From IMG/VR virus record IMGVR_UViG_3300024336_000005, positions 62,001 through 126,000 of that record: 64,000 nucleotides of DNA; one strand, given 5' to 3'. The notes under the pieces are model-generated. The model had not been told where the DNA came from. It was given only the letters and a program-made list of their open reading frames with translations, and did not search any database. This document shows, one piece after another, positions 1 to 64,000 of the stretch; position 1 is the stretch's first letter, and each line of letters begins with the position of its first letter. The translations under genes were made by a program, and so were the position numbers.

Positions 1-6
1 GACGCC

Positions 7-2724
7 TTGACCGACGAGGAGTGGAAGGCGATGAAGCACGCCCGCTTCGCGGCCATCCAGGAGACGGAGGAAGAGCTGGTCACCCGGATGCGGGCGCAGG
101 AGTACGCCTTCGGGACGAGCGTGAAGATGGCCAAGATCATCTTCAACCTGGAGGTGACCGGGGTGGAGAGCTGGAAGCAGCTGATGCCCTACTACACCGA
201 CGAGAACTTCGATGCTCAAATGGTGAGCATCGACGAGGGGCTGACCAAGTGGGACGCCCTGGAGACCACGAAGAAGGCCGCCAAGAAGGCCCAGAAGGAG
301 CAGGACGTGAAGACCGACATCGAGACCCAGGTGGAGACGGCGATCAACGAGGGAAGCACCCTCACGGCGGAGGAGAAGGCGGAGGTCATGGAGAGCGAGC
401 ACGACGAGAACAATCGGCTCCAGGTGGAGCTGTTCGAGAAGGAGCAGGCCGCCGAGAAGGCGGAGGCGCGGGAGAAGCTCGCCCGCATGCTGCGGGCGGC
501 GTTGGGCCAGGGGTACATCACGAAGGAGGAGATGGCCGGGACGCTGAAGATGGCGGATGAGAAGGCGGTCGCCGAAGAGGTGGTCGAAGTCATGAAGAAG
601 GCGGTCGACCGCCTCAACGAGTTGGCCAACGAGCGCAAGGCGCTCAAGGCCACCAAGACCGACGAGGAGACCTCCATGGAGGAGCAGATGCGCTGCATCC
701 CCCGAGACCAGAAGAAGAACTTCTGGCACGCCGTGTGGACGGCGCTGCCGGAGGGCAGCGCGAAGGAGCAGGCCAAGAGGGTCCGCTCCGGGGTGAAGCG
801 GAACGGCAGCCTGGGCGTCAAGCCCACCGCTGCCACCATGGTGGAGATCCAGAAGCTGGGGGCCGATTGGGTCACCAGCACCATCAAGAACCTGGGCGTC
901 AAGACGACGCCCGTGAAGAAGGAGGCCCCCGTGGCCAAGCCCATCGAGACCGAGACCGTGACCACCCCCGTGATGGAGGAGAAGAAGATGAAGACGGCGA
1001 TCGAAAAGGCGATGGAGAAGACGGAGATGAAGGAAGAGGCCCCCACCGTGGAGGTGGCGATCAAGGAGGAGGCGGGCAGCACCGCCCGGCTGAACCAGAT
1101 GCTGGCCGAAAAGGTGGAGACGCTGGAGGAGCTCAGGGAGCTGGCCAAGGAGGCCGGACACGGCCGCATCGAGGCCAAGGCCTCGGCGGCGCTGCTGGCG
1201 GCGGAGCTCAAGATCGCCAAGGAGGCGCTCAACGAGGAGGGCACCGTGGGTGAGCCCACGGTCGAGTGCAAGGCGGGTCCCACCGTCGAGGCGGGTGAGC
1301 CCTGCCCGGTGGAGCCCAAGACCGATGAGCCCGAGATGGGCCGCATCGAGAAGGTCAGGCTGTGGTGGAAGGAGGCCGACTTCCTCGCCATGGCCAAGGA
1401 CTACAAGGAGCGGGCCATGAAGAAGGCCATGTGCCACCGGGAGCGGGTGGCGACGACCATGAAGCAGGACCGCAAGACCTACGAGGTCGCGGTGATGGGC
1501 TTCGAGCAGGCGCGCATCGCGGTTCACGCGGACAAGCACGTCCTGCTGCTGGGCCTGCTGGTCCGCAAGGGGAAGGCCGGCAAGCTGGCCCTCAAGTACA
1601 ACGAGGGCGACCTCGCCCTCAACATCACCGATGAGGAGAAGGCCGCACTGGCCAAGACCCTCTTGGGGATGACGAAGGACGACGCCAACGGCGCCTCCCA
1701 CGCCCTGCCGGGCATCAGCCTCTCCAAGGTGAACCGCGAGGAGATCGCGGCCAAGTGGGTGGAGAAGGCCATCGCGGGCTGGGAGAAGCTCGACATCGGC
1801 AAGAAGGCGTACATCCTCTGCCAGATGGAGGGGCGCACCAGCGTCTCCGTGGGGATGTTCAAGCCCGTGCGGACCGTGTACAACGCCCTGCGTGGTGGAG
1901 CGGTGTGGACCTGGGACCACTCGGGTGGTTGGGTGCTCTCCAAGGTGGACACGATCCGCCTGAAGCGGATCGTCAAGGGGCAGACCAGCCTGGCCAAGAA
2001 GATGATCGAGACGTCCGATAAGGGGGAGCTCGAGAAGATCTGGCGCGAGCTGGTCAAGGTCGGATGCAGCGCGAAGCTGCTGGCGAAGGGAATGACCGAG
2101 GAGGAGTCGGACGCCCTGTTGACCGATGAGGACGCCGAGGCGATCAACAACGCCGTGCTTCACCTGGAGGAGATCCTCGGTGAGGACCGCGTCGAGGTGA
2201 TCGGGGATGAGGTCACGGCCGCCATGGCTGACCGCATCCCGGCGTACCGCCTGGACAAGCACTTGGTCCGTGGGGCCAAGTGGAGCTACAAGCAGACCAT
2301 CGGTCGAGTGATCGGTTGGGTCAAGAAGGATGAGGCCGTGGTGGCCGAGTCCAACGAGGTGAAGGCCGATGAGGTCGCGAAGGAGGACAGCGTGAGCTGG
2401 TACCGTTTGGACAAGAAGGTCGTGGCGTGGAACGATAACCGCAAGGCCAAGAAGGCCGAGAAGGTCGCCGCGAAGGAGGCCGCGAAGGTGGAGAAGGTGG
2501 AGGCGCCGAAGGCGGCGTGGTACCGCATCGACCGCCACGTCGTGCGGGCGGCGCGGGCCGTGTGGGGTGGTGCCGTGAAGGCGAAGAACGCCGTGGTCAA
2601 GGCGTGGGGCTGGGTGACCGGCCTCTTCGGGAAGAAGGAGGAGGTCTCGACGGCCAACCCCTTCACCCCGGCCGCTGAGGCGGTCGTGACCGAGGCCACC
2701 GAGGCCACCCCCGCCACCAACTAG
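7..2724 (+). CDS. large hypothetical protein (5' end probably outside window), Lys/Glu/Ala-rich coiled-coil with C-terminal repeats
   Basis: 905-codon ORF with strong GC3 codon bias; no recognisable catalytic motif. Confidence 0.85.
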   Translation: MTDEEWKAMKHARFAAIQETEEELVTRMRAQEYAFGTSVKMAKIIFNLEVTGVESWKQLMPYYTDENFDAQMVSIDEGLTKWDALETTKKAAKKAQKEQDVKTDIETQVETAINEGSTLTAEEKAEVMESEHDENNRLQVELFEKEQAAEKAEAREKLARMLRAALGQGYITKEEMAGTLKMADEKAVAEEVVEVMKKAVDRLNELANERKALKATKTDEETSMEEQMRCIPRDQKKNFWHAVWTALPEGSAKEQAKRVRSGVKRNGSLGVKPTAATMVEIQKLGADWVTSTIKNLGVKTTPVKKEAPVAKPIETETVTTPVMEEKKMKTAIEKAMEKTEMKEEAPTVEVAIKEEAGSTARLNQMLAEKVETLEELRELAKEAGHGRIEAKASAALLAAELKIAKEALNEEGTVGEPTVECKAGPTVEAGEPCPVEPKTDEPEMGRIEKVRLWWKEADFLAMAKDYKERAMKKAMCHRERVATTMKQDRKTYEVAVMGFEQARIAVHADKHVLLLGLLVRKGKAGKLALKYNEGDLALNITDEEKAALAKTLLGMTKDDANGASHALPGISLSKVNREEIAAKWVEKAIAGWEKLDIGKKAYILCQMEGRTSVSVGMFKPVRTVYNALRGGAVWTWDHSGGWVLSKVDTIRLKRIVKGQTSLAKKMIETSDKGELEKIWRELVKVGCSAKLLAKGMTEEESDALLTDEDAEAINNAVLHLEEILGEDRVEVIGDEVTAAMADRIPAYRLDKHLVRGAKWSYKQTIGRVIGWVKKDEAVVAESNEVKADEVAKEDSVSWYRLDKKVVAWNDNRKAKKAEKVAAKEAAKVEKVEAPKAAWYRIDRHVVRAARAVWGGAVKAKNAVVKAWGWVTGLFGKKEEVSTANPFTPAAEAVVTEATEATPATN

Positions 2725-3109
2725 TTCCTATGGCGGACTGACTGCCATCCCTAGCGGGTAAAACGTCAGAGCCTGAATAGGGCAAATACTATTCAAACGG
2801 TTTCAAGCCCGTAACGAAAAGCAACTTGCCATGCCATCCCAAGCATGGAGTAAGCCCCGCCGATACTATGAATGGGAACATAGTAGCTACACCTAGCATG
2901 CACATAAGAGTGTGCTTATCCTCATGATTAGGGCTTCTCCCTCTTTCATTTGGACTTGCATATCACTCTTGCTGTTGTATTGCTAAAGGTGGGCTTGGTG
3001 TCTTTGGGCTAAACTGGATAATTGTTTTTTTTGGTTTCACGACCAGGGGGATATAGACCTCTCAGGGATGTTCTTGAGGGGTGTACGAACCCTGGTCTTT
3101 AAGGGATGA

Positions 3110-3418
3110 ATGATGAATTGGTTGCGTGAGAAGTTGAGTCAGGTGTGGAACTGGGTCAAGAAAGAGAATGATAAGTTCGTGGAGAGCATGGTGTGGCTGG
3201 GTGGCAGCGTGGCGGTTGGTGCGGGGAGTGCGGTGGTTGGCGTTCTGTCGGCCTGCGTGGTGATGAGCACCGGAGTCGGCGCGTTGATCTCGGCTGGTGC
3301 CATCTGGTACATCTGGGGTGCCGTGGATGCCCTGATCTTCCTGAGCATCGTGGTGGTTGGTTCGATGATTGAAAAGCTTACCTCCAACTGGTGGAACAAG
3401 CGCAAGGAGAACAAGTAA
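3110..3418 (+). CDS. hypothetical membrane protein, Gly/Ala/Val-rich
   Basis: hydrophobic ORF; stop abuts next start. Confidence 0.8.
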   Translation: MMNWLREKLSQVWNWVKKENDKFVESMVWLGGSVAVGAGSAVVGVLSACVVMSTGVGALISAGAIWYIWGAVDALIFLSIVVVGSMIEKLTSNWWNKRKENK

Positions 3419-4405
3419 ATGGAATGGTTGAAGACTCAGTGGGCCAGCCTTAAGGGCTGGCTTGGTGAGAAGAGCGAGAAGGTTGGAGGTCCCGCCGAGA
3501 AGCGGAACCTCCTGGGCGTGTGCATGGACATCGGTGGTGGAATCGTTTGTGCTCCTTTCAAGGTTGTGGGTGCGACTTGGCAGTTCGCCAAGCTCGTGTT
3601 CAACGACCCAACTGAGGGTATGAGGTACCTCCGCTTCCAGTGGGCTCGTGGTACCACTGCGTTCTTCGCTCTGGGCGGTGTCAAGCGCACCGTGCACGTG
3701 GACCGCGACGGTGAGTCTTACGTTCGGTGGGAAGGTCTAAACCGCGCCGTCATCTTCGGATACATCACCTTCATCATCTGGTGTTTTGTCCCGACTGCCA
3801 TCCAGTTGGGCTACGTCGGTGTGGCGAAGGGGCTCTTCTTCGGTCCGATGGGCATCTGGGCGGCGACTGGTGTCCGTGGGTGCCTCCGCGCCTGGAAGGC
3901 CTTCAAGTGGGAGACCTGGGCGACCCGCGACAAGGCGGATCAGCTGAACGCTGAGAGCGCTGGCATCCAGGACCAGGTGGAGGCCAATCAGCGTCTGAAC
4001 CAGGCCAAGCAGACTGCTGCTGCTCGCCAGGGGCAGATCGAGCAGGCTGCGCTGGAGAGCCACGCCCTGTTGGCTCAGAGCAACGAGCGCATGCTTGCAC
4101 TGGAGGCTGAGCTCCGGCGGGTGGCCGATGAGCGTGACAGCTTGAAGGCTCAGGCTGCTGAGCTGCCCGAGCTCACCTACGCCCATGATGGGAGCTTCAC
4201 CGATAACACGTTGCTGCGTGTGACCGGTGGTGCGGTGAACCCCATCTTGGGGAACGACCCTGAGCCTGAGGTGCCTGAGCCCAAGGCTCTGACGGAGGAC
4301 GAGGACGTCAGGGATACGGAGCTGATCCCCGACGAGAAGCCCCGCAAGGATGAGACCGGCGCACTCCTGTTGGGCGCGTCGTTCGGAAACCTGTTGGAGG
4401 AGTAA
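3419..4405 (+). CDS. hypothetical membrane protein with coiled coil
   Basis: ORF with hydrophobic segments followed by heptad-like QAKQ/LEAEL region. Confidence 0.85.
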   Translation: MEWLKTQWASLKGWLGEKSEKVGGPAEKRNLLGVCMDIGGGIVCAPFKVVGATWQFAKLVFNDPTEGMRYLRFQWARGTTAFFALGGVKRTVHVDRDGESYVRWEGLNRAVIFGYITFIIWCFVPTAIQLGYVGVAKGLFFGPMGIWAATGVRGCLRAWKAFKWETWATRDKADQLNAESAGIQDQVEANQRLNQAKQTAAARQGQIEQAALESHALLAQSNERMLALEAELRRVADERDSLKAQAAELPELTYAHDGSFTDNTLLRVTGGAVNPILGNDPEPEVPEPKALTEDEDVRDTELIPDEKPRKDETGALLLGASFGNLLEE

Positions 4406-4407
4406 GT

Positions 4408-4845
4408 ATGTTCGGTATGTTTGACAAGTTGGTCGGCTGGATCAAGGAGGGAGTCAAGACGACTCTCGACTGGTTCTCCAGTCTGACCGGGCGGCAGCGG
4501 CTTTACGCCGTTGCTGGGGTTGTAGTGGTGGGAGGAGCTGCCTGGGCGGGCGGCTTCTTGATGCAGGCCATGGCGGCGGCGCTGTTGATCAACGTTCTGA
4601 TGTGGATGTTGATCACCGAGAGCGGGTGGGCCATGCAGGTCCTGCGGCGTTGGGGCGGTAAGATTGATGCGATCTTGACGATCTGCAGCATCTTCTTCAG
4701 TCCGGCAACGGGCGTCCTCGCGTGGTTGGCTGGCGCCATGTTTGGTGCCATCTTCTCGATCTTCCGGAACTTGATTGTTCCGGTGGTCGAGGTTGTCAAG
4801 GATGCCACTGATGTGGCTGTTGTGGAGGTGCCCGTTGCGGCATAG
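4408..4845 (+). CDS. hypothetical multi-pass membrane protein
   Basis: several hydrophobic stretches; coupled to upstream gene. Confidence 0.8.
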   Translation: MFGMFDKLVGWIKEGVKTTLDWFSSLTGRQRLYAVAGVVVVGGAAWAGGFLMQAMAAALLINVLMWMLITESGWAMQVLRRWGGKIDAILTICSIFFSPATGVLAWLAGAMFGAIFSIFRNLIVPVVEVVKDATDVAVVEVPVAA

Positions 4846-4870
4846 TACGATTCGAGATGCGGCCAACTGG

Positions 4871-5221
4871 ATGAAGGCCGTTTATGACAAGGGGTACCAG
4901 TCCGGTGCCCCCACCCACGTTGGCAAGATGGGCATCGGCGGAGCCATCCGCTGGGGCTTCAGGCTCCTCGGTTGCGCGACCGTGGGGGCGAGCATCGCCC
5001 TCCTGGCCACCCCCTGGGCCTTGGGCTGGACGTGGATCGAGGCCATCGCGGGGTGTGGCTTCGGATTGGGCTTGGCGCGGCAGTTCTTGACCATCAACGA
5101 CACGTTGAACATGGTCGAGAGCACGTTCCATCTGTTGTGGGGCAAGCTCAAGGGCAACTCCTTTGAGACCACCTTCAACATGATGTCCGTCACCGGCGCA
5201 CCCGCCCCTCAGGCTGCCTAG
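4871..5221 (+). CDS. hypothetical membrane protein
   Basis: start moved to ATG at 4871; Gly-rich hydrophobic segments. Confidence 0.7.
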   Translation: MKAVYDKGYQSGAPTHVGKMGIGGAIRWGFRLLGCATVGASIALLATPWALGWTWIEAIAGCGFGLGLARQFLTINDTLNMVESTFHLLWGKLKGNSFETTFNMMSVTGAPAPQAA

Positions 5222-5367
5222 TCTAGGGGCTTTCTAGGCGAGTAGCTAGAATACGCTAGCCATTCGTACCGTTGAGTATTTCCAAGAAGCCCCTTGGGGG
5301 CTTGACTCTCGGGTTGATTCTTAGGATGAGCCCGGCTTGATTAAGCCTCTTAGGGCTTTTTGGACCA

Positions 5368-6021
5368 ATGAAGGAGAATGATATGTCGACTCGTAACAAG
5401 GTCATGCGTGACCTCTACAGCAACATCACCAAGATCTGCGCAGGATGGGGTGAGCCCTCCCTTGAGGGTATCACCATGCGCTCCATGAAGATGGGGAGGA
5501 TTGAGTGTGACGTGACGGCCGATGGCCGTCAGACTAACTGGAGGACCATGTGCCTCCGATGTGGGGGCACCGGTGTGCTCACGCAGCAGTGGGCCATCAA
5601 GAACCAGCACACCCATAAGGGCAACTTGGATTGCTTCTCGGGTTGCCAGCAGGGGTGGTTCCGTCTTCCCTCCCCTGGTCAGTACCAGCGGGCCATCATG
5701 GTGTGGATGGTGGACAAGATCGCTGCAGGTAAGCAGGAGGAGGTGGTGAGAGTTGCCACCAGTGAGGTGCACTTCTTGGATCACATCTGGGGAGACGCGC
5801 GGCCCGAGGGTACCTATGAGTACCAGATGTTCACGTGGTGGGACACCGTCATGGTGATCTTGGGGAACGATGGTGGGCTGGAGCGGCTCAAGGAGGGACT
5901 GCGCAAGAACAAGGCCGATGTGATGTGGTCCCGATGGAAGCGGCGCTCCAACTTGTTGGAGTGGGAGCGCTACGGGTACACCCCGGAGATGATCGCCTTC
6001 CTGCAGGACATGTGCAGCTGA
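5368..6021 (+). CDS. hypothetical protein with CxxC motif
   Basis: ORF with RBS (aaggag); CLRCGG. Confidence 0.8.
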   Translation: MKENDMSTRNKVMRDLYSNITKICAGWGEPSLEGITMRSMKMGRIECDVTADGRQTNWRTMCLRCGGTGVLTQQWAIKNQHTHKGNLDCFSGCQQGWFRLPSPGQYQRAIMVWMVDKIAAGKQEEVVRVATSEVHFLDHIWGDARPEGTYEYQMFTWWDTVMVILGNDGGLERLKEGLRKNKADVMWSRWKRRSNLLEWERYGYTPEMIAFLQDMCS

Positions 6022-6609
6022 GGGAGGAGAAAGGAGGAGGTCTAGGTGAGGACAGGGTGATAAGTGTGAGACTTCTCTGTATGACCTATGATGGCGTCCT
6101 AACGGCCGCTGTTGCTGGGGTGACAGCGGGAGGAGTCTTAGCAGCTTTGAGTGCAGACATCCTAAGGTGGGGCATAGAGGAGGAGGGAGGACAACTCTGC
6201 TCGTTTATGATTGTCTTTGCCCTCATCCAACCCTGGACAGGAGATCTAAACGAAAGAGCCACCTCTCGGGTGGCTCGGGACTCCATCTGTGCACAAAGGA
6301 GAGTAGCGTCCCTCGTTGATCAACACTCGCAGAGAATATCATACTTTGGTCTAATCTGCAAGCGTTTGGTCATATAATAGAGTATACCTCTCGTTACCTG
6401 CTTCAACTCGAAGGGCGTGACCTTCTTCGTTTCCGCTGAGGACTCACGCTATACTCTATTATAATGACTTAAGCAATCTCTAATTAGGGGTATTTGAAAT
6501 GATCTTTTCTACTGGACCACCAACATACTTCCCTCCTGGTTAATATGGGGTGAGGTAGTGATAGAAAAGGCCTCGCACGTAGGCGAGGCTAAATAGTTCC
6601 AATGTAAGG

Positions 6610-6716
6610 AACCACTAGGTACAAGGCTTTAGCCAACCAAGTGCAAGGCTTCTGGCCAGCCACTAGGTATGTACCATCAGGCCAGTATGTACATATTAGC
6701 CAACCAAGTATGTACC
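6610..6716. repeat. mosaic of short direct repeats
   Basis: CCACTAGGTA x2, TAGCCAACCAAGT x2, GTATGTAC x3, CAAGGCT x2 in an intergenic gap. Confidence 0.7.
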
Positions 6717-6733
6717 TGTAGAACAAGGGGTGA

Positions 6734-7057
6734 ATGATGATTCTGTCTTGGGATAAGATCTACTGTGGTGAGGAAGTCACTGTAGGGTGTGATGGGGAGT
6801 GTGATAAGGCATTCGGACGATGTAGTCGTCCTACTGCCTCTTGTGGTCTTCGAGAGGATGACTTGGAGTACCTCTCTGACGGGGAGCTGGGTGTTGCGGC
6901 GCGGTGCCCTGGCACCTGGGAAGGTGCCGACGGGAAGCCTCGTACTCCTTCCGAGTGTGGTAATCGCTGGTGTGTCCGCCAGTGTGAGCGTGCTGAAATG
7001 GTGGACCGAGGTCAGGAGCTGGTGCTTCCTGACTTCTCGAAGAGGAGGAAGCTGTGA
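6734..7057 (+). CDS. Cys-rich hypothetical phage protein
   Basis: ORF; CDGECDKA, NRWCVRQCER. Confidence 0.75.
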   Translation: MMILSWDKIYCGEEVTVGCDGECDKAFGRCSRPTASCGLREDDLEYLSDGELGVAARCPGTWEGADGKPRTPSECGNRWCVRQCERAEMVDRGQELVLPDFSKRRKL

Positions 7058-7467
7058 GCAGGGACCCTGGTTCTTTTGAGGTGCTTAGGTCAGACTATCG
7101 GTACAAGGGTGGCTTGAAGTGTCCGGCTTGTGGGAAGCATAGCGTTGCAATGGCCCATGGAGTTTCGGAGTCGTGTGGTTCTGTGTCGTGGGTTGCTTGG
7201 GGCAACGAGCTTGAGGTCACAAGGGCTCCTGCTCCTAGTGTGCACTCTGAGGAGCTGTTAGCTCTTAGCAAGGTGTTGCAACGGGTGGAGGCTCGGCTTG
7301 AGGCCGAGCTGGATCGACAGCGTGCTGGTGTTGTTGCTGAGGGTGATGATGTTTTCACTACTCCCAGTGAGTGTGTTGAACTTGGTTATGATTGTGCGGC
7401 GGTGGTGATGAAGGACGTGTTTCGTGTCTTTCAGAAGAGGATCATTGGCATCAAGGAGAGCATCTGA
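7054..7467 (+). CDS. hypothetical protein, Zn-ribbon
   Basis: 4-bp overlap with upstream gene; CPACG. Confidence 0.75.
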   Translation: MSRDPGSFEVLRSDYRYKGGLKCPACGKHSVAMAHGVSESCGSVSWVAWGNELEVTRAPAPSVHSEELLALSKVLQRVEARLEAELDRQRAGVVAEGDDVFTTPSECVELGYDCAAVVMKDVFRVFQKRIIGIKESI

Positions 7468-7501
7468 TGGGCATCTGCTTCTACCTTGAGACGAATGCCT
7501 G

Positions 7502-7909
7502 GTGGCCCCGATGAAGCACTACAGTGGTTGTGATGGTGGCAGGACATTCAAGTGTCCTGCCTGTGATCAGGAGGAGATGAAGGTGAAGGTTAGCGAGTGT
7601 GTTTGCGGCGCGGTGGTCCTTGGTGGACCGGACTGCTTCTGTCATGGAAGTCAGTGTGAGTGTGAGCGCTGTCTGGAGGCTGATGAGCAGCGTATGCTCG
7701 ACGAAGAGAACATCGACGAAAGTGAGGTTCCCATGAGCAAGAACGATTGCAAGCATGACTACCGAGTGGGCATCGCCTTGGGCCGTGTCGTTGAGGTGCA
7801 TGAGCGTGGTCACTGCTTGACCAACACCGGAGAGGACCTGATGAAGGTGCTGAAGTGCCGCAAGTGTGGTCACTCGGTTGGCAGGAAGTCCTGGTGGTTG
7901 AACCGATGA
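7502..7909 (+). CDS. Cys-rich hypothetical protein
   Basis: ORF in co-directional array. Confidence 0.7.
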   Translation: MAPMKHYSGCDGGRTFKCPACDQEEMKVKVSECVCGAVVLGGPDCFCHGSQCECERCLEADEQRMLDEENIDESEVPMSKNDCKHDYRVGIALGRVVEVHERGHCLTNTGEDLMKVLKCRKCGHSVGRKSWWLNR

Positions 7910-8268
7910 GGAAGATCTGTCGCAACTGTTACTCGATCTGTGGCCGCTGCGCTCGTTGTGAGCGCTTGCGGCTGATGAAGTTGACCAAGAGGAAGATCAA
8001 GAAGAACTCCGAGAAGAGCTCTCGGGTTAAGGAGTTGGGGTGTGGTTGGTCCTTCTCGTTGAAGGACCCGCTCTACTTCAAGGAGGAGGATGAACAGGGG
8101 GAGTTGATGGAGTTCAGCTTCCCCAGGGAGTTCGAGGTGAGCTGCGTCGGGCTGGAGGACGTGGATGTTTTGGCGGCGGCCCTCGATGGCTGCAACGGTG
8201 AGCTCAGCATCGCCGAGGAAGCGGCGGTCTGGGAGTACCGGATCGTCAGCTTGGATGAGGTGGCATGA
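7906..8268 (+). CDS. hypothetical protein
   Basis: ATGA overlap at 7906; start corrected from ORF track. Confidence 0.7.
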   Translation: MRKICRNCYSICGRCARCERLRLMKLTKRKIKKNSEKSSRVKELGCGWSFSLKDPLYFKEEDEQGELMEFSFPREFEVSCVGLEDVDVLAAALDGCNGELSIAEEAAVWEYRIVSLDEVA

Positions 8269-8834
8269 CTGTCTTCACTCGTCGTAGTGTCCACTGGAGT
8301 GGGAAGAGCACGCCTATCGAGGAGCTGCTTAGCTTCGAGATGGACAAGAATGATGGCCGTTTCACTGATGCTGAGAGGAGGAGGATTAAGCTTCTTCAGC
8401 GAGACAAGAAGTGCACCATCTGTGGCTTGGTTCCGACTAAGGCGCTGAATGTGCACTGGGGGCACTCCCATGGTGGCACCAGTCTGCATCTCTTTGGAGA
8501 TGTGAACGGGCGGCTGGAGTGCTTCAACGTAGATCACATCATCCCTAAGGCCTGCGGTGGCAACAACTCCTTCTTCAACTTGCAGCTCACTTGTGAGAGG
8601 TGCAACAGTGAGAAGGGGAACAACTTTGACATGGAGATGGTGCATCCTGAGCGGCTGAAGAGTGGAAGCACTCGACGGGCACACAACGTTCTGGTGCTTC
8701 GACAGAGAGATGAGTTGGCGAAGCAGGTCGCTTCGTTGACTGAGCAGTTGAAAGAGGCCCGTCGGCCTCAAACGTTCCGAGAGGTCCTGGAGAATAAGCT
8801 CCGCCGCCTCATCCCCACTGGTTACTGGAGTTAA
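8265..8834 (+). CDS. HNH endonuclease
   Basis: CTICG...VDHIIPKACGGNNSFFNLQLTCERCNSEKG HNH motif. Confidence 0.85.
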   Translation: MTVFTRRSVHWSGKSTPIEELLSFEMDKNDGRFTDAERRRIKLLQRDKKCTICGLVPTKALNVHWGHSHGGTSLHLFGDVNGRLECFNVDHIIPKACGGNNSFFNLQLTCERCNSEKGNNFDMEMVHPERLKSGSTRRAHNVLVLRQRDELAKQVASLTEQLKEARRPQTFREVLENKLRRLIPTGYWS

Positions 8835-8837
8835 GGA

Positions 8838-9668
8838 ATGCGCATTCGTACTGATCTGTTCTTCGCTTCGAAGGTTGAGTTCAATTTGTTCTGGATTGGA
8901 GACAGTGGGTTCTCCTGTGGGGGTGACACCTTGCGGAAGATCTTCGGCCTCAGCGCTACTGGTTGCGGTGAGTCCGCCCACTGGGAGATGGTCTCCTCGA
9001 AGGGAGCAATGGCACAGTTCACGCTGGGTGTCTGCAAGGGTTGCCTGAACAAGGCGGCACCTCAGGCCGAGACCCGCTACTGGGCGGCTGATATCATCAG
9101 TGCCGTGTGGCACCCCAATCATCGGGATGTGGCCTGTGAGGAGCCCGGTTGTGAGGAGACGATCTCCTACAACAGCAAGGCACATGGCAATGTGTGTGCC
9201 TTGCATGGATGCAAGTACATCCATGGGTATCTGAAGGAGATGTACATCGAGAAGGACTTCCTCGAGACGGAGAAGGAGCTGAAGTTGATCTGGGCAATGT
9301 TCCCGGAGAGTCGTCCTCAATACATCGAGGTCAAGAGCGACCGAGATGTGAGGGACTACATGCTGGTCCATGAGGGTGGCATGGAAGAGACCATCATGGT
9401 GGCTGCCAAGCGGTTGCTCAGCAACCCCGATGATCTGGCACACCACTTCCCTCCCTACCGGGAGCTCCGGGAGCTGGGTCGGACGTGCCTCTTACCGTTG
9501 CACCATCCTCGGGTGGTGTACTTGCAGCGACAGTGCGCCCCGGTCTTGGCGGCCATCCAGAGTGGTGACTTCAAGAGCTTGGCTGGGTTCATTCATGAGC
9601 CTCCCGTTGAGGTGGAGTTCTCCACCTTCGCGGCCTTCAACCCTGCTGATGTCATGGAGATGAAGTAA
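8838..9668 (+). CDS. hypothetical protein, Cys-rich
   Basis: ORF in array. Confidence 0.8.
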   Translation: MRIRTDLFFASKVEFNLFWIGDSGFSCGGDTLRKIFGLSATGCGESAHWEMVSSKGAMAQFTLGVCKGCLNKAAPQAETRYWAADIISAVWHPNHRDVACEEPGCEETISYNSKAHGNVCALHGCKYIHGYLKEMYIEKDFLETEKELKLIWAMFPESRPQYIEVKSDRDVRDYMLVHEGGMEETIMVAAKRLLSNPDDLAHHFPPYRELRELGRTCLLPLHHPRVVYLQRQCAPVLAAIQSGDFKSLAGFIHEPPVEVEFSTFAAFNPADVMEMK

Positions 9669-9669
9669 T

Positions 9670-10170
9670 ATGACCATCGAAGATATCATCCTTGAGAAGG
9701 AGTGGCTCATCAAGACGATGGGCCTGTGTCCTTCCTCAATGCTGACCCTCAAGGAGCTGCAGGCCATCCATGCAGGCCCCCTGGACGAACTCATGAACCA
9801 TGAGAAGGAGTGTGAGAAGCTCGAAGAGCAGGAGGTGGTTGCTGCGGCGGAGCCGGAATGGACGCCCAGTGGGGAGGTGAAGTCCTTCCACGCCCTGTGG
9901 GATTTCTGGGAGATGCCTGAGCACATTATTGAGGGGTGGGAGGATGCTCTCATCTGCCTCCTTCACTGGAAGGAGAGCTTCACTGAATATGGCACTCACA
10001 TGCAGTTGAGGTACGATGTGGGCCAGGATTATTGGAGCACCTCTACTGGAGTGAAGAACAAATCCTGGCGGGTTCGACTCCTTGACCCTGAGGTGGAGTG
10101 GCATTCGGCAGTGAAGGAGGTAGAGGCCGTCTTGGCTTGGTTGGCTGAGAGGGAGCTGATCTCCTTCTAG
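9670..10170 (+). CDS. hypothetical protein
   Basis: ORF in array. Confidence 0.8.
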   Translation: MTIEDIILEKEWLIKTMGLCPSSMLTLKELQAIHAGPLDELMNHEKECEKLEEQEVVAAAEPEWTPSGEVKSFHALWDFWEMPEHIIEGWEDALICLLHWKESFTEYGTHMQLRYDVGQDYWSTSTGVKNKSWRVRLLDPEVEWHSAVKEVEAVLAWLAERELISF

Positions 10171-10399
10171 GAGCTACATACTTAGGCCTCACCACGAATG
10201 TGGTGGGGTCAATAGGATGTAGGTCCGTTGTTCTGGCCCTCTTCCCTTGGAGCCGGCGGAGCCGGCTGTGTTTACTTTGGATAGTTCTGTGAATGTTAGG
10301 AGGACGTGATTGCTGATAGTTGGATGTTCCTGTTCGTTCCCCTGGAAGTGTAAACTTAGCACACCTCTTGAGGAGATGTGCTCAGGGGCTCAGGCCACT

Positions 10400-10495
10400 A
10401 TGGCCAAGCTTAGGAGGAAGAGTGAGAAAGGTAAGAAACCTCCTAAAAGAGGTCAGAAGAATAAGAAGCTGGCATCTCGAAGGAGGTCAGCTTAA
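10400..10495 (+). CDS. small basic peptide
   Basis: MAKLRRKSEKGKK... after AGGGG RBS-like motif. Confidence 0.4.
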   Translation: MAKLRRKSEKGKKPPKRGQKNKKLASRRRSA

Positions 10496-10535
10496 GAGCG
10501 GAGGATTCCACCTTCCGGAGCTCATTCTTTGGCAA

Positions 10536-10808
10536 ATGACTAAAGATGAGAATCTGGTGGTGGATGCTATGGACCTTCCCGTTGCTGCCTTGTGCGCAGC
10601 GGGGTTTTCTCAGTCGGATGCTACTGTCATAAACATGGCAGCCTATGCCCTGTTCTTAGATAAGGATTGGGTGGTGTCGATGGAGGAGTATGAGAGCTTC
10701 CCCTCAACTGTTGCAGTAGCGGAGCTGCTGTGGTTAGAGATGGTTGAAGCTGCATTTGAGGTTGATCGTCAGGTCAGCCTCGCCATGTTGGAACTAGTGA
10801 GGAAGTAA
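10536..10808 (+). CDS. hypothetical protein
   Basis: in-frame ATG at 10536; TAATG overlap with next gene. Confidence 0.6.
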   Translation: MTKDENLVVDAMDLPVAALCAAGFSQSDATVINMAAYALFLDKDWVVSMEEYESFPSTVAVAELLWLEMVEAAFEVDRQVSLAMLELVRK

Positions 10809-11116
10809 TGGGATTGAGAGTTCGTCGGTCAGTGATGGGATACTTTAGGGGAGCCTGTTGGTGCATCTCTCCCATTGTTGGGAACATTCTCGAGACTGCT
10901 GAGGAGGAGGAGCTGCAAGAGATGTATGAAGTACAGTTCTTCACAGAGAACTCGGAGCCTTCCCTCACGGAGGCGATGCGTGCCATGAGGGAAAATGTTG
11001 CTTCCCTCATTCGGTACAAGAAGGTCGCCGTTGGTCCCTTCGAGTGGTGTGCCGAAACCGGGAAGTTCGACGATTGGGGGGACTGGATCCCCCGAAAGCT
11101 GGCTGCAAAAGCGTAG
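10808..11116 (+). CDS. hypothetical protein
   Basis: ORF followed by hairpin and T-tract. Confidence 0.7.
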   Translation: MGLRVRRSVMGYFRGACWCISPIVGNILETAEEEELQEMYEVQFFTENSEPSLTEAMRAMRENVASLIRYKKVAVGPFEWCAETGKFDDWGDWIPRKLAAKA

Positions 11117-11121
11117 CCTTT

Positions 11122-11175
11122 GGAGCCGACGGAGTCGGCGGGGGAACCGGCTTCGCCGGTTGTCTTTTTGTTTGA
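11122..11175 (+). terminator. probable intrinsic terminator
   Basis: GCCGAC-GGA-GTCGGC and AACCGGC-TTC-GCCGGTT hairpins followed by T-rich tract. Confidence 0.6.
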
Positions 11176-11286
11176 CATCTTTTTAGGGTTTTAGGTTGTT
11201 TTCTTCTTTTACTTTCTCTGTGAGAGGGAGTGAGAGAGAGATTTCCCCCTAATTTGACTGAAAGCATAGCACTTTCCTAAAAGGAA

Positions 11287-11955
11287 GTGTTGCTTAGAAA
11301 AGAGGTATTTGTGAAGGGAATCAAGCTGGTTCTTCAGGACGGTCACAAGAAGATTGCGGCCATCAAGGCACTCCGCGCCGCCCTCCCGTTATGGGTGGGA
11401 CTGAAGAGGTGCAAGGAGTACGTCGAGGCGGGGTTTGTTCCCTTTACCTCGATTGAGGGAGTTGACCTCTGTGAACTCCAGAGGGTACTTTGGGGTTACA
11501 AGGTGGCGCTCTACCTTTGCGACGGAGAAAGGGCCACCCTCGGATGGCTCGTGGACCCCGATAACTTCTGGACGTCCTCATCCCTTCGGCTCACCCCCCC
11601 GGAGGGGATGGTGAGCCGGTACAAGGTGAGGGACATCCCGACCAAGCCGCTGACGGTGGAGATTCAGCTGCCTCCGCAACAGCGTCAGGATGTCCTCAAT
11701 CACGTTGATGATTGTACTGAGACCCGGCTGGCCTGGATTGACAGGCAGTTCGAAGAGATTCGATTCGCCGCGAAGTGCGGCGATTGGACCCTCACCTTGA
11801 CGGGCGACTTCCTCATCATCGGCAACGCCCATCTCGAGCCCCTACAGAGGCTGGTGGACAGCTTCTGCGTTCCGGTCGAGGAGCTCATCGGACAGATGGA
11901 GGCCACCATCAAAGACCTCCGGGAGCAGTTGAAGTCGGCAATGCCGACGGCCTAG
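11287..11955 (+). CDS. protein with N-terminal ribosomal protein bL12 C-terminal-domain-like motif
   Basis: KIAAIKALRAAL...GLKRCKEYVEAG resembles the bL12 CTD signature KVAVIKAVR...GLKEAKDLVE. Confidence 0.6.
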   Translation: MLLRKEVFVKGIKLVLQDGHKKIAAIKALRAALPLWVGLKRCKEYVEAGFVPFTSIEGVDLCELQRVLWGYKVALYLCDGERATLGWLVDPDNFWTSSSLRLTPPEGMVSRYKVRDIPTKPLTVEIQLPPQQRQDVLNHVDDCTETRLAWIDRQFEEIRFAAKCGDWTLTLTGDFLIIGNAHLEPLQRLVDSFCVPVEELIGQMEATIKDLREQLKSAMPTA

Positions 11956-11998
11956 TTGTTGTTGTTGAAAGCTTAGTGGAAATAGGAAGGAAGAAAAA

Positions 11999-12445
11999 AT
12001 GAACCAGCCGAACTTCATCGCCCTCACCTCCCGCATCTACCAGGCCAAGGGGCCCAAGGTCTCGACCATCGAGGATGTCAAGACGGGGCATGTGCGCATC
12101 ATGTCCTCGGACGTTGAGCCCGTGGACAGCCGGGATGTGTGGGCCGAGCAGTCCAAGGCCTACGAGGACTACCGCATCACCGTGAAGGCCTCCATCGAGG
12201 AGGAGGTGACCATCGAGGAGGCCAATGCGGACTCCCTCCAGGAGGCCTTGAGCACGGCCATCGCCAATGGCGACGAGGTGATGGCCGAGGGCCTCAAGAC
12301 GGCACTGGAGAACTCTGAGAAGGGCATCGTGGAGCTCAAGGTCTCCGAGGACTTGCTGGTCAAGGCGGAAGCGGAGCGCCTCGCCACCAACGCCATCAAC
12401 ATCTTCGAGCACAAGGTGGCCTGCTTCCAGGCTCTCGTCGGCTAG
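11999..12445 (+). CDS. hypothetical coiled-coil protein
   Basis: ORF with strong codon bias and RBS. Confidence 0.85.
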   Translation: MNQPNFIALTSRIYQAKGPKVSTIEDVKTGHVRIMSSDVEPVDSRDVWAEQSKAYEDYRITVKASIEEEVTIEEANADSLQEALSTAIANGDEVMAEGLKTALENSEKGIVELKVSEDLLVKAEAERLATNAINIFEHKVACFQALVG

Positions 12446-12830
12446 GGCAAGTTCACATTCACCGGAGTAGGAAGATGCTGGACTAGGCGGAGGGAAACCG
12501 CAGAACCTCTTTTACTTTACTTAGATATTAGTTCAAAATAAAGGCGCTGAGACTGTGAATCGCATCAGAGACGACCCTTAGGGGATTGGAGGGCGGCCAG
12601 AGGTCGCCACACTTTTGAATTAAAGTCTTATATGTGACTGGTTGCCGACTCGCCGGAGCAGAGTCGTGAGCTACAAGGCCTCCAATGTTGGAGGTTGGGT
12701 GCGAAGAGGTTGGACGCCTCATAACCGTAGGCCCAGGAACTGTTTCAGTTCGTGTGAACGAAGTGAACGGGGAACCGAGTAGATGGTATTCATTGTTGCC
12801 CTACCGAAGACGTGTGAGGGCACTTGAAGA
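12446..12830 (+). ncRNA. putative large structured ncRNA (copy A of a two-member family)
   Basis: hairpin-rich intergenic gap sharing ordered motifs with 19655-20110. Confidence 0.45.
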
Positions 12831-12842
12831 AAGGATAAGTCC

Positions 12843-13640
12843 ATGTTCGATTTGCAGAACGAGAAGACCGCCGTTGAGACCACCGCCCCGTTCCGGAAGG
12901 TGCTCGCCACCGGCGAGGTCCAGCCCGTGTCGTTCGCGGGATTCGTCGAGAAGACGGAGGATGGTGGCTACCAGTTGCAGGAGACGCTGGACATCGAGAC
13001 CTGCATCGGGGTGCTGGGCTTCGCCGCTGCGGTGAAGTTCAACCAGCACACCAACGACGATGGCACGACCACCATCCGGGTGTCGGCCATCCAGGAGGGT
13101 AACACGAGCAAGAAGCGGCAGCGTGGTGACAGCCAGCGCACGAGCAAGGGGGCGAGTGAGTTCGGTCTCGGGACGTGGGTCTTCGCGACTCGGCTCGAGG
13201 TGCCGGGGCTGGATGTCGGCTCCATCCACACCTGCTACGGGACCATGGGCGAGGCGACGGTCTCCACCCCCAATGGCCCGGCCTTCACCGCCTCCAAGCC
13301 CGCCTTCGCGGGTGCGTTCGAGCAGGAGGTGACCAAGGCGGTGCAGCTGATGCTCTCGTCCTTCGTGGGCGCCGCCAGTGGTGGTGAGAGCATCGTGACC
13401 AACGACGAGGGGCTCATGGACACCCTCCGTTGGTTGCAGCGTGTGGTGCCGAACAAGTTCGGTCGTCTGGTCTTCCAGGGGGCCGCCTTCGAGGGGGCAA
13501 CCAACACCAGCCGCGTGAAGGCCGTCATCAACGGCAAGGAGGTCCAGGTGGCGCAGTCCACCAAGGGCTCCAACCGCGTCAAGACCGCCTCCAAGGCCAC
13601 CGCCTCGGACCTCGACGCCCTCGCGGCGCTCGAGGCCTAA
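12843..13640 (+). CDS. hypothetical protein
   Basis: ORF with strong codon bias, RBS aaagga. Confidence 0.85.
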   Translation: MFDLQNEKTAVETTAPFRKVLATGEVQPVSFAGFVEKTEDGGYQLQETLDIETCIGVLGFAAAVKFNQHTNDDGTTTIRVSAIQEGNTSKKRQRGDSQRTSKGASEFGLGTWVFATRLEVPGLDVGSIHTCYGTMGEATVSTPNGPAFTASKPAFAGAFEQEVTKAVQLMLSSFVGAASGGESIVTNDEGLMDTLRWLQRVVPNKFGRLVFQGAAFEGATNTSRVKAVINGKEVQVAQSTKGSNRVKTASKATASDLDALAALEA

Positions 13641-13809
13641 TCCCACCTCCCTGAAGTCCGGTGAGTCGTTCCCTACGGGTTGAGCGACTCCCGGCAACCT
13701 CCCCTTGTTTATCTTTGTTGTTGATATAGGTGTGTATGAACGTAGTGTACGACTGTTGTTGTACCCTATGGGCATGCACACCTGTGTATGTTGGCAGACA
13801 GGAGTGTGT

Positions 13810-14379
13810 ATGAAGATTGCCATTATTGGCACCGCTGGTAGGAGCAAAGCTCCGCAGCATCGGATGACACGGAAATTGTATGGCAGCATGTTGGATGCTG
13901 CCTGGCAGATGATGTTGAAGAACTGTGAGGATTGGAGTGATGTGACACTTCAGTCTGGTGGAGCCGCGTGGGCTGACCATGTGGCTGTGAGCGCCTATAA
14001 GCTGGCATTGGTGTGTGGAAAGCCCTTCAAGGGGCTGAACCTGTACCTGCCGGCCCCCTTTGATGGGGACAAGTACGCCGCCACTAAGGCGGGTGGTATC
14101 TCCAACTACTATCATCGGCTTTTCACGCAGGCCGTTGGAACAGACACTCTTGTGGGGTTGGCTGATGTCATGCAGCTGCCCGGTGTGATGGTGGATGTTG
14201 GAGTGGGGTTCCATCAGCGGAACCTCGAAGTTGGGAAGGCTGACGTCCTGTTGGCCTTTACCTGGGGCGAAGGCAGCGGCCCCGCCGACGGTGGCACGAA
14301 GCACTGTTGGAAAAATTCTCATGCGCCGACGAAGGTGCACTTCAAGCTCTCTGAGCTGAACGGACAGTCCGATGAGTGA
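13810..14379 (+). CDS. SLOG/YspA-like Rossmann nucleotide-binding protein
   Basis: MKIAIIGTAGR, SGGAAWADH, RN...AFTWG...GGT motifs. Confidence 0.6.
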   Translation: MKIAIIGTAGRSKAPQHRMTRKLYGSMLDAAWQMMLKNCEDWSDVTLQSGGAAWADHVAVSAYKLALVCGKPFKGLNLYLPAPFDGDKYAATKAGGISNYYHRLFTQAVGTDTLVGLADVMQLPGVMVDVGVGFHQRNLEVGKADVLLAFTWGEGSGPADGGTKHCWKNSHAPTKVHFKLSELNGQSDE

Positions 14380-17300
14380 TACTCTTTTTGGTAAGAACGC
14401 TGACGAGAAGTCCCTCCTCGAGGAGGCAGGCGACGGTGTTGTGGACAACAGCACCGTCATCGACCACGACAAGAAGACTGACCGCATTCTCGCCGATACG
14501 GCCGTGGTTCGCGGTGCCGCCATGTTTGTCCAGACGGACGACTTGTGGCACCACGGGGTCAGTCAGCACGGGCTGGCCCGTTCGAACACCCGCTACGGGG
14601 AGACCACCCAGTTGGTCTTGGTCCCGGAGGGTTCCGATGGCTGTGAGACCATCATCATCCACAGTCTCCGTGGTGGAACTCAGGAGGTCACCGTTAAGCG
14701 CCGGGCCCTGCCGATGCAGGAGGAGGTGGTCGAGCGAGTCCTCGCCGCCACCGATGAGGCACTTGCGCCCTACATGCGGAAGTACTCCTGTCGCACGCGG
14801 GAGCAGTTGGTGGGGAGGTGGCCTGCGCAAGGCCGTGGCCCCATCTACATCGACAGTGTCGCCACGCGCTTGACGCACAACGACTGGGTCGATGACCTGG
14901 GAGACGTGCTGAGCGATGAGCTGCTGCGCTCGATGCAGCGGTACATGAAGGCCATGAGACAGGACATCCCGCCGAGTCAGGATGATGTGGAAATCATCCA
15001 CTGGGCCATGGGCGAGGCTGGCTTGAAGCCCGTTGAGCTCTACCAGATGTTGCTCATGCAGCAAGAGACCCGACAGCGGCTGCTGGTCCTTCTCGGTGAG
15101 GACGAGTTGAAGCGGGACTCCGCCCTCAACTCGTACGACCCTTCTCCGGCCATCCCGGACGGGTGGGGCTTGCCCTCCTCCTTGGAGGAGCCGATGAAGT
15201 GCAAGAAGGCGTGGAATGCCTTCCTCAAGTCCGGTGGCGAGGTGGCGCTCTCGTTGGACCACATCGTCTTCGATGACGGCGATGGCTTCGACCGGGTGAC
15301 CATTGAGGGCCTTGCGGCCATCAAGATGACCCGAGATGGAGTGAACCGTCTGGTCAAGGCTCACAGTGGCATCACGCTGCTGGAGACTACGGCCAACAAT
15401 GGTCAGTTCCCGCCGTCCCATCGGGAGTTGACCGCCGCAGTGGTGGCCGTTCACGAGAAGTGGGCGGACTCCTTCGAAGCGTGGCAGGAGCGACGTACGC
15501 CCAGTGTCCGCTGGGTGGCTCTGGGCAACCTCACGGGTGGCATCGGTGGCGGTGGGGGTGACCTCAACGGCACCGATGAGTTCGACGTCGACGCGGACAT
15601 CCGTCCGAAGCCCGGCTTCCAGGACATCGACCCGGTGGAGTTGAAGAACCCGGAGGAGGCCTGGCTCAAGAAGCAGGTCATGGGGATGTCCACTCCGGAC
15701 CCCATCACTCAGTTCTTTGGGGACACCGGGTCGTTCGCTTCGGACCTACCCATTGGCCGTCGGAAGATTGGGGAGGAAGTGTACCTCCCCGGAGGCCACC
15801 CGTTGGCTCAGGGCATCATGGACATCATGGCGGCTGCCAATGGCCAGCGGGACTACGTCTCCTTGGGTCTGACGGATGACGCCTCCTCGATGGTTCGCAT
15901 GGAGTGGCCGAAGAACCTCGTGGAGACCTCCACGATGATGATGCCGACCATGGCGGGCGACAAGGTGGAGGTGGAGGTGTTGGTCTTCCACCCCGTCTAT
16001 GAGGGGGTGGACTTGTTCAACCTCATCCTCAGCACCGATTGGGTGGACCACGCGGGCCAGGTGAAGGACTTCTTCGCCGACTACACTGTCAAGGTGAATG
16101 GCGTCAAGCAGTGGGGGCTCAACCAGCAGGTGAGCCCTGGGCAGAAGGTGATGGAGGCGTCCTATACCGACGACGAGGGCCAGTACTGGTTCAAGTCGGT
16201 GGACCTCGAGATTGAGCCCGGTGCTCGGGTGGCCTTCGACGCGGGCATGCCGGTGGGGGAGGTCATCGAGACCGTGCGGGACGGTCAGACCTTCTGCCAG
16301 GCCCTCGTTCGGGTCTGGCCGGCGAAGGTCAATGTCGGCTACCGTCATCGGTTGCACGAGATTGATGCGAATGGCGAGGCCGTTCCCATCGACGAGAACG
16401 ACCCTCTGTTGGCCATCTACGGCATCGAGCAGCAGGGAGATGTGCTCTGGCACGTGATGTTCAAGAGCCGCTTGGACTTCCTCATCACCAGCCTGGGCTG
16501 CACCAAGGTGCCGGTCCTGGCCCTGGTGGAGACGGGCGAGGAGGCCATCCCGATGGTGGTCGAGCAGTACGCGAAGGTGCACTTCCCGGCGCTGTTCAAC
16601 TGGCTCTCGCTGCTGAGCGAGAACTACCACGAGGCCGTCTCCGACATGACCGAGTGGTCGGAGGGGGACGGTGAGGACCTGCTGCGGCTGGTCACCGAGG
16701 AACTGATGACCATCCAGACGCTGGCCTTGGAGCTCATCGTCGAGGATAACATCGGTTGCGTGGCCGACTACATGGACGACGTCAACGTGGCATTGGGCGA
16801 TGCTTGCATCGGAACCTCCAGCAAGTTCCCTGACCGGAACGGCAACGAGACGAGCGCCTATGGTGCCCTCCTCGTTGGGAACACGGGGCGTCTCTACCCC
16901 CTGTTGGACAGCCTGAAGCCCGGTCCGCAGAACGTGTTCGACCTCCCGGAGGAGGCGCACACGAACATCACCAAGATGTTCAAGGCCATGGGCTACCTGT
17001 ACAACGACCGGAGGCCCTTGGGTGCCGACAGGTTGCAGCAGATGGTGGGAGAGCAGTTCTTCTTCACCCATCCCCTGCGTCGTGCTCCGCGTCGTGTGAA
17101 CGACCGCTGGCACCGGGCGGCGAAGGCCGTGACGTACACCAAGGACCCGAGCCTGTTCAGCTCGGGCATGGTCGGCAACTTGGTGAGCCAGTTGAGCGCC
17201 GCGATGTTCCCCATCAACGATGGTGGGCTGAACTTGTTCCACCCCTCGGAGGAGCACATGAAGGCGGCCAACTGGGACTATGAGAAGGCGATGCGTCTCC

Positions 17301-17761
17301 ACCTCATCGAAATCTTCCCGGAGGACCTCTGGGGTCGGACGGCGGCGAGTCGCGCTCACCGCTACCTGACGCGGTTCAACCAGGACCGTGGGTTCTTCAA
17401 GGAGGACGCCAAGGCGCTGCGTTGGCTCATCTGCAACATCTTCAACTTCGAGGACCGCACCTTGGTCCATCCCACCTTGTCGGGTGGGGAGGCCATCAAG
17501 GCCTTCGGTAGGGGTGTGTTGGTTGAGAGTTTTGTGAAGGGTTGGGTGAACGAGAGGAACGAGGACAAGAAGGCACAGCGCTTGACCGCCCTGGACCGTC
17601 GAGTCGCGCTCCTCACCCCCACGCCGCCCCTCCTCTTCCGTTTCTTGGCGCTCTTGGAGAAGAACGTCGAGTTGGAGGCCTTCAACCGGGCCTTGATGCA
17701 GGCCGCCCCGAAGTTGGGCCCCTTGGGGGTCCAGCACATCCGCAACCGTCAGAACGGTTGA
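14372..17761 (+). CDS. large hypothetical protein, possibly a highly diverged RNA polymerase beta-like subunit
   Basis: 1129 codons; only weak motif echoes (GLAR..YG..PEG..IHSL, SMQR). The ORF is certain, the function is not. Confidence 0.8.
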   Translation: MSDTLFGKNADEKSLLEEAGDGVVDNSTVIDHDKKTDRILADTAVVRGAAMFVQTDDLWHHGVSQHGLARSNTRYGETTQLVLVPEGSDGCETIIIHSLRGGTQEVTVKRRALPMQEEVVERVLAATDEALAPYMRKYSCRTREQLVGRWPAQGRGPIYIDSVATRLTHNDWVDDLGDVLSDELLRSMQRYMKAMRQDIPPSQDDVEIIHWAMGEAGLKPVELYQMLLMQQETRQRLLVLLGEDELKRDSALNSYDPSPAIPDGWGLPSSLEEPMKCKKAWNAFLKSGGEVALSLDHIVFDDGDGFDRVTIEGLAAIKMTRDGVNRLVKAHSGITLLETTANNGQFPPSHRELTAAVVAVHEKWADSFEAWQERRTPSVRWVALGNLTGGIGGGGGDLNGTDEFDVDADIRPKPGFQDIDPVELKNPEEAWLKKQVMGMSTPDPITQFFGDTGSFASDLPIGRRKIGEEVYLPGGHPLAQGIMDIMAAANGQRDYVSLGLTDDASSMVRMEWPKNLVETSTMMMPTMAGDKVEVEVLVFHPVYEGVDLFNLILSTDWVDHAGQVKDFFADYTVKVNGVKQWGLNQQVSPGQKVMEASYTDDEGQYWFKSVDLEIEPGARVAFDAGMPVGEVIETVRDGQTFCQALVRVWPAKVNVGYRHRLHEIDANGEAVPIDENDPLLAIYGIEQQGDVLWHVMFKSRLDFLITSLGCTKVPVLALVETGEEAIPMVVEQYAKVHFPALFNWLSLLSENYHEAVSDMTEWSEGDGEDLLRLVTEELMTIQTLALELIVEDNIGCVADYMDDVNVALGDACIGTSSKFPDRNGNETSAYGALLVGNTGRLYPLLDSLKPGPQNVFDLPEEAHTNITKMFKAMGYLYNDRRPLGADRLQQMVGEQFFFTHPLRRAPRRVNDRWHRAAKAVTYTKDPSLFSSGMVGNLVSQLSAAMFPINDGGLNLFHPSEEHMKAANWDYEKAMRLHLIEIFPEDLWGRTAASRAHRYLTRFNQDRGFFKEDAKALRWLICNIFNFEDRTLVHPTLSGGEAIKAFGRGVLVESFVKGWVNERNEDKKAQRLTALDRRVALLTPTPPLLFRFLALLEKNVELEAFNRALMQAAPKLGPLGVQHIRNRQNG

Positions 17762-18209
17762 GCGAGGTGGGTGGTTGATTGAGAGGTTGGTGGATTAGGT
17801 GAGATGAAGGTTCTCAGCTAGGGGCATCGGCCCCTTAGCTGGGCCTAGCCTAGTCGCCATTTCTTCCATCGTTGGAGTATCTTCAGCTTTGGGTTTTGGT
17901 TTTGAAAGGTTGGTTGTAGGTAATAAAGGTTAGAAAAAAATTCTTAAGGCAGCAGAAGCCGAACTGAGTGTGTCGGTACTGCCGTCTTTGAACCCTGGCC
18001 GGGGTTAAGGCAAAAAGGATCCCGGAACAAGCATAAGGGATCCGAAAAGTGACCGGTCCTGAGGTGGGTCGATGAGGGTTGAGCCAGGAGGGAGTAAGTT
18101 CTCTCGATAGTCTGGCTGTGTAGGGACCTTAGGTTGCTGTTGCGCTGCTAACGTAGAACCTTGGGGAATTAAAGAAACCCGTGAAGGTGCATTTCTCAAA
18201 GAGGCTGTC

Positions 18210-18977
18210 ATGCTTATTGTACTCTTCCTTATTATCGCTCCTCTTGTTATTCTCTCTCCTCTCTTCGCGGATCAGTGCTGTAAGCATTTTCAGCAGAAGA
18301 AGATTATGAGAATGTTGAAGGAGGGGGGACTGAAAGAGCCCATGACCCCACCAGAGTTCATCAAGAGGTGGGAACTGTTGTTGAAGGAAGGAGGGCTGAA
18401 AGAGCGGATCACCCCATCAGAGTTCACCAGGAGGTGGGATCTGTTGCAGGAGGAGGCAAAGCGTCTTGAGGAAAGGGAACTTGACCTTAAGGCGGAAGTG
18501 CAATGTCGGGCGGAGCTTCTTGTTGCAGAGGAGCTGGAGGAACTTCGCGCTGGCACAAGGGAGCTTCTTCAAGCCGAGGCCACCCTTGATGATAAGGTCG
18601 CAGACCAGCTGGAGGCTCGCCTGCTTGCTCTCGACGGGGAGGTCCGATCGGTAAATCACATCGGGACAGAGCAGAAGCTCTTCAAGGTGTGTGGGGACCC
18701 TGACAGACTTGAGGCGAATGTTTCATTCCTTTTGAACGAACAAGAGCGACCCTTTTCACAGGTCTCCATCGAATACCACAATGATGAGCCCTACGCCAGC
18801 GGCAGAAGGGGCATGACCTCTGGAGTCCTGATGGGATCGAGGCAAGCAATCCTGCAGCAGGTGCGCTTCATGGGGCGGCATGGCTATCGGTGGGCGGATG
18901 TGATTGTCTCTTTTGATGACGTCCTCAGCGAAGACTATCAGATCAAGATCTGTCCTTCCTGCAAGGACTCTCACTAG
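18210..18977 (+). CDS. membrane-anchored coiled-coil protein (paralog of next gene)
   Basis: N-terminal TM segment; C-terminal ADV.V.F...DY..KICPxC shared with 18998-19654. Confidence 0.8.
   Translation: MLIVLFLIIAPLVILSPLFADQCCKHFQQKKIMRMLKEGGLKEPMTPPEFIKRWELLLKEGGLKERITPSEFTRRWDLLQEEAKRLEERELDLKAEVQCRAELLVAEELEELRAGTRELLQAEATLDDKVADQLEARLLALDGEVRSVNHIGTEQKLFKVCGDPDRLEANVSFLLNEQERPFSQVSIEYHNDEPYASGRRGMTSGVLMGSRQAILQQVRFMGRHGYRWADVIVSFDDVLSEDYQIKICPSCKDSH
18313..18444 (+). repeat. 66-bp in-frame tandem duplication
   Basis: two copies of TGTTGAAGGA...GTGGGA(A/T)CTGT encoding LKEGGLKE..TP.EF..RW.L. Confidence 0.85.
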
Positions 18978-18997
18978 CTGTAGCCCCGGAGGGACTT

Positions 18998-19654
18998 GTG
19001 GAAATCATTGCTGGCATTACCATCATTGTCCTTGCGATTGTAATCGCAGTGCTATTGGTGGTGTATTCGAACAGAATTGAGGCGCTTCAGCGGAGGAACA
19101 CCAAAGAGTGGACGGCAAAGTTCTCTCAGGTTGAAGAGCTTGAAGCAAACGCGAAGGCTCACATCAAGAAAGAAGCCGAGAAACTGATCGCTGTAGACCT
19201 CAAGCGCCTGAAGGAGATGCAGAAGAGCCTTGAGCAAGCACACAAGCTGGTAGGTCAGACAGTGTCTGATACTGTTGACTCGCGTCTGAAGGCTTTTGAT
19301 GGGAAAGCAAGGCAAGCTCATCTTTCTCTGAGAGCCTACAAAGAGGAATATAACTTCACGGCCAATCCTGAAGTGATTCTGTCAATCATTGAAGACTTTC
19401 TGAAGAGTCATGATGGAGAAATCCGTAAGATTCGAGTGGGACTTCACAACGGAGAGTCTGGAGAGAAGAGAAACTGGACCAACGGCACCATGTCTGGGAA
19501 CTTGGACGTAGCCTGCAAGCAGTTGAAGTCTTTTGCTTCTTTGGAGATTCTGAAGAAGAATAACCTTCGCCACGCTGATGTCACCGTTTTCTTCAATGGT
19601 ACGCACAAAAAGGACTATGTCCTAAAGATCTGTCCCACTTGTGGGGAGAGCTAA
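18998..19654 (+). CDS. membrane-anchored coiled-coil protein
   Basis: N-terminal TM segment; KICPTCGES C-terminus. Confidence 0.8.
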   Translation: MEIIAGITIIVLAIVIAVLLVVYSNRIEALQRRNTKEWTAKFSQVEELEANAKAHIKKEAEKLIAVDLKRLKEMQKSLEQAHKLVGQTVSDTVDSRLKAFDGKARQAHLSLRAYKEEYNFTANPEVILSIIEDFLKSHDGEIRKIRVGLHNGESGEKRNWTNGTMSGNLDVACKQLKSFASLEILKKNNLRHADVTVFFNGTHKKDYVLKICPTCGES

Positions 19655-20110
19655 GATTTATGAGGGGTGACGGTTCTATTTCGGGATAATTACCCGCATG
19701 GTTCACGCCCGGCTGGTGAAAGTCCAGAACCTCTCGCGTTAGTCTGCAACCTTTGCGCGTTGTAGTGGCTTGGGGAAAGTAGGAGTAACCCTCCGCCCGC
19801 GAAGTCAACTTTCTGTAGTGGGTGGTTCCACTTTAAATAGGCACTAGTGGCTACAGACCACATAGGCCCTACCCCCTGGATGCAGGGTATACTAAGGCCG
19901 TTGAAACAAGGTGGTTGTTGACCATACCGAAGGGATGCGAGACCTGTACAAGCCTTGATGAGACTAGCGGGAGCCTTTTGAGGAGGGTCACCTGAAATGG
20001 CATATGTAACCTCCAATCCTAGTTGGAGCTATACGGCAGGAGTACTAGGGAACCCTGCAATCTACAAGATAAATGGGTGCGAAGTGGTAGGCCCATACCA
20101 GCAATTTTGT
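19655..20110 (+). ncRNA. putative large structured ncRNA (copy B)
   Basis: hairpin-rich gap; shares AGAACCTCT, CTCCAA..TTGGAG, GGGTGCGAAG, GTAGGCCC with 12446-12830. Confidence 0.45.
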
Positions 20111-20173
20111 TGGTCTAAGTAGATCCATATATGTTTAACATAGGAACCTCCGCCAGGAGGAAGGATAAAGACC

Positions 20174-20449
20174 GTGCCTGACAAGACCCCGAAGACTCCC
20201 ACCGCCATGCACAAGCTCCGCCGCGCCCATCGAAGCGCGGTGCGAGGTGGTCACACCACCTTGAGCTTGAAGCAGTGGGCCGCTGCGAACGACCAGGAGC
20301 AGGTCATCGTGGACGCCCACAAGAACGCCAACCCGAAGCCCAAGTACAAGGCCAAGACCTACAAGACCGGCGCTGGTGGCGCTCGGCCCAAGTCGAGCGG
20401 AGGCTCGAAGGTCAAGAAGGTCAAGAAGGTCACCTCTGAGGAGGAGTGA
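20174..20449 (+). CDS. small basic protein
   Basis: Lys-rich ORF with codon bias. Confidence 0.75.
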   Translation: MPDKTPKTPTAMHKLRRAHRSAVRGGHTTLSLKQWAAANDQEQVIVDAHKNANPKPKYKAKTYKTGAGGARPKSSGGSKVKKVKKVTSEEE

Positions 20450-20649
20450 TGGATGCCGTCGACATATCGCTCTCCCTCTTGATTGCTGCAGCATTTGTCT
20501 TCCTTGGTTTTGGGATGGGGGCTGCCCATGAAGGCACCGCCATCAAAGAGGGATGGTGTGAGGCAAATAGTGCAAAGATTGAGAGCAGTCTTTGTGTCCA
20601 CGACAATGGTGTCGACAAGGTTGTGATTCCCTTTCCTGATTGGATGTGA
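20446..20649 (+). CDS. small membrane/secreted protein
   Basis: overlapping start, TM segment. Confidence 0.65.
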   Translation: MMDAVDISLSLLIAAAFVFLGFGMGAAHEGTAIKEGWCEANSAKIESSLCVHDNGVDKVVIPFPDWM

Positions 20650-20650
20650 T

Positions 20651-21100
20651 ATGTCTCGTGTAATCATTCTTCGCGGACTTCCCGGCAGCGGGAAGAGTTC
20701 GCTCTGTACGAACTTTGATGTGGAGGCGGTTGTTTGTAGCGCCGATGACTTCTTCTACGATGAGGAGGACAACTACATCTTCGATGGCTCTAAGCTGGCG
20801 CTGGCCCATCAGGCTTGCCAGGAGAAGTTCTCGACTGCCCTCCTGGATGGCAGTCGACTCATTATCGTGGACAACACCAACACGCAGCACTGGGAGATGA
20901 AGCCCTACCTGGACATGGCCTATCTGGCCGATGCTCGGGTCACGGTCATCTCCGCCTTCGATGGAGGTTGCACCGATGAGGAGCTGGCCGAGCGGAACAC
21001 GCATGGCGTCCCTCAGGATTCCATCGCGGGCATGAGGGCTCGGTTCGAGCACGACTGGAAGGCCCATGACGCGCGTCCTCCATGGGAGCGGGGCAAGTGA
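20651..21100 (+). CDS. P-loop (AAA_33-type) polynucleotide kinase-like protein
   Basis: GLPGSGKS Walker A, SADDFF, IIVDNTN, RNTHGVP. Confidence 0.85.
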   Translation: MSRVIILRGLPGSGKSSLCTNFDVEAVVCSADDFFYDEEDNYIFDGSKLALAHQACQEKFSTALLDGSRLIIVDNTNTQHWEMKPYLDMAYLADARVTVISAFDGGCTDEELAERNTHGVPQDSIAGMRARFEHDWKAHDARPPWERGK

Positions 21101-21294
21101 TGGACCCCTCGAAGAAGTACCACATTTGGTACGTGGCTGACCCCACCATCCCCAGGAACTGCGAGGCTTCGGAGGACAATCAGCGGAGCAAGAGTTTTCG
21201 CTTCTGGATTGGGATGATCTGGGGGTGTCTGACCGATCCGGAGATCCGAGCCAGCCTGAAGGCTGACCGTATCAGGATGATGGTAATCAAGTAA
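21100..21294 (+). CDS. hypothetical protein
   Basis: coupled small ORF. Confidence 0.55.
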   Translation: MDPSKKYHIWYVADPTIPRNCEASEDNQRSKSFRFWIGMIWGCLTDPEIRASLKADRIRMMVIK

Positions 21295-21307
21295 ACAAGG
21301 GAGAGAT

Positions 21308-21568
21308 ATGAAGAATTTCCTTTTGGCGATGTGTATCGCCTTCGCATCGGTTGGCTGTCAGTCAGCTGGTGAGGTCAATGGCCGAGAGGTCGATTGTGTC
21401 GGGGCCTTCGAGGAGAAGAGCCCTCGTTACAAGTACAAGGTCGCAACTTGGAACATCATCGGCGGGGTGGTGTTCTCTGAGATGGCGTTCATTCCGCCTC
21501 TCTATGTGATCCTTTCAGCGACCCATTGCCCGGTCGCTGAGAAGGGCGAGGCTCCTCTTCGGAACTAG
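21308..21568 (+). CDS. putative lipoprotein
   Basis: signal peptide with lipobox-like SVGC. Confidence 0.75.
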   Translation: MKNFLLAMCIAFASVGCQSAGEVNGREVDCVGAFEEKSPRYKYKVATWNIIGGVVFSEMAFIPPLYVILSATHCPVAEKGEAPLRN

Positions 21569-21587
21569 GGTCTTTGGAGTTGTAAAA

Positions 21588-21962
21588 ATGGCAATTGAGA
21601 AAATGCTGGACGCGGCAGCTGATTGGTGGTTCGCACAGTTCCAGAACCCCACGAAGGACAACGGAGCTTCAGATTTTGCCAATTTGATGGCTCAAGGGAT
21701 GGCTCTGGAACTTGCGAACAGTACGCCGTGTCCTACCGACCCGCGTCCCTTCGGGGATGCGTTGAAGAAGGCTTACGCTGATCGTCCTTTTAACACCTTG
21801 TCAGCAGACTATGCTCCAGGCGGACCTCTCGCTGATGCGATGGATACGGCGGGTATCTCTCGGGAGAGAGCCCCTTGGAAGACGGTCATGTGGCTCGAGC
21901 TGGGCCGCGTGGTCGTGCGGGCGGGGTATGGAGCCCCGGAAGTGGTGATTTTTCGATCCTAA
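21588..21962 (+). CDS. hypothetical protein
   Basis: ORF in array. Confidence 0.8.
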   Translation: MAIEKMLDAAADWWFAQFQNPTKDNGASDFANLMAQGMALELANSTPCPTDPRPFGDALKKAYADRPFNTLSADYAPGGPLADAMDTAGISRERAPWKTVMWLELGRVVVRAGYGAPEVVIFRS

Positions 21963-21974
21963 AGGTTCACAGTC

Positions 21975-22014
21975 TAAGATACCCTTAAGTGGGCGGAGGG
22001 GTGAAAGGCCCCTA
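21975..22014 (+). repeat. 40-nt direct repeat copy 1 (copy 2 at 22183-22223)
   Basis: TAAGATACCCTTAA(G/C)TGGGCG..GGGGTG(A/G)AAGGCCCC..TA. Confidence 0.85.
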
Positions 22015-22032
22015 AGGTAAACAAGCTTTTTT

Positions 22033-22163
22033 AGAGGGATGCTCAGGGCAGGTTCATACCTGGAGGTTCGAATCCTCACGGGCTACGGCCCGGAGGGCAT
22101 TAAGTAGTCCTTCCTTTGAATCAGAGAGGAGGGAGCGCCGAAATCAACAGAGCTGATTCCTCT
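22033..22163 (+). ncRNA. circularly permuted tRNA-like RNA (YrlA-type topology)
   Basis: T-arm GAGG-TTCGAAT-CCTC, then closed stem CGGGC-TACG-GCCCG, then D-like GGGC-ATTAAGTA-GTCC; outer stem AGAGG..GCTC/GAGC..CCTCT. Confidence 0.6.
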
Positions 22164-22182
22164 ATTGATGCCTCTAAGAGTT

Positions 22183-22223
22183 TAAGATACCCTTAACTGG
22201 GCGAGGGGGTGGAAGGCCCCCTA
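22183..22223 (+). repeat. 40-nt direct repeat copy 2
   Basis: matches 21975-22014. Confidence 0.85.
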
Positions 22224-22224
22224 T

Positions 22225-22328
22225 GGACCATTAAGCTCAAGTGGTTGCAGTCGCTGTTAAGACTCAACCCAAAGGATAGAGCTTCTTCCCCAGAGGAGAG
22301 GTTGCAGGTTCGACACCTGCATGGTTCA
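22225..22328 (+). ncRNA. tRNA-like RNA with hairpin inserted in D-loop and 6-nt anticodon loop
   Basis: acceptor GGACCAT/ATGGTTC, T-arm GCAGG-TTCGACA-CCTGC, insert 22244-22268. Confidence 0.65.
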
Positions 22329-22333
22329 CTAAT

Positions 22334-22408
22334 GGGCCTCAAGCTTTAGCGGTGAAGCAGTTGACTTTTAATCTTCAGAACAGGGTTCGAGTCCCTGGGG
22401 GCCCACCA
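22334..22408 (+). tRNA. trnK: tRNA-Lys(UUU)
   Basis: cloverleaf, loop CTTTTAA, CCA end; two mismatches in anticodon stem. Confidence 0.8.
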
Positions 22409-22567
22409 TGATTCTTGCGTTTTTGTCTACTGTGATTATCTATCAGATTTGGGTGTTCATTTTTGGAGGGAGGCCATTTCTCCGCTTCTTCTTTGGATAT
22501 ATTCATTTTGGGTATGATATCTTCTTGACAATCTTCTTGATCTTTCTGGTAAAGGGAATGACTTGAG
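22409..22567 (+). CDS. small membrane protein
   Basis: hand-translated hydrophobic 52-aa ORF. Confidence 0.45.
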
Positions 22568-22763
22568 CAACCGCAAGAAGATCCTCGCTGGCATTTTGCG
22601 AGTAGAGGCTGAAAACAAACGTCGCTTAGATCCCAACGGTGAGTTTCCTTCGTGTAAGGCCATTTTGGGCACCACGCAGTGCGAGCGCTGTGGCTATGAG
22701 ACTTCTCCGGGAGTTTGCATTGCAGCTCGTTCGTATGAACGATGGACTGTTAGACCAGGCTGA
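22563..22763 (+). CDS. hypothetical protein
   Basis: small ORF. Confidence 0.5.
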   Translation: MSNRKKILAGILRVEAENKRRLDPNGEFPSCKAILGTTQCERCGYETSPGVCIAARSYERWTVRPG

Positions 22764-22880
22764 TGTAATCAAAATGAGGTGCTTATGCCTGTAGTCTTTT
22801 TATTGATGTGGCTGTTCAACTATATAAGTGGTGGAATCTTTCTGTTCTTGTTCTTGGCGTGGATAGTCTTATCAGATTGA

Positions 22881-22954
22881 TCGCGGATCGTCTAATGGCA
22901 GGACGCGGGTTTTTGGTGCCCGCTATCTAGGTTCGAATCCTAGTCCGCGAGCCA
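22881..22954 (+). tRNA. trnQ: tRNA-Gln(UUG)
   Basis: TCGCGGA/TCCGCGA acceptor, CGGGT-TTTTGGT-GCCCG, GCCA end. Confidence 0.9.
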
Positions 22955-22960
22955 AATCAT

Positions 22961-23035
22961 GGGTCTCGGACCGGCTGGTTGTCGGGGGGCGTCTTATAAG
23001 CGCCTTTAAGCAGAGTTCAATTCTCTGGGGGCCTA
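22961..23035 (+). tRNA. trnI: tRNA-Ile(UAU)
   Basis: GGCGT-CTTATAA-GCGCC anticodon arm, T-arm CAGAG-TTCAATT-CTCTG; atypical D arm. Confidence 0.75.
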
Positions 23036-23053
23036 CATAACGAAAGTAAAAAA

Positions 23054-23383
23054 ATGAATCGTGTTGCTGTTGCTTCCGTCATCGTAATCGTCCTCATGGG
23101 AGGCCTTCTGGGGTTTCAGTTGCTGAAAACGCAGGTGGAGCCTCCCCCTACGCCTCAGACCGAAGAGTACAAAGCCGAGGTTGCTTCTTGCTATCAGGAG
23201 AAGGAGTTGGCGCGATGTGAGTGTCTTGAGCGCGTGCTCATCACTTCGGCCAACGATGACTCCCTCCCCTCTGTGGTTGAGGGTTGTTACACTCGCTTTG
23301 GTCGTGGCAAGGATGGCAAGGCCAAGATGGCCGCCACAAAGGCTGCGAAGTGGGCCGCCAAGAAGTTCCTGGAAGAGAACTAG
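23054..23383 (+). CDS. secreted/membrane protein
   Basis: N-terminal TM segment, Cys pattern. Confidence 0.75.
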   Translation: MNRVAVASVIVIVLMGGLLGFQLLKTQVEPPPTPQTEEYKAEVASCYQEKELARCECLERVLITSANDDSLPSVVEGCYTRFGRGKDGKAKMAATKAAKWAAKKFLEEN

Positions 23384-23640
23384 TGGACTTCGTGCTTACG
23401 TATCTTCCCTCAGTCGCTTTCGTCGGGCTGATCTTTTCACTTTTTGTGTGGAATCATAAAGGCTGGGCTGCCCTTTTTGAGCTCGCGATGTTCATTAGCA
23501 TGATTGCCGTCCTGAGAACTGAAGGGCTTTCAATTTTCTTCGCAGTCCTTGCTGTTTTCTTTGGATTCTTTTTTGTGAAGTTTGCTAACGAGTATCTAGA
23601 GGAACGTGAGGAGAGAGTTGATGGCAAACCACAAGCTTGA
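23383..23640 (+). CDS. small membrane protein
   Basis: GTG start overlapping upstream stop; hydrophobic. Confidence 0.6.
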   Translation: MDFVLTYLPSVAFVGLIFSLFVWNHKGWAALFELAMFISMIAVLRTEGLSIFFAVLAVFFGFFFVKFANEYLEEREERVDGKPQA

Positions 23641-23860
23641 AGAACGAGAAGGGTTGGAATTCTTCTGGTTCTATCCCATCCTGTGGGGTGGTAGCACACT
23701 CTTGGCTACCTTGGTGGCTGCAGCTTTCTCTGACTTTAGAGCCATCACCCTCTTCTTTTCTCTCCTGACCAATGGTTCAATACTCTTTGTCTTTATTGTG
23801 TTCATGTGGGCGAAAGACATTCATTACGAAGTGGAGAAGATGAGAGACAAAAAGCTTTAA
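23621..23860 (+). CDS. small membrane protein
   Basis: two TM segments. Confidence 0.65.
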   Translation: MANHKLEEREGLEFFWFYPILWGGSTLLATLVAAAFSDFRAITLFFSLLTNGSILFVFIVFMWAKDIHYEVEKMRDKKL

Positions 23861-23868
23861 TAAATTTT

Positions 23869-24487
23869 GGGGGTGTCAGGTTTCGACAGGGTATAAATAG
23901 GAAGCGATAGCAGGTCCCGCTAAGAACGGCAGCGGGTTAGAAAGCAAGTTCAAATTGTAAACGGCAACGTAAACAACATGGCGGTGGCTGCCTGATAGCT
24001 TCCCTTCGGGGAATCTATTGGTAGTGCATACCCTCTAGTCTCTGAGTTAGACCTCTTTAAGTAAGGGCTAGAGTACGTGAAATTGAGGAATCGGACAAAG
24101 AAAAGTCCAATGTCGAGTGGATGGAAACTGAAGCTTCGTAGCTGCTTGCAGATACGAGATTGGGAACGTGGTAACACGTACAAGGATAAGCCAAACTAGT
24201 TGCGGAAGACCTCCTTGATGGTTAAGAGCTACCCGCTGACAGTAAACTCATCAAAGGAAATCGTATTACTCTTTTGATGAACCTATAAGTACGAACCTCC
24301 CTGGTTGTTTCTACCATGAGGGGAGTGAGAAAACAGAGCAAGGCGCAGCTTGGGGCCGACAGGAGTTAGCCTCAAGTGGAGTGGCAAGTGCAAATCCTCT
24401 CATTTGTTTTCATCTAAATGAAACTAAACCTGTAGAAGTTGTATTTCGAAAATGTTCTGGACGGGAGTTCAATTCTCCCCACCTCCA
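23869..24487 (+). ncRNA. ssrA: tmRNA (unusually long, 619 nt)
   Basis: 5' GGGGGTGTCAGGTTTCGAC, tag ORF 23957-23995 (A)VNGNVNNMAVAA*, 3' CTAAACCTGTAG...GGACGGGAGTTCAATTCTCCCCACCTCCA. Confidence 0.9.
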
Positions 24488-24808
24488 CATTTCTTCACGC
24501 TGAGTGGCCGTGCTGATTGACGGCGGCTGAAAGCAAACGCAATAAACTACTCGCGCGCTTGGGTTAACCAACCGGAATCAAACAGGATACTGTTCGCGCG
24601 AAATCGGTTAGCCAGCCCTAATAGGTAGTGAGCGTTTGTAGAAAGTGTCTTAGACGGTATGTCAGGGAAGGTACAACCTGGACTCCGGATAGGCGTGAGG
24701 TGGTTCAGGGTTGTAGGTAAGAGAACGGAAAAGGTAATCTGAAAACGCCTTTCTGAAACCCATAAACCTAACAAAGGGGAGCCCGAGTGGTGCAAGCAGC
24801 CCCCAGAG

Positions 24809-24950
24809 AGTTGAAAAGCTAGGCTCTCCAGTTTCTCATAACTTATAGCTCTAGCTTAAGTTCTAGAGCGCGCCCTCCGAAGGTTGAGATTTGGGTGTAA
24901 GAATCCCAAGAGCTATAAGTTATGAAAAATTAGAGCCTAGCTTTTCAGTT
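24809..24950 (+). ncRNA. degenerate tRNA-like core (loop CTCCGAA) inside a long inverted repeat
   Basis: TTGAAAAGCTAGGCTCT..TCATAACTTATAGCTCT pairs with AGAGCTATAAGTTATGA..AGAGCCTAGCTTTTCAG. Confidence 0.65.
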
Positions 24951-25039
24951 TCTGACATAGAGTAACCCTGGCCCGGGGAAATACAGGGCTTGAGTGATCC
25001 GATAAATGGGTCCTGACTTTAACCTCTATGTCGATTAGA

Positions 25040-25170
25040 CGTGCCAGCTAACCACTGGCTAGTGGGAGTGGCGAGAATCCCACGATGAGAAGCGGAGTCG
25101 TTTCCGTAAAAAAAGCCCCGGACCTCGGAGAGGTCGGCAATCTTCTGTCGTTAGTCCCTAAACCATGGAG
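25040..25170 (+). ncRNA. structured ncRNA, copy A (copy B at 36471-36614)
   Basis: conserved blocks with compensatory stem changes between copies. Confidence 0.7.
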
Positions 25171-26215
25171 TAGTGTGATGAGAGGCTTGCCTCAGTGATT
25201 CACAGTTATCGATGAAGTGGAGGGGATAGAGAAGCTGTGGTGTGCAGCCATAGTGGCTTGGGGTTTTAACCGCGAAGCCAAATTTCTGCCCCACCAATAG
25301 GGTAAAAATGGGATGCTTGGTGATCATCTAAAACATCCTTGAGCTATGCAGTATGCTCAAGCGCCCGCCTGGGTAATCCAGTGGGTTTAGAGAGGACATG
25401 GTGCTCCTCCTGGATACATAGCCATAAAGCCTTATTGGTTGGAGGCGGCTGTGTAATACCGACCACAATACTAGATAGTAATTTAATGTTGGAGCAACTT
25501 TCTAGTTACAGTTGCTCCCGTCTACTAGCGACGAATATAAACCGATTATGCTAGTTAAATCGGAGAATTAGGCCCTTCGGCGGTAGGAGTTCCCGCGTGG
25601 TCACTGTGCTTTTATACCCACAGACTACATATATGGATTGGGCCATTTTACCAGATGATCTGTCCCGGCAGATGCATAGGCAGCCACCTCGTTAAAAACT
25701 GGTACCGGGCACTATCTTGCAGTGGAAGCTCTTAGACCTCCGATATAAAGGGGGATTAGGTAAATCTTAGGTGCCTAAGTTAGCGAACCTGGAAGCGCCC
25801 CACGGGCAGGACTTAGCCATCCCTCATGGTGAAAGCACAAGCTGAGGGGCTTGTGTTGGTTCAATGTCTCTACACCGTTCCTGCCGGTTATGCAGGAGAG
25901 TGTTGTGAGTTCCGTGTGAGAACTCTCATGTGTGGCTGGCATTAATTGATAAGCGGGTAGAGTCGCTTATCAACAGCTCTCGACGCGGGCGAGTAAACAG
26001 AGGGGTTGCTCCTTCTGCCCGCACTCTTCTGTTCCGTCTGTAGGGTAAAAGCAGCGGGCCCGATTGGTGGGCTACGATATAATACGGACCAATTGAGGTT
26101 GGGAATCTTAAACAACAAGCTCTCGAAATTACAGAATCAGAGAGCATTCCTCTTGGCCTGGCAAGTTAAGAAGCTTAGCGGCTTCAACCAGGACCTTTTC
26201 TACAAGGAAAAAGAA

Positions 26216-26503
26216 ATGAAGTCTTTCTTGAATACTGTTCGGCACTACATCAAGATTATTCCCCTCCATCTGGCAATCTATTGGCCTCTTGGGCTGATTG
26301 CATTGGTTGCTTCGCTCTTTCTCCCTTGGTTGGGCTTGGCTCTGTGCCTTTCCTATCTTGTTACCCTTTTTGATACAATTAGCTTCCCCGCTGCACCCAG
26401 CGGGAATGGAGCAGGAGCCTGGGGCGATCTTGCGCTAATCGCTTGTTCTATCGTGGGTGCATTCTTGTTTGGAATTAGCTCTGTCATCGGTTTCTTGATC
26501 TAA
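26216..26503 (+). CDS. membrane protein
   Basis: start moved to ATG after AAGGA RBS; hydrophobic. Confidence 0.7.
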   Translation: MKSFLNTVRHYIKIIPLHLAIYWPLGLIALVASLFLPWLGLALCLSYLVTLFDTISFPAAPSGNGAGAWGDLALIACSIVGAFLFGISSVIGFLI

Positions 26504-26516
26504 CGAAGGAAGTCTA

Positions 26517-26723
26517 ATGAAGTTTGTAACTGAAATCCACCCACGAGGCATGGCTTGTCGAATGGGACCTCCCGAGTTTAAGGAGGTCCTTGAGCTTGGG
26601 CTCTCAGCTCTTCCCACCAATGGGACTGTGATTACCTTCGAGGGGCAGCGATACACTGTCATCAGGTATGAGCTGAACGTGGACCTGGGCACGGACCAAA
26701 TCGTGGTGGAAAAAGATGACTGA
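26517..26723 (+). CDS. hypothetical protein
   Basis: RBS, ORF. Confidence 0.7.
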   Translation: MKFVTEIHPRGMACRMGPPEFKEVLELGLSALPTNGTVITFEGQRYTVIRYELNVDLGTDQIVVEKDD

Positions 26724-27024
26724 AAGCAAAGAGAACGAATTTACGTGGGCGGGGCTGATTACAGTCCTGCTCTGCCTCCCCCTGATTTGGACTTTTCATG
26801 TATGGACGGGCCAGCACTTTTTGGTGCATGGCCTACCTTACTTGAATCTTGACCCTATTCATCTGCCTTTTTGGCAGATGTTCTGGGGCGGTATCGCCTT
26901 CAATCTTGCCTTTTCTCGTTCCAATATATTTACAAAGAGTGAAGATCACTCCTTGACTTATATGGGGCTGGTAGGCCTGGCAACTTCCATCCTCTCTTAT
27001 CTTGTTGTGTACGCCATCCTATAG
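26716..27024 (+). CDS. membrane protein
   Basis: overlap, TM segments. Confidence 0.7.
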   Translation: MTESKENEFTWAGLITVLLCLPLIWTFHVWTGQHFLVHGLPYLNLDPIHLPFWQMFWGGIAFNLAFSRSNIFTKSEDHSLTYMGLVGLATSILSYLVVYAIL

Positions 27025-27033
27025 GGAGAAAAA

Positions 27034-27321
27034 ATGAGTAAGAATTCTAAGGCGCGGTCAAAGCAGAAGAACAAGCTGCAGAAGGCTGCCCGTAGGGCTG
27101 CTAAGAAGGCCCTGTATGCATCCTATGCTGACTTGGCGGATAACTCCAAGCGGCGGGCCCGAAAGAAGAAGAAGGCAGGACATAAATTCTGCTTCTCTTC
27201 CCACCCAAATGGACCGTGTGGGAACCATGGGTGTAAGAGGGATAGCTGTCAAGCCTTTCAGGCTGAGTGCTGGCGAGAGACTCTGTATCGTCGAGAACTT
27301 GAGGCGCAAAAGGCGGCTTAA
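27034..27321 (+). CDS. basic hypothetical protein
   Basis: RBS, Lys/Arg-rich. Confidence 0.75.
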   Translation: MSKNSKARSKQKNKLQKAARRAAKKALYASYADLADNSKRRARKKKKAGHKFCFSSHPNGPCGNHGCKRDSCQAFQAECWRETLYRRELEAQKAA

Positions 27322-27332
27322 GAGGAGCTGCA

Positions 27333-27761
27333 ATGAAAGCCATTAAAAAGACCAAGACAGTGCATGTTCCTGCTCATGACAGAGAGGACACCCATCATCA
27401 TTGTCCCGTTTGCGATGGGATTTGTAAGCACATTGATGACACCAGGGGTGGCCCGATGTCATCTGGTTGGAGCTGGTGGGCGTGCGGCTCCTGTTTTTGG
27501 ACTGAGCTCCTTGACGAGGAAACAGTCCAAGAGATGATTATTCGTCGAGCAGTAAAGAATCAAGGCTTCAATCAGGATACTCCTCGAGATCAAGTGATTG
27601 CGATTCTGTCAGGTATTCATGGACATTTAGAGAATGCGCTAAATGGACATGTTTCTCGAACTAAGTTCTATGATGTTCGCCTGCCTGAAAGCCTCGGACA
27701 GCTTGAAAGCGTATTCAAACTTCTTCGAGGGTGGCCAGATTTGGATACCTGGAAGAAATAG
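27333..27761 (+). CDS. hypothetical protein, Zn-ribbon
   Basis: CPVCDG, CGSC. Confidence 0.75.
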   Translation: MKAIKKTKTVHVPAHDREDTHHHCPVCDGICKHIDDTRGGPMSSGWSWWACGSCFWTELLDEETVQEMIIRRAVKNQGFNQDTPRDQVIAILSGIHGHLENALNGHVSRTKFYDVRLPESLGQLESVFKLLRGWPDLDTWKK

Positions 27762-27768
27762 AGATTTC

Positions 27769-27854
27769 GCTGGTGTGGTGGAATTGGTCTTCACAGGGGA
27801 CTTAAAATCCCCCGAACTTTAATGTTCTTACGGGTTCGAGTCCCGTCTCCAGTA
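27769..27854 (+). tRNA. trnL: tRNA-Leu(UAA)
   Basis: GGGGA-CTTAAAA-TCCCC, long variable arm. Confidence 0.9.
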
Positions 27855-27867
27855 CAAAGGAAGAAGA

Positions 27868-28137
27868 ATGATTCTTGAGTCACTTGAGCAAGGGGAATAC
27901 ATTCTCTTTGTTGAGATAGACGCACAACAAGCCTTTGCAGTTGAAGGATCCTACGAAGGCCCTCAGTGAGTTCCTGTTCAGGATGGGTGGATTGCAACTA
28001 TTTATGCCCGTAAAGGGGACCTAAATATTGCCATACAAGATCATCTCGAGGCTGGAAGAAAGGCCTTCTGGGTCTCCGCCGAAGACGTGAGAGTTCCACA
28101 AATGCATGTGAAGCACACCTGGAGTGGCTTGGCATAA
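27868..28137 (+). pseudogene. small ORF interrupted by one in-frame TGA at 27967
   Basis: RBS+ATG; frame continues 55 sense codons past TGA to TAA. Confidence 0.45.
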
Positions 28138-28173
28138 TATTAAGCTGGGGGTTCGAATCCTCCCACCGGCTCC
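28121..28173 (+). other. tRNA remnant lacking anticodon arm
   Basis: GGAG/CTCC ends, GCTT..AAGC hairpin, T-arm GGGGG-TTCGAAT-CCTCC. Confidence 0.35.
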
Positions 28174-28196
28174 TTCAACAATAAGAAAGAAAAATC

Positions 28197-28724
28197 ATGA
28201 ATAAGATCCTTCCCCTTGCCTTTGTTCTCCTTGCGCCTCTTCTCTCTGGCTTCACTATGTGCAGCGAGATCCCTGACGGACCCTTGCTTTGTGGTAGCGC
28301 CGATGGAGGAGTGTGCTCTTCTCCCTTCTACATGAACCGCGCCTATGGCGAGGTCACGGATAAGAAGGGTAACGTCGTGATGAAGCTCAATGTGGTCTAC
28401 TCAGTAGATCCGGCCATCGCTTTTGTCACCGTCAATGGAGTGGCTATGGAACTGGGGTGGCACGCGCTCTCCATGACCTTCAGGGCCGACAATGATATCT
28501 GGACCTTCAAGCCGGAGAAGGCCGACCAGATTAGGCTTATCTACAGGGCGGCCCTTCCGGGTGGCGTTCGAGGGGAGGATGTTTATTACCTCTTCTCGGG
28601 AACGAATGCCCTTCAGGGCAACCAACCCTCACCGAGCGAAGAGGGCATTCTCACGGTACATGGGATCTTGGGGAATCGACTACACAAGGGCCTGGCCAGT
28701 GTGTACTGGAGCAAGAGAAAGTAA
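28197..28724 (+). CDS. secreted hypothetical protein
   Basis: signal peptide. Confidence 0.8.
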   Translation: MNKILPLAFVLLAPLLSGFTMCSEIPDGPLLCGSADGGVCSSPFYMNRAYGEVTDKKGNVVMKLNVVYSVDPAIAFVTVNGVAMELGWHALSMTFRADNDIWTFKPEKADQIRLIYRAALPGGVRGEDVYYLFSGTNALQGNQPSPSEEGILTVHGILGNRLHKGLASVYWSKRK

Positions 28725-28893
28725 GACTCCCCGGCTTAGCCTCGGCGGCTGGGGCAGCCTGGGATGCTGACCATAAAACTCACCCTGGTGGAGGCGTCGG
28801 TTACGACGCCCTAATTTGCATACACTTAGGATTAAGTTTCCGAAAGTGGTTAAAGCCTGACTGACAGACTTGGGTTGCAACGTCTGTCGACTT

Positions 28894-28985
28894 CAAGAAG
28901 TAAGCGTAAATGGTACTGCTACTGGCCTAAGGTCGAAAGACCTGAATCCGGTGTGTTGGAGGTTCGAATCCTCCCTTCTTGGCCA
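28894..28985 (+). tRNA. tRNA-like (probably Gln CUG-derived) with GAAA hairpin inserted in anticodon loop
   Basis: CAAGAAG/CTTCTTG acceptor, GCCA end, AGGTC-GAAA-GACCT in loop. Confidence 0.65.
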
Positions 28986-29003
28986 AATTCAAAAGGACAT
29001 TAC

Positions 29004-29225
29004 ATGAAAATCCCTAAGCCTGTTCGAAAGCGCCTGGCTCGATATGCCAGGTGTCATGAAGTTCCAAAGAAGTTCAAGTTTGAAGAGTGGCGCGGATTGA
29101 AGCGCCACGCCGAGGACCAGCTTCTGATGAAGGAGGTTCTTGCTTCTTGTAAGACCTCTTCTAATCCCCTTTTGAAGTTCTTGGCAAATGTCTCGACGGT
29201 GTTTGAAGGAACAGCTTGGTTCTAA
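29004..29225 (+). CDS. hypothetical protein
   Basis: ATG after AGGA. Confidence 0.65.
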   Translation: MKIPKPVRKRLARYARCHEVPKKFKFEEWRGLKRHAEDQLLMKEVLASCKTSSNPLLKFLANVSTVFEGTAWF

Positions 29226-29421
29226 TAGGAGTTGAGATCCAGTTCCCGTCGGGGTGCCTACTGGTTAAACAAAAAGGCTCGATGAGTAGACTTGTGTCTG
29301 GAGAGACTCCGCCGGTTCGAGGCAGACGGTGCTCAAAGCCTCCCTTTTCTTGGAGAGTGAGATGGTTAAACTAATAGGGCATGTCCCTGAGACAAAGAGG
29401 GGTCCCTTTAGGCGCAATACA

Positions 29422-30105
29422 ATGGAAGCTAAGGTAATGGAAACTCGACAGGAACGTCATGAGAGACATCTCAGGACGATGAGAGCGTATTTGGCAGGAG
29501 GGGAGAATTTCCTGGCCGCCAAGGCTCTCCAATTTGCAAAGAATCTAATGACAGGACTAAGGAAGGATGGGGAAACTCCAGCCTTCCACCATCCCCTGTC
29601 GGTGGCTCGCTACTTACGAGCTCACCGTCGTAGTCTTATTTATGGAGAGGAGACCATTGCGGCTGCCTTTCTTCATGATATCCTCGAAGACTTTGGTGAT
29701 ACTGTCACTAGAGAGCAACTTAGAGACCTGTTTGGGGAAAGAGTAGCGACTGCCGTATGGGCTCTCAGCAAGAAGAGCAACGGAACGTCAAAGACTCCCG
29801 ATACCTACTTCATGGGCATTGCATCTAATGAGATTGCATCTGTTGTGAAGGCTGTAGATCGATTGCACAATCTCCACACCATGGAGGGCGTGTTCTCTGT
29901 TGAGAAGCAATTGGACTACATCAAAGAAGCAAGAGATAGATTTATCCCCATGCTTATCGAAGCAGGAGATAGGTTTCCCGAACAGTTTGATGTCTATGAA
30001 AACCTCAAGATGAACTTGAGGCTTCAAACCATCCCGATGGAACGACTGTGCGAAGCTTTGATGAGGCTAAAAGATGAAGTTCGAAGCGGTGATTGTCGAG
30101 GGTGA
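29422..30105 (+). CDS. RelA/SpoT-type HD-domain hydrolase (small alarmone hydrolase-like)
   Basis: HPLSVA, AAFLHDILED, VKAVDRLHNLHTM. Confidence 0.8.
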   Translation: MEAKVMETRQERHERHLRTMRAYLAGGENFLAAKALQFAKNLMTGLRKDGETPAFHHPLSVARYLRAHRRSLIYGEETIAAAFLHDILEDFGDTVTREQLRDLFGERVATAVWALSKKSNGTSKTPDTYFMGIASNEIASVVKAVDRLHNLHTMEGVFSVEKQLDYIKEARDRFIPMLIEAGDRFPEQFDVYENLKMNLRLQTIPMERLCEALMRLKDEVRSGDCRG

Positions 30106-30234
30106 GGATTGTGGAGATCAGTGCGATAGGACCGCTGCCACGATTCTAGAAAAGATCGCAGAAGAAATTCCGAGCCTTGTGCTCACTGAAGAAGAACAAC
30201 AAAAGCTCCAGCAAATTGTAGCTGGAGTTGTGAG

Positions 30235-30474
30235 ATGGAGAAAGTAATGCAGCGCAAGCCTTGTCCTGGTGCGCAGGAGGTGATCATCGATCACCTCACC
30301 TCTAAGGGTCCTCAGACGGCACAGGCCGTTGGGCTCGCCCTCTACGGCACTGTGGTGCCGTGGGATCTTGAAGCGACGAAGCGTAAGCGCCGCATTTGGG
30401 CGCAGCATCAGCTTCAGCACATGCACGGTGATCAGGTTCGATTGACCGGCACTCTTTGGAGTCGAGGAAACTAA
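30235..30474 (+). CDS. hypothetical protein (possible wHTH)
   Basis: ORF in array. Confidence 0.6.
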   Translation: MEKVMQRKPCPGAQEVIIDHLTSKGPQTAQAVGLALYGTVVPWDLEATKRKRRIWAQHQLQHMHGDQVRLTGTLWSRGN

Positions 30475-30475
30475 G

Positions 30476-30886
30476 ATGAGTAACAATTCTTTGGAACTAA
30501 TTCGTGAGAATTTGGGACCTGATCCGGTGGGCATTGGCACTCCGGCACCCATGAACATTCCCAAGAGTGGCCCTTTGGCTTATGCCAAGGACCTGGCAGG
30601 TGGCGTTTGGGAGGGAGCTGTGAGGCTCATTCCCCATCTCTCCCTCTTTGAGTCCGAGGCTTGTCAGGGCCGCCGGATGCAGAGGAACGAATGGACCGGA
30701 AGAGGGAGCAAGGAGTTGAACTACGCCTTTGATCTTCCTCAGGGGTTCTCCGGTCTTCTCTCTCCTGCCAATGTGGCCTTCAACTTCCCGGCTGATTACA
30801 TTCAGCCTGCTCCGACTGGCTTCACCCATGGGTGGATGAAGCGGTGGTTGGCTGACATGGGCCCTGAGGGGGATTCAACGAACTAA
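30476..30886 (+). CDS. hypothetical protein
   Basis: ORF in array. Confidence 0.75.
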   Translation: MSNNSLELIRENLGPDPVGIGTPAPMNIPKSGPLAYAKDLAGGVWEGAVRLIPHLSLFESEACQGRRMQRNEWTGRGSKELNYAFDLPQGFSGLLSPANVAFNFPADYIQPAPTGFTHGWMKRWLADMGPEGDSTN

Positions 30887-30895
30887 GGAAGTAAC

Positions 30896-31639
30896 ATGGC
30901 CCGCTTTTATGAAAACTGTGAGCAACTTGACCAAGAAGGTCGGTTCCTCTCATTTATAAATAAAAAGAGGGCTGATTGGTATGTCAATCGTGGACTTGCC
31001 AAAGTTCTTTCTCATGAGCCCTATCGAATATCCCTAACCTTCCCTCCTGCTGGACAAGGCAGAAGGGAAGACCCTTTCTATCAAGTTCAAAGAGAGAATG
31101 TCTGTGTGGTTTGTGGGACTGAAGAGAGTCTCACAAGACATCACGTAGTGCCTCAGACCTTTAGAAAGCACTTCCCAGAAGAGTTCAAGGCAAATGCAAA
31201 TCATGATGTTCTTGCTGCGTGTGAAACATGCCATAGGGCCTATTGTGTATTTGAAGAAGAGCTTAAGGTAGAGCTAGCAAAGAAGCATGACCTTTCTTTG
31301 ACGGGAGCTCCCCTTGGGATTCCCGCTCACATTCAAAAGGCTGCCAGCTTGGCGCAAACAGCTTCTGCACGTTGGGACTCTATGGGAACCAAAGGCAAAG
31401 AGAGGATTGCAGCATCCTTTCTCTTTTTGTTCTCATCTGCAGGACCAACTCCTGACGAAATGAAGCAGATTGTTAGCATCCACTTGCATCAACAGACGTC
31501 TTCTTTTGGGAAAGCAATAGCTAACCTGTATGAAGATGACTTGAATAGTCTGGCTTCTTTGTGGAGAAATCATTTTGTTGAGACTATGGATCCTCAACAT
31601 CTGCCAAAGTTTTGGGATCCAAATAGGGAATTAGGATGA
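30896..31639 (+). CDS. HNH-like nuclease resembling the EXD2 C-terminal domain
   Basis: YENC...WY...ENVCVVCG...RHHVVP..FRKHFP...HDVL..CETCH. Confidence 0.75.
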   Translation: MARFYENCEQLDQEGRFLSFINKKRADWYVNRGLAKVLSHEPYRISLTFPPAGQGRREDPFYQVQRENVCVVCGTEESLTRHHVVPQTFRKHFPEEFKANANHDVLAACETCHRAYCVFEEELKVELAKKHDLSLTGAPLGIPAHIQKAASLAQTASARWDSMGTKGKERIAASFLFLFSSAGPTPDEMKQIVSIHLHQQTSSFGKAIANLYEDDLNSLASLWRNHFVETMDPQHLPKFWDPNRELG

Positions 31640-31986
31640 TTGACTTCATGGTTGGATTTTCTATTTGCTCCTCAATTCTTTATATAAGCGGATGTTTTAG
31701 CTTATTTATGGAGGGTCACTATAGAAACAGATGGAAGTCTATTCGTAAGAGAATTTTAACTCTTCCTTTGTTTCTTTTCCTTTTAGTCAGACCAATAGTC
31801 GCTCTTTATGTCTTCTTTACTCAGCCTTTGGTGCTTCTAAAAGAGTACCTCCCTACCGCTTTTAAGGAATTGAGAGAAGAACAAGTGCAAGCGCGTTGCG
31901 AACTTGCATCAGAAAAGGAAAAGAGCGTCAAGCAAGCAGGAATGCTAAGCGCTCCTCCAGATAAGTCTGGATGGCTTAGTGATTAG
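31636..31986 (+). CDS. membrane protein
   Basis: TM segments; C-terminal GMLS...GWLS tail. Confidence 0.65.
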
Positions 31987-32059
31987 CACCCGTAACTCAG
32001 CTGGATAGAGTAGTCGCCTCCTAAGCGATTTGTCGATGGTTCAAATCCATCCGGGTGCA
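31986..32059 (+). tRNA. trnR: tRNA-Arg(CCU)
   Basis: GCACCCG/CGGGTGC, GTCGC-CTCCTAA-GCGAT. Confidence 0.92.
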
Positions 32060-32076
32060 CAAATGAAAGAAGGATC

Positions 32077-32394
32077 ATGATTAGTTGGATCACTCCTGAA
32101 AAAATTGTAGAAAGCCGTCGGAGTTCTACTCCTGATTCGGTTTACCAAGCCATGAATAATTTGATAGCTGAGAACTATGCGAATTGTTCAACTGTTGTAA
32201 AAGTCGATGAGCTTAAGGTGGAAATTCTCAGGCTAATGGGAATAAATACAAAGATTTTAGACCATTGGCTTGATGTTGAACCAATATTTGCAGACCATGG
32301 GTGGGATTTGAAATTGGTCAGTCCAACAGGAAATCAATCCTTCCCTCCCTATTGGAAGTGTAAGTATCTCAAGGCTCTGGATCGGGGCCTTTAG
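32077..32394 (+). CDS. hypothetical protein
   Basis: RBS, ORF. Confidence 0.75.
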
Positions 32395-32457
32395 CTCAGT
32401 GGTTAGAGCCGTCGCCTCATAAGCGATTGGTCCAGGGTTCAAATCCCTGAGGGCCCA
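32385..32457 (+). tRNA. tRNA with CAU anticodon, Ile2-like acceptor
   Basis: GGGCCTT/AGGGCCC, GTCGC-CTCATAA-GCGAT. Confidence 0.88.
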
Positions 32458-32473
32458 CAAAGGATTTTGAATA

Positions 32474-32788
32474 ATGAATATGCAATCTATGGGCGAAGTG
32501 AAACGCCTTCATCTCAAGCGTGTGAAGGCGGTCCAGTTTGCTGAAGTACTTAAGTCGCGCTTCTCCGCCGGCGAATACCCAAATCTCTGCTTGACTTCTT
32601 CGGATGCAGTAGAGCTGGGGATTGAAATTACCAAGACTCTTGTTCCTGTGATTCTTGAAACCACCTGGAAGCGAATCCGAGAGTGGGAGCAAGAAATGTG
32701 CAATCTGGGGATGGAGTGCTCTCCCGCTCTGAAGTTTTACAATGAGAATACGGTAGTGACCTTAGACGGTTCGTATGAATCTATCTAG
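32474..32788 (+). CDS. hypothetical protein
   Basis: ORF. Confidence 0.7.
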   Translation: MNMQSMGEVKRLHLKRVKAVQFAEVLKSRFSAGEYPNLCLTSSDAVELGIEITKTLVPVILETTWKRIREWEQEMCNLGMECSPALKFYNENTVVTLDGSYESI

Positions 32789-32836
32789 CTCAAGGGAGAA
32801 TGGCTCTACGAGGACGTAAGGGCCCACAAGGAAAGC

Positions 32837-33616
32837 ATGAAACCCACTTATATTGTTGGAGACGTTCATGGATGTCTCCGAGAGCTTCAGACACTTCTTT
32901 CTCTTATCTTTCAAAAGATTGGTGCCAATCCAGGGACTATTGTCTTTGTTGGTGATCTGATTGACAAGGGGCCTGATAGCCTCGGATGCCTTCGTCAGGT
33001 CAAAGACCTACAGAAGTATCCGATGGGGATTGAAGTCGTCTTCGTCATCGGCAACCATGAGGATAAGTTGATCCGTTGGTTGCAGCACGAGCAGAAGATT
33101 GATCTGGGTCTTGCTGTAACTAATCCCATTAAGGCATTGCCTGAGTGGGATGCAGCCATGAGGACATGGGGGCTCAAGCAAGGTGGCCTTAGGTGGCTAC
33201 GTTCCTGTCCTATGTCTTGGTCTTCCGGTAATGGTAAGTACCATGTAGTCCATGCTGGGATTGAGCCCAAAAGGAAAGCAATTCCAGTTTGCCCCTGGCT
33301 TGAGGCCAAGGGCAAAGACAAGACTGTCTTCTTTACTCGGTATGTGAACCCTGAGAAGGGTAAGATGGTAGCACTTGGTCAGGAGGTTTTTCCTCGTGAC
33401 AAGTGGTGGGGTGAGCTTTATGATGGCCGTTTTGGTACTGTCATCTATGGACATCAGCCCTTTGATGAAGTTCGACGAGATGCCCATGCAGTAGGCATTG
33501 ATACCTCTTGTGTTTATGGAGGCTGCCTGACTGCATATGATCCAACTACTGGAGAGACTCTTGAGGTGAAGGCCTTTGATGTCTATTCAGAGAGAATGAA
33601 AGACTACCCTTCATGA
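32837..33616 (+). CDS. calcineurin-like metallophosphoesterase (ApaH/PrpE/Pnkp type)
   Basis: GDVHG, GDLIDKG, GNHE, VHAG, YGH, IDTSCVYGG. Confidence 0.9.
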   Translation: MKPTYIVGDVHGCLRELQTLLSLIFQKIGANPGTIVFVGDLIDKGPDSLGCLRQVKDLQKYPMGIEVVFVIGNHEDKLIRWLQHEQKIDLGLAVTNPIKALPEWDAAMRTWGLKQGGLRWLRSCPMSWSSGNGKYHVVHAGIEPKRKAIPVCPWLEAKGKDKTVFFTRYVNPEKGKMVALGQEVFPRDKWWGELYDGRFGTVIYGHQPFDEVRRDAHAVGIDTSCVYGGCLTAYDPTTGETLEVKAFDVYSERMKDYPS

Positions 33617-33652
33617 TTAAGTCTTTCTTAATATAATTCTGCAAGGAACAAG

Positions 33653-34711
33653 ATGAGTGATTATCCAGATGGAACCATTATTGTAGGTCTCCAGGATGGA
33701 GACGAAAGCAAGGGAAAGGTGGCGGCGGCTCTTTGTTCGCTACCGCAAGTGACCCATTGTGTTCGCTATAGTGGTGGACAGAATGCAGGCCATGTTTTCT
33801 ACAAGGATGGCCTACAGGTTGTCACTCATATCATTCCCTCTGGGATTGTATATGGGAAGGTCTCGGTGATTGGTCCTGGCTGCGCCTTCTCTGAGAAGGG
33901 CTTCTGGGCTGAGCTAGAAGACATTTGTGATGCACTGGGGGAGACCATGTTGAATCTCTCTCGCTTGATCAAGATCTCCCCTGCTGCTCATATCGTCCAG
34001 GACAAGCACATCGTTTTGGATGAGGCGACAGACAAGATTGGATCTACCAAGAGAGGGATCGCCCCAGTCTATGCCGATAAGGCTATGAGGACGGGCATCC
34101 GAGCCGAGAGCATTCCAAGCCTAAAGCCTTTCTTGTGGGATACGACTAAGCTCAATGACCCAAAGAATGTCATCGTATTTGAAGGGGCTCAAGGCTTTGG
34201 CCTTGATCCTGATGTAGGAGATTATCCCTATATCACCAGCTCCTCCTCTCTCCCTGGTGCGATCAACAATGTTGGTGTGCCCATCTGGGCAATCAATAAG
34301 ATTGTTGGAGTTGCAAAGCTCTATGCGACCTATGTTGGGACCAAGGAATTCGAGCCAGATCTAGAGATTTTCTCAAAGCTTCGTGAGCTCGGAGGGGAGT
34401 ATGGCTCGACCACAGGCCGTCCTCGACAGTGCAACTGGTTGAATCTTGATACTCTCATCACTGCTATTCGAACCTGTGGTTGTACTACGGTCGTCTTCAG
34501 CAAGTGCGACATCATTGAACAGCTTGGCGTTTTCAAGTTGATTGATGGTGGTACAGTTCGAGAGTTCGGGAATATGGCTGGCATGATTGCTCACATTAAG
34601 CGAGAGCTTAAGGAGGAGGCACCAAGTACAAGTCTAATCTTTAGTGGCAGTCAATACACAGTTGAAGATGACTATGGCCATCTTGCTGAAGAGCCGATGG
34701 GAGAGATTTGA
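33653..34711 (+). CDS. purA: adenylosuccinate synthetase (short form)
   Basis: GDESKGK, GGQNAGH, GSTKRGI, FEGAQG, YPYITSS, EYGSTTGRPR. Confidence 0.9.
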   Translation: MSDYPDGTIIVGLQDGDESKGKVAAALCSLPQVTHCVRYSGGQNAGHVFYKDGLQVVTHIIPSGIVYGKVSVIGPGCAFSEKGFWAELEDICDALGETMLNLSRLIKISPAAHIVQDKHIVLDEATDKIGSTKRGIAPVYADKAMRTGIRAESIPSLKPFLWDTTKLNDPKNVIVFEGAQGFGLDPDVGDYPYITSSSSLPGAINNVGVPIWAINKIVGVAKLYATYVGTKEFEPDLEIFSKLRELGGEYGSTTGRPRQCNWLNLDTLITAIRTCGCTTVVFSKCDIIEQLGVFKLIDGGTVREFGNMAGMIAHIKRELKEEAPSTSLIFSGSQYTVEDDYGHLAEEPMGEI

Positions 34712-34784
34712 TGTCCTCGATTACAGAGGGTATTCTTGCTAGGCTGATGGAGAAGCCTGGCAAATTTGAAGGAGAATTCTGAAT

Positions 34785-36146
34785 ATGTACCAAGCAATTG
34801 TTGCCAACATTCACACCCGTCCACATCCGGGAGCTGATCGAATTCAGCTAGGAACTGTATGTGGCCATCAGGTTGTATGCGGGCTTGACATTGCTGATGG
34901 TACTCTCGGTGTGTTCTTTCCTTGCGATGGCCAGCTAAGTCATGACTTCTGTGTGGCCAATGATGAGTACCCTCGGCTTGATGAACAGGGGAAGAAGGTC
35001 GGTGGCGGATTCATCAATCCTAAGAACCGTCGCGTAAAGGCACAAAGCTTTCGTGGTGAAAAGTCGGATGGCTACTGGGTTCCAATGGATAAGCTCATTA
35101 AGTGGGCAAATCATGTTTGGCGCGAGGATGACAAGGGAGACCATGTCCTCTTGTCCAACCGTGTGCAGAGCCTTGTAGAAGGTGACACCTTTGATTCCGT
35201 TGGCGATGTGCCTTTGTGTAACAAGTATGTAACTGAGAAGACCCTTAAGGCTCTTCAGAATCAGGCCAAGCAGGCTCGCAAGACTCATACTCAGTTCGCT
35301 CAGCATATTGATACCAAGCAGTTCCGATACAACATTGGAAACATCCCGGAGGGTTCCATTGTATGGATATCTGAAAAGCTTCACGGTACTAGCGGTCGCT
35401 ATGGGTACGTTCAAGCTCTTCGTGAGCTCGGTGGCCGTTTTAATGCTTTTGTTCGCAGGGCTTTTGATTGGTGCGCTGATAAGCTTGGTCTTGATGTAAG
35501 CCCTAAGTATGAACATGTTATGGGCTCACGAAGGGTTGAGCTCTCTGCTCAGTCAGAAGGGTTTTACGGCTCGATAGATTTCCGTGCAAATGTAGCAAAC
35601 AAGTTGAAGGGAAATCTCCTCAAGGGTGAGTGCATTTATGGAGAGCTAGTGGGTTGGACTGGTCCTGATTCTTTGATCATGGGCCGCCACTCAACCAAGA
35701 AGCTCGGCAAGGAGCTTCGCAAGCAGTACGGAGAAGAGGTCACCTATACTTATGGACAGCCAAACGGTTGTTCTGAGTTCTTCGTTTATCGAATCACTCG
35801 TGTTGGCCCAGATGGTCAGACGATTGAGCTCGGTGAGCGTGAGATGCGGGCAAGGGCGAGGGTCCTCGGCTTCAAGACTCCAGAGCTCTTTGCGGGGCCG
35901 ATGGTAGTTCACGACTATGCTGATGATAAGTGGGTCGATGGTGGCAAGACGCTCATGCAGGTCGTGGAAGCCTACCTAAATGGACCATCGATTGAAGACT
36001 CACGACATCCTCGAGAGGGCGTCGTGATTAGGGTTGACAGGCCTGACGGGACTACCATCTGGCTCAAGGACAAGAACCATCCGTTCAAGGTAATGGAGGG
36101 TATCGCTAAGGATTCCGGCGAAGCAGACATGGAAGAAAGCTCATGA
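34785..36146 (+). CDS. ATP-dependent RNA ligase, Rnl2/DRB0094-like with N-terminal OB fold
   Basis: HPGADRI, EKLHGTS (motif I), YGELVG, FFVYRI, REGVVIR, LKDKN. Confidence 0.85.
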   Translation: MYQAIVANIHTRPHPGADRIQLGTVCGHQVVCGLDIADGTLGVFFPCDGQLSHDFCVANDEYPRLDEQGKKVGGGFINPKNRRVKAQSFRGEKSDGYWVPMDKLIKWANHVWREDDKGDHVLLSNRVQSLVEGDTFDSVGDVPLCNKYVTEKTLKALQNQAKQARKTHTQFAQHIDTKQFRYNIGNIPEGSIVWISEKLHGTSGRYGYVQALRELGGRFNAFVRRAFDWCADKLGLDVSPKYEHVMGSRRVELSAQSEGFYGSIDFRANVANKLKGNLLKGECIYGELVGWTGPDSLIMGRHSTKKLGKELRKQYGEEVTYTYGQPNGCSEFFVYRITRVGPDGQTIELGEREMRARARVLGFKTPELFAGPMVVHDYADDKWVDGGKTLMQVVEAYLNGPSIEDSRHPREGVVIRVDRPDGTTIWLKDKNHPFKVMEGIAKDSGEADMEESS

Positions 36147-36466
36147 AAGCATTCTTATTTGTAATGATAGTGCTTTTGTTTGGCTGTGGTTCCACCTCGA
36201 CGCTAAGTCCGTTTGATAGTTCTATCAACAATCTGTTTAAGACTGTTGAAGATTCTAAGACGACGCTCAAACTTGAGACCATTCAGTGCCAACATAAGGA
36301 GACCCAAAGGAATACAACTTGTATTGTAAGGGCCTTCCTTTCGGACGGCACTCCCTTTCAACTGTCCTTAGAGTGTCCAACTGTACCCGGTGAGCTATGT
36401 GCGGTTACTGCACAGGCTCCAACTACTTCAGTTCAATCCAACCCAAGGGGCGGCTTGAGCCTATAG
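36143..36466 (+). CDS. putative lipoprotein
   Basis: lipobox LFGC. Confidence 0.7.
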   Translation: MKAFLFVMIVLLFGCGSTSTLSPFDSSINNLFKTVEDSKTTLKLETIQCQHKETQRNTTCIVRAFLSDGTPFQLSLECPTVPGELCAVTAQAPTTSVQSNPRGGLSL

Positions 36467-36470
36467 GATG

Positions 36471-36614
36471 CGTGCCGATTAACTACCGGCTAGTGGGGGT
36501 GGCGACAAGCCCCATGATTGAAGCAGGCTAGTTCCTGTCCATTAGCTTACGCTATAGACGCCCCGAACCTCGGAGAGGTCGGATTTGCTGTTATCGTTAG
36601 ACGTTACCATGGAG
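36471..36614 (+). ncRNA. structured ncRNA, copy B of 25040-25170
   Basis: CGTGCC..GGCTAGTGGG.GTGGCGA.AA.CCCA.GA..CCCCG.ACCTCGGAGAGGTCGG..TCGTTAG..ACCATGGAG shared. Confidence 0.7.
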
Positions 36615-36650
36615 GTTGTTCCTTTGAAGTGTGTACGTCAAACAGCGCCT

Positions 36651-36739
36651 GGAAGGGTGGCAGAGTGGTCTAATGCTACGGTCTTGAAAACCGTCGGGGC
36701 TAATTACCCCCGTGGGTTCGAATCCCACCCCTTCTTCCA
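36651..36739 (+). tRNA. trnS: tRNA-Ser(UGA)
   Basis: ACGGT-CTTGAAA-ACCGT, long variable arm, CCA. Confidence 0.93.
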
Positions 36740-36759
36740 TAGTTTAGACAAAGGATAAA

Positions 36760-37035
36760 ATGATGATTGATATTAGCGGAATTGATAAGGCAGAGCTTCT
36801 TGCTGCGCTCTATAATGCTTCTAAGCCTCAAGGGATGGGATTCCTACATTTCACCCCTGAGCCTCTTCCCATTGAGGAAGCCCGGGAGTTGCTCAAGGGA
36901 GGTTCCTCTTTTGACTATCTCAAGGGAAGGGTCATGAAGGTCGGGCTTGAGGGAAATGCATTGGATCCTCGATTGTATGATCGAGACCTTGGTGAGGGAG
37001 CTGCAGCAAGAGCTGTACAGTCCTTGAGGCGATGA
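36760..37035 (+). CDS. hypothetical phage protein
   Basis: RBS, ORF. Confidence 0.8.
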   Translation: MMIDISGIDKAELLAALYNASKPQGMGFLHFTPEPLPIEEARELLKGGSSFDYLKGRVMKVGLEGNALDPRLYDRDLGEGAAARAVQSLRR

Positions 37036-37241
37036 TGTGGGACCTAGTTAGCCTGTTGCTCTTATTGAGCATCCCCTTGGCAGTTCCTACCTTTCTTCTC
37101 CTTGAGCTTCTTGATTATCTTTGGGAAGCCTTAGAGGCTTTCACCCAAAAGGTAAGGTTCATGAAAGATTACGCTTCATATCTCTTTCTTGGAATCGGAG
37201 CTTTCTGGGGTCTTGGCGCCTACGCAGAGCTTTATAGTTAG
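37032..37241 (+). CDS. small membrane protein
   Basis: overlap, hydrophobic. Confidence 0.6.
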   Translation: MMWDLVSLLLLLSIPLAVPTFLLLELLDYLWEALEAFTQKVRFMKDYASYLFLGIGAFWGLGAYAELYS

Positions 37242-37249
37242 GAGCAGCC

Positions 37250-37807
37250 ATGTGGCTCTCAATGAGAGGCAGGGTAAAGTCCGGAGCCTCTCTTGGGGTC
37301 TTCGATAGAAACAGGCCCTTTTGGCTCATTCTTCAATGTCCTAAGGACATCATGTGGTTCTACATCAACCAGATCAACCAGGCCGTTGTAGACGGTCTGG
37401 AGAAGAAGGTTGTAGGTCCACCCCTGGCTGACTGTCACGTCTCTATTGTAAGGGACGAGAAGGCTCGTAGCGACCCCTGGAAGGCTGCTCAGGGCTATCC
37501 TCTGAGGTTTGAATACCAGCCATGCCTCCAGACCAATGGCAAGCACTGGTGGCTTCCTGTGCGTTCCAGAGAGGTGGAGAACCTTAGAGAGCGCATAGGG
37601 TTACGCCCTCGTGGTTATGTCCCCCTTCACCTTACTGTTGCCTGCACTTCTGTTCTTGAAGAGAAGACTCAAAGACGTGCTACCAAAGAGGTTATTGTTC
37701 GCAAAGCTCAGTTGGAGCTTATGCGAGAGAAGATGCCTAATGAGCTGTGGCCTTCATGTCCTGAAGCTCAAGAGTTGAAGACTCTGGAGGAGAGGTTTTA
37801 TGTATGA
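37250..37807 (+). CDS. 2H phosphoesterase superfamily protein
   Basis: two HxS/T motifs: CHVSIV and LHLTV. Confidence 0.7.
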   Translation: MWLSMRGRVKSGASLGVFDRNRPFWLILQCPKDIMWFYINQINQAVVDGLEKKVVGPPLADCHVSIVRDEKARSDPWKAAQGYPLRFEYQPCLQTNGKHWWLPVRSREVENLRERIGLRPRGYVPLHLTVACTSVLEEKTQRRATKEVIVRKAQLELMREKMPNELWPSCPEAQELKTLEERFYV

Positions 37808-38006
37808 TTCAGGTGTCCGTCAAGCCGAAAAGGCTAACTTCTTTGAGAATCTGAAGGAGCTTCTAAAGGAGCATCTTGAGATCCGCATTGATACTGAGAG
37901 TGAGCCTCACTTTTACAAAGATGGTGGCTATACTGAGGTCAAGGTGAAGGTCGTCTTTGCGGGAGAGGTGATTGATTCCGATAGCTTCTCCTTTGAGACA
38001 GACTGA
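37800..38006 (+). CDS. hypothetical protein
   Basis: overlapping small ORF. Confidence 0.65.
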   Translation: MYDSGVRQAEKANFFENLKELLKEHLEIRIDTESEPHFYKDGGYTEVKVKVVFAGEVIDSDSFSFETD

Positions 38007-38215
38007 TGTTACTCAAGGAACTTGAGTGGGAAGAAGTCCTTATCGGGATGAAGCTTTGTTCTCTTGCTGACCCAAATGTGATTGGCACCATTGTCAAAAA
38101 GAACTATGCTCCAGAAGAAGACCGTGAAAATTCGATTAACATTGAATGGTCAAATGGGAATACTTCGGCTAGGGTTTGGCATTGGTGGCAACATAATGAG
38201 ATTGTGGAGGACTAA
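38006..38215 (+). CDS. hypothetical protein
   Basis: TGATG coupling. Confidence 0.7.
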   Translation: MLLKELEWEEVLIGMKLCSLADPNVIGTIVKKNYAPEEDRENSINIEWSNGNTSARVWHWWQHNEIVED

Positions 38216-38436
38216 TGAAGGTTTATAAGATTCTAGAATTGGACTGGAGTGAAGCCTTTCTTGACAGGGATGGAGTTGAGGATGAGCTTTGGAGGAATGA
38301 AGTTCCTGTCCATTGCACTCAAGGAGTGGCGCGCTTGAACGCCGAAAACTTCCCTCTCTTGTATCCTCTTTTGCTCGAGAAGTTTTCCTCAGAAGAGCTA
38401 AACGAGTTCAAATACTTTACAGTAATCCCAGGCTGA
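38215..38436 (+). CDS. hypothetical protein
   Basis: TAATG coupling. Confidence 0.7.
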   Translation: MKVYKILELDWSEAFLDRDGVEDELWRNEVPVHCTQGVARLNAENFPLLYPLLLEKFSSEELNEFKYFTVIPG

Positions 38437-38455
38437 ATCAGGAGAGGAAGGGTTA

Positions 38456-38722
38456 ATGATTAAGGCATCTGAAGCCCGAAGGCTTTCTGATCTGCACAAG
38501 GTGAAGTTCTTAGATTTTTTGAATATCGTCAATAAGGATATTCGACATCAAGCTGAGAGCTTTGGAGGTAATGAAATAGTTTATCCTTTCTGTGCACATC
38601 CTGAAGATCTTATTCATAGAGTTATGTGTAGGCTTCAAGAATTTGGCTATGTGACCAGAGTTATCAAGGCGGATGTAGGCGTTTTTAACGTTACGATCTC
38701 TTGGCATGAAGAGGCAAACTAA
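38456..38722 (+). CDS. hypothetical protein
   Basis: RBS, ORF. Confidence 0.7.
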   Translation: MIKASEARRLSDLHKVKFLDFLNIVNKDIRHQAESFGGNEIVYPFCAHPEDLIHRVMCRLQEFGYVTRVIKADVGVFNVTISWHEEAN

Positions 38723-39030
38723 TGGCTAAGATTTATCAAATGTGGCGAGTGTTCCATACTGATGGTGGCGGCATGGGGTTTGACCAAGGGACCTTAGGCA
38801 TCTTCAAGGAGCAGGCCACTGCCGTAGCGATCAACAAAAGGAATCCTTATACTGACTTTTCACAAGTTTGGGTAGTGGAGACAGGTGGTTATGTCTATCA
38901 ACTGAAAGACAAGAAGCCAATTAAACCTGAAGTTAATCGTGTTGAACACGAGAAGAAAGTTAAGGAGATTGCTCTTGCAAAGCTCACTGATGAAGAGAAG
39001 AGCATTCTAGGCTTGCTTGAGGATGATTGA
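38722..39030 (+). CDS. hypothetical protein
   Basis: TAATG coupling. Confidence 0.75.
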   Translation: MAKIYQMWRVFHTDGGGMGFDQGTLGIFKEQATAVAINKRNPYTDFSQVWVVETGGYVYQLKDKKPIKPEVNRVEHEKKVKEIALAKLTDEEKSILGLLEDD

Positions 39031-39035
39031 AATCA

Positions 39036-39126
39036 GGAGAGGTGGCGGAGTGGTTTAACGCACTTGGTTGCTAACTAAGCGTGTCTCAAAAGGGCACCGA
39101 GGGTTCGAATCCCTCCCTCTCTTCCA
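39036..39126 (+). tRNA. trnS: tRNA-Ser(GCU)
   Basis: CTTGG-TTGCTAA-CTAAG, long variable arm, CCA. Confidence 0.92.
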
Positions 39127-39143
39127 CAATAGAAAGGTTGAGT

Positions 39144-39596
39144 ATGTCTGAAGAAGCTGTGGCAGAAAGACTTAGCCGGAATGAGTTGAACCTCATTGCT
39201 AAGACAATATCTGAGCCTCTACAAGAGGGAACGTTTACGTTAGCTCTTGTAGGTAATATAAGAAGTGAAGACCGAGGTGGTATTCAAGAAGGTGCTGAGA
39301 TTTTGATGAAGATGGATGGGATTGAGACGGTTGTGGTTTGCGCGATTGCGAACTCAGCTAAGCTCATAGGCTATCTTGTCACAAAATCAGCAACAGTTGA
39401 ACCTAAGCAGTGGATCGAAGAGCTGTTTTCTACTGATTCTGAGATTGTTTTTACACTTGAAAATAATGCAGAAGTTGTTTTTGAGATTCCACTTGGGTTT
39501 TTCGCTTCATGTAAAGATAGAGCCGCCCTTTGGGCTCTGACAAAGAACTTGTTGACTGATAGGTTCTTAAGTAAGATCGGAAAGGTTGTTGAATGA
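39144..39596 (+). CDS. hypothetical protein, weakly like the C-terminal part of DHH phosphoesterases
   Basis: start corrected (ORF track began inside tRNA); AEILMKMDGIETVVV. Confidence 0.65.
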   Translation: MSEEAVAERLSRNELNLIAKTISEPLQEGTFTLALVGNIRSEDRGGIQEGAEILMKMDGIETVVVCAIANSAKLIGYLVTKSATVEPKQWIEELFSTDSEIVFTLENNAEVVFEIPLGFFASCKDRAALWALTKNLLTDRFLSKIGKVVE

Positions 39597-39859
39597 TATT
39601 CCTTCTCATCTTTTTTGCTCTCTTTTTGGGAGCTTCTACTTGGTATGGGTGGACTAGGACCTTCCCGGAGGCCACAAAGTTAGCACGAGATTATCAGTAT
39701 GATTTGGTCGCGTCAGAAGACATTGCCGATTTTGCTTTTACAGAACTTCTTATTCCTTATTCTCTGATTGTCTTTGCTTCAATGTTTTGGCCCATCACCC
39801 TTTTTGGTTTGTTTGTTTACTTACTCTGGAAGTGGATTTACCCTACAGAGGAACTTTAA
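39593..39859 (+). CDS. membrane protein
   Basis: two TM segments. Confidence 0.7.
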   Translation: MIFLLIFFALFLGASTWYGWTRTFPEATKLARDYQYDLVASEDIADFAFTELLIPYSLIVFASMFWPITLFGLFVYLLWKWIYPTEEL

Positions 39860-40213
39860 TTGAAAGATAAGAAAATGCAGTATGAAATTCCTAGTTGGGC
39901 TCGTGTTGATGCAGTCCCAGCTCTACAAGAGATTAGTTTTGTTCACTTCCACCGAGAGGTGGAAGGTCACCGTAAGCTCGCTGCGACCATGGCTTGGACC
40001 CTAGATCCCAGGACGCAAGCTCCTGTTAGCACCTATGCTTTCGTGAGCAGGGAGGATCAGGGGGAGAAGTCGGTTGGTCGTCAGCTTGCTGGAGATCGTC
40101 TCGCACGATTCCTGAGCTTCGGACGCTCTGATGGAAAGGTCTCTGAGTTTTCCTCAGAAAAGGCCCTCTGGAATACCGTAGCGGCGCAGAAGGTTTCGTT
40201 TCTGACCTCTTGA
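39860..40213 (+). CDS. hypothetical protein
   Basis: ORF. Confidence 0.7.
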   Translation: MKDKKMQYEIPSWARVDAVPALQEISFVHFHREVEGHRKLAATMAWTLDPRTQAPVSTYAFVSREDQGEKSVGRQLAGDRLARFLSFGRSDGKVSEFSSEKALWNTVAAQKVSFLTS

Positions 40214-40232
40214 GAGGTCAAGGAGATAGATT

Positions 40233-40757
40233 ATGAGTCAAATTTTAGATAGCATTGAGGCGAGGTGGGAAGCATTGCTCACTGCCGCCAAAGACGCCCA
40301 AGCTGTTAAGATTAGCACTTATAATCTATACACTGGAATGACTTCTTACGGGACTATGGTGTCCTCTGGGAAGACCTTAAGTTCTCGCTTATTCATGAAT
40401 TTGGTGGCGCCTAAGGCAAGGTTCCTTGTTGGCATCCCTCCTTTTATTGAATGTGTTGAGAATTGTGAGCACTGTCAAGAGCAACGGAAGAGGTCGATGG
40501 CTAAGTTCGCCTTTCATAAGGAGACCTGGCCGTCGATTGACTTCCGCTTTGCGAAAGAACATCACCTTAAGCTTTACTTGTTTAAGATTGATGGTAAGTG
40601 GACTGGATTTACCGGTGGGGTGAATCTATCAAATTCCCAGTGGGATGATCTTTTAATTAGACTTAGTCCAGAAGATGCTGAGAAGTGTAACGTCCTTTTT
40701 GAGAGCCTTTGGGCCCCAGCTACTAACCCCCTTGAAACTTTTTCCTCTTGGAAATGA
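40233..40757 (+). CDS. phospholipase D-family (HKD) nuclease-like protein
   Basis: HHLKLYLFKID...TGGVNLS. Confidence 0.65.
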   Translation: MSQILDSIEARWEALLTAAKDAQAVKISTYNLYTGMTSYGTMVSSGKTLSSRLFMNLVAPKARFLVGIPPFIECVENCEHCQEQRKRSMAKFAFHKETWPSIDFRFAKEHHLKLYLFKIDGKWTGFTGGVNLSNSQWDDLLIRLSPEDAEKCNVLFESLWAPATNPLETFSSWK

Positions 40758-40772
40758 ACTGAAAGAATTAAA

Positions 40773-42416
40773 ATGAACTACGGTAAGACTGTTAGCAACG
40801 CTATCAACAATGGTCCAGTTTCTCAGCCTATCATCGGTAGGCCCGAGATGGTAAAGAACAGCACTGAGGGCTTTGTCTTCAACACCACTTCTGAGGCAGC
40901 GCTTGAGCGCTTCCTCATTCTTGGCACTGAAGGCGGCACTTACTATGCCAGCGAGAGCCGAGCTACAGTTGATGCGGCAAAGAATGTCATCGAGATGGCT
41001 GTTGCTGGCAACGTAGATGTAGTCAGTACCATCATCAAGGTCGCTACTGCTCGTCCCTCTCGTGCGCCAAAGATGGAGCCTTCCTTGTTTGCTCTTGCAG
41101 TTTGTACCGCAAAGGGCACCCCCGAGGTAAAAGCTAAGGCGCTCAGCGCGCTGAGCGCGGTTTGCCGTATCCCCACTCATCTGTTTACCTTTCTTCAGGC
41201 CCACAAGGATCTGGGAGGCAAGACCGGTGGGCGCAGCTTCCAGCGAGCCCTACAGAATTGGTATCTTGAGAAGGATCCCTCTAAGCTGGCTTATCAGGTT
41301 GTGAAGTATCAGGGGAGGAATGGCTGGACTCACCGTGATGTTCTTCGGCTTGCCCGCCCTAAGGCTCAGACCCCTGAGCAGAACTCTATTTTGAGTTGGG
41401 CTGTGAATGGTTCGCTGCCTCTGGCAGTAAGTTCTGAAGCGGGTGCTTATCTTGTGGCGGCGAATGAGCTGCTGCGAGGGGAGCCGACGAAGCAGCGTGC
41501 AATCAACTTGATTGAGTCTCATGGGTTCACCCATGAGATGGTTCCGACTAAGCTTCAGAAGGACCCTGATATCTGGGCAGCTTTGCTTCCCCGCATGCCT
41601 ATCAATGCAATGGTTCGCAACCTTGGTCGGATGACTGCCAATGGTCTGATTGTTCCATTCAGTGCCACAACTCAGAGCGTGGTGGAGAAGCTTGAGAATG
41701 TGGATGCCCTTCGCAAGAGCCGCATCCATCCGCTCAACGTTTACGTGGCCTTGCGTACCTATCAGCAGGGCAAGGGCACTCGAGGTTCGTTGACTTGGCG
41801 TCCTGATGCTCAGATCTTGAGCGCACTAGAAGGAGCATTCTACAATGCTTTCGGGAATGTAGAACCGACTGGTAAGCGCTTCATGGTGGGCCTGGATGTA
41901 AGCGGCAGCATGGGTGGATTCTATGGCTACGGCTATAACAGTACTGTGAACCAGACTGGCCTTATGGGGATTCCTGGGTTTACGCCTTATGAGGCAGAAA
42001 CCCTTATGTCCCTTTTGGTTGCAAAGACTGAGAAGCAGACCTTCTTTGGTGGGTTTTCAGACAACTTCACTCCCCTTGCTATCAACTCCCGTGATAACAT
42101 GAGCTCGGCTCTTCAGAAGATCCGATCACTCCGCATGGGTTCCACTAGGATTGCTGCTCCGATGGAGTATGCCACCAAGAACAGGATTCCGGTGGATTGC
42201 TTCCAGATCTACACCGACAATGAAGTGAACATGGGCGGACATCCTTGTCAGACCCTTGAGAAGTATCGTCAGGCTACTGGCATCAATGCGGCCATGGTCG
42301 TATGCGCTATGACCTCTACGAATTTCACTGTGGCCGACCCGAAGGATCCGAAGCAGCTTGATGTTGTTGGATTTGACACGGCAGTGCCAGCTTTGATTCG
42401 ACAGCTTTTGGTGTAA
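40773..42416 (+). CDS. rsr: Ro60/Rsr TROVE-domain RNA-binding protein
   Basis: LERFLILGTEGGTYY, KYQGRNGWTHRDVLRLARP, VRNLGRMT, IHP, vWA MIDAS DVSGSM, YTDNE, DVVGFD. Confidence 0.97.
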   Translation: MNYGKTVSNAINNGPVSQPIIGRPEMVKNSTEGFVFNTTSEAALERFLILGTEGGTYYASESRATVDAAKNVIEMAVAGNVDVVSTIIKVATARPSRAPKMEPSLFALAVCTAKGTPEVKAKALSALSAVCRIPTHLFTFLQAHKDLGGKTGGRSFQRALQNWYLEKDPSKLAYQVVKYQGRNGWTHRDVLRLARPKAQTPEQNSILSWAVNGSLPLAVSSEAGAYLVAANELLRGEPTKQRAINLIESHGFTHEMVPTKLQKDPDIWAALLPRMPINAMVRNLGRMTANGLIVPFSATTQSVVEKLENVDALRKSRIHPLNVYVALRTYQQGKGTRGSLTWRPDAQILSALEGAFYNAFGNVEPTGKRFMVGLDVSGSMGGFYGYGYNSTVNQTGLMGIPGFTPYEAETLMSLLVAKTEKQTFFGGFSDNFTPLAINSRDNMSSALQKIRSLRMGSTRIAAPMEYATKNRIPVDCFQIYTDNEVNMGGHPCQTLEKYRQATGINAAMVVCAMTSTNFTVADPKDPKQLDVVGFDTAVPALIRQLLV

Positions 42417-42432
42417 GAGAAAGGAGACTTTA

Positions 42433-42876
42433 GTGGACATTCGCACTCGCAAAGACATCCCCTCTAATTGGGGTGGCCCATATAAGGCCATCAAAATTAC
42501 CTCTGTTACAGCAACCGTATATAATGGCAAGGCCTCAGACTGCGCAATCACCGCCTCCTGGTTTAGTGATTTTAGCAGTCTGCAGTCTGACCCTTATTTG
42601 CTAATTAACCTAGGGACCGAAGACTGCTATCCATGTCGCATGGATGCCTTCTTCGATGCTTATTCTCCTAATGGCGATGGCAGCTTTTCCAAGCGAGACA
42701 GTGCCCCTGGTAAGGAAGAACGATTTTTAATTCCAGAGGGAATCAGTGTAAATGTTCATACACTTGAAGGAATTAGCGCCATAGTCGGTCCTAGCTATTT
42801 GGTTGTTGGCACTCAAGGTGAGGTGTATCACAATAGTATAGATTGGGCCAATGAGAATCTTCACTTTGTAAGTTAA
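42433..42876 (+). CDS. hypothetical phage protein
   Basis: ORF directly after rsr. Confidence 0.7.
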   Translation: MDIRTRKDIPSNWGGPYKAIKITSVTATVYNGKASDCAITASWFSDFSSLQSDPYLLINLGTEDCYPCRMDAFFDAYSPNGDGSFSKRDSAPGKEERFLIPEGISVNVHTLEGISAIVGPSYLVVGTQGEVYHNSIDWANENLHFVS

Positions 42877-42886
42877 TCATTTTCTG

Positions 42887-43080
42887 AAGAACTGATGTAA
42901 GAAGATTATCACAACTATAACGGCCCTAAGGTAGCGAGAGTCGGGCGACCGATGTTCCGCAATATAGACTCCTAATTCTCCAGTAGAATAAGAGTACGTG
43001 CTCAATGCCGTATCCCACTTTGTGGAGCGGTAATAGCGGCAGGGGTTCAACCCCTATTTCTTCTTCAACTCTTTGTTCTT
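42887..43080 (+). ncRNA. putative Y RNA 1
   Basis: 5' AAGAACTGA pairs with 3' TTGTTCTT; AAGAAGA/TCTTCTT upper stem. Confidence 0.7.
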
Positions 43081-43090
43081 GAGATTCAAA

Positions 43091-43816
43091 ATGAAAATAC
43101 AATATGTAAGTGATGTTCACACTGAATTTCACAAAGATTTGGGAATTCAGTGGGCTAAAACGATTCCTGTTGAAGGGGATGTTTTAGTTCTTGCTGGTGA
43201 TATTGTTATTTTCGAGAACCTCATTCAGGTCTTGACAATCATTTGTAATCGCTTTTCGAAGGTGGTATTTGTTAGCGGCAATCATGAGTATTACCGTTCA
43301 GATCGTAAAACGATTCATAACAAACTGCAAAAGATTGCAAATAAGTTTGACAATTTCCATCATTTAAATAATAATGTAGTTGTCATTGAGGATATACGCT
43401 TCGTCGGTACGACACTTTGGTGGAGCGCCCCTCCTTATGCTTGGCTAGCCATCATGAATGGCTTGAACGACTTTAGTCAGATACTTGGGTATCGCAAATG
43501 GGTCAGCCAGGCAAACATAAAAGCCAAACAGTTTCTACAAGAGAATGTGCGAGAAGGTGATATTGTTATCACCCATCATGCACCAACTTGGGAGGCGCAC
43601 CGACGGCGACAGTTGGGTAATGGAGTAATGCATTTTGCTTATTACAACAACTTAGATGATTTGATCCTTGATAACAAACCAAAATATTGGATTTATGGAC
43701 ACACGCACCATGAAGATCAATTTTCTATAGGGGATACACTTTTAGTGAATTCCCCGCATGATTATTGTCCTTATGAGGGCGGTTGGCCGAAGAAATTCGG
43801 CCTTTTAGATGTCTAG
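43091..43816 (+). CDS. metallophosphoesterase
   Basis: SDVH, LAGDI, GNHE, THHAP, YGHTH; AT-rich. Confidence 0.88.
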   Translation: MKIQYVSDVHTEFHKDLGIQWAKTIPVEGDVLVLAGDIVIFENLIQVLTIICNRFSKVVFVSGNHEYYRSDRKTIHNKLQKIANKFDNFHHLNNNVVVIEDIRFVGTTLWWSAPPYAWLAIMNGLNDFSQILGYRKWVSQANIKAKQFLQENVREGDIVITHHAPTWEAHRRRQLGNGVMHFAYYNNLDDLILDNKPKYWIYGHTHHEDQFSIGDTLLVNSPHDYCPYEGGWPKKFGLLDV

Positions 43817-43923
43817 AAGGGTAGGCTGTTTTAAGCCGAGGGCAGACCCGTTAAGGGTCTCGCGAGCTAAGGAGGCGGAAGGGCCTTAGCTGATAGAGGT
43901 GAATCATTAGAACGACCTCTTAT

Positions 43924-44012
43924 GCCAGATGATGACCTAATTGGATAGGCGACACACTGTGAATGTGTTTGGCGAAAGCCTTTAGCGGGTTCGAATCCCG
44001 TCATTTGGCCCA
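43924..44012 (+). tRNA. trnH: tRNA-His(GUG) with long variable arm
   Basis: G-1:C73, ACACA-CTGTGAA-TGTGT, GGC-GAAA-GCC extra arm, CCA. Confidence 0.88.
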
Positions 44013-44013
44013 T

Positions 44014-44100
44014 ATGAACTGAAGTGATTTCTTTATTACAAACCATTTAAGTTGGGTAACGGCGTTGTGGCACCCATTAGAAGTTACACTATTTGTTCAT
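44014..44100 (+). ncRNA. putative Y RNA 2
   Basis: ATGAACTGA / TTGTTCAT; starts right after tRNA CCA. Confidence 0.7.
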
Positions 44101-44103
44101 TTT

Positions 44104-44174
44104 GCTATTGTTTCTAGGTGAGAGGCCTGTGTGGTATACAGGTCAACAGGGTTCGATTCCCTGCAGTAGCACCA
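44104..44174 (+). tRNA. trnT: tRNA-Thr(GGU), short D arm
   Basis: GCTATTG/CAGTAGC, CCTGT-GTGGTAT-ACAGG, ACCA. Confidence 0.7.
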
Positions 44175-44250
44175 TAAGGGCGTGCACCGGGACTCATACT
44201 CCCCTTTAAAACCCTTAAGGTTAGTGAGATCTGATCACCTCGCTGGCTCT

Positions 44251-44324
44251 GAGACCCTAGTCTAATGGTAGGGCAGCGGATTGCAACCCCGCTAATTCCG
44301 GTTCAAGTCCGGAGGGTTTCTCCA
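44251..44324 (+). tRNA. trnC: tRNA-Cys(GCA)
   Basis: GCGGA-TTGCAAC-CCCGC, U73, CCA. Confidence 0.9.
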
Positions 44325-44379
44325 GATGTTACTAGCATCACCTGAGTCTCGACATGGCGTCAACTAGTCGAGGCTCTAC

Positions 44380-44455
44380 GGCCTTATAGGATAATGGCTA
44401 ATCCACCCGATTCTCATTCGGGATATGGCGGGTTCGACTCCCCCTAAGGTCACCA
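44380..44455 (+). tRNA. trnE: tRNA-Glu(CUC)
   Basis: CCCGA-TTCTCAT-TCGGG, ACCA. Confidence 0.88.
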
Positions 44456-44456
44456 T

Positions 44457-44523
44457 ACGAACTGAAGATATTACGTTACCAAACTGTTAATTTGCTCATG
44501 CGTAATTTCAACCATTTGTTCGT
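44457..44523 (+). ncRNA. putative Y RNA 3 (minimal, carries an Asn-type anticodon loop)
   Basis: ACGAACTGA / TTGTTCGT; CAAA-CTGTTAA-TTTG. Confidence 0.7.
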
Positions 44524-44528
44524 TTTAA

Positions 44529-44602
44529 GGCAGTACACCACGGGCTGGTAGGTGCGGTTCATATTCGTCATCGCAAGGGTTCGAGTCCCTTTGCTGCTAC
44601 CA
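44529..44602 (+). tRNA. degenerate tRNA, probable CAU anticodon
   Basis: GGCAGTA/TGCTGCT acceptor, T-arm, ACCA; weak D and anticodon stems. Confidence 0.5.
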
Positions 44603-44641
44603 CTGACTAGGGTGAGGTCATCAATTTGAAAGACAGGACGA

Positions 44642-44908
44642 ATGCATCCTTTTAGAAAACATCTAGAGATAGAAACTACAAAATCAGGTTCTCTGATTTC
44701 TGTCTATGGACAACCTTCTTGGGTGCAACTTTTCTTTCTTTACATAGATGCTATGGATAAGATGGGACATTCTTTTTACAGAGACTCATCCTTCTACAAA
44801 GAGAGGCTAGAGCTTCTAATCAGAACGGGAAGGTCCAATCGAATTCGTATATGTTGCAGGACGCTTAATAAGCGTTCTAAAAAGCTTCTAAAAGAGATAG
44901 TTGATTAG
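44642..44908 (+). CDS. hypothetical protein
   Basis: ORF. Confidence 0.6.
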   Translation: MHPFRKHLEIETTKSGSLISVYGQPSWVQLFFLYIDAMDKMGHSFYRDSSFYKERLELLIRTGRSNRIRICCRTLNKRSKKLLKEIVD

Positions 44909-44916
44909 AGGAACAA

Positions 44917-45204
44917 ATGGCTTGCAAGATTTGTGGATACAGAAAGAATGTGGCCTTTGGATGCTACGGTCACGAAGAAGAGGCTAAAGTAGAAGAGCCA
45001 AAGGCTGCCGCTTCTTTTGAAATGATGGTTGTAAGCTATCAGTTGGATCGTGGATATGGCCAAGGCTGGGAGAAGCTTTTCACTTGTGCTGACAACAAGA
45101 ATCTTGCTGGTGATTGGCGTGTAACGCCTAATGAATATGGGCATTGGCCGGCTTCGCAGATGCAGAAGCATATGAGAAATGAGGGCCTTCCCCTCTCCGA
45201 TTGA
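44917..45204 (+). CDS. hypothetical protein
   Basis: RBS, ORF. Confidence 0.75.
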   Translation: MACKICGYRKNVAFGCYGHEEEAKVEEPKAAASFEMMVVSYQLDRGYGQGWEKLFTCADNKNLAGDWRVTPNEYGHWPASQMQKHMRNEGLPLSD

Positions 45205-45306
45205 AGATCATAACTGAAGATTCAGTCTTTGTTTGTAAGGCTCCCTACACCGAATGGGAAGACACTGGCAAGATTCCTTTCTGAAGTCTTATGAGAGAGA
45301 GTTAAA

Positions 45307-45693
45307 ATGACTATTGGTTATGTTATCGCCTGGGCTTTATTTTATGTAATGTGTTCAACTCCTTTCCTCTTTGCTGTGGTTTCATCTAGTGGAAAGCAAA
45401 TTGATGCCTTCATTGAGACAAAAGCACATTGGCCAACATGGCTATATGCGTCTTTTTGCTTTTTCATCTGGAGTGGAGTCTTTTTGCTTTCCCCTCTGAT
45501 CGCACTTGTTTTGGGGATTTTCTATTCGACAAAAGGACTAAAGATCTCCTATCGAGAAAGAGAAGTCGAACGGCAGTACATTCTTAAGAAAAGGGAGAGG
45601 ATGACAAAGCTTCAAAAGCGTTCTGGTGGCAGTCTCTCCCTCTCTAAAAACCGACAGCAGGGCATGCTTTCTAAAATTCCTATAGAAAAGTGA
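45307..45693 (+). CDS. membrane protein
   Basis: TM segments. Confidence 0.7.
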   Translation: MTIGYVIAWALFYVMCSTPFLFAVVSSSGKQIDAFIETKAHWPTWLYASFCFFIWSGVFLLSPLIALVLGIFYSTKGLKISYREREVERQYILKKRERMTKLQKRSGGSLSLSKNRQQGMLSKIPIEK

Positions 45694-45810
45694 AAAAGTG
45701 CCCAAAAATATTGTTGGGTTTTAGAAAAAGGATTTTTCAAAAATGACGCTATGGTTCCTTGGGTTTATTACCGGCGCCGGCGCCGGCCTTCTCGGCCATT
45801 CGATTTTAAC

Positions 45811-46122
45811 ATGGAAAAAGTAGCAGACCTTTGGAGGTTGATCCTCCACATTTGGGACTGGCTGAGAGTGAGCCTTAGGGCTCACGCAGAGAAGTTGATC
45901 CTAATTGTTATGTTTGTTCTTCTTGGTCTCATTGCTTGGGACTATTGGAACGATGAGATTGTAGTGAAACACACAGTTGATCTGTGTGCTCAAGAGGGGA
46001 ATCTTGGTTATCCCGACGAATGTGAATGCATCATCATGCAAGCACTTCTGCAAGAGGATGATCATGCAATGAAGAGACTCTTGGGCAAAGCAGGAGAGTG
46101 TAGGACTCTTCTGGGCGAGTAA
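45811..46122 (+). CDS. membrane-anchored protein
   Basis: start corrected to ATG 45811. Confidence 0.6.
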   Translation: MEKVADLWRLILHIWDWLRVSLRAHAEKLILIVMFVLLGLIAWDYWNDEIVVKHTVDLCAQEGNLGYPDECECIIMQALLQEDDHAMKRLLGKAGECRTLLGE

Positions 46123-46125
46123 AAT

Positions 46126-46165
46126 ACGGCAGTGGTGTAATGGTAGCACGAGGGATTCCAAACCT
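46126..46165 (+). pseudogene. 5' half of split tRNA-Trp(CCA)
   Basis: ACGGCAG..AGGGA-TTCCAAA-CC; pairs 7/7 with CTGCCGT at 46849-46855. Confidence 0.85.
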
Positions 46166-46172
46166 GTTGCAT

Positions 46173-46244
46173 ACGCCCTTAGCCAAATGGTAAGGCAGCG
46201 GATTCCAAACCCGTGATTTGTAGGTTCGATCCCTACAGGGCGTG
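46173..46244 (+). tRNA. trnW: tRNA-Trp(CCA), intact copy inside the split gene
   Basis: ACGCCCT/AGGGCGT, GCGGA-TTCCAAA-CCCGT, G73. Confidence 0.93.
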
Positions 46245-46246
46245 CA

Positions 46247-46795
46247 TTATTTAAAGGGGCCATCTTGATTTAGATAGTGATCAACTTGATGACAGGTAGG
46301 ACAAAGAATTTCTAAGTTCTCAATAGAACTATCAAGCTTATCTCTATTTTTATGATGAACCTGTAATACATTTGGATACTCACTCCATCCACATTGTGCA
46401 CAAACAAGTTTAAGTTGCTCAAAAGCAATGGCCCTGTATCCACCTTTTATATATCTACCATTTTTGTAGTTGCTTCCTTTGGAGCCTGATCTAAAAAAGG
46501 TGTTAGCACAGCTTCTGCTACAAACAGTCTTTTCTTTTGGATGTCCTTTAAGAGTCTCAAATTCCTTTAGGCATTGTGGGCATTCTTTTAATACTGTCTG
46601 ATACTTCCTTCTAGGATTTTTCCAATGAGAAATATCTAAAGCCTCTTTTGAAATTCTTGAACGCAGAGCCTGATAAGGCGCATTGTCTATTCCAAGAATT
46701 TCAAATAATTCCTTTCCGCAGGAAGCTGTTTCTACTGCTGCAGCGAAAGATTTAGTCGAATATAACCAGATTCTTGATTTCTTTTTGTGGTTCAT
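46247..46795 (-). CDS. HNH homing endonuclease (antisense, AT-rich)
   Basis: CPQC..CSRSC Zn finger; CAQCG..LQVHHKNRDK..NLEILCPTCH. Confidence 0.9.
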   Translation of the reverse strand: MNHKKKSRIWLYSTKSFAAAVETASCGKELFEILGIDNAPYQALRSRISKEALDISHWKNPRRKYQTVLKECPQCLKEFETLKGHPKEKTVCSRSCANTFFRSGSKGSNYKNGRYIKGGYRAIAFEQLKLVCAQCGWSEYPNVLQVHHKNRDKLDSSIENLEILCPTCHQVDHYLNQDGPFK

Positions 46796-46827
46796 GCATA
46801 CCTCCTAAGGACACAATAACAAAGATT

Positions 46828-46856
46828 CGGTCAGGGTTCAAGTCCTTGCTGCCGTG
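46828..46856 (+). pseudogene. 3' half of split tRNA-Trp
   Basis: CAGGG-TTCAAGT-CCTTG T-arm, CTGCCGT-G acceptor strand. Confidence 0.85.
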
Positions 46857-46878
46857 CAAAATGAAAGAAGAAAACAAC

Positions 46879-47130
46879 ATGCAAGCACATCACTATTTGA
46901 GAGATCACTTCATTCGCAACAATGCCCTCTCTCGTTCTGAAACTCCCTATGGACCTTATAGGGGCTATGTTACTGGTACGTCAGTCTATGATAAGGCTAG
47001 CGGCAATGTGACAGTAGAAGATATTAAGATCCTGAATGGGATTTCCTTTGGGCAAGCAACAGCTGTTAGAATCTGCAAGGAGAATCCTAACCGTATTCTC
47101 ATCAAGTACACTTGTGATTCGACAGACTGA
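46879..47130 (+). CDS. hypothetical protein
   Basis: start corrected. Confidence 0.65.
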   Translation: MQAHHYLRDHFIRNNALSRSETPYGPYRGYVTGTSVYDKASGNVTVEDIKILNGISFGQATAVRICKENPNRILIKYTCDSTD

Positions 47131-47312
47131 TGAATGTTAACGATGTAGTTACAGTAAAGGCAGGTCCTAATAAGACCCCTTATGAATGTCTTGTAAGGTA
47201 TATTTATCCTAATGAAGATGTCCTCTTGGAGCTTCCTAATTTTCTGGGGAACAACCTTAGGTATCAACGTTGGAATAAGTCCTTAAAGAAGTATCGGTCC
47301 GCAAGGACCTAA
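47130..47312 (+). CDS. hypothetical protein
   Basis: TGATG coupling. Confidence 0.65.
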   Translation: MNVNDVVTVKAGPNKTPYECLVRYIYPNEDVLLELPNFLGNNLRYQRWNKSLKKYRSART

Positions 47313-47318
47313 AGATTT

Positions 47319-47493
47319 ATTGAACTGAAGAGATCTAGGTTATCACTATAAAGGCTCGGCCCTCTTAACAGAGGTTTGCAGGTTCGAATCCTGTCGATCC
47401 GAAAGGATCGTGGCGAAATGGTAAACGCACCGAATATAAGTACCGGGGACCTTGAAAGAGGAATCCAATCTCCTAACTCGTCCCTTGTTCAAT
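47319..47493 (+). ncRNA. putative Y RNA 4, YrlA-type with permuted tRNA domain
   Basis: ATTGAACTGA/TTGTTCAAT; T-arm GCAGG-TTCGAAT-CCTGT, CGATCC-GAAA-GGATCG, D-arm GCG-AAATGGTAAA-CGC. Confidence 0.85.
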
Positions 47494-47498
47494 GATTT

Positions 47499-47583
47499 GG
47501 CTCTCAGGTTCCACGGTGGGACAACCGGCTGTAAACCGGTCGCGTTAAATCGCTACTAGGTTCGATTCCTAGGGGAGCCACCA
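47499..47583 (+). tRNA. trnY: tRNA-Tyr(GUA)
   Basis: ACCGG-CTGTAAA-CCGGT, variable arm, ACCA; extended D stem. Confidence 0.88.
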
Positions 47584-47584
47584 C

Positions 47585-47737
47585 GAAAGTCTGGTAGCAG
47601 TTCAGGATGTTTCCCTTAAGGCTCCTGGAGTGGGTGCAACTCCTATACTTTCATTAGAGGAGCTTATAGCCTGCAGGCTTGTAAGAGCGACAGTGTGGCC
47701 ACACTGTGATAGGGTTTGAGTCCCTGTGCCTCTGCCA
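47585..47737 (+). other. two degenerate tRNA-like elements (about 47585-47651 and 47656-47737)
   Basis: acceptor-like ends and T-like arms (GTGGG-TGCAACT-CCTAT; TAGGG-TTTGAGT-CCCTG, GCCA) but no canonical anticodon arm. Confidence 0.4.
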
Positions 47738-47740
47738 CAA

Positions 47741-47774
47741 TCGGAAGTAGTCTAATTGGCAAAACAGGGGCCTC
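47741..47774 (+). pseudogene. 5' half of a split tRNA (identity uncertain, possibly Gln)
   Basis: TCGGAAG-TA-GTCTAATTGGC; pairs 7/7 with CTTCCGA at 48652-48658. Confidence 0.8.
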
Positions 47775-47777
47775 GTG

Positions 47778-48488
47778 CTACTTGAGCCATTTGCGAATAG
47801 CATTATCAGTAACTCCGTAATGTCTTCCTGTTTTAGAATATCCCCATAGCTTTATTTGATCCAATAGAACTTCCTTGGAGGGTCTATTCAAAACCTTACG
47901 TCTTGAGTGGTCTGCCTGCCTTGCACAAGATCTACACCTAGCGGCTGTTGCTGAAATTTTTTCTTGACAGTCTTGACAATGATTTTGCTTCTTTTTGTGC
48001 GAAACATTTCGTCCAGCAAAGGTGGCCGTCTGGCTATTGCAATTAGGACAAAGAAAGCGCAAATTCTCTAATCTATGATCATTATTAATTCCATTGATGT
48101 GATCAAGAATTAATACAAGTAATTCTTCATTCCAAATATTGTTTTGCTTGCACAAGAGGCATTCATAAGGAATTACGCCCTCTTTTAGGATGCGTTGCTT
48201 AAGAGTGCCACGGCTGTAGGATGAATTCTTAATCATGTATTCCTCAAGGGGCTTGCCTCTTGAGGATGAAACCAGCCTTCTTGCTTCATTGTTTGTAAGA
48301 TCAATCCTAATTAATTCTTCTTGTAGGCAATATTTAATTGCTAATTCCTTTAGGATTCTGTATGTAGACCCACAGCGATTGGCAATGTTTAGGATCTCTA
48401 AAGCCTGGGCTCTCGATTCTGCTTGTTGTATTGCAGAAATAAATTCTATTTTGGGGACTTTATACAGGGGATGACTTTTCTTTCTCAT
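47778..48488 (-). CDS. HNH homing endonuclease (antisense, AT-rich)
   Basis: LILDHINGINNDHRLENLRFLCPNCNSQ; start set at MRKKSH with AGGAG RBS. Confidence 0.9.
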   Translation of the reverse strand: MRKKSHPLYKVPKIEFISAIQQAESRAQALEILNIANRCGSTYRILKELAIKYCLQEELIRIDLTNNEARRLVSSSRGKPLEEYMIKNSSYSRGTLKQRILKEGVIPYECLLCKQNNIWNEELLVLILDHINGINNDHRLENLRFLCPNCNSQTATFAGRNVSHKKKQNHCQDCQEKISATAARCRSCARQADHSRRKVLNRPSKEVLLDQIKLWGYSKTGRHYGVTDNAIRKWLK

Positions 48489-48500
48489 GATACTCCTTGA

Positions 48501-48583
48501 TCGGGGGTGATGAAACTGGCATATATGCTCGACTCTGAATCGAGTGCTTCGGCGTGAGGGTTCGAATCCCTCCTCCCGATCCA
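48501..48583 (+). tRNA. tRNA with CUG (Gln) anticodon on a class II (Leu/Ser-like) body
   Basis: CTCGA-CTCTGAA-TCGAG, variable arm TGCTTCGGCGT, U73, CCA. Confidence 0.85.
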
Positions 48584-48596
48584 ATGCATATTTGTT

Positions 48597-48625
48597 ATTA
48601 TATGGCAAAGTACAAATAATAGCAA
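48597..48625 (-). promoter_or_regulatory. sigma70-type promoter for antisense HNH
   Basis: TTGCTA-17bp-TATAAT on minus strand. Confidence 0.7.
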
Positions 48626-48630
48626 TATAT

Positions 48631-48662
48631 GTTTGCAGGTTCAAGTCCTGCCTTCCGAACCA
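48631..48662 (+). pseudogene. 3' half of split tRNA
   Basis: GCAGG-TTCAAGT-CCTGC, CTTCCGA-A-CCA. Confidence 0.8.
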
Positions 48663-48675
48663 TTAAGGAGATAAG

Positions 48676-48906
48676 ATGGATGCCTTAAGGGCGATCAAAG
48701 AGCATCAGTGGACGATTGAGCGCAAAGATAGTGACGTTCTGATAAGCATCCAAGGTAATCTGTCGTCAGATCACTTTGGTGATCTTAAGGACATGATTGA
48801 TGAGTTTTTGAGAGAGAAGTGTGAATGTGAGTCTTGTCAGGCTCCTGTTTATCTTTCAATGGAACTCTGTTCCCGATGCCATGTCTCTGAATATGGGCCA
48901 GCATAG
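48676..48906 (+). CDS. hypothetical protein
   Basis: AAGGAG RBS. Confidence 0.7.
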   Translation: MDALRAIKEHQWTIERKDSDVLISIQGNLSSDHFGDLKDMIDEFLREKCECESCQAPVYLSMELCSRCHVSEYGPA

Positions 48907-49055
48907 GCCCACAAAGATGGAGCTTCATCTAACCAATAGAGCCTGAACAATGATTACACTCGCATAGAGTGTTCACAGGCATGTGGCAACAAGGTAAATA
49001 CAGTATCCTGAATGAAACCTGTAGCAAATGATGAATACGCTACAAAACTGTATAT

Positions 49056-49131
49056 GGGAAGCTAACTCAATTGGCAGAGTAACGGGCTCTTACCCCGTAG
49101 GTTCTCGGTTCGAATCCGAGGCTTCCCACCA
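49056..49131 (+). tRNA. trnK: tRNA-Lys(CUU)
   Basis: ACGGG-CTCTTAC-CCCGT, ACCA. Confidence 0.93.
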
Positions 49132-49132
49132 T

Positions 49133-49250
49133 TTGAACTGAAGGATATTGGTTATCTTTTCTGAACAAAAACGTGCTGGGTTCGATTCCCAGGGGTTCCA
49201 TAAGGGGCCCGCAGGCGCCTAGTAAACTTCCGATTCCACCCCTTGTTCAA
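49133..49250 (+). ncRNA. putative Y RNA 5, YrlA-type
   Basis: TTGAACTGA/TTGTTCAA; T-arm CTGGG-TTCGATT-CCCAG then closed stem GGGTTCC-ATAA-GGGGCCC. Confidence 0.8.
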
Positions 49251-49451
49251 TTCATTCTAAAAGTTCCTATACAAATCTCAAAAAAGTCAGAAAAATATTT
49301 TGGGCTTTTGAAAAGATCTTTTCACCGTTCGAAAGGTGAAAAGGAACGCCTTAATCTAGCTACAACGAGTGGTTGTTTCAGTTCATCCCATCTCAATAGT
49401 TAGTTGCTGTCTCTAAATCAACTGAATAAAAGCAGCAAAGATTAAGGTCAT

Positions 49452-49525
49452 CGAGGTGCGCGCGCCTGGGCTGTGCGAGAGGATTGTCTATCCTCTGTGG
49501 GCGGGTTCGATTCCCGTCACCTCGG
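49452..49525 (+). tRNA. trnD: tRNA-Asp(GUC), atypical D arm
   Basis: CGAGGTG/CACCTCG, GAGGA-TTGTCTA-TCCTC, G73. Confidence 0.8.
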
Positions 49526-49686
49526 CACCCTTACTCCCAGATGGGAGGAGGAATAGTACGAGTTCACGTGGTATTTACACTACGATTATAACCTCTCCGT
49601 TTAAAATACTCCCTGAACTCGTAGTGACAAGTGTGAGTGGGACGCCACGCCTGAATGTATTCGACGGTTTACATTCAGCAACTTGT

Positions 49687-49763
49687 GGGGGAATCGTCAA
49701 GTGGTTTAAGACACCTGCTTTACACGCAGGCATGCGCAGGTTCGACTCCTGCTTCCCCTACCA
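49687..49763 (+). tRNA. trnV: tRNA-Val(UAC)
   Basis: CCTGC-TTTACAC-GCAGG, ACCA. Confidence 0.92.
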
Positions 49764-49985
49764 ATACTTTACGTTAAGTAGATCCCATACTGCATGATCC
49801 AGTGTGGCTCAAGCTGTACACTTGAGATAGGTGGTATTGCACCATCAAGCCTGAATACAAGGCAGGTCATAACTATATCTTCCCTGCCGTTGGCGGTCAG
49901 TCATCAACCTCTAAGAATGCCAGGAGGTCGGAAGAAAGTGGAACTGAACGGTGTGATGTTCCAGCTATTTCTTTAAGGAGGAAGA

Positions 49986-50189
49986 ATGAGTGGTAAGATA
50001 ACTAAGAGTGCATATGTTCAGCTAATAAAAGAAAATATTGCATGGTTAAAGACCATGCCTAGGACCCTAGAGCGAAACCATATTATGCTTATAGTTGAAA
50101 AGTCTATTGACTTTTACTACCCCACTTCCCATCCCCATTTTGAAAGTGTTCAACCTCATGGCAAGTTGGGCACAGGATCTTTAGATTAG
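49986..50189 (+). CDS. small hypothetical protein (3' end overlaps HNH tail)
   Basis: AGGAGG RBS. Confidence 0.7.
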   Translation: MSGKITKSAYVQLIKENIAWLKTMPRTLERNHIMLIVEKSIDFYYPTSHPHFESVQPHGKLGTGSLD

Positions 50190-50628
50190 ATAAAGAACTA
50201 TTTGCTCTGTCACGATCTTTATGGTGGACATGAAGAACCTCTGGCACTTGGTTGAAGCCACATTCAGAGCACTGATGGGGCAAATGCTTGAAAGCTAACT
50301 TGCGATACTCTACTCCTCCCTTCCAAGAGCCATGATTTTCATTGCTTCGGAAATGGGTATTAGAACATCCGTAAGAGCAGGTTGTTGTTTCTTTTGGGTG
50401 TCCCTTTAGTGTTTCAAATTCTTTTGAGCATACAGGGCATTCCTTAGTTACCTTAAGATATTTTCTTCTATCTCTAGAGCTTTTGTACCTATCGAAATGA
50501 GAGGTGTCAAAAGGCTCGCAATCTTTTTTAGCCTTTCTTGTTCCAGATCCATTTAATGGATATCCGATATATCTACAAATATCTGAATAAGAATTGAAGG
50601 TACTGATAAGGTTTTGTGTAAGTTTCAT
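50104..50628 (-). CDS. HNH homing endonuclease, paralog of 46247-46795
   Basis: shared KEFETLKGHPKE..CS and HH.(N/D)RD...NL.ILCPTCH. Confidence 0.9.
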   Translation of the reverse strand: MKLTQNLISTFNSYSDICRYIGYPLNGSGTRKAKKDCEPFDTSHFDRYKSSRDRRKYLKVTKECPVCSKEFETLKGHPKETTTCSYGCSNTHFRSNENHGSWKGGVEYRKLAFKHLPHQCSECGFNQVPEVLHVHHKDRDRANSSLSNLKILCPTCHEVEHFQNGDGKWGSKSQ

Positions 50629-50640
50629 TTTTTCTCCTAT

Positions 50641-50719
50641 CTGCGCGTAGCTCAGTCTGGTTTAGAGTAACCGCCTTGGAAGCGGTAAGTCGTTGGTTCA
50701 AATCCAACCGTGCAGACCA
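50641..50719 (+). tRNA. trnP: tRNA-Pro(UGG)
   Basis: ACCGC-CTTGGAA-GCGGT, ACCA. Confidence 0.93.
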
Positions 50720-50737
50720 AAATATTCAATATTCCTT

Positions 50738-50765
50738 ATTATAACACAGACTTTTGTCTTGTCAA
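50738..50765 (-). promoter_or_regulatory. consensus sigma70 promoter for antisense HNH
   Basis: TTGACA-16bp-TATAAT with TG extended -10 on minus strand. Confidence 0.8.
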
Positions 50766-50780
50766 TAAGATTTGAATTAA

Positions 50781-50868
50781 CTAGCGAGCGGGCGGTGGAC
50801 GCCCAACCGTGCTGTACAGCGGTGGTGCTTTGATGCACAACTGGGTTCGATTCCTAGGCGCTAGACCA
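50781..50868 (+). tRNA. Tyr-like class II tRNA with 8-nt anticodon loop
   Basis: ACCGT-GCTGTACA-GCGGT, GTGC..GCAC arm, 5-bp D stem, ACCA. Confidence 0.65.
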
Positions 50869-50975
50869 CTGAAGAAGGAATCAAGAATGGATTGGGTCCC
50901 GTCTGAAATAGAAAATTACGTCCTAAAGGCAATGTATGGCCAAGAATTCTTCTATTGGCATCAAGAGGCAAAGAA

Positions 50976-51272
50976 ATGAAGCAAACCCTTATTGAATCCT
51001 TCCCTACAATTAAAGAGATGGAAGAAAAAGAGAAGAAGCGACAGATGGAGGCAAGCCAAGCAGTAGCGAACTATTGCACAAGGATTGGGAATCTCTTAAG
51101 AGATAAAGATGGATTTCCCCCCTACAGGATTGCTGAGCCAGCATTCCGAATCTCACCCGCTGTCCCCGTGAATCTTGCTCTTGTGTGGTTGAATGCCAAT
51201 ACGGAGTGGACGGTAACATTTGAAGCCGGAGATCGCGGGCGTGGGCACTATGTGTTCACTTTTCAGGAATAG
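50976..51272 (+). CDS. hypothetical protein
   Basis: ORF. Confidence 0.7.
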   Translation: MKQTLIESFPTIKEMEEKEKKRQMEASQAVANYCTRIGNLLRDKDGFPPYRIAEPAFRISPAVPVNLALVWLNANTEWTVTFEAGDRGRGHYVFTFQE

Positions 51273-51275
51273 AGA

Positions 51276-51461
51276 ATGATTATTCTACTTCTTGTCATCC
51301 TAATTGTAGTGTGTATACTCTCTATTATTGGGTTTCTTTCCTTGGAGGAAAGGGTAAGCAAGGGGGAGAGTGAGCGTGCGGCGATGAGGGTTCTCCTCTT
51401 TAATGAGGAGAAGGATCCTGTGATAGATGTATCTTATACAGAAAGAGGCCGGTATGGATGA
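51276..51461 (+). CDS. small membrane protein
   Basis: TM segment. Confidence 0.65.
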   Translation: MIILLLVILIVVCILSIIGFLSLEERVSKGESERAAMRVLLFNEEKDPVIDVSYTERGRYG

Positions 51462-51729
51462 TGTGATTGTTTCTGCAGCTGAGATGAGAGATAAGATGGT
51501 GGATGTAACTAATGAAGCCAACCGGGGCTTCTTGATTAAGTTGATGACTGACATCTCAATTGCTGCCGCTGCCGGTAAGGGATGTCTTTACTCGTATGAG
51601 ACTCAAGCAATCAAGAGAGTCGCTCTCCACTTAGAGCAAGCAGGATACACTCTTAAGTATGACAACTATCAGGATGAAAGAGATCCTGGTTCCAGAGCTA
51701 GCTATTGTATCACTTGGGGAAAGAGTTAG
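51454..51729 (+). CDS. hypothetical protein
   Basis: overlap; start corrected. Confidence 0.7.
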   Translation: MDDVIVSAAEMRDKMVDVTNEANRGFLIKLMTDISIAAAAGKGCLYSYETQAIKRVALHLEQAGYTLKYDNYQDERDPGSRASYCITWGKS

Positions 51730-51736
51730 GAACATA

Positions 51737-52033
51737 ATGGATTTGCAAATTGGGAACATCTTTGAGTCTGAAAAGCTGTGCAAGAAGCATGGCCTCTACG
51801 GAGCAAAGTTCCTTTGTGTAGGCGTCGAACACATTAGCGCTCGCGATGGCATGGGCGGCATGGATCAAGGCTCTCCTGCTAGCACTATACTCCGGTATCG
51901 TCTGGCCATCAATGGTAGCCTTAGCGGACAAACTCATATGCTAGAATGGAGTGGCTGGCATCCTAAGGACAAGCAATTTGAACCAGATGCAATCGTTGGT
52001 CAAGCCGAGTGGAAGCTTCCAGAATTGACCTAA
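51737..52033 (+). CDS. hypothetical protein
   Basis: start corrected. Confidence 0.7.
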   Translation: MDLQIGNIFESEKLCKKHGLYGAKFLCVGVEHISARDGMGGMDQGSPASTILRYRLAINGSLSGQTHMLEWSGWHPKDKQFEPDAIVGQAEWKLPELT

Positions 52034-52038
52034 GACAT

Positions 52039-52121
52039 GTGCCCTTTGGCGGAATGGTAGACGCACGTAATGGTCCCCTCCGGCTTAGAGGGGTGCAGGT
52101 TCGACTCCTGTAAGGGTGCCA
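52039..52121 (+). ncRNA. tRNA-like RNA lacking a normal anticodon arm
   Basis: acceptor, Leu-type D arm and T arm present; only CGTAATGGT then CCCCTC-CGGCTTA-GAGGGG. Confidence 0.6.
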
Positions 52122-52129
52122 TAAAATAA

Positions 52130-52215
52130 GGCTTGGTGGTGAAACTGGTAGACGCACCAGGCTCAAACCCTGGCGGGGTGAAAGCTCCGTGTCGGTTCGA
52201 TTCCGACCCAAGTCA
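52130..52215 (+). tRNA. trnL: tRNA-Leu(CAA)
   Basis: CCAGG-CTCAAAC-CCTGG, variable arm. Confidence 0.92.
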
Positions 52216-52218
52216 CAC

Positions 52219-52638
52219 ATGAAAGAAATTGAAATGCATATTGATAAGCAATTCTTAGTAAAGCGTAAGGCCTGCCAGCCACAAGTAGATTTATTTGTTG
52301 AGGCTTTTGGGGAGAAGGCTTCCGTTGAGGTGACTACAGAGAACCTCAAGAAAGCCTTCGCTGTTGGACTTGATGTTAGATGGCTGACTGGTCAGTTTAC
52401 TGAGCTCAAGCCCCTGCTAACAGGAAAGTTTGAGTCTTCTGAGATTGTAATCTACTTCCAAGATGGCTTGTTTCATCGTGAAGATGGTCCTGCCATCCAA
52501 TGGAAGGATGGCAATGGAAAGTTTTGGTATCGTCATGGAAAGTCCCACAGGACAGATGGTCCTGCAAGGATGACCCCATGGGGGGACAGCTGGTGGGTTG
52601 ATGGGGTTAAGCAACCCGCTCCCACTGATAAGACTTAA
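52219..52638 (+). CDS. hypothetical protein with HRxDGPA repeats
   Basis: FHREDGPAI, SHRTDGPAR; start corrected. Confidence 0.8.
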   Translation: MKEIEMHIDKQFLVKRKACQPQVDLFVEAFGEKASVEVTTENLKKAFAVGLDVRWLTGQFTELKPLLTGKFESSEIVIYFQDGLFHREDGPAIQWKDGNGKFWYRHGKSHRTDGPARMTPWGDSWWVDGVKQPAPTDKT

Positions 52639-52705
52639 AGCTGAGAGGAAAGCCCCATATTCTAGGAAGCCTTGACAGTTCGGAGAGACGAACGCTTTAT
52701 CTTAT

Positions 52706-53039
52706 CCAGGAGGTGGGCTTAGAAGCAGCCATCCTTTAAAGAGTGGGCATAGATGAAGCTTAACCGATTGATCTTATCTAATCATGACACGGATAGGAGA
52801 AGCTTAAGTTAGCACCTCTCAATAAATTCGAATTGGACCCAGGTTGGCTTCCTGGTTGGCCTTTACGAGAGAGTCTTGTAAGAAAGCGGGAAGAGACTTA
52901 GTCAGTCTTATAAAGAGAGCGAAACCGAACGCAACTCTTTGTTCTATTTTAGAACTGGTGTGAATCCTATGACGGGATGTATTTGGTTAACAAACGAGAG
53001 AATTGACTCTGCCCTCCTTTTAGCGTAATAGCACACTGG
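52706..53039 (+). ncRNA. 23S rRNA H43-H44 (uL11-binding GTPase centre) mimic with 278-nt insertion
   Basis: CCAGGAGGTGGGCTTAGAAGCAGCCATCCTTTAAAGAGT [insert 52745-53022] GCGTAATAGCACACTGG; no other rRNA sequence nearby. Confidence 0.85.
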
Positions 53040-53051
53040 ATAGATAACTTT

Positions 53052-53137
53052 GGCCGGGTGGTGGAACGGTATTCACACTGCGCTTAGAACGCAGCGCCCT
53101 TACGGGATTGAGAGTTCGAATCTCTCCTCGGCTACCA
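53052..53137 (+). tRNA. trnL: tRNA-Leu(UAG)
   Basis: CTGCG-CTTAGAA-CGCAG, ACCA. Confidence 0.93.
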
Positions 53138-53152
53138 TTAGAAAGAGATAAA

Positions 53153-53344
53153 ATGTTTCCAATAGTAAGACTCCTTGACGGAAGAGTTGCGCGTTTTGTT
53201 ATAGAGATGCGTGCCTATCCATCCCACATTGATAGATTCCAAACTCTTGGCAAGAACTCTCAGCAATTAGACCTCCCAGTTGAAGGGTGGACACTGGATG
53301 GTATTGAAAACCATCCAGAAAACCTCCAGTACAAAGAAAGATAA
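53153..53344 (+). CDS. hypothetical protein
   Basis: start corrected. Confidence 0.55.
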   Translation: MFPIVRLLDGRVARFVIEMRAYPSHIDRFQTLGKNSQQLDLPVEGWTLDGIENHPENLQYKER

Positions 53345-53347
53345 ACG

Positions 53348-53641
53348 ATGAGATATGTTTTGATGTGCCTTCTCTTCATGGGATGCACTACAGTGACCTT
53401 CCAGTTGGTGCCCACTCCTGCTCCTACTCTTCCTCCCTCGGCTCAGATGTTGATGGAGGATTGCGATGGCGTTACAGCAGATGATATTTATACACTCATT
53501 GAAGTCGAGCCCTGCAAAGGGCTCGTTCAGATGAGAGAACAAAGACTGTTAGATGCAGAGAGAATTTGTGAAGAATACTGCACTGAAAAAGATTGGTGCC
53601 ATGATCCAGATGAACGATTCGATTACGAAAGGGTAGAATAA
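53348..53641 (+). CDS. putative lipoprotein
   Basis: lipobox FMGC. Confidence 0.7.
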   Translation: MRYVLMCLLFMGCTTVTFQLVPTPAPTLPPSAQMLMEDCDGVTADDIYTLIEVEPCKGLVQMREQRLLDAERICEEYCTEKDWCHDPDERFDYERVE

Positions 53642-54369
53642 TGAAGTTGAACCAAGCTCTAGCCATTGAGACTGGCACGAAGACTAACACCAAGAGGAAG
53701 ATGACTGATCTTTACAAGCTGATTCAGAAGGCTTCTGCCTTTAATGGATTCGTAAAGACCTACGAGCCTCGAGCTGAAGATGGGATTGAGTTCCCGTCTG
53801 AGTCACAGGTTGTGCAGACGACCGCAGAGGAGGCTCTGCGGGGCGTCCTTGAGGCATCAGAGGAGCTGGTAAACATCACTGCTACGATTGCTTTCTCTAA
53901 CCTTTCTGCTCTTGCGGATGTGGTTGTTGACGGTGAGGTTGTGGCTAAGGATGTTCCTGCCACTCATCTGATCTACTTGGAGAAGCACCTGGCTGAGCTA
54001 GCGACTGTGGTCGCTGCTCTTCCGACGTTGGATCCAAGCAAGCAGTGGACCAAGAATGAAGCCACTGGATACTACGAGACGAAGCCGACAACGACTACTC
54101 GTACTCAGAAGATCCAGGAGGCTCTCGTTCTGTACCCTGCAACTCCTGAGCATCCAGCTCAGACTCAGCTCATCAGCAAGGATGTAGTGATCGGTGACTG
54201 GACTGTGATTTCACAGTCAGGTGCTATCCCTGCTCCTGAGAAGAAGAGGCTACAGAAGAGGGTTCAGTCCCTCCTAGAGGCCACGAAGATTGCTCGCGCC
54301 AAGGCGAACCTGGCTAACGCACCGCGTCAGGACCTGGGCACTGCGGTAAGCAACTTCCTTCTTGCATAA
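53641..54369 (+). CDS. conserved hypothetical protein (KLNQ..A.E.G family)
   Basis: MKLNQALAIETG, TYEPRAEDG, LEKHL, ATPEHPAQ; I recall similar proteins in actinobacteria and phages, function unknown. Confidence 0.85.
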   Translation: MKLNQALAIETGTKTNTKRKMTDLYKLIQKASAFNGFVKTYEPRAEDGIEFPSESQVVQTTAEEALRGVLEASEELVNITATIAFSNLSALADVVVDGEVVAKDVPATHLIYLEKHLAELATVVAALPTLDPSKQWTKNEATGYYETKPTTTTRTQKIQEALVLYPATPEHPAQTQLISKDVVIGDWTVISQSGAIPAPEKKRLQKRVQSLLEATKIARAKANLANAPRQDLGTAVSNFLLA

Positions 54370-54378
54370 GAATTCCGA

Positions 54379-54598
54379 GAGGACAATCTAAGATTTAATC
54401 TTAGACTAAACGTCACTGACATCTAGGTTCGAATCCTAGGCCCGCAACCATGTGCCTGCGCGATGCATCATAAGCAGCTCTTCAATGGGGGAGTGGTGGG
54501 TGAAAGTCCCATGGCACAACATAATGCGGGTTGGCGAAACTGGTATACGCGGGGACTTGTCCCTGTCAGACATGACACTTAAGCTTAAGCTATTCCTC
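54379..54598 (+). ncRNA. circularly permuted tRNA-like RNA on a long stem
   Basis: T-arm + GCCCGCA-ACCA precede TGCGGGT + D-arm; closed by CTGACA/TGTCAG and GAGGA/TCCTC. Confidence 0.8.
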
Positions 54599-54658
54599 TA
54601 CGCTTAGCTTGCTGAATCAATATCTAAATCAACGGATACAATCAAACTATAGGAAGAC

Positions 54659-54686
54659 GAAGGTTGGATTCCTTCCGGGGTGACCA
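54659..54686 (+). other. orphan tRNA 3' fragment
   Basis: GAAGG-TTGGATT-CCTTC, CGGGGTG-A-CCA; no matching 5' half seen nearby. Confidence 0.45.
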
Positions 54687-54687
54687 T

Positions 54688-54746
54688 AGATGAACTGTTT
54701 GAGAGGGGTTGATCATGACTTTTCGCTATGCACAGATGGTTCATCT
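54688..54746 (+). ncRNA. hairpin RNA, possible variant Y RNA
   Basis: AGATGAACTG / GGTTCATCT; lacks the exact UUGUUC strand. Confidence 0.4.
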
Positions 54747-54838
54747 TTAACACCTTGTCGTACAGCTGCAAGTACATCCTTTATAAAGCTCAGAGTGTAT
54801 CGATGCCGTTAGATAATGAGACAGGATAAAATAAAATT

Positions 54839-54873
54839 GGTCTAGCAGACAGGTTAGTTCTGCTGGACCACCA
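54839..54873 (+). ncRNA. 11-bp minihelix ending in ACCA
   Basis: GGTCTAGCAGA/TCTGCTGGACC + ACCA. Confidence 0.5.
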
Positions 54874-54874
54874 A

Positions 54875-54948
54875 GGGCCTTTAGCTCATTTGGGCAGAGC
54901 GCTGCACTTGCAATGCGGAGGTGATCGGTTCAATCCCGATAAGGTCCA
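54875..54948 (+). tRNA. trnA: tRNA-Ala(UGC)
   Basis: CTGCA-CTTGCAA-TGCGG, G3:U70. Confidence 0.93.
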
Positions 54949-54978
54949 GTTAGTTAGAATCATTGAAGGAAGAAGAAG

Positions 54979-55359
54979 ATGTTTAAAGATTGTATTCTTA
55001 TAGTTTGGGCTCCTGATGCAGCTAAACTTGAGAGCCTACCTTCAGGCTCAGTTGCTGCACTGATGGAGACAATGTGGTTTGCTCCTCCTGATCCTTATGA
55101 ATCCTTTCAATACTTGAAAGAGAAATTCAACATAAAGGACAGAGCTTTGCGTCTGGCTGGAAGGTCTTACGATCTTGATATCGTAAGCCTTAACCTATCT
55201 TCAGCTCAGATGAAAGAGTGGGCAAAGGATGCACACATTCCCTATCTTAGGTTTAATGAGACATCGTGGAAGGATCGGAACTTGGATGTTGGCGATTTAG
55301 CAGCTGTTACGATGTGTCTGTTGGGTTCATCAGACACTAGGTATATTGATACACTATAG
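54979..55359 (+). CDS. hypothetical protein, weakly Pth2-like
   Basis: ORF; C-terminal AHIPYLRFNE..G..AAVT pattern. Confidence 0.7.
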   Translation: MFKDCILIVWAPDAAKLESLPSGSVAALMETMWFAPPDPYESFQYLKEKFNIKDRALRLAGRSYDLDIVSLNLSSAQMKEWAKDAHIPYLRFNETSWKDRNLDVGDLAAVTMCLLGSSDTRYIDTL

Positions 55360-55372
55360 AAAGGGATTCGAA

Positions 55373-55636
55373 ATGAAGATTAATCGCGAGACAGAGAGTA
55401 CTTTTATTGCCGAGCTTAATGAGCTCGAGCTTAAGATTTTTGTGGGTCTGTTGGCCTTCGTTAGGATGGAAGAGACTGGTGCGGGTGAAGCTGTATATGA
55501 CATGCTTGAGGCATGTGAAGGCGCACTTGAGCTAAACGATGATGAGCTAGACGATCAGATCTTTAGCAAGGTCTTCTCCTATGAGGTTGATGGTGGCCAT
55601 CATGGACTTGATGTAAGTGGCTTTGATGTCCAGTAG
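55373..55636 (+). CDS. acidic hypothetical protein
   Basis: ORF. Confidence 0.7.
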   Translation: MKINRETESTFIAELNELELKIFVGLLAFVRMEETGAGEAVYDMLEACEGALELNDDELDDQIFSKVFSYEVDGGHHGLDVSGFDVQ

Positions 55637-56045
55637 TGGGGTCCATGATCTCATAAAGGAGAGGTTTAATCAGGGGGATGTGCGCGCCGGGTGCAGTTGT
55701 CCTGATGGATGGGTCCCCTTGGTTGAGAAGCTTGTGAATCATATCCACTGGGTCTTAACTCATGGGATCACATGGGACCAACAGCACGGTGGCTTTCCTG
55801 ATAGAAGTCTTGCCTTTGAGGTGACTCAAGTTAAGAGTAAGTTTGGCGGCCTTAGATTTTACTATGATATGCGAGGGGATACAGACTGTTCTCTCGCGTA
55901 TAAGATAAGAGGGGCGATGGCTTTTGCTGAGTCCCTCTCGTACACAATCTGTATGGATTGTGGTGCGACAGATGATGTTTGCATAAGGAAGCCGGGGTGG
56001 TTAGCTACCCTCTGTCCTTCTTGTGCTGCTAAAGGGGTGGCTTAG
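55626..56045 (+). CDS. conserved phage hypothetical protein
   Basis: GWVPLV..QVKSKFGGLRFYY..CMDCG. Confidence 0.8.
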   Translation: MSSSGVHDLIKERFNQGDVRAGCSCPDGWVPLVEKLVNHIHWVLTHGITWDQQHGGFPDRSLAFEVTQVKSKFGGLRFYYDMRGDTDCSLAYKIRGAMAFAESLSYTICMDCGATDDVCIRKPGWLATLCPSCAAKGVA

Positions 56046-56058
56046 CGGCCACCTTATT

Positions 56059-56195
56059 AAAGAACTGACGATTTTAGATTATCATTATACCAAACCAATA
56101 AAGAGAGGGTTCGACTCCCCAGGGATGGTGAAGTGGTTTCACACATAGGCTCAAATCCTATGGAATTCCTTATTCTAAATCAATTTTTGTTCTTT
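56059..56195 (+). ncRNA. putative Y RNA 6 with T-arm, D-like arm and anticodon stem-loop
   Basis: AAAGAACTGA/TTGTTCTTT; GAGGG-TTCGACT-CCCC; ATAGG-CTCAAAT-CCTAT. Confidence 0.75.
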
Positions 56196-56197
56196 AT

Positions 56198-56274
56198 GCC
56201 CATGTCGACTAGTGGCCTAAGTCGCTTGTTTTTCACACAAGTCATCGTCGGTTCGAATCCGTCCATGGGTACCA
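56198..56274 (+). tRNA. trnE: tRNA-Glu(UUC)
   Basis: CTTGT-TTTTCAC-ACAAG, ACCA. Confidence 0.9.
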
Positions 56275-56294
56275 ATTAAGAAGAAAGGAAGAGA

Positions 56295-57542
56295 ATGAGC
56301 AGCTTGAAGCAAGATCATATAAATGCAGAAGCGCTTACGAAGACTAAGCTCCGCAAGCGTCTGCGCCACCACAATAAGACGCAAGATGTGCGCTATGAGC
56401 TCTATCAGAGAGAAGAGGATGAGTATACTTTTTGCCTTGTTATCTCAGCGTGTGATTATTACATTCATTTGTATCTTGATCCTAATGGATCTGGCACCTT
56501 CATTAGGAAGGGATACCACAGCTCCAGAGCTCCTGAGTTAACTAAAGCTCTTGAGAGGCTTAACCGCAAAAGTTGTCTTGACGATCTTAATGCTGGCCAG
56601 GTTTTTTCTCATCTTGTAGATGATCCTGACCTCTCTTTTACCGTCCTCCAGCTTGCTTCCCAGGCGGAAGAGGACGTCGAAGAGAGGTCACCTGATAAGA
56701 CTTGTGTGACTGTCAATGGGCTTAGATTTAAAGTAGAGGCTGGAGATGAACATGCTTTCATCCATCTCTTGGGCACGCCTCTTTGTTTGATTTTTGAGTG
56801 GGGGCCCAACTGGTGGAGCCCGGTCGATGTAGAGTTCTTGGAAGATGACTTCGAAGGCTTTGATCTGTGGAATACAACAGATTTTCCTAACTTGCATGCC
56901 TTACACAAGGCGTTCTTCCAGGACTACGTAGAGCGTAGCCTTGGTTTTACTAAGCCTGAGATCCTTTTAAGGAAATTTACAAATAACTATTACTCTCTTA
57001 TTCATTCTGTAGTTCAAGAATTTAAGCAGGACTCAAACCATTTTAACTCTAGTCCTGTCGTTGAAAAGGAAAAGGAAGAAAAAATGAGCACTACTCCCAC
57101 CGATACCTTCACCAACTTGCTGAAGCTCTCTGGTAAGACCGCTGCTTCTACTACTGTTGCAGATAAGATCCGAGGCATTCTGTCTAGGCGATTGGAGGGG
57201 ACTCCCTTCTCGCCGATGGTAAATGCTCTGCCTGATGAGGTGATGAACTTCCTTATGGCAAGCGCCGTGTTCTATGCTGCCAACTATGCGCCTGATGGCG
57301 TTCCAGGCAGGCATAAGGCTGCACTCATCAGTGAGTATGCAGTGCAGGGCTCCAGTCATGAGGCTTTCCGAATGATGTTTGGCCTATTGACCGAGGTCTT
57401 CGGTGAAGTTTTGGACATCGCTAAGGACATCGCCATCCCTGCTAAGGATGACGATGATGCCATAGTAGCTCCTGCTCCTGCCAAGAAGGCTCCTCGCAAG
57501 CGTGCAGCAGTAAAGAAGTCACCTGCTGTCACAGACCTATAG
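56295..57542 (+). CDS. hypothetical protein
   Basis: 415-codon ORF with RBS. Confidence 0.85.
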   Translation: MSSLKQDHINAEALTKTKLRKRLRHHNKTQDVRYELYQREEDEYTFCLVISACDYYIHLYLDPNGSGTFIRKGYHSSRAPELTKALERLNRKSCLDDLNAGQVFSHLVDDPDLSFTVLQLASQAEEDVEERSPDKTCVTVNGLRFKVEAGDEHAFIHLLGTPLCLIFEWGPNWWSPVDVEFLEDDFEGFDLWNTTDFPNLHALHKAFFQDYVERSLGFTKPEILLRKFTNNYYSLIHSVVQEFKQDSNHFNSSPVVEKEKEEKMSTTPTDTFTNLLKLSGKTAASTTVADKIRGILSRRLEGTPFSPMVNALPDEVMNFLMASAVFYAANYAPDGVPGRHKAALISEYAVQGSSHEAFRMMFGLLTEVFGEVLDIAKDIAIPAKDDDDAIVAPAPAKKAPRKRAAVKKSPAVTDL

Positions 57543-57550
57543 GATGTATC

Positions 57551-57799
57551 ATGTGGAATAAGTTTTGGAACCATCCCTTATGGGATTGGTCCCCTCTTCT
57601 CTTTGTGGCAGCCCTTCTGCTTTCCGGAGGTTTGTCTATCTTGACTGTCGTTGGCGCACCTGAACAGTGTCAGTACTGTCCAGTAGATGCAGCTGTCGAG
57701 AAGACTCTACCCCCTGTTACTGTCACCCCAGGAGAGATTCAATTTGAAGTTGAAGATGCTGGGGTTGTTGCTCCTGCTGTATGCCCTGCTGGGTTCTAG
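57551..57799 (+). CDS. membrane-anchored protein
   Basis: TM segment. Confidence 0.65.
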   Translation: MWNKFWNHPLWDWSPLLFVAALLLSGGLSILTVVGAPEQCQYCPVDAAVEKTLPPVTVTPGEIQFEVEDAGVVAPAVCPAGF

Positions 57800-57959
57800 C
57801 TGTCAAGAGGAGGTAAGGATCTATGATGCAGACGATATGGAAGAAAGTGAAACATATATCTGCCATCACCTTGGCTCCCCTCTTCACGGAGCTGAATGTA
57901 CAGATGAGTGTTTTGTTCCTGGAGATGCTACTAAGTACTGTTGGTTAAAAGATGAGTAG
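57756..57959 (+). CDS. putative lipoprotein, Cys-rich
   Basis: signal-like LLGSSC; start corrected. Confidence 0.55.
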   Translation: MLGLLLLLYALLGSSCQEEVRIYDADDMEESETYICHHLGSPLHGAECTDECFVPGDATKYCWLKDE

Positions 57960-58158
57960 ACCTACTTTAGTTCTAACTTGTAGCGACCCTCTCTGCTCTC
58001 ACAGAGAGCCTCGTATCTTTAATACACCAAAGGCTCTTGCAGAATACAAGAGCCGCATCCTTAAGAATCATCCATGGAGATGCCCCAAGCATTGGGCTTG
58101 TCCTTGTGTGTGCGTTCTATGCAAGAGGTTCAATGCTGCTACGTTGGAAGAGAAGTGA
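57952..58158 (+). CDS. Cys-rich small protein
   Basis: overlap. Confidence 0.6.
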   Translation: MSRPTLVLTCSDPLCSHREPRIFNTPKALAEYKSRILKNHPWRCPKHWACPCVCVLCKRFNAATLEEK

Positions 58159-58432
58159 GCTCATAGAGTGTAGGCCTCTTAGCGAGGAGCTCGATCCTGA
58201 TTGGATCATCACTCATCAGATTAAAGTTGTGCCGACGTGGTTGGGCAAACTCTTTGGAGTTATGCCTGAACAGAAGGAGGTCAGCTATGTTGGTCGATGG
58301 ATGTGGCGCAATGCTGAAACAGGAGAGGTTGTCGGGCGAGATGTAGAAGGGGAGCTGTGTGATATCCGCTATCAGTACCAATGGTCTGCTGCTCTCTTTA
58401 GAGACTTAGAGGAAACGCTGGAGGACAAATGA
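58133..58432 (+). CDS. hypothetical protein
   Basis: start uncertain. Confidence 0.65.
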   Translation: MLLRWKRSELIECRPLSEELDPDWIITHQIKVVPTWLGKLFGVMPEQKEVSYVGRWMWRNAETGEVVGRDVEGELCDIRYQYQWSAALFRDLEETLEDK

Positions 58433-58647
58433 AAGACGGAAGAGATAGGACAGAACGTACTGATGGGTCTGGAGACTCTTGGCTTATCGATAGTGAGGGT
58501 AAGTATGTGCGCGACCATAACGGGAGGAAGATTCCTGGCGCACCACAAGAGCTAACAACAGACGGGGGCTTCACCCACTATGACTCTTCAAGGGGGCACT
58601 GTGGTCTCTGTGGCAGTCTGATGTGCCATGGTAGTTGCTTCAAATGA
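58429..58647 (+). CDS. hypothetical protein
   Basis: overlap; C-terminal CGLCGSLMC. Confidence 0.7.
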   Translation: MKDGRDRTERTDGSGDSWLIDSEGKYVRDHNGRKIPGAPQELTTDGGFTHYDSSRGHCGLCGSLMCHGSCFK

Positions 58648-58853
58648 AGGACGTAGTATTTGAACTTGTATCTACACATGAGACTGCGGAGAAGGGCACG
58701 ACCTTCTCGATCCTCTACCATAAGGACCTCAAGGTCGGAGATCATATGGTCTTTGATGGCGTGAAGTTTCTTGTCGTAGGAGAGGAGTTCTATACACATC
58801 TTAACTGTCGCAGACCCGGTAGCCTTCTTGTTAAGAAGGTAGAAGATTTATAG
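58644..58853 (+). CDS. hypothetical protein
   Basis: ATGA overlap. Confidence 0.65.
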   Translation: MKDVVFELVSTHETAEKGTTFSILYHKDLKVGDHMVFDGVKFLVVGEEFYTHLNCRRPGSLLVKKVEDL

Positions 58854-58915
58854 GAGTAAAGCATGCGATGTTCTATGAGAACAGACGTACGTAGCGGAAA
58901 ATGGGAAATAATTAA

Positions 58916-59164
58916 ATGATAATCCTTCAGGTTGATGAGTACACTAATCGGTATGACATTCCTGGAAGGGGAACTATTTTTGTAGTTCCGGCCCAACACC
59001 GCCTGGCAGTCGGTCAACTTGTTTGTATTAATGATTGGATATATGAAGTCACAGGGATGGAGTCTTTTGGTTGTCTTTGTGGGGGTTGCCACTCTGAGAC
59101 TGTTGGTCTTCTAGTAAAGAAAATTCGTTCAAGGGAAGAGGACATGCGTCTTCATCCCTTTTGA
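58916..59164 (+). CDS. hypothetical protein
   Basis: ORF. Confidence 0.7.
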   Translation: MIILQVDEYTNRYDIPGRGTIFVVPAQHRLAVGQLVCINDWIYEVTGMESFGCLCGGCHSETVGLLVKKIRSREEDMRLHPF

Positions 59165-59297
59165 TCTGGTGTCGCTTAATGGTAGAGCAGGCGGCTGTGG
59201 TTTATTGCAAGGGCATTACAAGGGTCTTAACCTTGGTAGGCCTCATAACCGCCCGGGGGAAACTCCATTGTAGGTTCGACTCCTACCACCAGAGCCA
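59165..59297 (+). tRNA. interrupted tRNA (Asn-like) with 47-nt insert in anticodon loop and long variable arm
   Basis: TCTGGTG/CACCAGA, G73, CCA; GGCGG-CTGT[59199-59245]TAA-CCGCC. Confidence 0.75.
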
Positions 59298-59328
59298 TAG
59301 AAATTAATGCTCGAAAGGCTAGAAGAAA

Positions 59329-59907
59329 ATGAATAAACTGTTTGCAGCATGTACTCTCATTTTGCTATCGGTTGCACTATCTGGTGCTACTGGTGATTGT
59401 ATCAGCCTTGTCCCTGATGGCGGTGGTGATGGGGGAGTGCCTTACGCTCCCAAGATCATTCACAGAGGTCAGGGACCAGTTTGTGATTGGGCTCAGAACT
59501 GTAACTATCAGCTGACTGCTACAATTTTCCACAACCGTCTTGACGGCAATTATGATGCTGCTGTAATCGTCTTTGAAGATACGATTACGCACACATCTAC
59601 CAGTTGGAAGTGTCGTTATGCTCCTCATGCAGTGGGGAATACAGTGATCCTACGACAGTGGCTTTGCACCGATGGTGCTAGCATCAAGCAAAGCTTTGGG
59701 TCAAATGAAATGACCGTCCACATTCCAACGAGTGGTGGTCGACATGTTGATGTTCTCTATAGACTTGATGACAAGTGGTATGGGGATTGTCCTGACCCTA
59801 GCGGTCCATGTGTTGTAGAGCATTGCACTACTCGTACCTATGGTCCCCGTGATGTTAAGCACGGTGGGTGGATGGATGCGGAATGCAGCTGGGTTCCGGG
59901 TGCATAG
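59329..59907 (+). CDS. secreted Cys-rich protein
   Basis: signal peptide. Confidence 0.8.
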   Translation: MNKLFAACTLILLSVALSGATGDCISLVPDGGGDGGVPYAPKIIHRGQGPVCDWAQNCNYQLTATIFHNRLDGNYDAAVIVFEDTITHTSTSWKCRYAPHAVGNTVILRQWLCTDGASIKQSFGSNEMTVHIPTSGGRHVDVLYRLDDKWYGDCPDPSGPCVVEHCTTRTYGPRDVKHGGWMDAECSWVPGA

Positions 59908-59937
59908 AATGTCAATTCCAGCTGCTGGAGTCTTCTC

Positions 59938-60234
59938 ATGAAGGATGCTCTCACACCTCAAGAGAAACTTCTGTTCAGACTCCTCGCTTTGGATGCTGAG
60001 TGGTGGAGCGAAGACTGTCCTGGTGCTATGATGAGAAGCGGATGGTTCATGGAGTTGGGCGAAGGTCCAATGGTTGAACTCTCTACCAAATTCGTCGCCG
60101 CTGGTTGGGATGAGATGACCTCCTATGTAAGAGAGAAGGTGAATTCCGAGCCACTGGCCGTGGAAATTCTCACATGGCTTCGTCGAATGAAAAGGCATAT
60201 TAATGCTTGGCTCCATGAAAATCCTCTCCAATAG
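59938..60234 (+). CDS. hypothetical protein
   Basis: ORF. Confidence 0.7.
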   Translation: MKDALTPQEKLLFRLLALDAEWWSEDCPGAMMRSGWFMELGEGPMVELSTKFVAAGWDEMTSYVREKVNSEPLAVEILTWLRRMKRHINAWLHENPLQ

Positions 60235-60251
60235 AAGAAGGATGGTGTGGA

Positions 60252-60455
60252 ATGAGAATTGTTATAAAAAGCGATCCATTGTTTAAGGTCTTTCATGAAG
60301 ACGGTGAGGATGATGGTGACGAAGTTTTTCGCAGTAAGGATAAGTACACTTGTTGGAAGTGGATCCAACAGCACCGTAAAACATATGCACACCCCCTTAT
60401 CCTTCATGATATGACTTGTACTGAATACTCTGATGGTGCAGTTTCCTTTGGGTGA
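60252..60455 (+). CDS. hypothetical protein
   Basis: ORF. Confidence 0.6.
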   Translation: MRIVIKSDPLFKVFHEDGEDDGDEVFRSKDKYTCWKWIQQHRKTYAHPLILHDMTCTEYSDGAVSFG

Positions 60456-60491
60456 GCCCAAAAAGTCTGAAAAATAAAATTAGGAATTAGA

Positions 60492-62045
60492 ATGGGATCA
60501 TCTAACGTTACGTGTGGTATTACTCATGCTTCAATTGGTGGAGGAGATGAGTGTGTATTAATTCCTCTTCATGCTTCGAAGAAGCCTGAAGATCCTTTTA
60601 ATTATACTCCTTATGCAGCACTCCCTGTTGTTATCCGAGGTAGGTATGATGACTACGGAAGGATTGAGGACATCGTAGAGACTGCAGGCACTAAGGTTCT
60701 TGAAAAAGAATTTGGGATGCCTATTAAGAGGTTTGCAGACCTCCTCGTTGAGGGGAGAGATGATTACATTGGTGAGTTTGGTACACTGATGAGCCCAGAT
60801 CTTGTGGACCTATTGAAAGACTATAGTCCCTTTGATCAGGAGCATCTCAAAGCTTGCGGCTTTGAGCCTTATGAGCTAGACCGAGAGGCTTACCTTTCGC
60901 CTGAGCTGGTAGACCAGGAGAGCTGGTGGAGTCATCCCCGATTGGAAAAGATTCTTGTACGCCTTAGGTCTTGGGTCTCCGGAGGGGAAACGCTGCCAGA
61001 AAAACTATGGAACAGTTACCAGATTTCCTCACCCTGGCGCAACCATGAAGACGAACGTCCCTGCTTGACCAGTCTAACGATTGCTTGGGAGAGTGGTCAT
61101 AAGGTGATGGGACTTCTTAACAACTTGTATCAAAATACAGGCATCCATCTGGCCTATAAGGAGAAGAACTCTGGTGTTTTTCATAGGCTGAATGAGATGG
61201 ACTACGTTTGGGTACATGCAACAGCCTTTGATGGACTTTCTAAGCCCCTCCCACATGAGGGGCAGGGGGGCTCCTGGTGGGGCGAAGACAGTTGGATCAG
61301 TGGAATTAAGCCTGACAGCTTAGAGATGCTCGGCTTTGTTTATGACAAAGAAGCCTCTGAAAAGAGAAGGGCTGTCAAGCCCAAGGGGCCGACGGAAAAG
61401 CATCGTTGGTGGATGATCTATCGTCATCCTGAATGTACAACGCATGTTGCTGTAAGCGATGGCAGATGGAGTCACATCATTGAAGAGGGTGATAACACCT
61501 ATCATGGCACGATGAACCTATTCAGCCTTAGGCTTACTCAATTTGTTCAGGCATGGAAGAAGGCTACAAAGAAACGCCTTGTTGTTCCTAAGGAAGAATA
61601 TTCTCTCTGTTCTTATAGAAAGAACTTCCGTCACGCTCGCGCTGCCGTCTTAGCCTTTGAAAAGGACCAGGCAGAGGAGCTTGAATTTTACGAAAGCTCT
61701 GGCCTTGATGAACAAGCCATCGCTCTTAAGAGAATGAGGGCGGAGTATAACAGCATCTGGAGACGCGATAACATTCGAGAGTATCCTTCAATTTCCTTCG
61801 AGCCAGAGTGGCCACGTTGGTCATTCATGAAGGACTTGTTTGCTGGTGTGATTAAGGATGGCACCCTCGAAGATGAGTGTGTGCAACTACAGTGGCTGCG
61901 AGCGAACCTTGGGATGCTCGCACATCCTCTTAGGCCGATGCCCTATAATGGACCTCAGTGTGGTGACTACCACATGCTTAAGGCCTTTGGTGATATCATT
62001 GTAGAGATTGCAGAAGACAAGCTAAAAGAAAGAGATGACTGGTAA
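60492..62045 (+). CDS. hypothetical protein
   Basis: 517-codon ORF. Confidence 0.85.
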   Translation: MGSSNVTCGITHASIGGGDECVLIPLHASKKPEDPFNYTPYAALPVVIRGRYDDYGRIEDIVETAGTKVLEKEFGMPIKRFADLLVEGRDDYIGEFGTLMSPDLVDLLKDYSPFDQEHLKACGFEPYELDREAYLSPELVDQESWWSHPRLEKILVRLRSWVSGGETLPEKLWNSYQISSPWRNHEDERPCLTSLTIAWESGHKVMGLLNNLYQNTGIHLAYKEKNSGVFHRLNEMDYVWVHATAFDGLSKPLPHEGQGGSWWGEDSWISGIKPDSLEMLGFVYDKEASEKRRAVKPKGPTEKHRWWMIYRHPECTTHVAVSDGRWSHIIEEGDNTYHGTMNLFSLRLTQFVQAWKKATKKRLVVPKEEYSLCSYRKNFRHARAAVLAFEKDQAEELEFYESSGLDEQAIALKRMRAEYNSIWRRDNIREYPSISFEPEWPRWSFMKDLFAGVIKDGTLEDECVQLQWLRANLGMLAHPLRPMPYNGPQCGDYHMLKAFGDIIVEIAEDKLKERDDW

Positions 62046-62535
62046 TAAGATGTCTATAAAAAGCTTCCACTATGTGTTGGACAATCTTGAGGATGGCAGT
62101 GCAGGCATTACCTTCTACTCAAGTGAAGAGCTGGCTGACTTTGCTAGCGAATATGATTTGAATAAGGGCGGCTCCTCCTTTAGCAATAATACAGGATGCA
62201 TTAGTGTGTATTATGAAGGCGATGTCGTGCCACATCTTGGGTGTCATCTTCTTACCCCCTTAGGCTTCTTGCTGAAAGCTGCTTATGATTGGAATCCTAG
62301 GCATGATAAGGGCGGATGGAGTGAAGGTTGGGTGGTTCTAAAAAGAATGAACTTTGTTGAGAAGCTCATGGACAACCTAGCATTGCGCGCAGAAGAGATT
62401 GGTGAGCCCCACACGCCTCGATATATAAATATTGTATCTGATCATGGTGAGGTTGTTCAGTACTTTACGTGCAAGAGTGCCGAGGATACGTTAACTCACA
62501 TCTTGGAATTCTATCTAAAGTGCAGCCCATCATGA
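62035..62535 (+). CDS. hypothetical protein
   Basis: overlap. Confidence 0.75.
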   Translation: MTGNKMSIKSFHYVLDNLEDGSAGITFYSSEELADFASEYDLNKGGSSFSNNTGCISVYYEGDVVPHLGCHLLTPLGFLLKAAYDWNPRHDKGGWSEGWVVLKRMNFVEKLMDNLALRAEEIGEPHTPRYINIVSDHGEVVQYFTCKSAEDTLTHILEFYLKCSPS

Positions 62536-62954
62536 AGCTTGTAGTCTTTGTGGGGGATCCCAAGTCAGAGCAAATTAAGGTTCTGACGGAGCCCCATGGG
62601 AGTGCCTTTAAGCATAACATTGATATCTTGCGACCTTGCAATCAGATCGAACAATTAGATTCTTTGTTTCATAACTTTCAGAACAGCAGCAGACTTCTCA
62701 GTGGCAATCTTCTTCTCGTCACTGAATCTGAAATCATATTCAATCAGATTAGAATCAATGTAATGAATGGTGTAGTAAGCCATGAAGATGTTGAGATCTA
62801 TTTTGAAGATGAATCAGGGGAGATTTGGAAGTTGGGGTTGGATGCCGATGGCAGGATGGAAGTCTGGCCAAAGGGATTCTTCGACACAATAGGCAACCAG
62901 CTGCAAGAAATAATGAACTGCTACTTTAATAAAGTGACACTTAAGGAGGATTGA
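62532..62954 (+). CDS. DUF3696-like domain protein
   Basis: TESEIIFNQIR..LDADGRMEVWPKGFFD. Confidence 0.65.
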   Translation: MKLVVFVGDPKSEQIKVLTEPHGSAFKHNIDILRPCNQIEQLDSLFHNFQNSSRLLSGNLLLVTESEIIFNQIRINVMNGVVSHEDVEIYFEDESGEIWKLGLDADGRMEVWPKGFFDTIGNQLQEIMNCYFNKVTLKED

Positions 62955-63149
62955 ATGGGACTGTTTGATATTTTTACATCTGTTGTAGACACAGCGGGCA
63001 GTGTTGTTAAGACTGTCGTTGATGTGGCTGTCATTCCCGTGAGGGTTGTCGAGGATCTTGTTGATCCCGACACTGACTTCATAGAGTTAGAGCACACAAG
63101 AGATCAACTTGATAAGGTCGTAGATGATCTTGAGGATGCAATCAATTAA
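62955..63149 (+). CDS. small hypothetical protein
   Basis: RBS, coupling. Confidence 0.65.
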   Translation: MGLFDIFTSVVDTAGSVVKTVVDVAVIPVRVVEDLVDPDTDFIELEHTRDQLDKVVDDLEDAIN

Positions 63150-63634
63150 TGAAGTTTACAATAGGTCATATCCTATCTGTTGTTTGTGACAGAATGTTTG
63201 TGTCAGAGAAGGAGCTTAAGAAGTTCCTTGATTATGTGTGCGGCCAGAAGTTGAGCACGGTGCACCTCGCCGCCGCATCAGACTACGCTAAGATCCCACT
63301 GTTCGAACAGTTCCCTTGGGTCGATAAGATCAACACAAGAAGCCTTGATAGTACGATAGCTAGGATCCATTCTGAGGCCCCTCGGGCTGACTTGGAACTC
63401 GACACTGCACCGAAGGCTTACAACCCCTCAGTGGCCGCTCAGATCGTAGCAAACGCTACTGCTAGCAGCAATAGAGAAGCGCTTTGCGCTGCTCGAGACA
63501 AGTGGCTTGCTGGTGTGGCTAAGAAGGTGCGTGGTAATACTTTTGAAGTAAAGACTGCCACTGAGATGGGCTACCGTAAGTTTGATAAGGGATACTTCAC
63601 CAGATGGTGGATGAAGCAGAGAGCTAAGCCCTGA
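63149..63634 (+). CDS. hypothetical protein
   Basis: TAATG coupling. Confidence 0.8.
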   Translation: MKFTIGHILSVVCDRMFVSEKELKKFLDYVCGQKLSTVHLAAASDYAKIPLFEQFPWVDKINTRSLDSTIARIHSEAPRADLELDTAPKAYNPSVAAQIVANATASSNREALCAARDKWLAGVAKKVRGNTFEVKTATEMGYRKFDKGYFTRWWMKQRAKP

Positions 63635-63648
63635 GGGCTGCTCTCCAT

Positions 63649-63725
63649 GCCAGGTTAGCTCAGTGGATTAGAGCAGGGAGTTTCTACCTCCAAGGTCATA
63701 GGTTCGATCCCTATACCTGGTACCA
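63649..63725 (+). tRNA. trnR: tRNA-Arg(UCU)
   Basis: GCCAGGT/ACCTGGT, loop TTTCTAC, ACCA. Confidence 0.9.
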
Positions 63726-63741
63726 ATGAAAAGGGAAGAGT

Positions 63742-64000
63742 ATGAAGAAGTTTAATGTGTGGTTGTGTGTGCTGTTGTTCTCATTTGCTTGTTCAAATCA
63801 GGTGGGATTGGAATATGCATCAGTTAAGGTTCCCACTCCAGCTGAAATTGGAGTGGACTTCAACATAATTGAGACCCAGCTTCCTCCGGTGGAGATAGCA
63901 GTCACTCGAGCAGTTGGATATCTTACGCATACAGAATGGGGGGCCCTGACCATTAGAGATGGAAAGAATGTTTATCTAAGCTTTCTTATGGATGACCAGA
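63742..64000 (+). CDS. putative lipoprotein (truncated by window end)
   Basis: hand-translated open frame, lipobox FAC. Confidence 0.6.
   Translation, partial: MKKFNVWLCVLLFSFACSNQVGLEYASVKVPTPAEIGVDFNIIETQLPPVEIAVTRAVGYLTHTEWGALTIRDGKNVYLSFLMDDQ

Follow-up and report, generated by a model that had tools for sequence, protein, structure and literature searches.

Element C, a 175 nt RNA encoded on the forward strand of an uncultured marine jumbo phage, is most probably a genuine Y RNA of the YrlA type, in which a permuted series of T arm, acceptor-stem analogue (AS) and D arm is mounted on a terminal helix, GAAC-U-GA / UU-GUUC, that is predicted to bind Ro60. The 64,000 nt of DNA analysed herein (the window) corresponds to bases 62001–126000 of a complete 204,008-bp IMG/VR virus record, has a G+C content of 50.6 %, and is also present in seawater metagenomes; no DNA-level relative of positions 40773–48000 was found by megablast among 50,697 cultured phage records. 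Y RNAs are obligate partners of Ro60 in organisms ranging from bacteria to humans, and few have been characterised beyond a handful of species.

Every part that the first-pass annotation had proposed from the sequence, namely the T arm, the acceptor stem closed by GAAA, the D arm with UGG and the GAACUGA/UUGUUC stem, was located within element C by script-checked pairings. Its features are as follows, with the evidence for each in brackets.

47319–47493, + strand: element C, YrlA-type Y RNA of 175 nt (covariance model R1, Rfam YrlA model, homologues in L005 and L319)
47319–47328, + strand: 5′ strand of the predicted Ro60-binding helix, AUUGAAC followed by bulged U47326 and GA, pairing with 47485–47493 (covariation)
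47330–47344, + strand: 5′ strands of the middle and upper stems, then the YUAY motif (sequence, script-checked pairs)
47356–47359, + strand: 5′ strand UCGG of the anticodon-stem (AC) analogue (pairs with CCGA at 47430–47433, directly after the D arm)
47361–47374, + strand: V (variable-arm) hairpin CCUCU-UAAC-AGAGG (fold, homologue comparison)
47378–47394, + strand: T arm GCAGG-UUCGAAU-CCUGU (sequence, Rfam alignment, covariation)
47395–47410, + strand: AS, 6 bp, closed by GAAA (sequence, Rfam alignment, covariation)
47411–47429, + strand: U8/G9 linker, D arm, then A26 (sequence, Rfam alignment, covariation)
47434–47471, + strand: 3′ insertion with the hairpin CCUU-GAAA-GAGG at 47450–47461 (alignment, constrained fold)

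The terminal helix begins with a lower stem of 7 bp, formed by AUUGAAC (47319–47325) and GUUCAAU (47487–47493), and continues after bulged U47326 with the pairs G47327–U47486 and A47328–U47485, above which lies an asymmetric internal loop. Beyond this, GAG (47330–47332) pairs with CUC (47477–47479) as the middle stem and UAGG (47336–47339) with CCUA (47472–47475) as the upper stem, at the end of which the YUAY motif, UUAU (47340–47343), sits within GGUUAUC. A YUAY motif opening the V region and a V stem–loop 5′ of the T arm are both published marks of YrlA RNAs (PMC4201824). The T arm comprises GCAGG (47378–47382), the loop UUCGAAU (47383–47389) and CCUGU (47390–47394), and agrees with the tRNA T-loop consensus UUCRANY with a G–C closing pair. 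Directly between the T and D arms lies the AS, made up of CGAUCC (47395–47400), GAAA (47401–47404) and GGAUCG (47405–47410). The D arm, 3′ of the AS, consists of GCG(A) (47413–47416), the GG-bearing loop AAUGGUAA and (A)CGC (47425–47428), giving a stem of three Watson–Crick pairs plus an A–A, whilst the linker joining it to the AS (U47411, G47412) reads UG in place of the conserved UA. Nucleotides that form tertiary contacts in tRNA are present at U47411 (U8), A47417 (A14), A47418:U47377 (the A15:U48 Levitt pair), G47420/G47421 (G18/G19) and U47383–A47387 (U54–A58), together with G53–C61; judged by its sequence, element C has the nucleotides expected for a tRNA-like L-shape (PMC4201824, 10.1101/312249). 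The 3′ insertion is absent from the other phage YrlAs in the alignment.

No ORF of at least 50 aa and no tRNA gene predicted by ARAGORN overlaps element C, and neither ARAGORN nor the Rfam tRNA model called a genuine or permuted tRNA at this position. The Rfam tRNA model matches the T arm only, at 12.6 bits, and both the AS (6 bp, GAAA-closed) and the V hairpin loop (4 nt) depart from what is required of a tRNA. Free-energy folding does not single out the element (z −0.54): with the proposed pairs enforced the fold has −38.6 kcal/mol, compared with −44.3 for the unconstrained minimum free energy (MFE) structure, which retains the terminal stem, the upper stem, and the V and AS hairpins, and loses the T and D arms. 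MFE folding was rejected as a route to the cloverleaf, as the T and D arms were not recovered and the z-score was unremarkable. Missing T and D arms in MFE structures and weak z-scores are common for tRNA-like RNAs.

The first-pass description of a textbook YrlA-type architecture was borne out by cmsearch with the Rfam YrlA model (RF02553) as far as layout is concerned, with model positions 29–81 aligning collinearly with the T–AS–D series, and fell short in score, at 21.1 bits against a gathering threshold of 69. Element C is the best match to this model in its genome (E 0.005 per genome). The threshold was rejected as a test of membership because reference phage YrlAs fail it as well: that of mycobacteriophage Bxz1, situated 160 nt upstream of the Ro gene, attains 32.5 bits, and clear YrlAs in other phage contigs reach 33–41 bits (32.5–40.7 bits for the whole set, Bxz1 included), so that the cut-off does not discriminate. 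A covariance model, R1, was instead built from the YrlA-type RNAs of other phages, 12 in all, with Bxz1 among them and with neither this phage nor its closest relative represented; the structure supplied to the alignment consisted of the lower stem and the V, T, AS and D helices. R1 recovers exactly 47319–47493 at full length (model positions 1–132) with 42.7 bits and an E-value of 1.8e-9 in the window, or 5.7e-9 when the whole 204-kb genome is searched, below the E < 5e-5 applied to model matches by Chen et al. Since a model derived from the YrlAs of other phages finds this exact interval at E 1.8e-9, the match is beyond chance.

Genome-wide, the only other significant full-length R1 matches are a second RNA of the window, element D, and the interval 22263–22391, which scores 31.7 bits whilst running into tRNA-Lys. 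The latter is a tandem-tRNA false positive of the type described by Chen et al., who warn of this artefact in YrlA searches (PMC4201824). Their high-confidence set comprises YrlAs located within 4 kb of Ro60 (PMC4201824). Element C, at 4.9 kb from rsr, the Ro60 gene, lies outside that distance, and paralogues sharing its stem are found at 0.47, 1.6 and 2.0 kb. At its 5′ end it reads ACUGAAG, two positions away from the motif GNCGAAN0-1G. Amongst IMG/VR records and metagenomes, an 18-base pattern specific to element C retrieved only this phage (L263) plus chance matches, and 16-base patterns of the stem, searched in IMG/VR, picked up a few true Y RNA loci (L057, L127, L194 and others) amid a majority of chance matches.

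Comparative evidence supports the fold. Applied to a 14-sequence MAFFT alignment in which element C is included, RNAalifold yields the lower stem along with T, AS and D, and 20 of the 24 pairs vary on both sides. When the 26-pair structure is assessed on these 14 sequences, 97.2 % of cells are paired, as opposed to 38–44 % with slid partners; the covariation score is 0.76, against approximately 0.1 for slid partners, and none of 500 shuffles scores as high. Both-side changes occur in 20 of the 26 pairs, and in all eight of the AS pairs in the alignment. The covariation of the lower stem (helix 1) is in part circular, pairing of the terminal stem having been a criterion in choosing the candidates; the T, AS and D helices were not so selected. 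A model-guided alignment of 45 sequences gives the same picture, and lends support to the V hairpin too.

Homologues of element C occur at L005:14841-14995 and L319:10970-11126, in phages whose Ro60 proteins are 53 and 46 % identical to that of the window, respectively. In element C, L005 and L319, in that order, the T stem reads GCAGG/CCUGU, AGAGG/CCUCU and AUAGG/CCUAU; the AS reads CGAUCC/GGAUCG, GCCCGAC/GUCGGGC and UAUGAC/GUCAUA (the last closed by UUCG); and the D stem reads GCG/CGC, GUUC/GAAC and GUG/CAC. The upper stem is UAGG/CCUA in element C, UUGG/CCAA in L319, with both sides changed, and UUGG/CCGA in element D. For the AC analogue, UCGG/CCGA in element C corresponds to CGCU/GGCG in L319, and the stem proposed by eye in L005 (CAUACG/CGUaAUG, with one bulge) came out unpaired in a script check on a shorter segment. 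The V hairpin CCUCU/AGAGG is CCCCU/AGGGG in L319, and the L005 homologue has a different hairpin in its 3′ insertion, GCUG-UUAAAU-CAGC. Thus the predicted T, AS, D, V and upper stems are kept in both L005 and L319 with different sequences, as is the AC analogue in L319.

A gene for the putative protein partner is present on the same strand.

40773–42416, + strand: rsr, Ro60 orthologue of 547 aa (Pfam TROVE, vWA_Ro60, PDB matches, motif alignment)

The predicted product matches Pfam TROVE (E 2e-39) and vWA_Ro60 (E 9e-47), and its residues 24–544 align with PDB entries 9nen, 1yvp and 2nvo at E 1e-96 to 1e-108, indicating an intact, full-length Ro60 orthologue. The closest protein from a cultured phage is 39 % identical. 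Residues 148–154 read GGKTGGR in the motif alignment, where nearly all other Ro60s have G-W-G-R. The gene lies 4.9 kb upstream of element C, in keeping with the distance of about 5 kb given at first pass. A search of IMG/VR with a single Ro60 protein found no related loci, whereas a profile search gave at least 518 Ro60 loci, some of which are adjoined by arrays of up to about 12 Y RNAs.

Other genes of the window encode an ATP-dependent RNA ligase, two metallophosphoesterases, an HD-domain protein and an adenylosuccinate-synthetase-like protein. ARAGORN identifies 26 tRNA genes, a few more being found by Rfam only, and there is in addition a tmRNA, all of these on the + strand. The presence nearby of RNA ligase, phosphoesterases, tmRNA and tRNAs is consistent with the RNA-repair setting suggested for jumbo-phage Ro60 (PMC7824862).

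The stem GAAC-U-GA / UU-GUUC is common to six RNAs (F, A, B, C, D and E), all on the + strand. The pattern GAACTGAAG..TTGTTCR occurs four times on the forward strand, and not at all on the reverse strand or in controls; the looser GAACTGA..TTGTTC occurs seven times forward and never in reverse, with one and two occurrences in controls. Besides element C, the members of this set and the adjoining tRNA gene are listed below.

42887–43080, + strand: paralogue F, stem AAGAAC-U-GA / UU-GUUCUU with the AGAUUAUC motif, lacking T–AS–D (pattern, fold)
44014–44100, + strand: paralogue A, short stem-bulge-stem RNA (between tRNA-His, ending at 44012, and tRNA-Thr, starting at 44104)
44457–44523, + strand: paralogue B, short (between tRNA-Glu, ending at 44455, and tRNA-Met, starting at 44529)
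47499–47583, + strand: tRNA-Tyr, 5 nt downstream of element C (ARAGORN)
49132–49251, + strand: paralogue D, same stem, T arm CUGGG-UUCGAUU-CCCAG, AS GGGUUCC-AUAA-GGGGCCC (R1, sequence)
about 56060–56195, + strand: paralogue E, stem AAGAAC-U-GA / UU-GUUCUU with the AGAUUAUC motif, T arm GGGG-UUCGACU-CCCC (pattern, sequence)

Paralogue F is found 470 nt downstream of rsr, and falls between genes provided that the metallophosphoesterase reading frame begins at the ATG at 43091. Paralogues A and B belong with the YrlB kind of short stem-bulge-stem RNA, and B aligns with R1 over its full length at 17.1 bits with the tRNA-like domain deleted. Paralogue D begins 1 nt after tRNA-Lys, scores 60 bits with R1 (E 4e-14) without possessing a proper D arm, and has a homologue at L005:13756-13877, whilst paralogue E ends approximately 3 nt before tRNA-Glu (56198) and scores only 13.6 bits. 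Five of the six RNAs abut tRNA genes within 0–5 nt, A and B on both sides, D on its 5′ side, and C and E on their 3′ sides; the homologues in L005 are likewise wedged between tRNAs. As element C alone amongst the six has a complete T–AS–D series, it joins the shared stem to the known tRNA-mimic domain, and its first-pass designation as the anchor for calling the family Y RNAs is a fair one.

In a seawater metatranscriptome, a type of library in which DNA can also be present, the deepest contig on 43.8–49.5 kb covers 47154–47498 and ends exactly at the 5′ end of tRNA-Tyr. It runs 5′ into an ORF at 47130–47312, with no discrete 5′ end of element C, and over the same 43.8–49.5 kb no RNA contig covers the mature tRNAs or paralogues A, B and D. 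The end of the contig at the tRNA-Tyr 5′ end fits transcription through element C and RNase P cleavage at the tRNA, and it is likely that RNase P, by cutting at this position, releases element C at its 3′ end.

The helix itself differs from the published form. The bacterial Ro-binding motif has been given as GNCGAAN0-1G (PMC4201824), and is referred to as the CGAA motif in a study of the Thermus phage phiLo (PMC12135203). Most of the phage Y RNAs collected herein read GAGC-C-GAAG or GGGC-C-GA, whereas all six RNAs of this phage read GAAC-U-GA, the bulged C having become U and a G-to-A change being compensated by U on the 3′ strand; the corresponding pair (column 6 of the 45-sequence alignment) is GC in 18 sequences, GU in 14 and AU in three. 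Since an engineered C-to-U change in the phiLo system raised the KD only about threefold, from 16.6 to 49 nM (PMC12135203), a U at the bulge is compatible with Ro60 binding.

In at least nine other phage contigs, too, rsr is flanked by sets of bulged-U Y RNAs. In a first set of loci, a Ro60 with the tryptophan of G-W-G-R went with bulged-C RNAs, and one without it with bulged-U RNAs, in 18 of 18 cases. When Ro60 loci without this tryptophan (L315–L320) were fetched on the prediction that they would have U-type Y RNAs, L315, L316, L317, L318 and L319 all had U-type RNAs, about ten of them in L315, whilst L320, with phenylalanine, had C-type RNAs. As a strict rule the correspondence was rejected on exceptions found in an unbiased sample of 80 IMG/VR Ro60 loci: L354 combines tryptophan with four U-type RNAs, C-type RNAs go with a non-aromatic Ro60 in L395 and L394, and L324 is mixed. 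In raw counts, non-aromatic Ro60s accompany U-type RNAs in 10 cases and C-type in two, as opposed to one and 42 cases, respectively, for aromatic Ro60s. On a tree of 55 Ro60s there are 5–7 independent contrasts, with the RNA following the protein in 3–4, going the opposite way in none and remaining unchanged in 1–2 (sign test, p 0.125–0.25). The Ro60 of the window belongs to a well-supported clade with those of L319, L006 and L317 that is wholly Trp-less and U-type, and the sister pair (L005, L007) has tryptophan and C-type RNAs. The tendency of bulged-U Y RNAs to accompany Trp-less Ro60s, which has exceptions and is not statistically significant, is therefore a lead rather than a result.

Amongst characterised RNAs, Salmonella Typhimurium YrlA (RF02553; tRNA-like domain PDB 6CU1) likewise combines a Ro-binding terminal stem with permuted T, 6-bp closed AS and D helices, forms an anticodon-stem analogue from its 5′ and 3′ halves, and retains the tertiary-contact nucleotides (PMC4201824, 10.1101/312249). 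It spans roughly 114 model positions, however, compared with the 175 nt of element C, which possesses a V hairpin as well as an additional hairpin on the 3′ side, ACUGAAG in place of GNCGAAG and UG in place of UA in the linker. The genomic setting differs as well, element C being placed in a phage tRNA array and Salmonella YrlA in an rsr-yrlBA-rtcBA operon. Alike in overall design are the phage YrlAs encoded beside Ro genes, such as those of mycobacteriophage ET08 (Chen et al. 2014), Bxz1 (L302:3660-3800) and many IMG/VR contigs, which share with element C the sequence GGUUAYC (YUAY), the V hairpin, T, AS and D, the occurrence of several Y RNAs per phage, and recovery by R1. These are mostly of the GAGC-C-GAAG or GGGC-C-GA form and located within about 1 kb of rsr, whilst element C has GAAC-U-GAAG and lies 4.9 kb away among tRNAs; it also has an additional AC-analogue stem and the 3′ insertion, and scores 42.7 bits with R1 as opposed to 55–123.

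Phage-encoded Ro60 and stem-bulge-stem RNAs are found together in the Thermus phage phiLo as well, in the form of phiRo60 and Yrl1/Yrl2; that Ro60 binds the phage Y-like RNAs via the CGAA motif, and complexes with host PNPase (PMC12135203). Yrl1 and Yrl2 are short and have CGAA with no tRNA-like domain, and the C-to-U change that was engineered there is natural in element C. Further afield, the human Y RNA sequence GGUC-C-GAAG...GUUAUC resembles GAAC-U-GAAG...GGUUAUC of element C. Vertebrate Y RNAs (hY1, hY3, hY4, hY5 and Xenopus Y3) have the same 7-bp lower stem, bulged pyrimidine, G–U/A–U pairs and opposite-strand loop (PMC4726728), although their bulge is a C, they lack a tRNA-like domain, and they are RNA polymerase III transcripts whose U tail binds La. 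Circularly permuted tRNA genes, as in the red alga Cyanidioschyzon and others, also place the T arm before the D arm and have a loop-closed acceptor stem. These mature to real tRNAs with an anticodon loop and CCA end, whereas element C has no anticodon loop, an acceptor stem of only 6 bp, and a Ro-type terminal helix.

On the basis of work on YrlA (Chen et al. 2013/2014, PMC4201824; Wang et al. 2018, 10.1101/312249) and phiLo (PMC12135203), a mechanism can be proposed in which element C would be transcribed within the tRNA array and released by tRNA-processing enzymes, with RNase P at tRNA-Tyr making the 3′ end. A closed acceptor stem of 6 bp is a poor RNase P substrate (PMC4201824), and thus element C should resist cleavage within the mimic, like Salmonella YrlA. 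Its paired 5′ and 3′ ends would form the bulged helix, docking on the outer face of the ring of the phage's own Ro60, whilst the closed tRNA mimic (AC analogue, V, T, AS and D) would offer a tRNA-like elbow to a second factor. In this manner element C may tether Ro60 to a host enzyme that binds tRNA or degrades RNA, PNPase for instance, or may gate the Ro60 cavity, and the resulting RNP could steer the degradation or repair of structured RNAs during infection. A more elaborate proposal, in which the bulged-U helix and the Trp-less Ro60 are a matched pair and the six RNAs are tethers with different effector modules cut from the tRNA array by RNase P and RNase Z, is possible, if rather doubtful when taken as a whole.

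Given its surroundings, element C might alternatively be a functionless, decayed tRNA–tRNA junction, its T arm left over from one defunct tRNA and its D arm from the one that followed. YrlA models do cross-match tRNA dimers, with R1 positions 25–105 matching several tRNA junctions at 30–48 bits; 22263–22391 attains its 31.7 bits via tRNA-Lys, as in the artefact of which Chen et al. warn, and element C does lie in a tRNA array. Its own R1 match is nevertheless full length, and includes the terminal Y stem that tRNA dimers lack; it has no overlapping tRNA, and its acceptor analogue is a closed 6-bp tetraloop hairpin. The element as a whole, with its stem, YUAY motif and upper stems, is, moreover, conserved with compensatory changes in L005 and L319, and its stem recurs in five further RNAs of the genome, making a decayed junction highly improbable. 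It is also improbable that the RNA is a tRNA-like element that processes or stabilises the upstream mRNA (ORF 47130–47312), serving independently of Ro60 as punctuation for RNase P/RNase Z or as a 3′ protective structure. Such a role would agree with the RNA contig at 47154–47498, which joins the ORF to element C and terminates at the tRNA-Tyr 5′ end, and with the way the paralogues abut tRNAs, but would leave unexplained the Ro-type bulged helix in six RNAs, the YUAY motif and the match to YrlAs flanking rsr in dozens of other phages, and the 6-bp closed acceptor stem would make a poor RNase P substrate (PMC4201824).

A subtler alternative would grant element C the shape of a Y RNA, with Ro60 binding lost or another protein bound, so that the tRNA mimic acts alone, for example as a decoy for host enzymes that target tRNA. 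Retention of the same variant in all six paralogues speaks against this, as do the bulged-U Y RNA sets beside rsr in at least nine other phage contigs, which point to a working RNA–Ro60 pair, the merely threefold or so loss of affinity upon C-to-U change in phiLo, and a helix geometry equal to that of the vertebrate site (PMC12135203, PMC4726728). The UGAA motif with its bulged U does depart from the consensus, as does GGKTGGR in Ro60 from GWGR, and mutations in the lower stem of vertebrate Y RNAs abolish Ro60 binding (PMC4726728); loss of binding is, on the whole, unlikely.

For the preferred reading of element C as a YrlA-type Y RNA, phage YrlAs as such were already reported in 2014 (Chen et al., PMC4201824), and what is new is the UGAA/bulged-U stem in six paralogues, together with an enlarged architecture and a close packing among tRNAs. 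Complete YrlA-type tRNA mimics would accordingly occur in jumbo phages of the sea, which are remote from the actinophages in which such RNAs were known, and phage YrlAs as a class escape the curated Rfam model. Furthermore, the supposedly conserved CGAA/bulged-C recognition element would have a natural UGAA/bulged-U form, whose frequent pairing with a changed Ro60 motif offers an experimental handle on how Ro60 reads RNA; were the matched-pair proposal true, the tryptophan of GWGR would be the reader of the bulged C in canonical Ro60–Y RNA recognition. Finally, the tight packing of Y RNAs between tRNA genes bears on the proposed origin of YrlA from dimeric tRNA transcripts, and on the manner in which phages may assemble modules for RNA repair or RNA decay.

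The V-hairpin loops of typical phage YrlAs are 7 nt long and follow the form Y-U-N-N-N-A-A, resembling anticodon loops (columns 26-38 of alignment A2, covering the YrlAs of phage contigs L186, L194, L218, L230, L005, L057 and L127 and of mycobacteriophage Bxz1). The YrlA-type RNA at 47319-47493, in contrast, has a V loop of only 4 nt. Additionally, positions 25-105 of the covariance model derived from other phages' YrlAs cross-match tRNA-tRNA junctions. The anticodon-like loops and junction matches both fit an origin of YrlAs from dimeric tRNA, a model cited in 10.1101/312249.

With regard to the acceptor-like stem-loop, two elements in other phage contigs display ACCA or ACCACC loops following a stem of 6 to 7 bp: L005:13756-13877, a homologue of the stem-sharing paralogue at 49132-49251, and L057:1458-1588. 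RNase P cleavage of the Mycobacterium smegmatis YrlA is reported to leave a tRNA-like CCA end, and the ACCA/ACCACC loops would be the expected source of such an end upon cutting.

A separate structured element of approximately 135 nt lies at 22042-22178, closed by the helix UUAGAGG/CCUCUAA. Within it, GGAGG-UUCGAAU-CCUCA forms a T arm, CGGGC-UACG-GCCCG a hairpin and GGGC-AUUAAGUA-GUCC a D-like arm; the permuted order of T arm, acceptor-like stem-loop and D arm is shared with YrlA. Unlike the Y RNA-like paralogues of the same phage, however, it is without the GAACUGA stem; it scores 16 bits with the Rfam YrlA model, and may be a different sort of tRNA mimic. Nearby, a tRNA-like 3′ half at 22263-22333 (T arm GCAGG-UUCGACA-CCUGC) immediately adjoins tRNA-Lys, so that the two together give a spurious YrlA match of 31.7 bits with the model derived from other phages' YrlAs. 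A unit of approximately 40 nt, AGAUACCCUUAA..GGGCG..GGCCCC, occurs twice, at 21988 and 22183.

A 622-nt tmRNA with large insertions is found by Rfam at 23869-24490 (83.5 bits), and is absent from the ARAGORN output. Further tRNA features are as follows:

28894-28982, weak tRNA match (Rfam; not among ARAGORN calls)
50781-50868, tRNA with a 4-base anticodon, tgta (ARAGORN)
52040-52119, weak tRNA match (Rfam; not among ARAGORN calls)
59165-59294, tRNA match of 130 nt, possibly containing an intron (Rfam; not among ARAGORN calls)

An intergenic part of the tRNA array also holds a short match to positions 1163-1246 of the archaeal LSU rRNA model (52694-52759, + strand; 26.7 bits, E-value 2.6e-4).

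Ro60 loci in IMG/VR number at least 518. Bacteria have been described with two to four Y RNAs, a number far exceeded in some phage contigs, where approximately 10-12 tandem Y RNA genes lie upstream of rsr (L315:3056-7826, L395:3682-5973, L324:5398-5906).

An adenylosuccinate-synthetase-like gene at 33653-34711, matching phrog_1211 ('2-aminooxy adenylosuccinate synthetase'; PurZ-like), recurs in the related phages at L005:2196-4729 and L319:2263-3273, and may indicate a modified-purine genome. At 40773-43816, a gene for a calcineurin-like metallophosphoesterase comes after rsr, an order repeated in three relatives (L005, L006 and L317); because this pair is conserved, a joint role for the two products in RNA end-healing is suggested.

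What the first reader, a model, noticed from the sequence alone, without database searches (positions are those of the whole stretch)
47741..48662. Second split tRNA with an HNH + cargo tRNA + promoter cassette inside
Seen: 5' half TCGGAAG.. (47741-47774), antisense HNH, intact CUG-anticodon tRNA (48501-48583), minus-strand TTGCTA-17-TATAAT, then the 3' half ending CTTCCGA-A-CCA (7/7 pairing). The break falls after ..GGGGC CT C, compatible with, but not proving, an original CUG anticodon. This is an independent repeat of the Trp design with an unrelated HNH and the cargo on the other side.
Basis: partly seen in the sequence, partly recalled or inferred. Interest (0 to 1): 0.82.

Follow-up and report, generated by a model that had tools for sequence, protein, structure and literature searches.

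The report
Homing nuclease cassette splitting a tRNA gene
A selfish nuclease gene that carries its own glutamine tRNA has landed inside, and destroyed, what was almost certainly the phage's resident copy of that same tRNA gene, a natural cut-and-replace arrangement that recurs with other tRNAs in this and another phage.

Summary
At 47741-47774 lies the first 34 nt of a tRNA. At 48632-48662 lie its variable-loop end, T arm, 3' acceptor strand (7/7 Watson-Crick), A73 and CCA. The 860 nt between them hold an intact 236-aa HNH endonuclease on the minus strand, a tRNA-Gln(CUG) on the plus strand, and sigma-70-like hexamers on the minus strand. No ribozyme is present and about 10-13 nt are missing, including the 3' strand of the anticodon stem. 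The halves are therefore a dead scar, not a spliceable gene.

The broken gene was very probably also tRNA-Gln(CUG). It has U1-A72, and only the two Gln tRNAs of the window share that. Its exact 18-nt D arm occurs in public phage and bacterial tRNAs only in tRNA-Gln(CUG).

The design recurs. The neighbouring Trp case joins precisely into tRNA-Trp(CCA). An unrelated metagenome contig holds split tRNA-Pro(UGG) + antisense HNH + cargo tRNA-Pro(UGG).

The nuclease belongs to the F-TflIV/hegA group of phage tRNA arrays. Homing by nucleases in tRNA clusters is known (SegB, T5). The nested same-isotype replacement is a new variant. Cleavage, mobility and cargo immunity are inferred. No empty-site allele exists in the collections.

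The parts
47741..47774 (+). 5' remnant of the disrupted tRNA (positions 1-34: acceptor strand, D arm, 5' strand of the anticodon stem, C32 U33 C34); probably a former tRNA-Gln(CUG)
   Evidence: Sequence. 7/7 Watson-Crick pairing with 48652-48658 plus a canonical D arm. D arm identical to tRNA-Gln(CUG) genes elsewhere.
47778..48488 (-). HNH (His-Me finger) endonuclease gene, 236 aa, of the F-TflIV/hegA-like group; the stop codon lies 3 nt from the 5' remnant
   Evidence: ORF and translation. phrog_10822 E 7e-36. Catalytic D129-H130, N142, N149 and the four zinc cysteines are invariant in alignment A1. Annotated relatives are named H-N-H endonuclease F-TflIV. GC 0.387 against 0.505 for the window.
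48493..48498 (-). Shine-Dalgarno AAGGAG of the HNH gene, in the 12-nt spacer between the HNH start codon and the cargo tRNA
   Evidence: Read from the sequence.
48501..48583 (+). Cargo tRNA-Gln(CUG), 83 nt including CCA, U1-A72, 13-nt variable arm; it lies antisense within the presumed 5' UTR of the HNH transcript
   Evidence: ARAGORN. Rfam tRNA 43.4 bits. Fold.
48597..48644 (-). Two overlapping sigma-70-like promoter candidates for the HNH gene: TTGCTA-17-TATAAT (48625-48597) and TTGAAC-17-TATTAT (48644-48616). The -35 of the second is the antisense of the remnant's T loop.
   Evidence: Consensus scan; not enriched over shuffles. The same order (promoter, antisense tRNA, SD, HNH) is seen in the window's Pro cassette and in L130 and L131.
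48632..48662 (+). 3' remnant of the disrupted tRNA: TTT of the variable loop, T arm GCAGG/TTCAAGT/CCTGC, acceptor strand CTTCCGA, A73, CCA
   Evidence: Sequence. Orphan T arm. Rfam 5'-truncated tRNA, 17.3 bits.
46126..46866 (+). Sister case: tRNA-Trp(CCA) split between positions 48 and 49 by cargo tRNA-Trp(CCA) (46173-46245) plus an antisense HNH (46247-46795)
   Evidence: Sequence. The joined fragments give a 73-nt tRNA-Trp(cca). HNH Pfam PF01844.
50104..50765 (-). Third cassette with the same internal order: promoter TTGACA-16-TATAAT (50765-50738), antisense tRNA-Pro(UGG) (50641-50719), HNH (50628-50104). No flanking tRNA halves here.
   Evidence: HNH-tRNA-Pro linkage is conserved in L130, L131, L134 and L136, and the cassette is nested in a split tRNA-Pro in L128.

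Best explanation
The locus is the scar of a homing-endonuclease cassette that landed inside a tRNA gene. The cassette is a compact minus-strand unit of about 860 nt. It holds a promoter, then a tRNA-Gln(CUG) gene lying antisense in the 5' UTR, then a ribosome-binding site, then the HNH gene. It interrupts a resident tRNA gene, very probably also tRNA-Gln(CUG), in the anticodon loop. About 10-13 nt (U35 to the start of the variable loop) were lost. The two flanking pieces are therefore non-functional remnants.

Proposed mechanism, by analogy with SegB of T4 and the F-Tfl enzymes of T5. In a mixed infection the HNH enzyme cuts the cassette-free tRNA-Gln gene of a related phage. Repair copies the nuclease gene together with its tightly linked tRNA from the donor. 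Where flanking homology is poor, the ends are joined illegitimately and the broken target stays as two halves. The cargo tRNA differs from the target in anticodon stem, 13-nt variable arm and T loop (TTCGAAT against TTCAAGT). It would resist cutting and restore decoding of CAG, so the invasion costs the phage little.

Shown: the anatomy, the intactness of the HNH, the absence of any intron core, the probable shared identity of target and cargo, and the recurrence of the design.

Inferred: cleavage, its site, homing, the immunity of the cargo, and promoter use.
For: - Anatomy and one-gene origin of the halves.
- HNH intact and of a family resident in tRNA arrays. Of 44 distinct full-length relatives, 32 have a tRNA within 120 nt, and most of the rest sit in intron-like insertions in tRNA genes or in tRNA arrays. 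Annotated relatives are named F-TflIV/hegA.
- Foreign origin: the three HNH ORFs are among the lowest-GC stretches of the window (0.36-0.39 against 0.505 +/- 0.065).
- Identity of the target.
- Recurrence with verified same isotype and anticodon: Trp in the window, Pro in L128.
- The HNH-tRNA-Pro(UGG) unit persists across 39-66% HNH identity in five further contigs. The tRNA starts 8-12 nt from the HNH start in four of them and 78 nt in the fifth. A promoter-like site lies beyond the tRNA in three loci (window, L130, L131).
- No ribozyme: Rfam finds nothing. ARAGORN in intron mode finds nothing. The anticodon-stem 3' strand is missing.
- Precedent: SegB recognises the T-arm motif of tRNA genes, cuts the tRNA-Asn gene of T2L and co-converts neighbouring tRNA genes (PMC2330249). 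SegB breaks followed by microhomology recombination rearrange tRNA loci (PMC13096335).
Against: - No cassette-free allele was found. The phage has no close relative in IMG/VR, JGI metagenomes, GenBank phages or GTDB genomes. The three loci fetched from other samples are identical in sequence.
- Anticodon bases 35-36 of the target are gone. Among phage tRNAs with U1 and C34, CAU tRNAs are nearly as common as Gln(CUG) (7 against 9).
- On the tree of the F-TflIV-like relatives the neighbouring tRNA isotype is not clustered (28 changes against 29.8 in shuffles). That lineage as a whole is therefore not tied to tRNA-Gln.
- Promoter-like sites are not enriched.
- No terminal repeats or target-site duplication mark the cassette ends.
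- No biochemical data exist for this protein, and no solved relative was found by sequence.
Confidence: 0.7

Rival explanations
1. Passive scar. An illegitimate recombination or deletion event placed a nuclease gene and a neighbouring tRNA between the two parts of a tRNA gene. The nuclease did not cause the break, and there is no selection for replacement.
For: - No cleavage data exist.
- No isotype clustering in the F-TflIV-like tree.
- Phage tRNA arrays are recombination hot spots, and this window is full of tRNA fragments.
Against: Target and cargo share isotype and anticodon in the two cases where this can be read (Trp, Pro), and probably in this one. With about 25 isotypes in the array this is unlikely without a causal link. 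The cassettes are minimal: nuclease, tRNA and promoter, with only a few bases to spare.
Confidence: 0.17
2. Functional interrupted gene. The 860 nt are an intron (group I or other), or the halves are joined in trans, as in archaeal split tRNAs, to give a working tRNA.
For: Relatives of this HNH do sit inside intron-like insertions in the anticodon loop of tRNA genes (L062, L066, L070, L075, L079). These carry group-I-like core elements. The break here is also in the anticodon loop.
Against: - No RNA family hit in the insert, and no room for a ribozyme between ORF, tRNA and flanks.
- The nuclease is antisense.
- The 3' strand of the anticodon stem and the rest of the anticodon are absent, so joining the flanks cannot give a cloverleaf (the ARAGORN joins invent spurious anticodon arms).
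- No complementary leader or trailer sequences.
Confidence: 0.03
3. The remnants are kept because they now serve the nuclease gene. For example, the antisense T loop (TTCAAGT read as TTGAAC) would act as the -35 element of its promoter. This is compatible with the main explanation and concerns retention only.
For: Both window remnants (Trp 46832, Gln 48635) have the T loop TTCAAGT, which only one other tRNA in the window shares. In both, a TATTNT hexamer lies 17 nt downstream on the minus strand.
Against: The L128 remnant has TTCGAAT and no convincing hexamers. A better candidate, TTGCTA-17-TATAAT, lies wholly inside the cassette. The shared T loop could equally be part of the nuclease recognition site.
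Confidence: 0.1
4. The two pieces come from two different tRNA genes, or they are attachment-site duplications left by an integrase-type element.
For: tRNA 3' fragments commonly flank integrated elements in bacteria (PMC9897764, listed).
Against: 7/7 Watson-Crick acceptor complementarity plus a matching architecture. No integrase is present. The 5' piece is not completed by an element-borne 3' copy, which is what integrase-type insertion produces.
Confidence: 0.02

Closest known systems
F-TflIV / hegA-type HNH endonucleases of the T5 tRNA gene region (Akulenko et al. 2004, as cited in PMC2330249 and PMC10644984)
   Same: Homologous protein: 28% identity over 94% of the length to the copy in T5-like Salmonella phage EH7, and 40% over the full length to the copy in Enterococcus phage Bop. 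Both are annotated H-N-H endonuclease F-TflIV. Both are free-standing ORFs between tRNA genes.
   Different: Those genes lie in the same orientation as the tRNAs and between intact tRNA genes. Here the gene is antisense, holds a tRNA in its own leader, and the unit sits inside a broken tRNA gene.
SegB of phage T4 (GIY-YIG homing endonuclease in the tRNA cluster; PMC2330249)
   Same: A free-standing nuclease in a tRNA array that cuts tRNA genes of nuclease-free relatives (recognising the T-arm motif GGTTCRANTCC) and drags neighbouring tRNA genes along. This is the proposed working principle here. Both 3' remnants in the window begin at the variable loop/T-arm border.
   Different: A different nuclease fold (GIY-YIG, not HNH). 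Repair there is homologous and leaves no split target. No same-isotype nested cargo is described.
Intron-borne HNH endonucleases in tRNA genes (bacterial group I introns in tRNA anticodon loops; relatives L062, L066, L070, L075, L079 found here)
   Same: The same HNH superfamily clade inserted in the anticodon loop of U1-type tRNA genes.
   Different: Those insertions are sense-oriented, keep both exons complete and carry group-I-like core elements. The window's insertion has no ribozyme, has lost part of the gene, and brings a replacement tRNA instead of splicing.
Synthetic cleave-and-rescue gene-drive elements (comparison from my own knowledge, not tested here)
   Same: The logic of a nuclease that destroys a gene while being linked to an uncuttable copy of it.
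   Different: These are engineered systems in eukaryotes that target essential genes. Here the target is an accessory phage tRNA, and drive has not been shown.

Membership tests
HNH (His-Me finger) endonuclease | beta-beta-alpha-metal motif with the catalytic His, Asn residues and two CxxC zinc pairs | tested here: met
   D129-H130, N132, N142, N149, C110/C113 and C147/C150 are invariant in alignment A1. phrog_10822 E 7e-36. Pfam HNH itself does not reach E 0.01 for this protein, although homologues carry PF01844/PF13392.
Free-standing homing endonuclease of phage tRNA arrays (F-TflIV/hegA-like) | Sequence homology to named members and a location between tRNA genes | tested here: met
   tblastn hits annotated F-TflIV. 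Relatives lie almost always in tRNA arrays.
Free-standing homing endonuclease of phage tRNA arrays (F-TflIV/hegA-like) | Sporadic presence or absence among otherwise collinear close relatives | not testable with these tools
   No close relative of this phage is in any collection. The three loci fetched from other samples are identical in sequence.
Free-standing homing endonuclease of phage tRNA arrays (F-TflIV/hegA-like) | Site-specific cleavage of the nuclease-free allele and unidirectional gene conversion | not testable with these tools
   Requires an enzyme assay and mixed infections.
Group I intron with an internal homing endonuclease gene | Ribozyme core (P3-P9), complete exons, ORF usually in sense | tested here: not met
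   No Rfam hit at E up to 10 in the insert or in the whole window. The ORF is antisense. The exon sequence is incomplete.
Split or permuted tRNA genes that are reassembled at the RNA level | Both halves together contain every tRNA position, plus complementary flanks for joining | tested here: not met
   Positions 35 to about 44-47 are missing, and no complementary flanks exist.
tRNA-Gln(CUG) (identity of the disrupted gene) | U1-A72 and Gln-type acceptor and D arm | tested here: met
   U1 occurs only in the two Gln tRNAs of the window, and in 29 of 33 Gln tRNAs of the comparison set. The exact D-arm 18-mer occurs in tRNAs only in Gln(CUG).
tRNA-Gln(CUG) (identity of the disrupted gene) | Anticodon C34 U35 G36 | tested here: inconclusive
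   C34 is present; positions 35-36 are deleted. Among U1 + C34 phage tRNAs, 9 are Gln(CUG) and 7 are CAU.
Integrase-type element inserted in a tRNA gene | Integrase gene and a duplicated tRNA 3' segment that restores the gene | tested here: not met
   No integrase ORF, and the gene is not restored.

The most novel reading that the evidence does not exclude
A class of natural cut-and-replace selfish elements in phage tRNA arrays. A nuclease gene carries a cleavage-resistant copy of the very tRNA gene it destroys, nested on the opposite strand of its own leader. It can then invade even without flanking homology and at little cost. At least two distant HNH lineages would have arrived at this design independently: the F-TflIV-like lineage with Gln, and the Trp/Pro lineage. 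Oddities of phage tRNAs, such as the 13-nt variable arm of this tRNA-Gln, could then be immunity mutations against such nucleases.
Probability: 0.4. Interest if true: 0.75.

Novelty: new variant of a known kind. Interest (0 to 1): 0.6.

Why it matters
Homing endonucleases are already held to shuffle phage tRNA arrays. What has been missing is a view of an invasion caught in the act. Here the broken target, the nuclease and the replacement tRNA lie side by side. The same pattern appears three times with three isotypes and two nuclease lineages.

If the enzyme cuts the intact gene and spares the cargo, several things follow:
- It would explain how tRNA genes are exchanged between unrelated phages without homology.
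- It would explain why some nuclease-tRNA pairs stay linked over long divergence.
- It might explain why phage tRNAs carry odd structural variants.
- It would supply a small natural nuclease with a defined tRNA-gene target, and a natural parallel to engineered cleave-and-rescue drives.

If the enzyme does not cut, the locus is an ordinary recombination scar.

Tried and rejected
1. Empty-site alleles. I ran exact and degenerate DNA patterns of both halves and of the cargo against IMG/VR. I used the adjacent 76-aa ORF against IMG/VR and JGI metagenomes, a conserved DUF7873 gene 5 kb away, and blastn against GenBank phages. Only the source contig or very distant phages came back.

2. Population variation. 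The three loci fetched from other samples are base-for-base identical over 6-8.7 kb.

3. Isotype assignment by overall similarity of the 5' half to 479 phage tRNAs was uninformative; Met, Trp, Arg and Gln were mixed. A looser D-arm pattern gave Gln 3, Asn 4, Tyr 1 and Trp 1. Only the exact 18-mer is specific to Gln(CUG).

4. Hypothesis that F-TflIV-like HNH subclades track particular tRNA isotypes: rejected (28 changes against 29.8 in shuffles). The linkage does hold in the separate Pro lineage.

5. Intron hypothesis: rejected. Rfam also failed to flag the intron-like relatives, so their group I nature rests on my reading of core-like elements.

6. The Rfam truncated-hit test of the 5' half alone gave nothing.

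7. Transposon-like termini or target duplications: none convincing.

8. T loop as -35 element: holds for two of three cases only.

9. Solved-structure relatives by sequence: none.

10. L129, a relative of the Trp-type HNH next to tRNA-Ala, showed no clear flanking halves.

Full report
SOURCE AND SETTING

The window is part of a phage genome of about 204 kb (IMGVR_UViG_3300024336_000005 = Ga0233449_1000031). The three loci fetched from other samples are identical in sequence, among at least 24 contigs that carry the identical nuclease protein. The window carries 26 ARAGORN tRNAs. It also carries a tmRNA, an RNA ligase, a Ro60/TROVE protein and a short adenylosuccinate-synthetase homologue. It has no close relative in GenBank phages, IMG/VR or JGI metagenomes.

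THE OBSERVATION

- The 5' piece (47741-47774) is 34 nt: TCGGAAG, U8 A9, a D arm GTCT/AATTGGCA/AAAC, A26, GGGGC, and the loop bases C U C.
- Three bases later the stop codon of a minus-strand ORF begins (47778-48488, 236 aa).
- Twelve bases beyond its ATG, a spacer that contains AAGGAG, the plus-strand tRNA-Gln(CUG) begins (48501-48583; Rfam 43.4 bits).
- After 48 more bases, which hold two overlapping sigma-70-like hexamer pairs on the minus strand, come TTT, a perfect T arm, CTTCCGA, A and CCA (48632-48662).

The acceptor strands pair 7/7. When I joined every plus-strand position of the window to the 3' piece, only six loci of 63,966 positions gave any tRNA call. Only 47741 combines perfect pairing with a canonical D arm. 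The 3' piece alone scores 17.3 bits as a truncated tRNA. The halves therefore come from one gene.

First, the 3' strand of the anticodon stem is nowhere to be found, so roughly positions 35 to 44-47 were lost. Second, the promoter hexamers are good matches, but the region has no more such matches than shuffled sequence.

WHAT THE INSERT IS

The ORF is a complete HNH nuclease.

- It matches PHROG phrog_10822 end to end (E 7e-36).
- It aligns over its full length with its nearest homologues, two of which end with the same residues RKWLK.
- It keeps the catalytic Asp-His, the Asn residues and both CxxC pairs (alignment A1).
- Behind the nuclease core lie a second zinc ribbon and a helix-turn-helix-like tail.

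Annotated relatives in cultured phages are called hegA / H-N-H endonuclease F-TflIV and lie between tRNA genes. Examples are Salmonella phage EH7, a T5 relative, and Enterococcus phage Bop. Across 79 IMG/VR loci, and further contigs from the protein collection, relatives sit almost without exception in tRNA arrays.

The three HNH ORFs of the window are among its lowest-GC stretches (0.36-0.39 against 0.505), as expected for imported genes.

The insert has no RNA-family match and no room for a ribozyme. With part of the gene missing, splicing or trans-joining cannot rebuild a tRNA. The halves are a scar.

IDENTITY OF THE BROKEN GENE

Three independent lines now point to tRNA-Gln(CUG).

(a) Of the 26 tRNAs in the window, only two start with U. 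Both are Gln and both start TCG, as does the remnant. In 479 phage tRNAs, U1 occurs in 29 of 33 Gln tRNAs and is otherwise common only in Asn and Ile, whose anticodons do not begin with C.

(b) The exact 18-nt string from U8 to C25 occurs in IMG/VR in one tRNA other than the source, a tRNA-Gln(CUG) (L088). In one genome per species of 185,579 bacterial and archaeal species it occurs in three tRNAs, all tRNA-Gln(CUG) with U1-A72 (L119, L120, L122).

(c) Those genes have the variable loop ATTT, and two of them have A73. The window keeps TTT before the T arm and has A73.

The residual doubt is that U1 + C34 also fits CAU tRNAs (7 against 9 in my set), and that a looser D-arm pattern is shared with Asn, Tyr and Trp. 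I put Gln(CUG) at about 0.8.

RECURRENCE OF THE DESIGN

The neighbouring Trp locus is clean. Fragments 46126-46172 and 46832-46858 join without loss or gain into a 73-nt tRNA-Trp(CCA). Between them lie a different tRNA-Trp(CCA) and an antisense HNH. That HNH is a distant homologue of the Gln one (27% identity, E 9e-7), not an unrelated protein.

A third HNH (50104-50628) is 52% identical to the Trp one. It shows the same internal order as the Gln cassette: a perfect TTGACA-16-TATAAT, an antisense tRNA-Pro(UGG), a ribosome-binding site, and the HNH. It has no flanking halves.

Searching its relatives gave two results.

- In L130, L131-133, L134/135 and L136 the HNH is 46-66% identical. In each, an antisense tRNA-Pro(UGG) sits just before the HNH start. 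The gap is 8-11 nt in the first three groups and 78 nt in L136. A promoter-like site lies beyond the tRNA in L130 and L131.
- In L128, a 1.4-kb contig from another sample, the same kind of unit lies between a 5' fragment of tRNA-Pro(UGG) with a complete anticodon arm and a 3' fragment with a 7/7 matching acceptor strand, A and CCA. The fragments join into tRNA-Pro(UGG) for every junction tried.

Target and cargo therefore share isotype and anticodon in both cases where this can be read directly. With some 25 isotypes available, that is not a coincidence.

MECHANISM

The best explanation is ordinary homing biology with an unusual outcome. SegB of T4 recognises the T-arm motif of tRNA genes, cuts the tRNA-Asn gene of T2L, and transfers itself with the neighbouring tRNA genes (PMC2330249). 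SegB breaks resolved through microhomology also rearrange tRNA loci (PMC13096335). T5 carries HNH enzymes of the present family in its tRNA region.

I propose the following. The window's enzyme cuts a cassette-free tRNA-Gln(CUG) gene. The break is repaired from a donor that carries the nuclease tightly linked to a resistant tRNA-Gln(CUG). Because the two phages share little flanking homology, the donor segment is joined in illegitimately. After some resection this leaves the two target halves. The losses were about 10-13 nt here, none at Trp, and part of the T stem in L128.

The cargo differs from the target in anticodon stem, variable arm (13 nt against about 4) and T loop. This is what an immune allele would look like.

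Placing the tRNA inside the nuclease's own leader on the other strand makes the pair inseparable by recombination. The antisense orientation against the tRNA operon may keep nuclease expression low, as has been argued for SegB through tRNA processing. All steps from cutting onward are inferred.

WHAT DID NOT WORK OUT

- The F-TflIV-like lineage as a whole shows no clustering of neighbouring isotype on its tree, so it is not a 'Gln nuclease' family.
- Nested cases are rare among its 79 sampled loci. L028 has a sense-oriented HNH inside a tRNA with no cargo. A separate clade (L062, L066, L070, L075, L078, L079) lies in intron-like insertions in the anticodon loop.
- The cassette has no terminal repeats.
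- The idea that the remnant's T loop supplies the -35 element fits the two window cases but not L128.

VERDICT

It is a new variant of a known kind, namely homing endonucleases that remodel phage tRNA arrays. It is not a new category. Its interest lies in showing target, nuclease and same-isotype replacement together, repeatedly, and in making the cut-and-replace idea directly testable.

Noticed in passing
window 47318-47498: A circularly permuted tRNA-like module: variable-arm-like hairpin, T arm (47378-47394), an acceptor-like stem CGATCC/GGATCG closed by GAAA, then a D arm, with the outer ends pairing (centroid fold). This is the layout described for bacterial YrlA-type Y RNAs (PMC4201824). 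A Ro60/TROVE gene lies at 40773-42416. Rfam gave no hit.
   Followed up: partly
window 54380-54560: A second '3' part before 5' part' arrangement. An anticodon-like hairpin has the loop AT TTA AT, followed by a long variable region, a T arm at 54423 and GCCCGCA-A-CCA. About 100 nt downstream lies a matching 5' strand TGCGGGT with a D arm. It could be another Y-RNA-like RNA or tRNA debris.
   Followed up: no
window 23869-24490: Phage-encoded tmRNA (Rfam RF00023, 83.5 bits).
   Followed up: no
window 33653-34711 and 34785-36146: A short (352 aa) adenylosuccinate-synthetase homologue (PF00709, E 2e-68), of the size seen in PurZ enzymes of phages with 2-aminoadenine DNA (that comparison is from my own knowledge). 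Next to it lies an RNA ligase (PF09414).
   Followed up: no
window 50781-50868: A tRNA-like gene with an 8-nt anticodon loop (ARAGORN reports the four-base anticodon tgta) and G rather than U at position 8. It lies directly after the Pro cassette.
   Followed up: no
window 59165-59294; 22225-22327; 52040-52119; 28894-28982: Further tRNA-like genes that ARAGORN misses. One has an insertion of about 55 nt (Rfam 42 bits). The others are weak or oddly built.
   Followed up: no
window 27769-28170: An orphan T arm at 28147 is followed by CACCGGC. This strand pairs 7/7 with the 5' strand of tRNA-Leu(UAA) at 27769, better than that tRNA's own 3' strand does (6/7). About 290 nt lie between them. This may be another replaced 3' half.
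   Followed up: no
L062 2948-4015, L066, L070, L075, L079: A well-supported clade of HNH relatives lies inside insertions of about 1 kb in the anticodon loop of tRNA genes, several of which begin with U1. When the flanks are joined after CT CT and before AA, the anticodon reads CUA (an amber suppressor). The 3' parts carry group-I-like core elements, but Rfam reports no intron.
   Followed up: partly
L028 2676-3600: A sense-oriented HNH relative sits inside a tRNA gene (anticodon loop CT GGT) with only about 85 and 25 nt of non-coding insert. That is too little for a ribozyme, and there is no cargo tRNA.
   Followed up: partly
L130, L131-L136, window 50104-50765: An HNH plus antisense tRNA-Pro(UGG) unit is conserved across 46-66% protein identity, while the tRNA sequences themselves differ widely. 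The gap between tRNA and HNH start is 8-12 nt in most loci and 78 nt in L136.
   Followed up: partly
L018, L035, L011, L105 and window 48501-48583: tRNA-Gln genes with long variable arms (83-88 nt in total) recur in phage tRNA arrays that also hold these HNH genes.
   Followed up: no
window 47650-47738: Just upstream of the 5' remnant lies a stretch with a T-arm-like hairpin (AGGG/TTTGAGT/CCCT) and partly complementary ends. No tool calls it. It may be another decayed tRNA.
   Followed up: no

What the first reader, a model, noticed from the sequence alone, without database searches (positions are those of the whole stretch)
50104..50765. HNH transcribed through an antisense tRNA from a perfect consensus promoter
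Seen: TTGACA-16-TATAAT (minus strand), then antisense tRNA-Pro, then AGGAG RBS and HNH ATG. The same layout occurs at 48488-48625. The protein is a close paralog of the Trp-cassette HNH. Inference: the HNH mRNA leader is fully complementary to an abundant tRNA, giving built-in repression or timing, and the tRNA travels with the element.
Basis: partly seen in the sequence, partly recalled or inferred. Interest (0 to 1): 0.65.

Follow-up and report, generated by a model that had tools for sequence, protein, structure and literature searches.

The report
tRNA-Pro-linked homing nuclease, antisense leader
A selfish HNH nuclease gene sits backwards against the phage's tRNA-Pro gene, so its likely promoter must read through the tRNA in antisense; related phages repeat this layout, but no data yet show that the antisense leader controls expression.

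Summary
A TTGACA-16-TATAAT promoter with a TGn extension lies at 50765-50738 (-). It is the only 12/12 match in the 204-kb phage genome. It points through the complement of tRNA-Pro(UGG) (50641-50719, +), then an AGGAG and the ATG of an intact 174-aa HNH gene (50628-50104, -). A weaker copy of the layout exists at 48625-47778 with tRNA-Gln(CUG).

Comparison changes the emphasis. The HNH belongs to a clade of 27 proteins; 21 lie directly beside a tRNA-Pro(UGG) gene, in three geometries. The five head-to-head cases come from unrelated phages. Four of them carry a sigma70-like promoter just beyond the antisense tRNA (three score 11-12 of 12). The second HNH belongs to a family mostly placed beside tRNA-Gln.

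Isolates of one cultured phage species (Eneladusvirus BF) differ by presence or absence of a homolog at a tRNA-Pro cluster. This marks free-standing homing endonucleases tied to particular tRNA genes.

The anti-tRNA leader is therefore well supported as sequence, but geometry largely forces it. That it represses or times expression is untested. The tRNA does not co-travel with the gene in the closest comparison, though tRNA-Pro alleles do co-vary with it in the Eneladusvirus case. I rate it a new variant of a known kind (T4 SegB, T5 F-Tfl nucleases in tRNA clusters).

The parts
50738..50765 (-). Sigma70-type promoter: TTGACA, 16-nt spacer, TGn-TATAAT. Predicted start near 50731 (inferred). It lies in the 61-nt spacer between tRNA-Pro and the next tRNA-like gene.
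   Evidence: Only 12/12 site in the 204-kb genome; 0.07 expected per genome.
50641..50719 (+). tRNA-Pro(UGG) with encoded CCA. Its complement would form about 79 nt of the roughly 103-nt HNH leader.
   Evidence: ARAGORN; Rfam 65 bits; cloverleaf fold; the complement folds as a mirror cloverleaf.
50629..50640 (-). 12-nt gap between the tRNA 5' edge and the ATG; holds Shine-Dalgarno AGGAG at 50638-50634.
   Evidence: This gap plus the ORF is the block homologous to L016.
50104..50628 (-). HNH-Pro: intact 174-aa free-standing HNH endonuclease gene with an N-terminal helical domain, a Cys zinc ribbon and a C-terminal beta-beta-alpha-metal motif.
50040..50058 (-). Terminator-like hairpin (7-bp stem, weak T run) 46 nt past the HNH stop, inside the plus-strand ORF 49986-50189. 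Candidate end of the minus-strand unit.
   Evidence: consensus scan only.
48597..48625 (-). Second promoter-like site: TTGCTA-17-TATAAT (10/12).
48501..48583 (+). tRNA-Gln(CUG), 83 nt with a long variable arm, antisense between the second promoter and the second HNH.
   Evidence: (43 bits).
47778..48488 (-). HNH-Gln: 236-aa HNH endonuclease of a very large family (phrog_10822) whose members mostly lie just 3' of a tRNA-Gln gene.
46247..46795 (-). HNH-Trp: 182-aa paralog of HNH-Pro (52% identity). Its stop codon lies 1 nt from the 3' end of tRNA-Trp (46173-46245, +). An antisense orphan T-arm motif (46832-46848) lies upstream of its ATG.
50781..50868 (+). 88-nt tRNA-like gene that bounds the promoter spacer on the far side. 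ARAGORN calls a 4-base anticodon; Rfam gives no tRNA match at E<=1.

Best explanation
The ORF is a free-standing HNH homing-endonuclease gene from a clade dedicated to tRNA-Pro(UGG) genes in phage tRNA arrays. It lies at the 5' edge of tRNA-Pro and is inverted relative to an array whose 32 tRNAs are all on the plus strand.

Shown: only 12 nt separate the ATG from the tRNA. A perfect, extended sigma70 promoter sits in the next inter-tRNA spacer.

Inferred: host RNA polymerase starts near 50731, transcribes the complement of tRNA-Pro as a leader of about 100 nt, then the ribosome-binding site and the nuclease gene, and may stop at the hairpin at 50058-50040. On this view the antisense leader results from landing site and orientation. 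It is not a purpose-built sensor.

Inferred consequences: tRNA-Pro has no room for a plus-strand promoter of its own, so array transcripts must cross the HNH gene in antisense. Expression of the nuclease should then be damped by polymerase collision. It should also be damped by duplex formation of its mRNA with the array precursor, and possibly with tRNA-Pro. The nuclease would be made mainly before or outside strong array transcription. Its likely role is to cut tRNA-Pro loci of co-infecting relatives that lack it and so copy itself in, as T4 SegB does.
For: - Nuclease identity and intact motif.
- Promoter uniqueness.
- Clade association: 26 of 27 clade members abut a tRNA and 21 abut tRNA-Pro(tgg), against 12.8% Pro(tgg) among all tRNAs in these loci.
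- Head-to-head cases: all five (window, L016, L007, L012, L014) have gaps of 8-21 nt. In the three with several gene calls (L007, L012, L014) and in the window, the HNH is opposite in strand to every neighbouring gene call; L016 is a 1.4-kb contig with only one short flanking call, also opposite, and all its tRNAs are opposite too.
- Promoter scores in those five are 12+TG, 11, 11, 9+TG and none. A score of 11 or more occurs in 0.28% of background 82-nt windows, giving binomial P about 2e-7.
- Mobile block: homology between the window and L016 is limited to the ribosome-binding site plus the ORF.
- Mobility in the wider family: presence/absence polymorphism at a tRNA-Pro cluster within Eneladusvirus BF, with flanks 98-99% identical.
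- The second window HNH belongs to a family placed mostly beside tRNA-Gln: 19 of 41 nearest upstream tRNAs, background 12%.
- Precedent: SegB recognises tRNA-gene sequence, and its expression was proposed to be limited by tRNA processing (PMC2330249).
Against: - No start site, strand or level of any transcript is known. The metatranscriptome contigs are unstranded at depth 2-9, and one ends at 50715 rather than near 50731.
- The host is unknown, so use of a sigma70 consensus is assumed.
- No relative of this phage lacking the gene was found, so insertion here is inferred from other phages.
- One head-to-head locus (L012) and most tRNA-Ala head-to-head loci lack a strong promoter match.
- Endonuclease activity and target are untested.
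- The terminator is weak.
Confidence: 0.6

Rival explanations
1. First reader's model. The leader pairs with abundant mature tRNA-Pro, and the duplex blocks translation or is cut by RNase III. This gives built-in repression or timing. The tRNA is part of the mobile unit.
For: - Full 79-nt complementarity, ending 2 nt from the Shine-Dalgarno sequence.
- The layout recurs in five independent phages, with promoters placed so that the start falls at or just outside the tRNA edge.
- In sense-oriented relatives the HNH stop codon overlaps the tRNA 5' end by 10-24 nt, so coupling of nuclease expression to the tRNA may be a family theme (SegB discussion in PMC2330249).
- tRNA-Pro alleles co-vary with the gene in Eneladusvirus BF.
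Against: - Mature tRNAs are tightly folded and modified, so they pair slowly with complements (general knowledge).
- The family conserves adjacency, not antisense orientation.
- The tRNA and promoter are not homologous between the window and L016.
- No expression data exist.
Confidence: 0.2
2. The promoter-like site is not used in the real host, for example because the host's promoter type differs. The HNH is then silent, decaying, or expressed by rare read-through.
For: - The host is unknown.
- The phage has almost no other sigma70 consensus sites: 3 of 11/12 or better in 204 kb.
- RNA contigs do not reach the predicted start.
Against: - A 12/12 site with TGn, placed exactly upstream of a minus-strand gene, has an expectation near 1e-4.
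- Independent phages show the same placement.
- The ORF is intact with all catalytic residues and is identical across four assemblies from different samples.
Confidence: 0.1
3. The main product of the promoter is an antisense RNA that controls tRNA-Pro or blocks read-through of the tRNA array. The HNH is a passenger.
For: - A very strong promoter fires head-on into the array.
- Two such units lie in the same array.
Against: - A good ribosome-binding site and an intact, conserved ORF follow directly.
- The promoter occurs only where an inverted HNH needs one.
- Sense-oriented relatives have no such antisense unit.
Confidence: 0.05
4. The HNH is not a homing enzyme. It is a functional partner of the tRNA, for example a nuclease acting on host tRNA-Pro or its gene, with the phage tRNA as a resistant replacement.
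For: - Strict pairing with one isoacceptor.
- The phage carries RNA ligase and other RNA-repair-like genes.
Against: - The HNH fold and its nearest structures are DNA nucleases.
- Presence/absence polymorphism with replaced flanks is the signature of homing.
- Precedents exist in SegB and the T5 nucleases.
Confidence: 0.05

Closest known systems
T4 SegB, a free-standing homing endonuclease in the T4 tRNA gene cluster (PMC2330249)
   Same: - Nuclease gene embedded between phage tRNA genes.
- Its target lies inside tRNA genes.
- It drives preferential inheritance of the tRNA region.
- Its expression is thought to be restrained through its entanglement with tRNA processing.
   Different: - SegB is GIY-YIG, not HNH.
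- It is transcribed in the same direction as the tRNAs, with no nearby promoter.
- It recognises the universal T-loop motif, whereas this clade tracks a single isoacceptor.
- It has no antisense tRNA leader.
T5 F-TflI / F-TflII / F-TflIV site-specific HNH endonucleases in the T5 tRNA region (cited in PMC2330249, ref. 18)
   Same: HNH-type enzymes encoded inside a phage tRNA cluster, with expression proposed to be lowered by processing of the primary transcript.
   Different: - No detectable close sequence relationship: T5 phages did not appear in the tblastn.
- The orientation and promoter arrangement described here are not reported for them in the text I could read.
Expression control of phage homing endonucleases (I-TevI, Aeh1 MobE), as summarised in PMC2330249
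   Same: Nuclease output is kept low or delayed by RNA-level devices at the 5' end of the message.
   Different: Those use cis hairpins that hide the ribosome-binding site in early transcripts. Here the leader does not hide the site, and any control would be in trans or through convergent transcription.
Convergent-promoter interference and cis-antisense RNA control in phages (lambda, 186; my own knowledge, not checked here)
   Same: A strong promoter faces an opposing transcription unit, so fully complementary transcripts are possible.
   Different: Here one partner is a structured, processed tRNA or tRNA-array precursor, and the regulated gene is a selfish nuclease.

Membership tests
HNH (His-Me finger) endonuclease | Beta-beta-alpha-metal motif with catalytic His, Asn and metal-binding His, flanked by Cys pairs | tested here: met
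   PF01844 scores 23.9 bits against a cut-off of 21.4. H135, H136, N148, H157, H161 and C120/C123/C153 are invariant in 18 homologs. PDB profile hits are the HNH domains of IscB and McrA.
HNH (His-Me finger) endonuclease | HNH fold in three dimensions | tested here: met
   The AF2 model has pLDDT 88. The top Foldseek match is the Gme HNH nicking endonuclease 4h9d (prob 0.98). E is only 0.15 because the domain is about 65 residues.
Free-standing homing endonuclease gene | Intergenic, not within an intron or intein, next to a conserved target gene | tested here: met
   The gene lies between tRNA-Pro and ORF 49986-50189. 21 of 27 clade members abut tRNA-Pro(tgg).
Free-standing homing endonuclease gene | Sporadic presence or absence among close relatives with conserved flanks | tested here: inconclusive
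   No relative of this phage was found, and the four assemblies are identical. The feature is met for distant family members: Eneladusvirus BF isolates with and without the gene have flanks 98-99% identical.
Free-standing homing endonuclease gene | Site-specific cleavage of the allele lacking the gene, and biased inheritance in co-infection | not testable with these tools
   Needs purified enzyme and crosses.
Sigma70-dependent promoter | -35 and -10 hexamers at 16-18 nt spacing | tested here: met
   12/12 with TGn; unique in the genome; expectation 0.07 per genome.
Sigma70-dependent promoter | Mapped transcription start about 7 nt downstream of the -10 | tested here: inconclusive
   Only unstranded contigs from two metatranscriptomes are available. 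One covers 50565-50715 and none reaches 50731.
cis-antisense RNA regulation | Both strands transcribed, with the overlapping transcripts affecting each other's expression | not testable with these tools
   Complementarity follows from the layout. Simultaneous transcription and any effect are unknown.
SegB-type GIY-YIG tRNA-cluster nuclease | GIY-YIG catalytic domain | tested here: not met
   Only HNH families match. It works like SegB but is not a member.

The most novel reading that the evidence does not exclude
Phage tRNA arrays are colonised by HNH homing-endonuclease lineages, each specific for one tRNA isoacceptor gene (Pro-UGG, Gln, Ala-UGC). When such a gene lands inverted, it recruits a host-type promoter beyond the tRNA. 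The resulting anti-tRNA leader then acts as a real switch. The nuclease is made by host polymerase at the start of infection. It is shut off by duplex formation and RNase III cleavage once the phage's own tRNA-Pro or its precursor accumulates.
Probability: 0.2. Interest if true: 0.75.

Novelty: new variant of a known kind. Interest (0 to 1): 0.55.

Why it matters
Homing endonucleases in phage tRNA clusters have been studied in only a few cases, chiefly T4 SegB and the T5 enzymes.

This work suggests they form isoacceptor-specific lineages that shape which tRNA alleles phages inherit. That is relevant now that phage tRNAs are known to counter tRNA-cutting host defences. The papers listed on SegB with Septu and on PARIS bear on this.

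The inverted copies also offer a simple natural test. Can an mRNA leader that is the exact complement of a tRNA sense that tRNA, or is it only a by-product of genome geometry? Either answer would help in annotating the many minus-strand HNH genes found in metagenomic tRNA arrays.

Tried and rejected
- Relative of this phage lacking the gene: none found with the HNH itself or with a neighbouring 139-aa protein in IMG/VR. blastn against cultured phages matched only the tRNA.
- RNA evidence: two seawater metatranscriptomes hold parts of the phage, but only as unstranded contigs at depth 2-9. They show no start, end or strand. I draw no conclusion from them.
- Intrinsic hiding of the ribosome-binding site by the leader: not seen. 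The fold is no more stable than shuffles, z = -1.3.
- Alternative promoter between the tRNA and the ATG, or inside the tRNA: no site of 9/12 or better.
- A tRNA that moves with the gene over long range: rejected for the window versus L016.
- Population variation to test promoter conservation: four assemblies are identical over 6.5 kb.
- Phage-encoded sigma factor or T7-type polymerase: none detected. The control for PF00940 rang nowhere, so that result is uninformative.
- The minus-strand ORF 20543-21067 is not a fourth inverted gene. It overlaps a plausible plus-strand P-loop gene and matches no family.
- The careful maximum-likelihood tree did not finish, so the quick tree was used.

Full report
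**Setting.** The window is bases 62001-126000 of a 204,008-bp IMG/VR virus record rated complete. The record carries 32 tRNA genes, all on the plus strand, spread over 48 kb. In the 6.5 kb around the finding, every gene call is on the plus strand except the HNH genes. The genome has five HNH-domain ORFs, and three lie on the minus strand inside the tRNA array.

**The observation.**
- On the minus strand, TTGACA (50765-50760), a 16-nt spacer and TATAAT (50743-50738) form a 12/12 promoter match with TG at -15/-14.
- It is the only 12/12 site in the genome. Block shuffles give 0.07 per genome. The local expectation for the three zones upstream of the minus-strand HNH genes is 1.3e-4.
- Next on that strand comes the complement of tRNA-Pro(UGG), 50719-50641 (Rfam 65 bits).
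- A 12-nt gap with AGGAG follows, then an ATG at 50628 that opens a 174-aa ORF ending at 50104.
- A weak terminator-like hairpin lies at 50058-50040.
- The ORF is an HNH endonuclease. Pfam is above its cut-off and PHROG HNH families match. The catalytic His/Asn/His and Cys pairs are invariant among homologs. The AF2 model has pLDDT 88, and its C-terminal domain best matches an HNH nicking enzyme.
- The second layout is real but weaker: TTGCTA-17-TATAAT at 48625-48597, antisense tRNA-Gln(CUG) at 48501-48583, ATG at 48488, and a 236-aa HNH.
- The third HNH (46795-46247) is 52% identical to HNH-Pro. It abuts tRNA-Trp with its stop codon, not its start.

**What relatives show.** The exact protein occurs in many assemblies of the same phage, and four fetched copies are identical over 6.5 kb. 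The next relatives (66, 50, 46 and 39% identity) come from contigs with quite different neighbours: UDG, ribonucleotide reductase and endonuclease VII in one; rIIB and an HD domain in another; a metallophosphatase in a third.
- In each, the HNH start lies 8-21 nt from the 5' end of an antisense tRNA-Pro(UGG).
- In the three contigs with several gene calls, the HNH is opposite in strand to every neighbouring gene. L016 is only 1.4 kb, with one short flanking call, also opposite.

I then used a profile of 18 homologs to fetch 80 IMG/VR loci. In a quick maximum-likelihood tree the window's two paralogs fall in a 27-member clade with SH-aLRT 97.
- 26 members abut a tRNA and 21 abut tRNA-Pro(UGG).
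- Five have it antisense upstream, seven sense upstream (gaps 50-88 nt), and nine sense downstream with the HNH stop overlapping the tRNA 5' end by 10-24 nt.
- tRNA-Pro(UGG) makes up 12.8% of all tRNAs in these loci.
- A separate small clade is also sense-downstream of tRNA-Pro, and another clade lies head-to-head with tRNA-Ala(UGC).
- For the second window HNH, of a family with more than 4,000 members, 19 of 41 nearest upstream tRNAs are tRNA-Gln against a 12% background.

These are therefore nuclease lineages tied to particular tRNA genes. The window copies are the inverted variants.

**Mobility.** Distant homologs in cultured jumbo phages again follow tRNA-Pro(UGG): Serratia phage BF, Erwinia phages pEa_SNUABM_49 and _12, and Xanthomonas phage XbC2.
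- Within the single species Eneladusvirus BF, isolates pEa_SNUABM_19, 50, 44 and 47 lack the gene, while the flanks are 98-99% identical.
- The allele without the gene has three tRNA-Pro genes plus tRNA-Val.
- The allele with the gene has a different tRNA-Pro allele, a pseudo-tRNA-Pro, a T-arm fragment, the HNH and a small ORF.

This is the classic signature of homing with co-conversion of flanks, as shown experimentally for T4 SegB in its tRNA cluster (PMC2330249).

**Is the promoter-through-tRNA layout meaningful?** I scanned the 70 nt beyond the antisense tRNA, plus 12 nt into it, in the five tRNA-Pro head-to-head loci.
- The best sigma70 scores are 12+TG (window), 11 (L016, TTGAAA-16-TATAAT), 11 (L014, TTGACA-17-TATATT), 9+TG (L007) and none (L012).
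- Scores of 11 or more occur in 0.28% of random 82-nt windows from the same loci, so three of five gives P about 2e-7.
- The -10 elements end 18, 0, 4 and -1 nt from the tRNA edge. The transcripts would therefore begin at or just outside the tRNA 3' end.
- Across all 15 head-to-head loci of both families, 6 score 9.5 or more against a background of 1.9%. The tRNA-Ala group is weaker.
- The promoters are not homologous to each other. DNA identity between the window and L016 is about 70% from the tRNA 5' edge through the ORF, and at background level in the tRNA, the promoter and beyond the stop codon.

The mobile block is therefore the ribosome-binding site plus the ORF. Promoters appear to have been acquired or kept independently in the nearest free spacer, which argues that they are used.

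**How it probably works.**

*Shown:*
- geometry, promoter quality and an intact nuclease;
- tRNA specificity at clade level;
- recurrent promoters, and mobility in relatives.

*Inferred:*
- Host polymerase starts near 50731 and makes an mRNA whose first 100 nt or so are the complement of tRNA-Pro.
- tRNA-Pro has no space for its own plus-strand promoter, and no site of 9/12 or better lies on the plus strand within the HNH gene. Array transcripts must therefore cross the HNH gene in antisense.
- The nuclease message is thus complementary to the array precursor along its whole length, and to tRNA-Pro in its leader.
- Collision of polymerases and duplex formation would limit nuclease output.
- The leader alone folds as a mirror cloverleaf and leaves the Shine-Dalgarno sequence largely open, so any control is in trans.
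- In sense-oriented relatives, tRNA 5' processing would cut the message at its stop codon. The same idea was proposed for SegB. Entanglement of nuclease expression with tRNA biogenesis may thus be a general theme.

**What remains open.** There is no stranded RNA evidence. Two seawater metatranscriptomes hold the phage only as low-depth contigs. One spans 50565-50715, across the ATG and most of the tRNA. That fits either strand, or DNA carry-over. The host is unknown. No relative of this phage without the gene was found. Nuclease activity and target are untested.

**Verdict.** The idea that the tRNA travels with the gene is only partly right. This is best filed as a new variant of the known kind 'homing endonuclease in a phage tRNA cluster'. 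Two features are not described in the papers I could search: isoacceptor-specific HNH lineages, and a recurrent inverted arrangement that forces an anti-tRNA leader.

Noticed in passing
window 52694-52759 (+): A 66-nt element holds a 35-nt stretch that matches the universally conserved 23S rRNA GTPase-associated centre (helices 43-44, the L11/L10 binding site) almost letter for letter. It is closed by a stem of its own. Rfam LSU rRNA scores 21-25 bits, E 2e-4, below the gathering score. It may be a phage-encoded rRNA-fragment mimic or decoy.
   Followed up: partly
window 50781-50868 (+): An 88-nt tRNA-like gene ends in CCA. ARAGORN reads it with a 4-base anticodon (tgta), and Rfam's tRNA model does not match at E<=1. 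It could be an odd class-II Tyr-like tRNA or a degenerate copy.
   Followed up: no
window 48501-48583 (+); also L108/L126 1330-1414: This tRNA-Gln(CUG) has a long variable arm (83-85 nt), which is unusual for Gln. The same kind lies next to homologous HNH genes in other phages.
   Followed up: no
window 24463, 28147, 28958, 46832, 47378, 47710, 48635, 49176, 52095, 54423, 59270, 63787; genome coordinate 129021 (outside the window): Thirteen orphan T-arm motifs lie outside called tRNAs, all on the plus strand. Several are followed by an acceptor-like strand and CCA, and some sit directly before a gene start. They may be tRNA remnants left by recombination, unrecognised tRNAs, or tRNA-like processing signals.
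   Followed up: partly
window 34785-36146, 40773-42416, 20651-21100 (+): RNA ligase (phrog_968), a phrog_850 'RNA-binding protein' and a P-loop kinase-like ORF lie within or near the tRNA array. This is consistent with an RNA or tRNA repair module.
   Followed up: no
window 1-18000 versus 22000-64000: A sharp composition step: 59-65% G+C over much of the first 18 kb (53-57% in parts) against 43-51% through the tRNA array.
   Followed up: no
L012 2304-2377, L013 238-311, L099, L116: tRNAs with a CUA (amber-reading) anticodon lie next to tRNA-Pro or head-to-head with HNH genes in other phage arrays.
   Followed up: no
window 46173-46245, 49687-49761, 44380-44453 (-): Rfam model RF04354 (plastid ycf2 5'UTR) weakly matches the antisense strand of three tRNAs (23-31 bits, below threshold). 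A curated 5'UTR family thus resembles an antisense tRNA.
   Followed up: no
L177 (Serratia phage BF) 1090-2237 versus L184 (Erwinia phage pEa_SNUABM_19) 1091-1405: In one cultured phage species, the allele with the HNH carries different tRNA-Pro alleles and a small extra ORF, and it lacks the third tRNA-Pro and tRNA-Val of the allele without the gene.
   Followed up: yes
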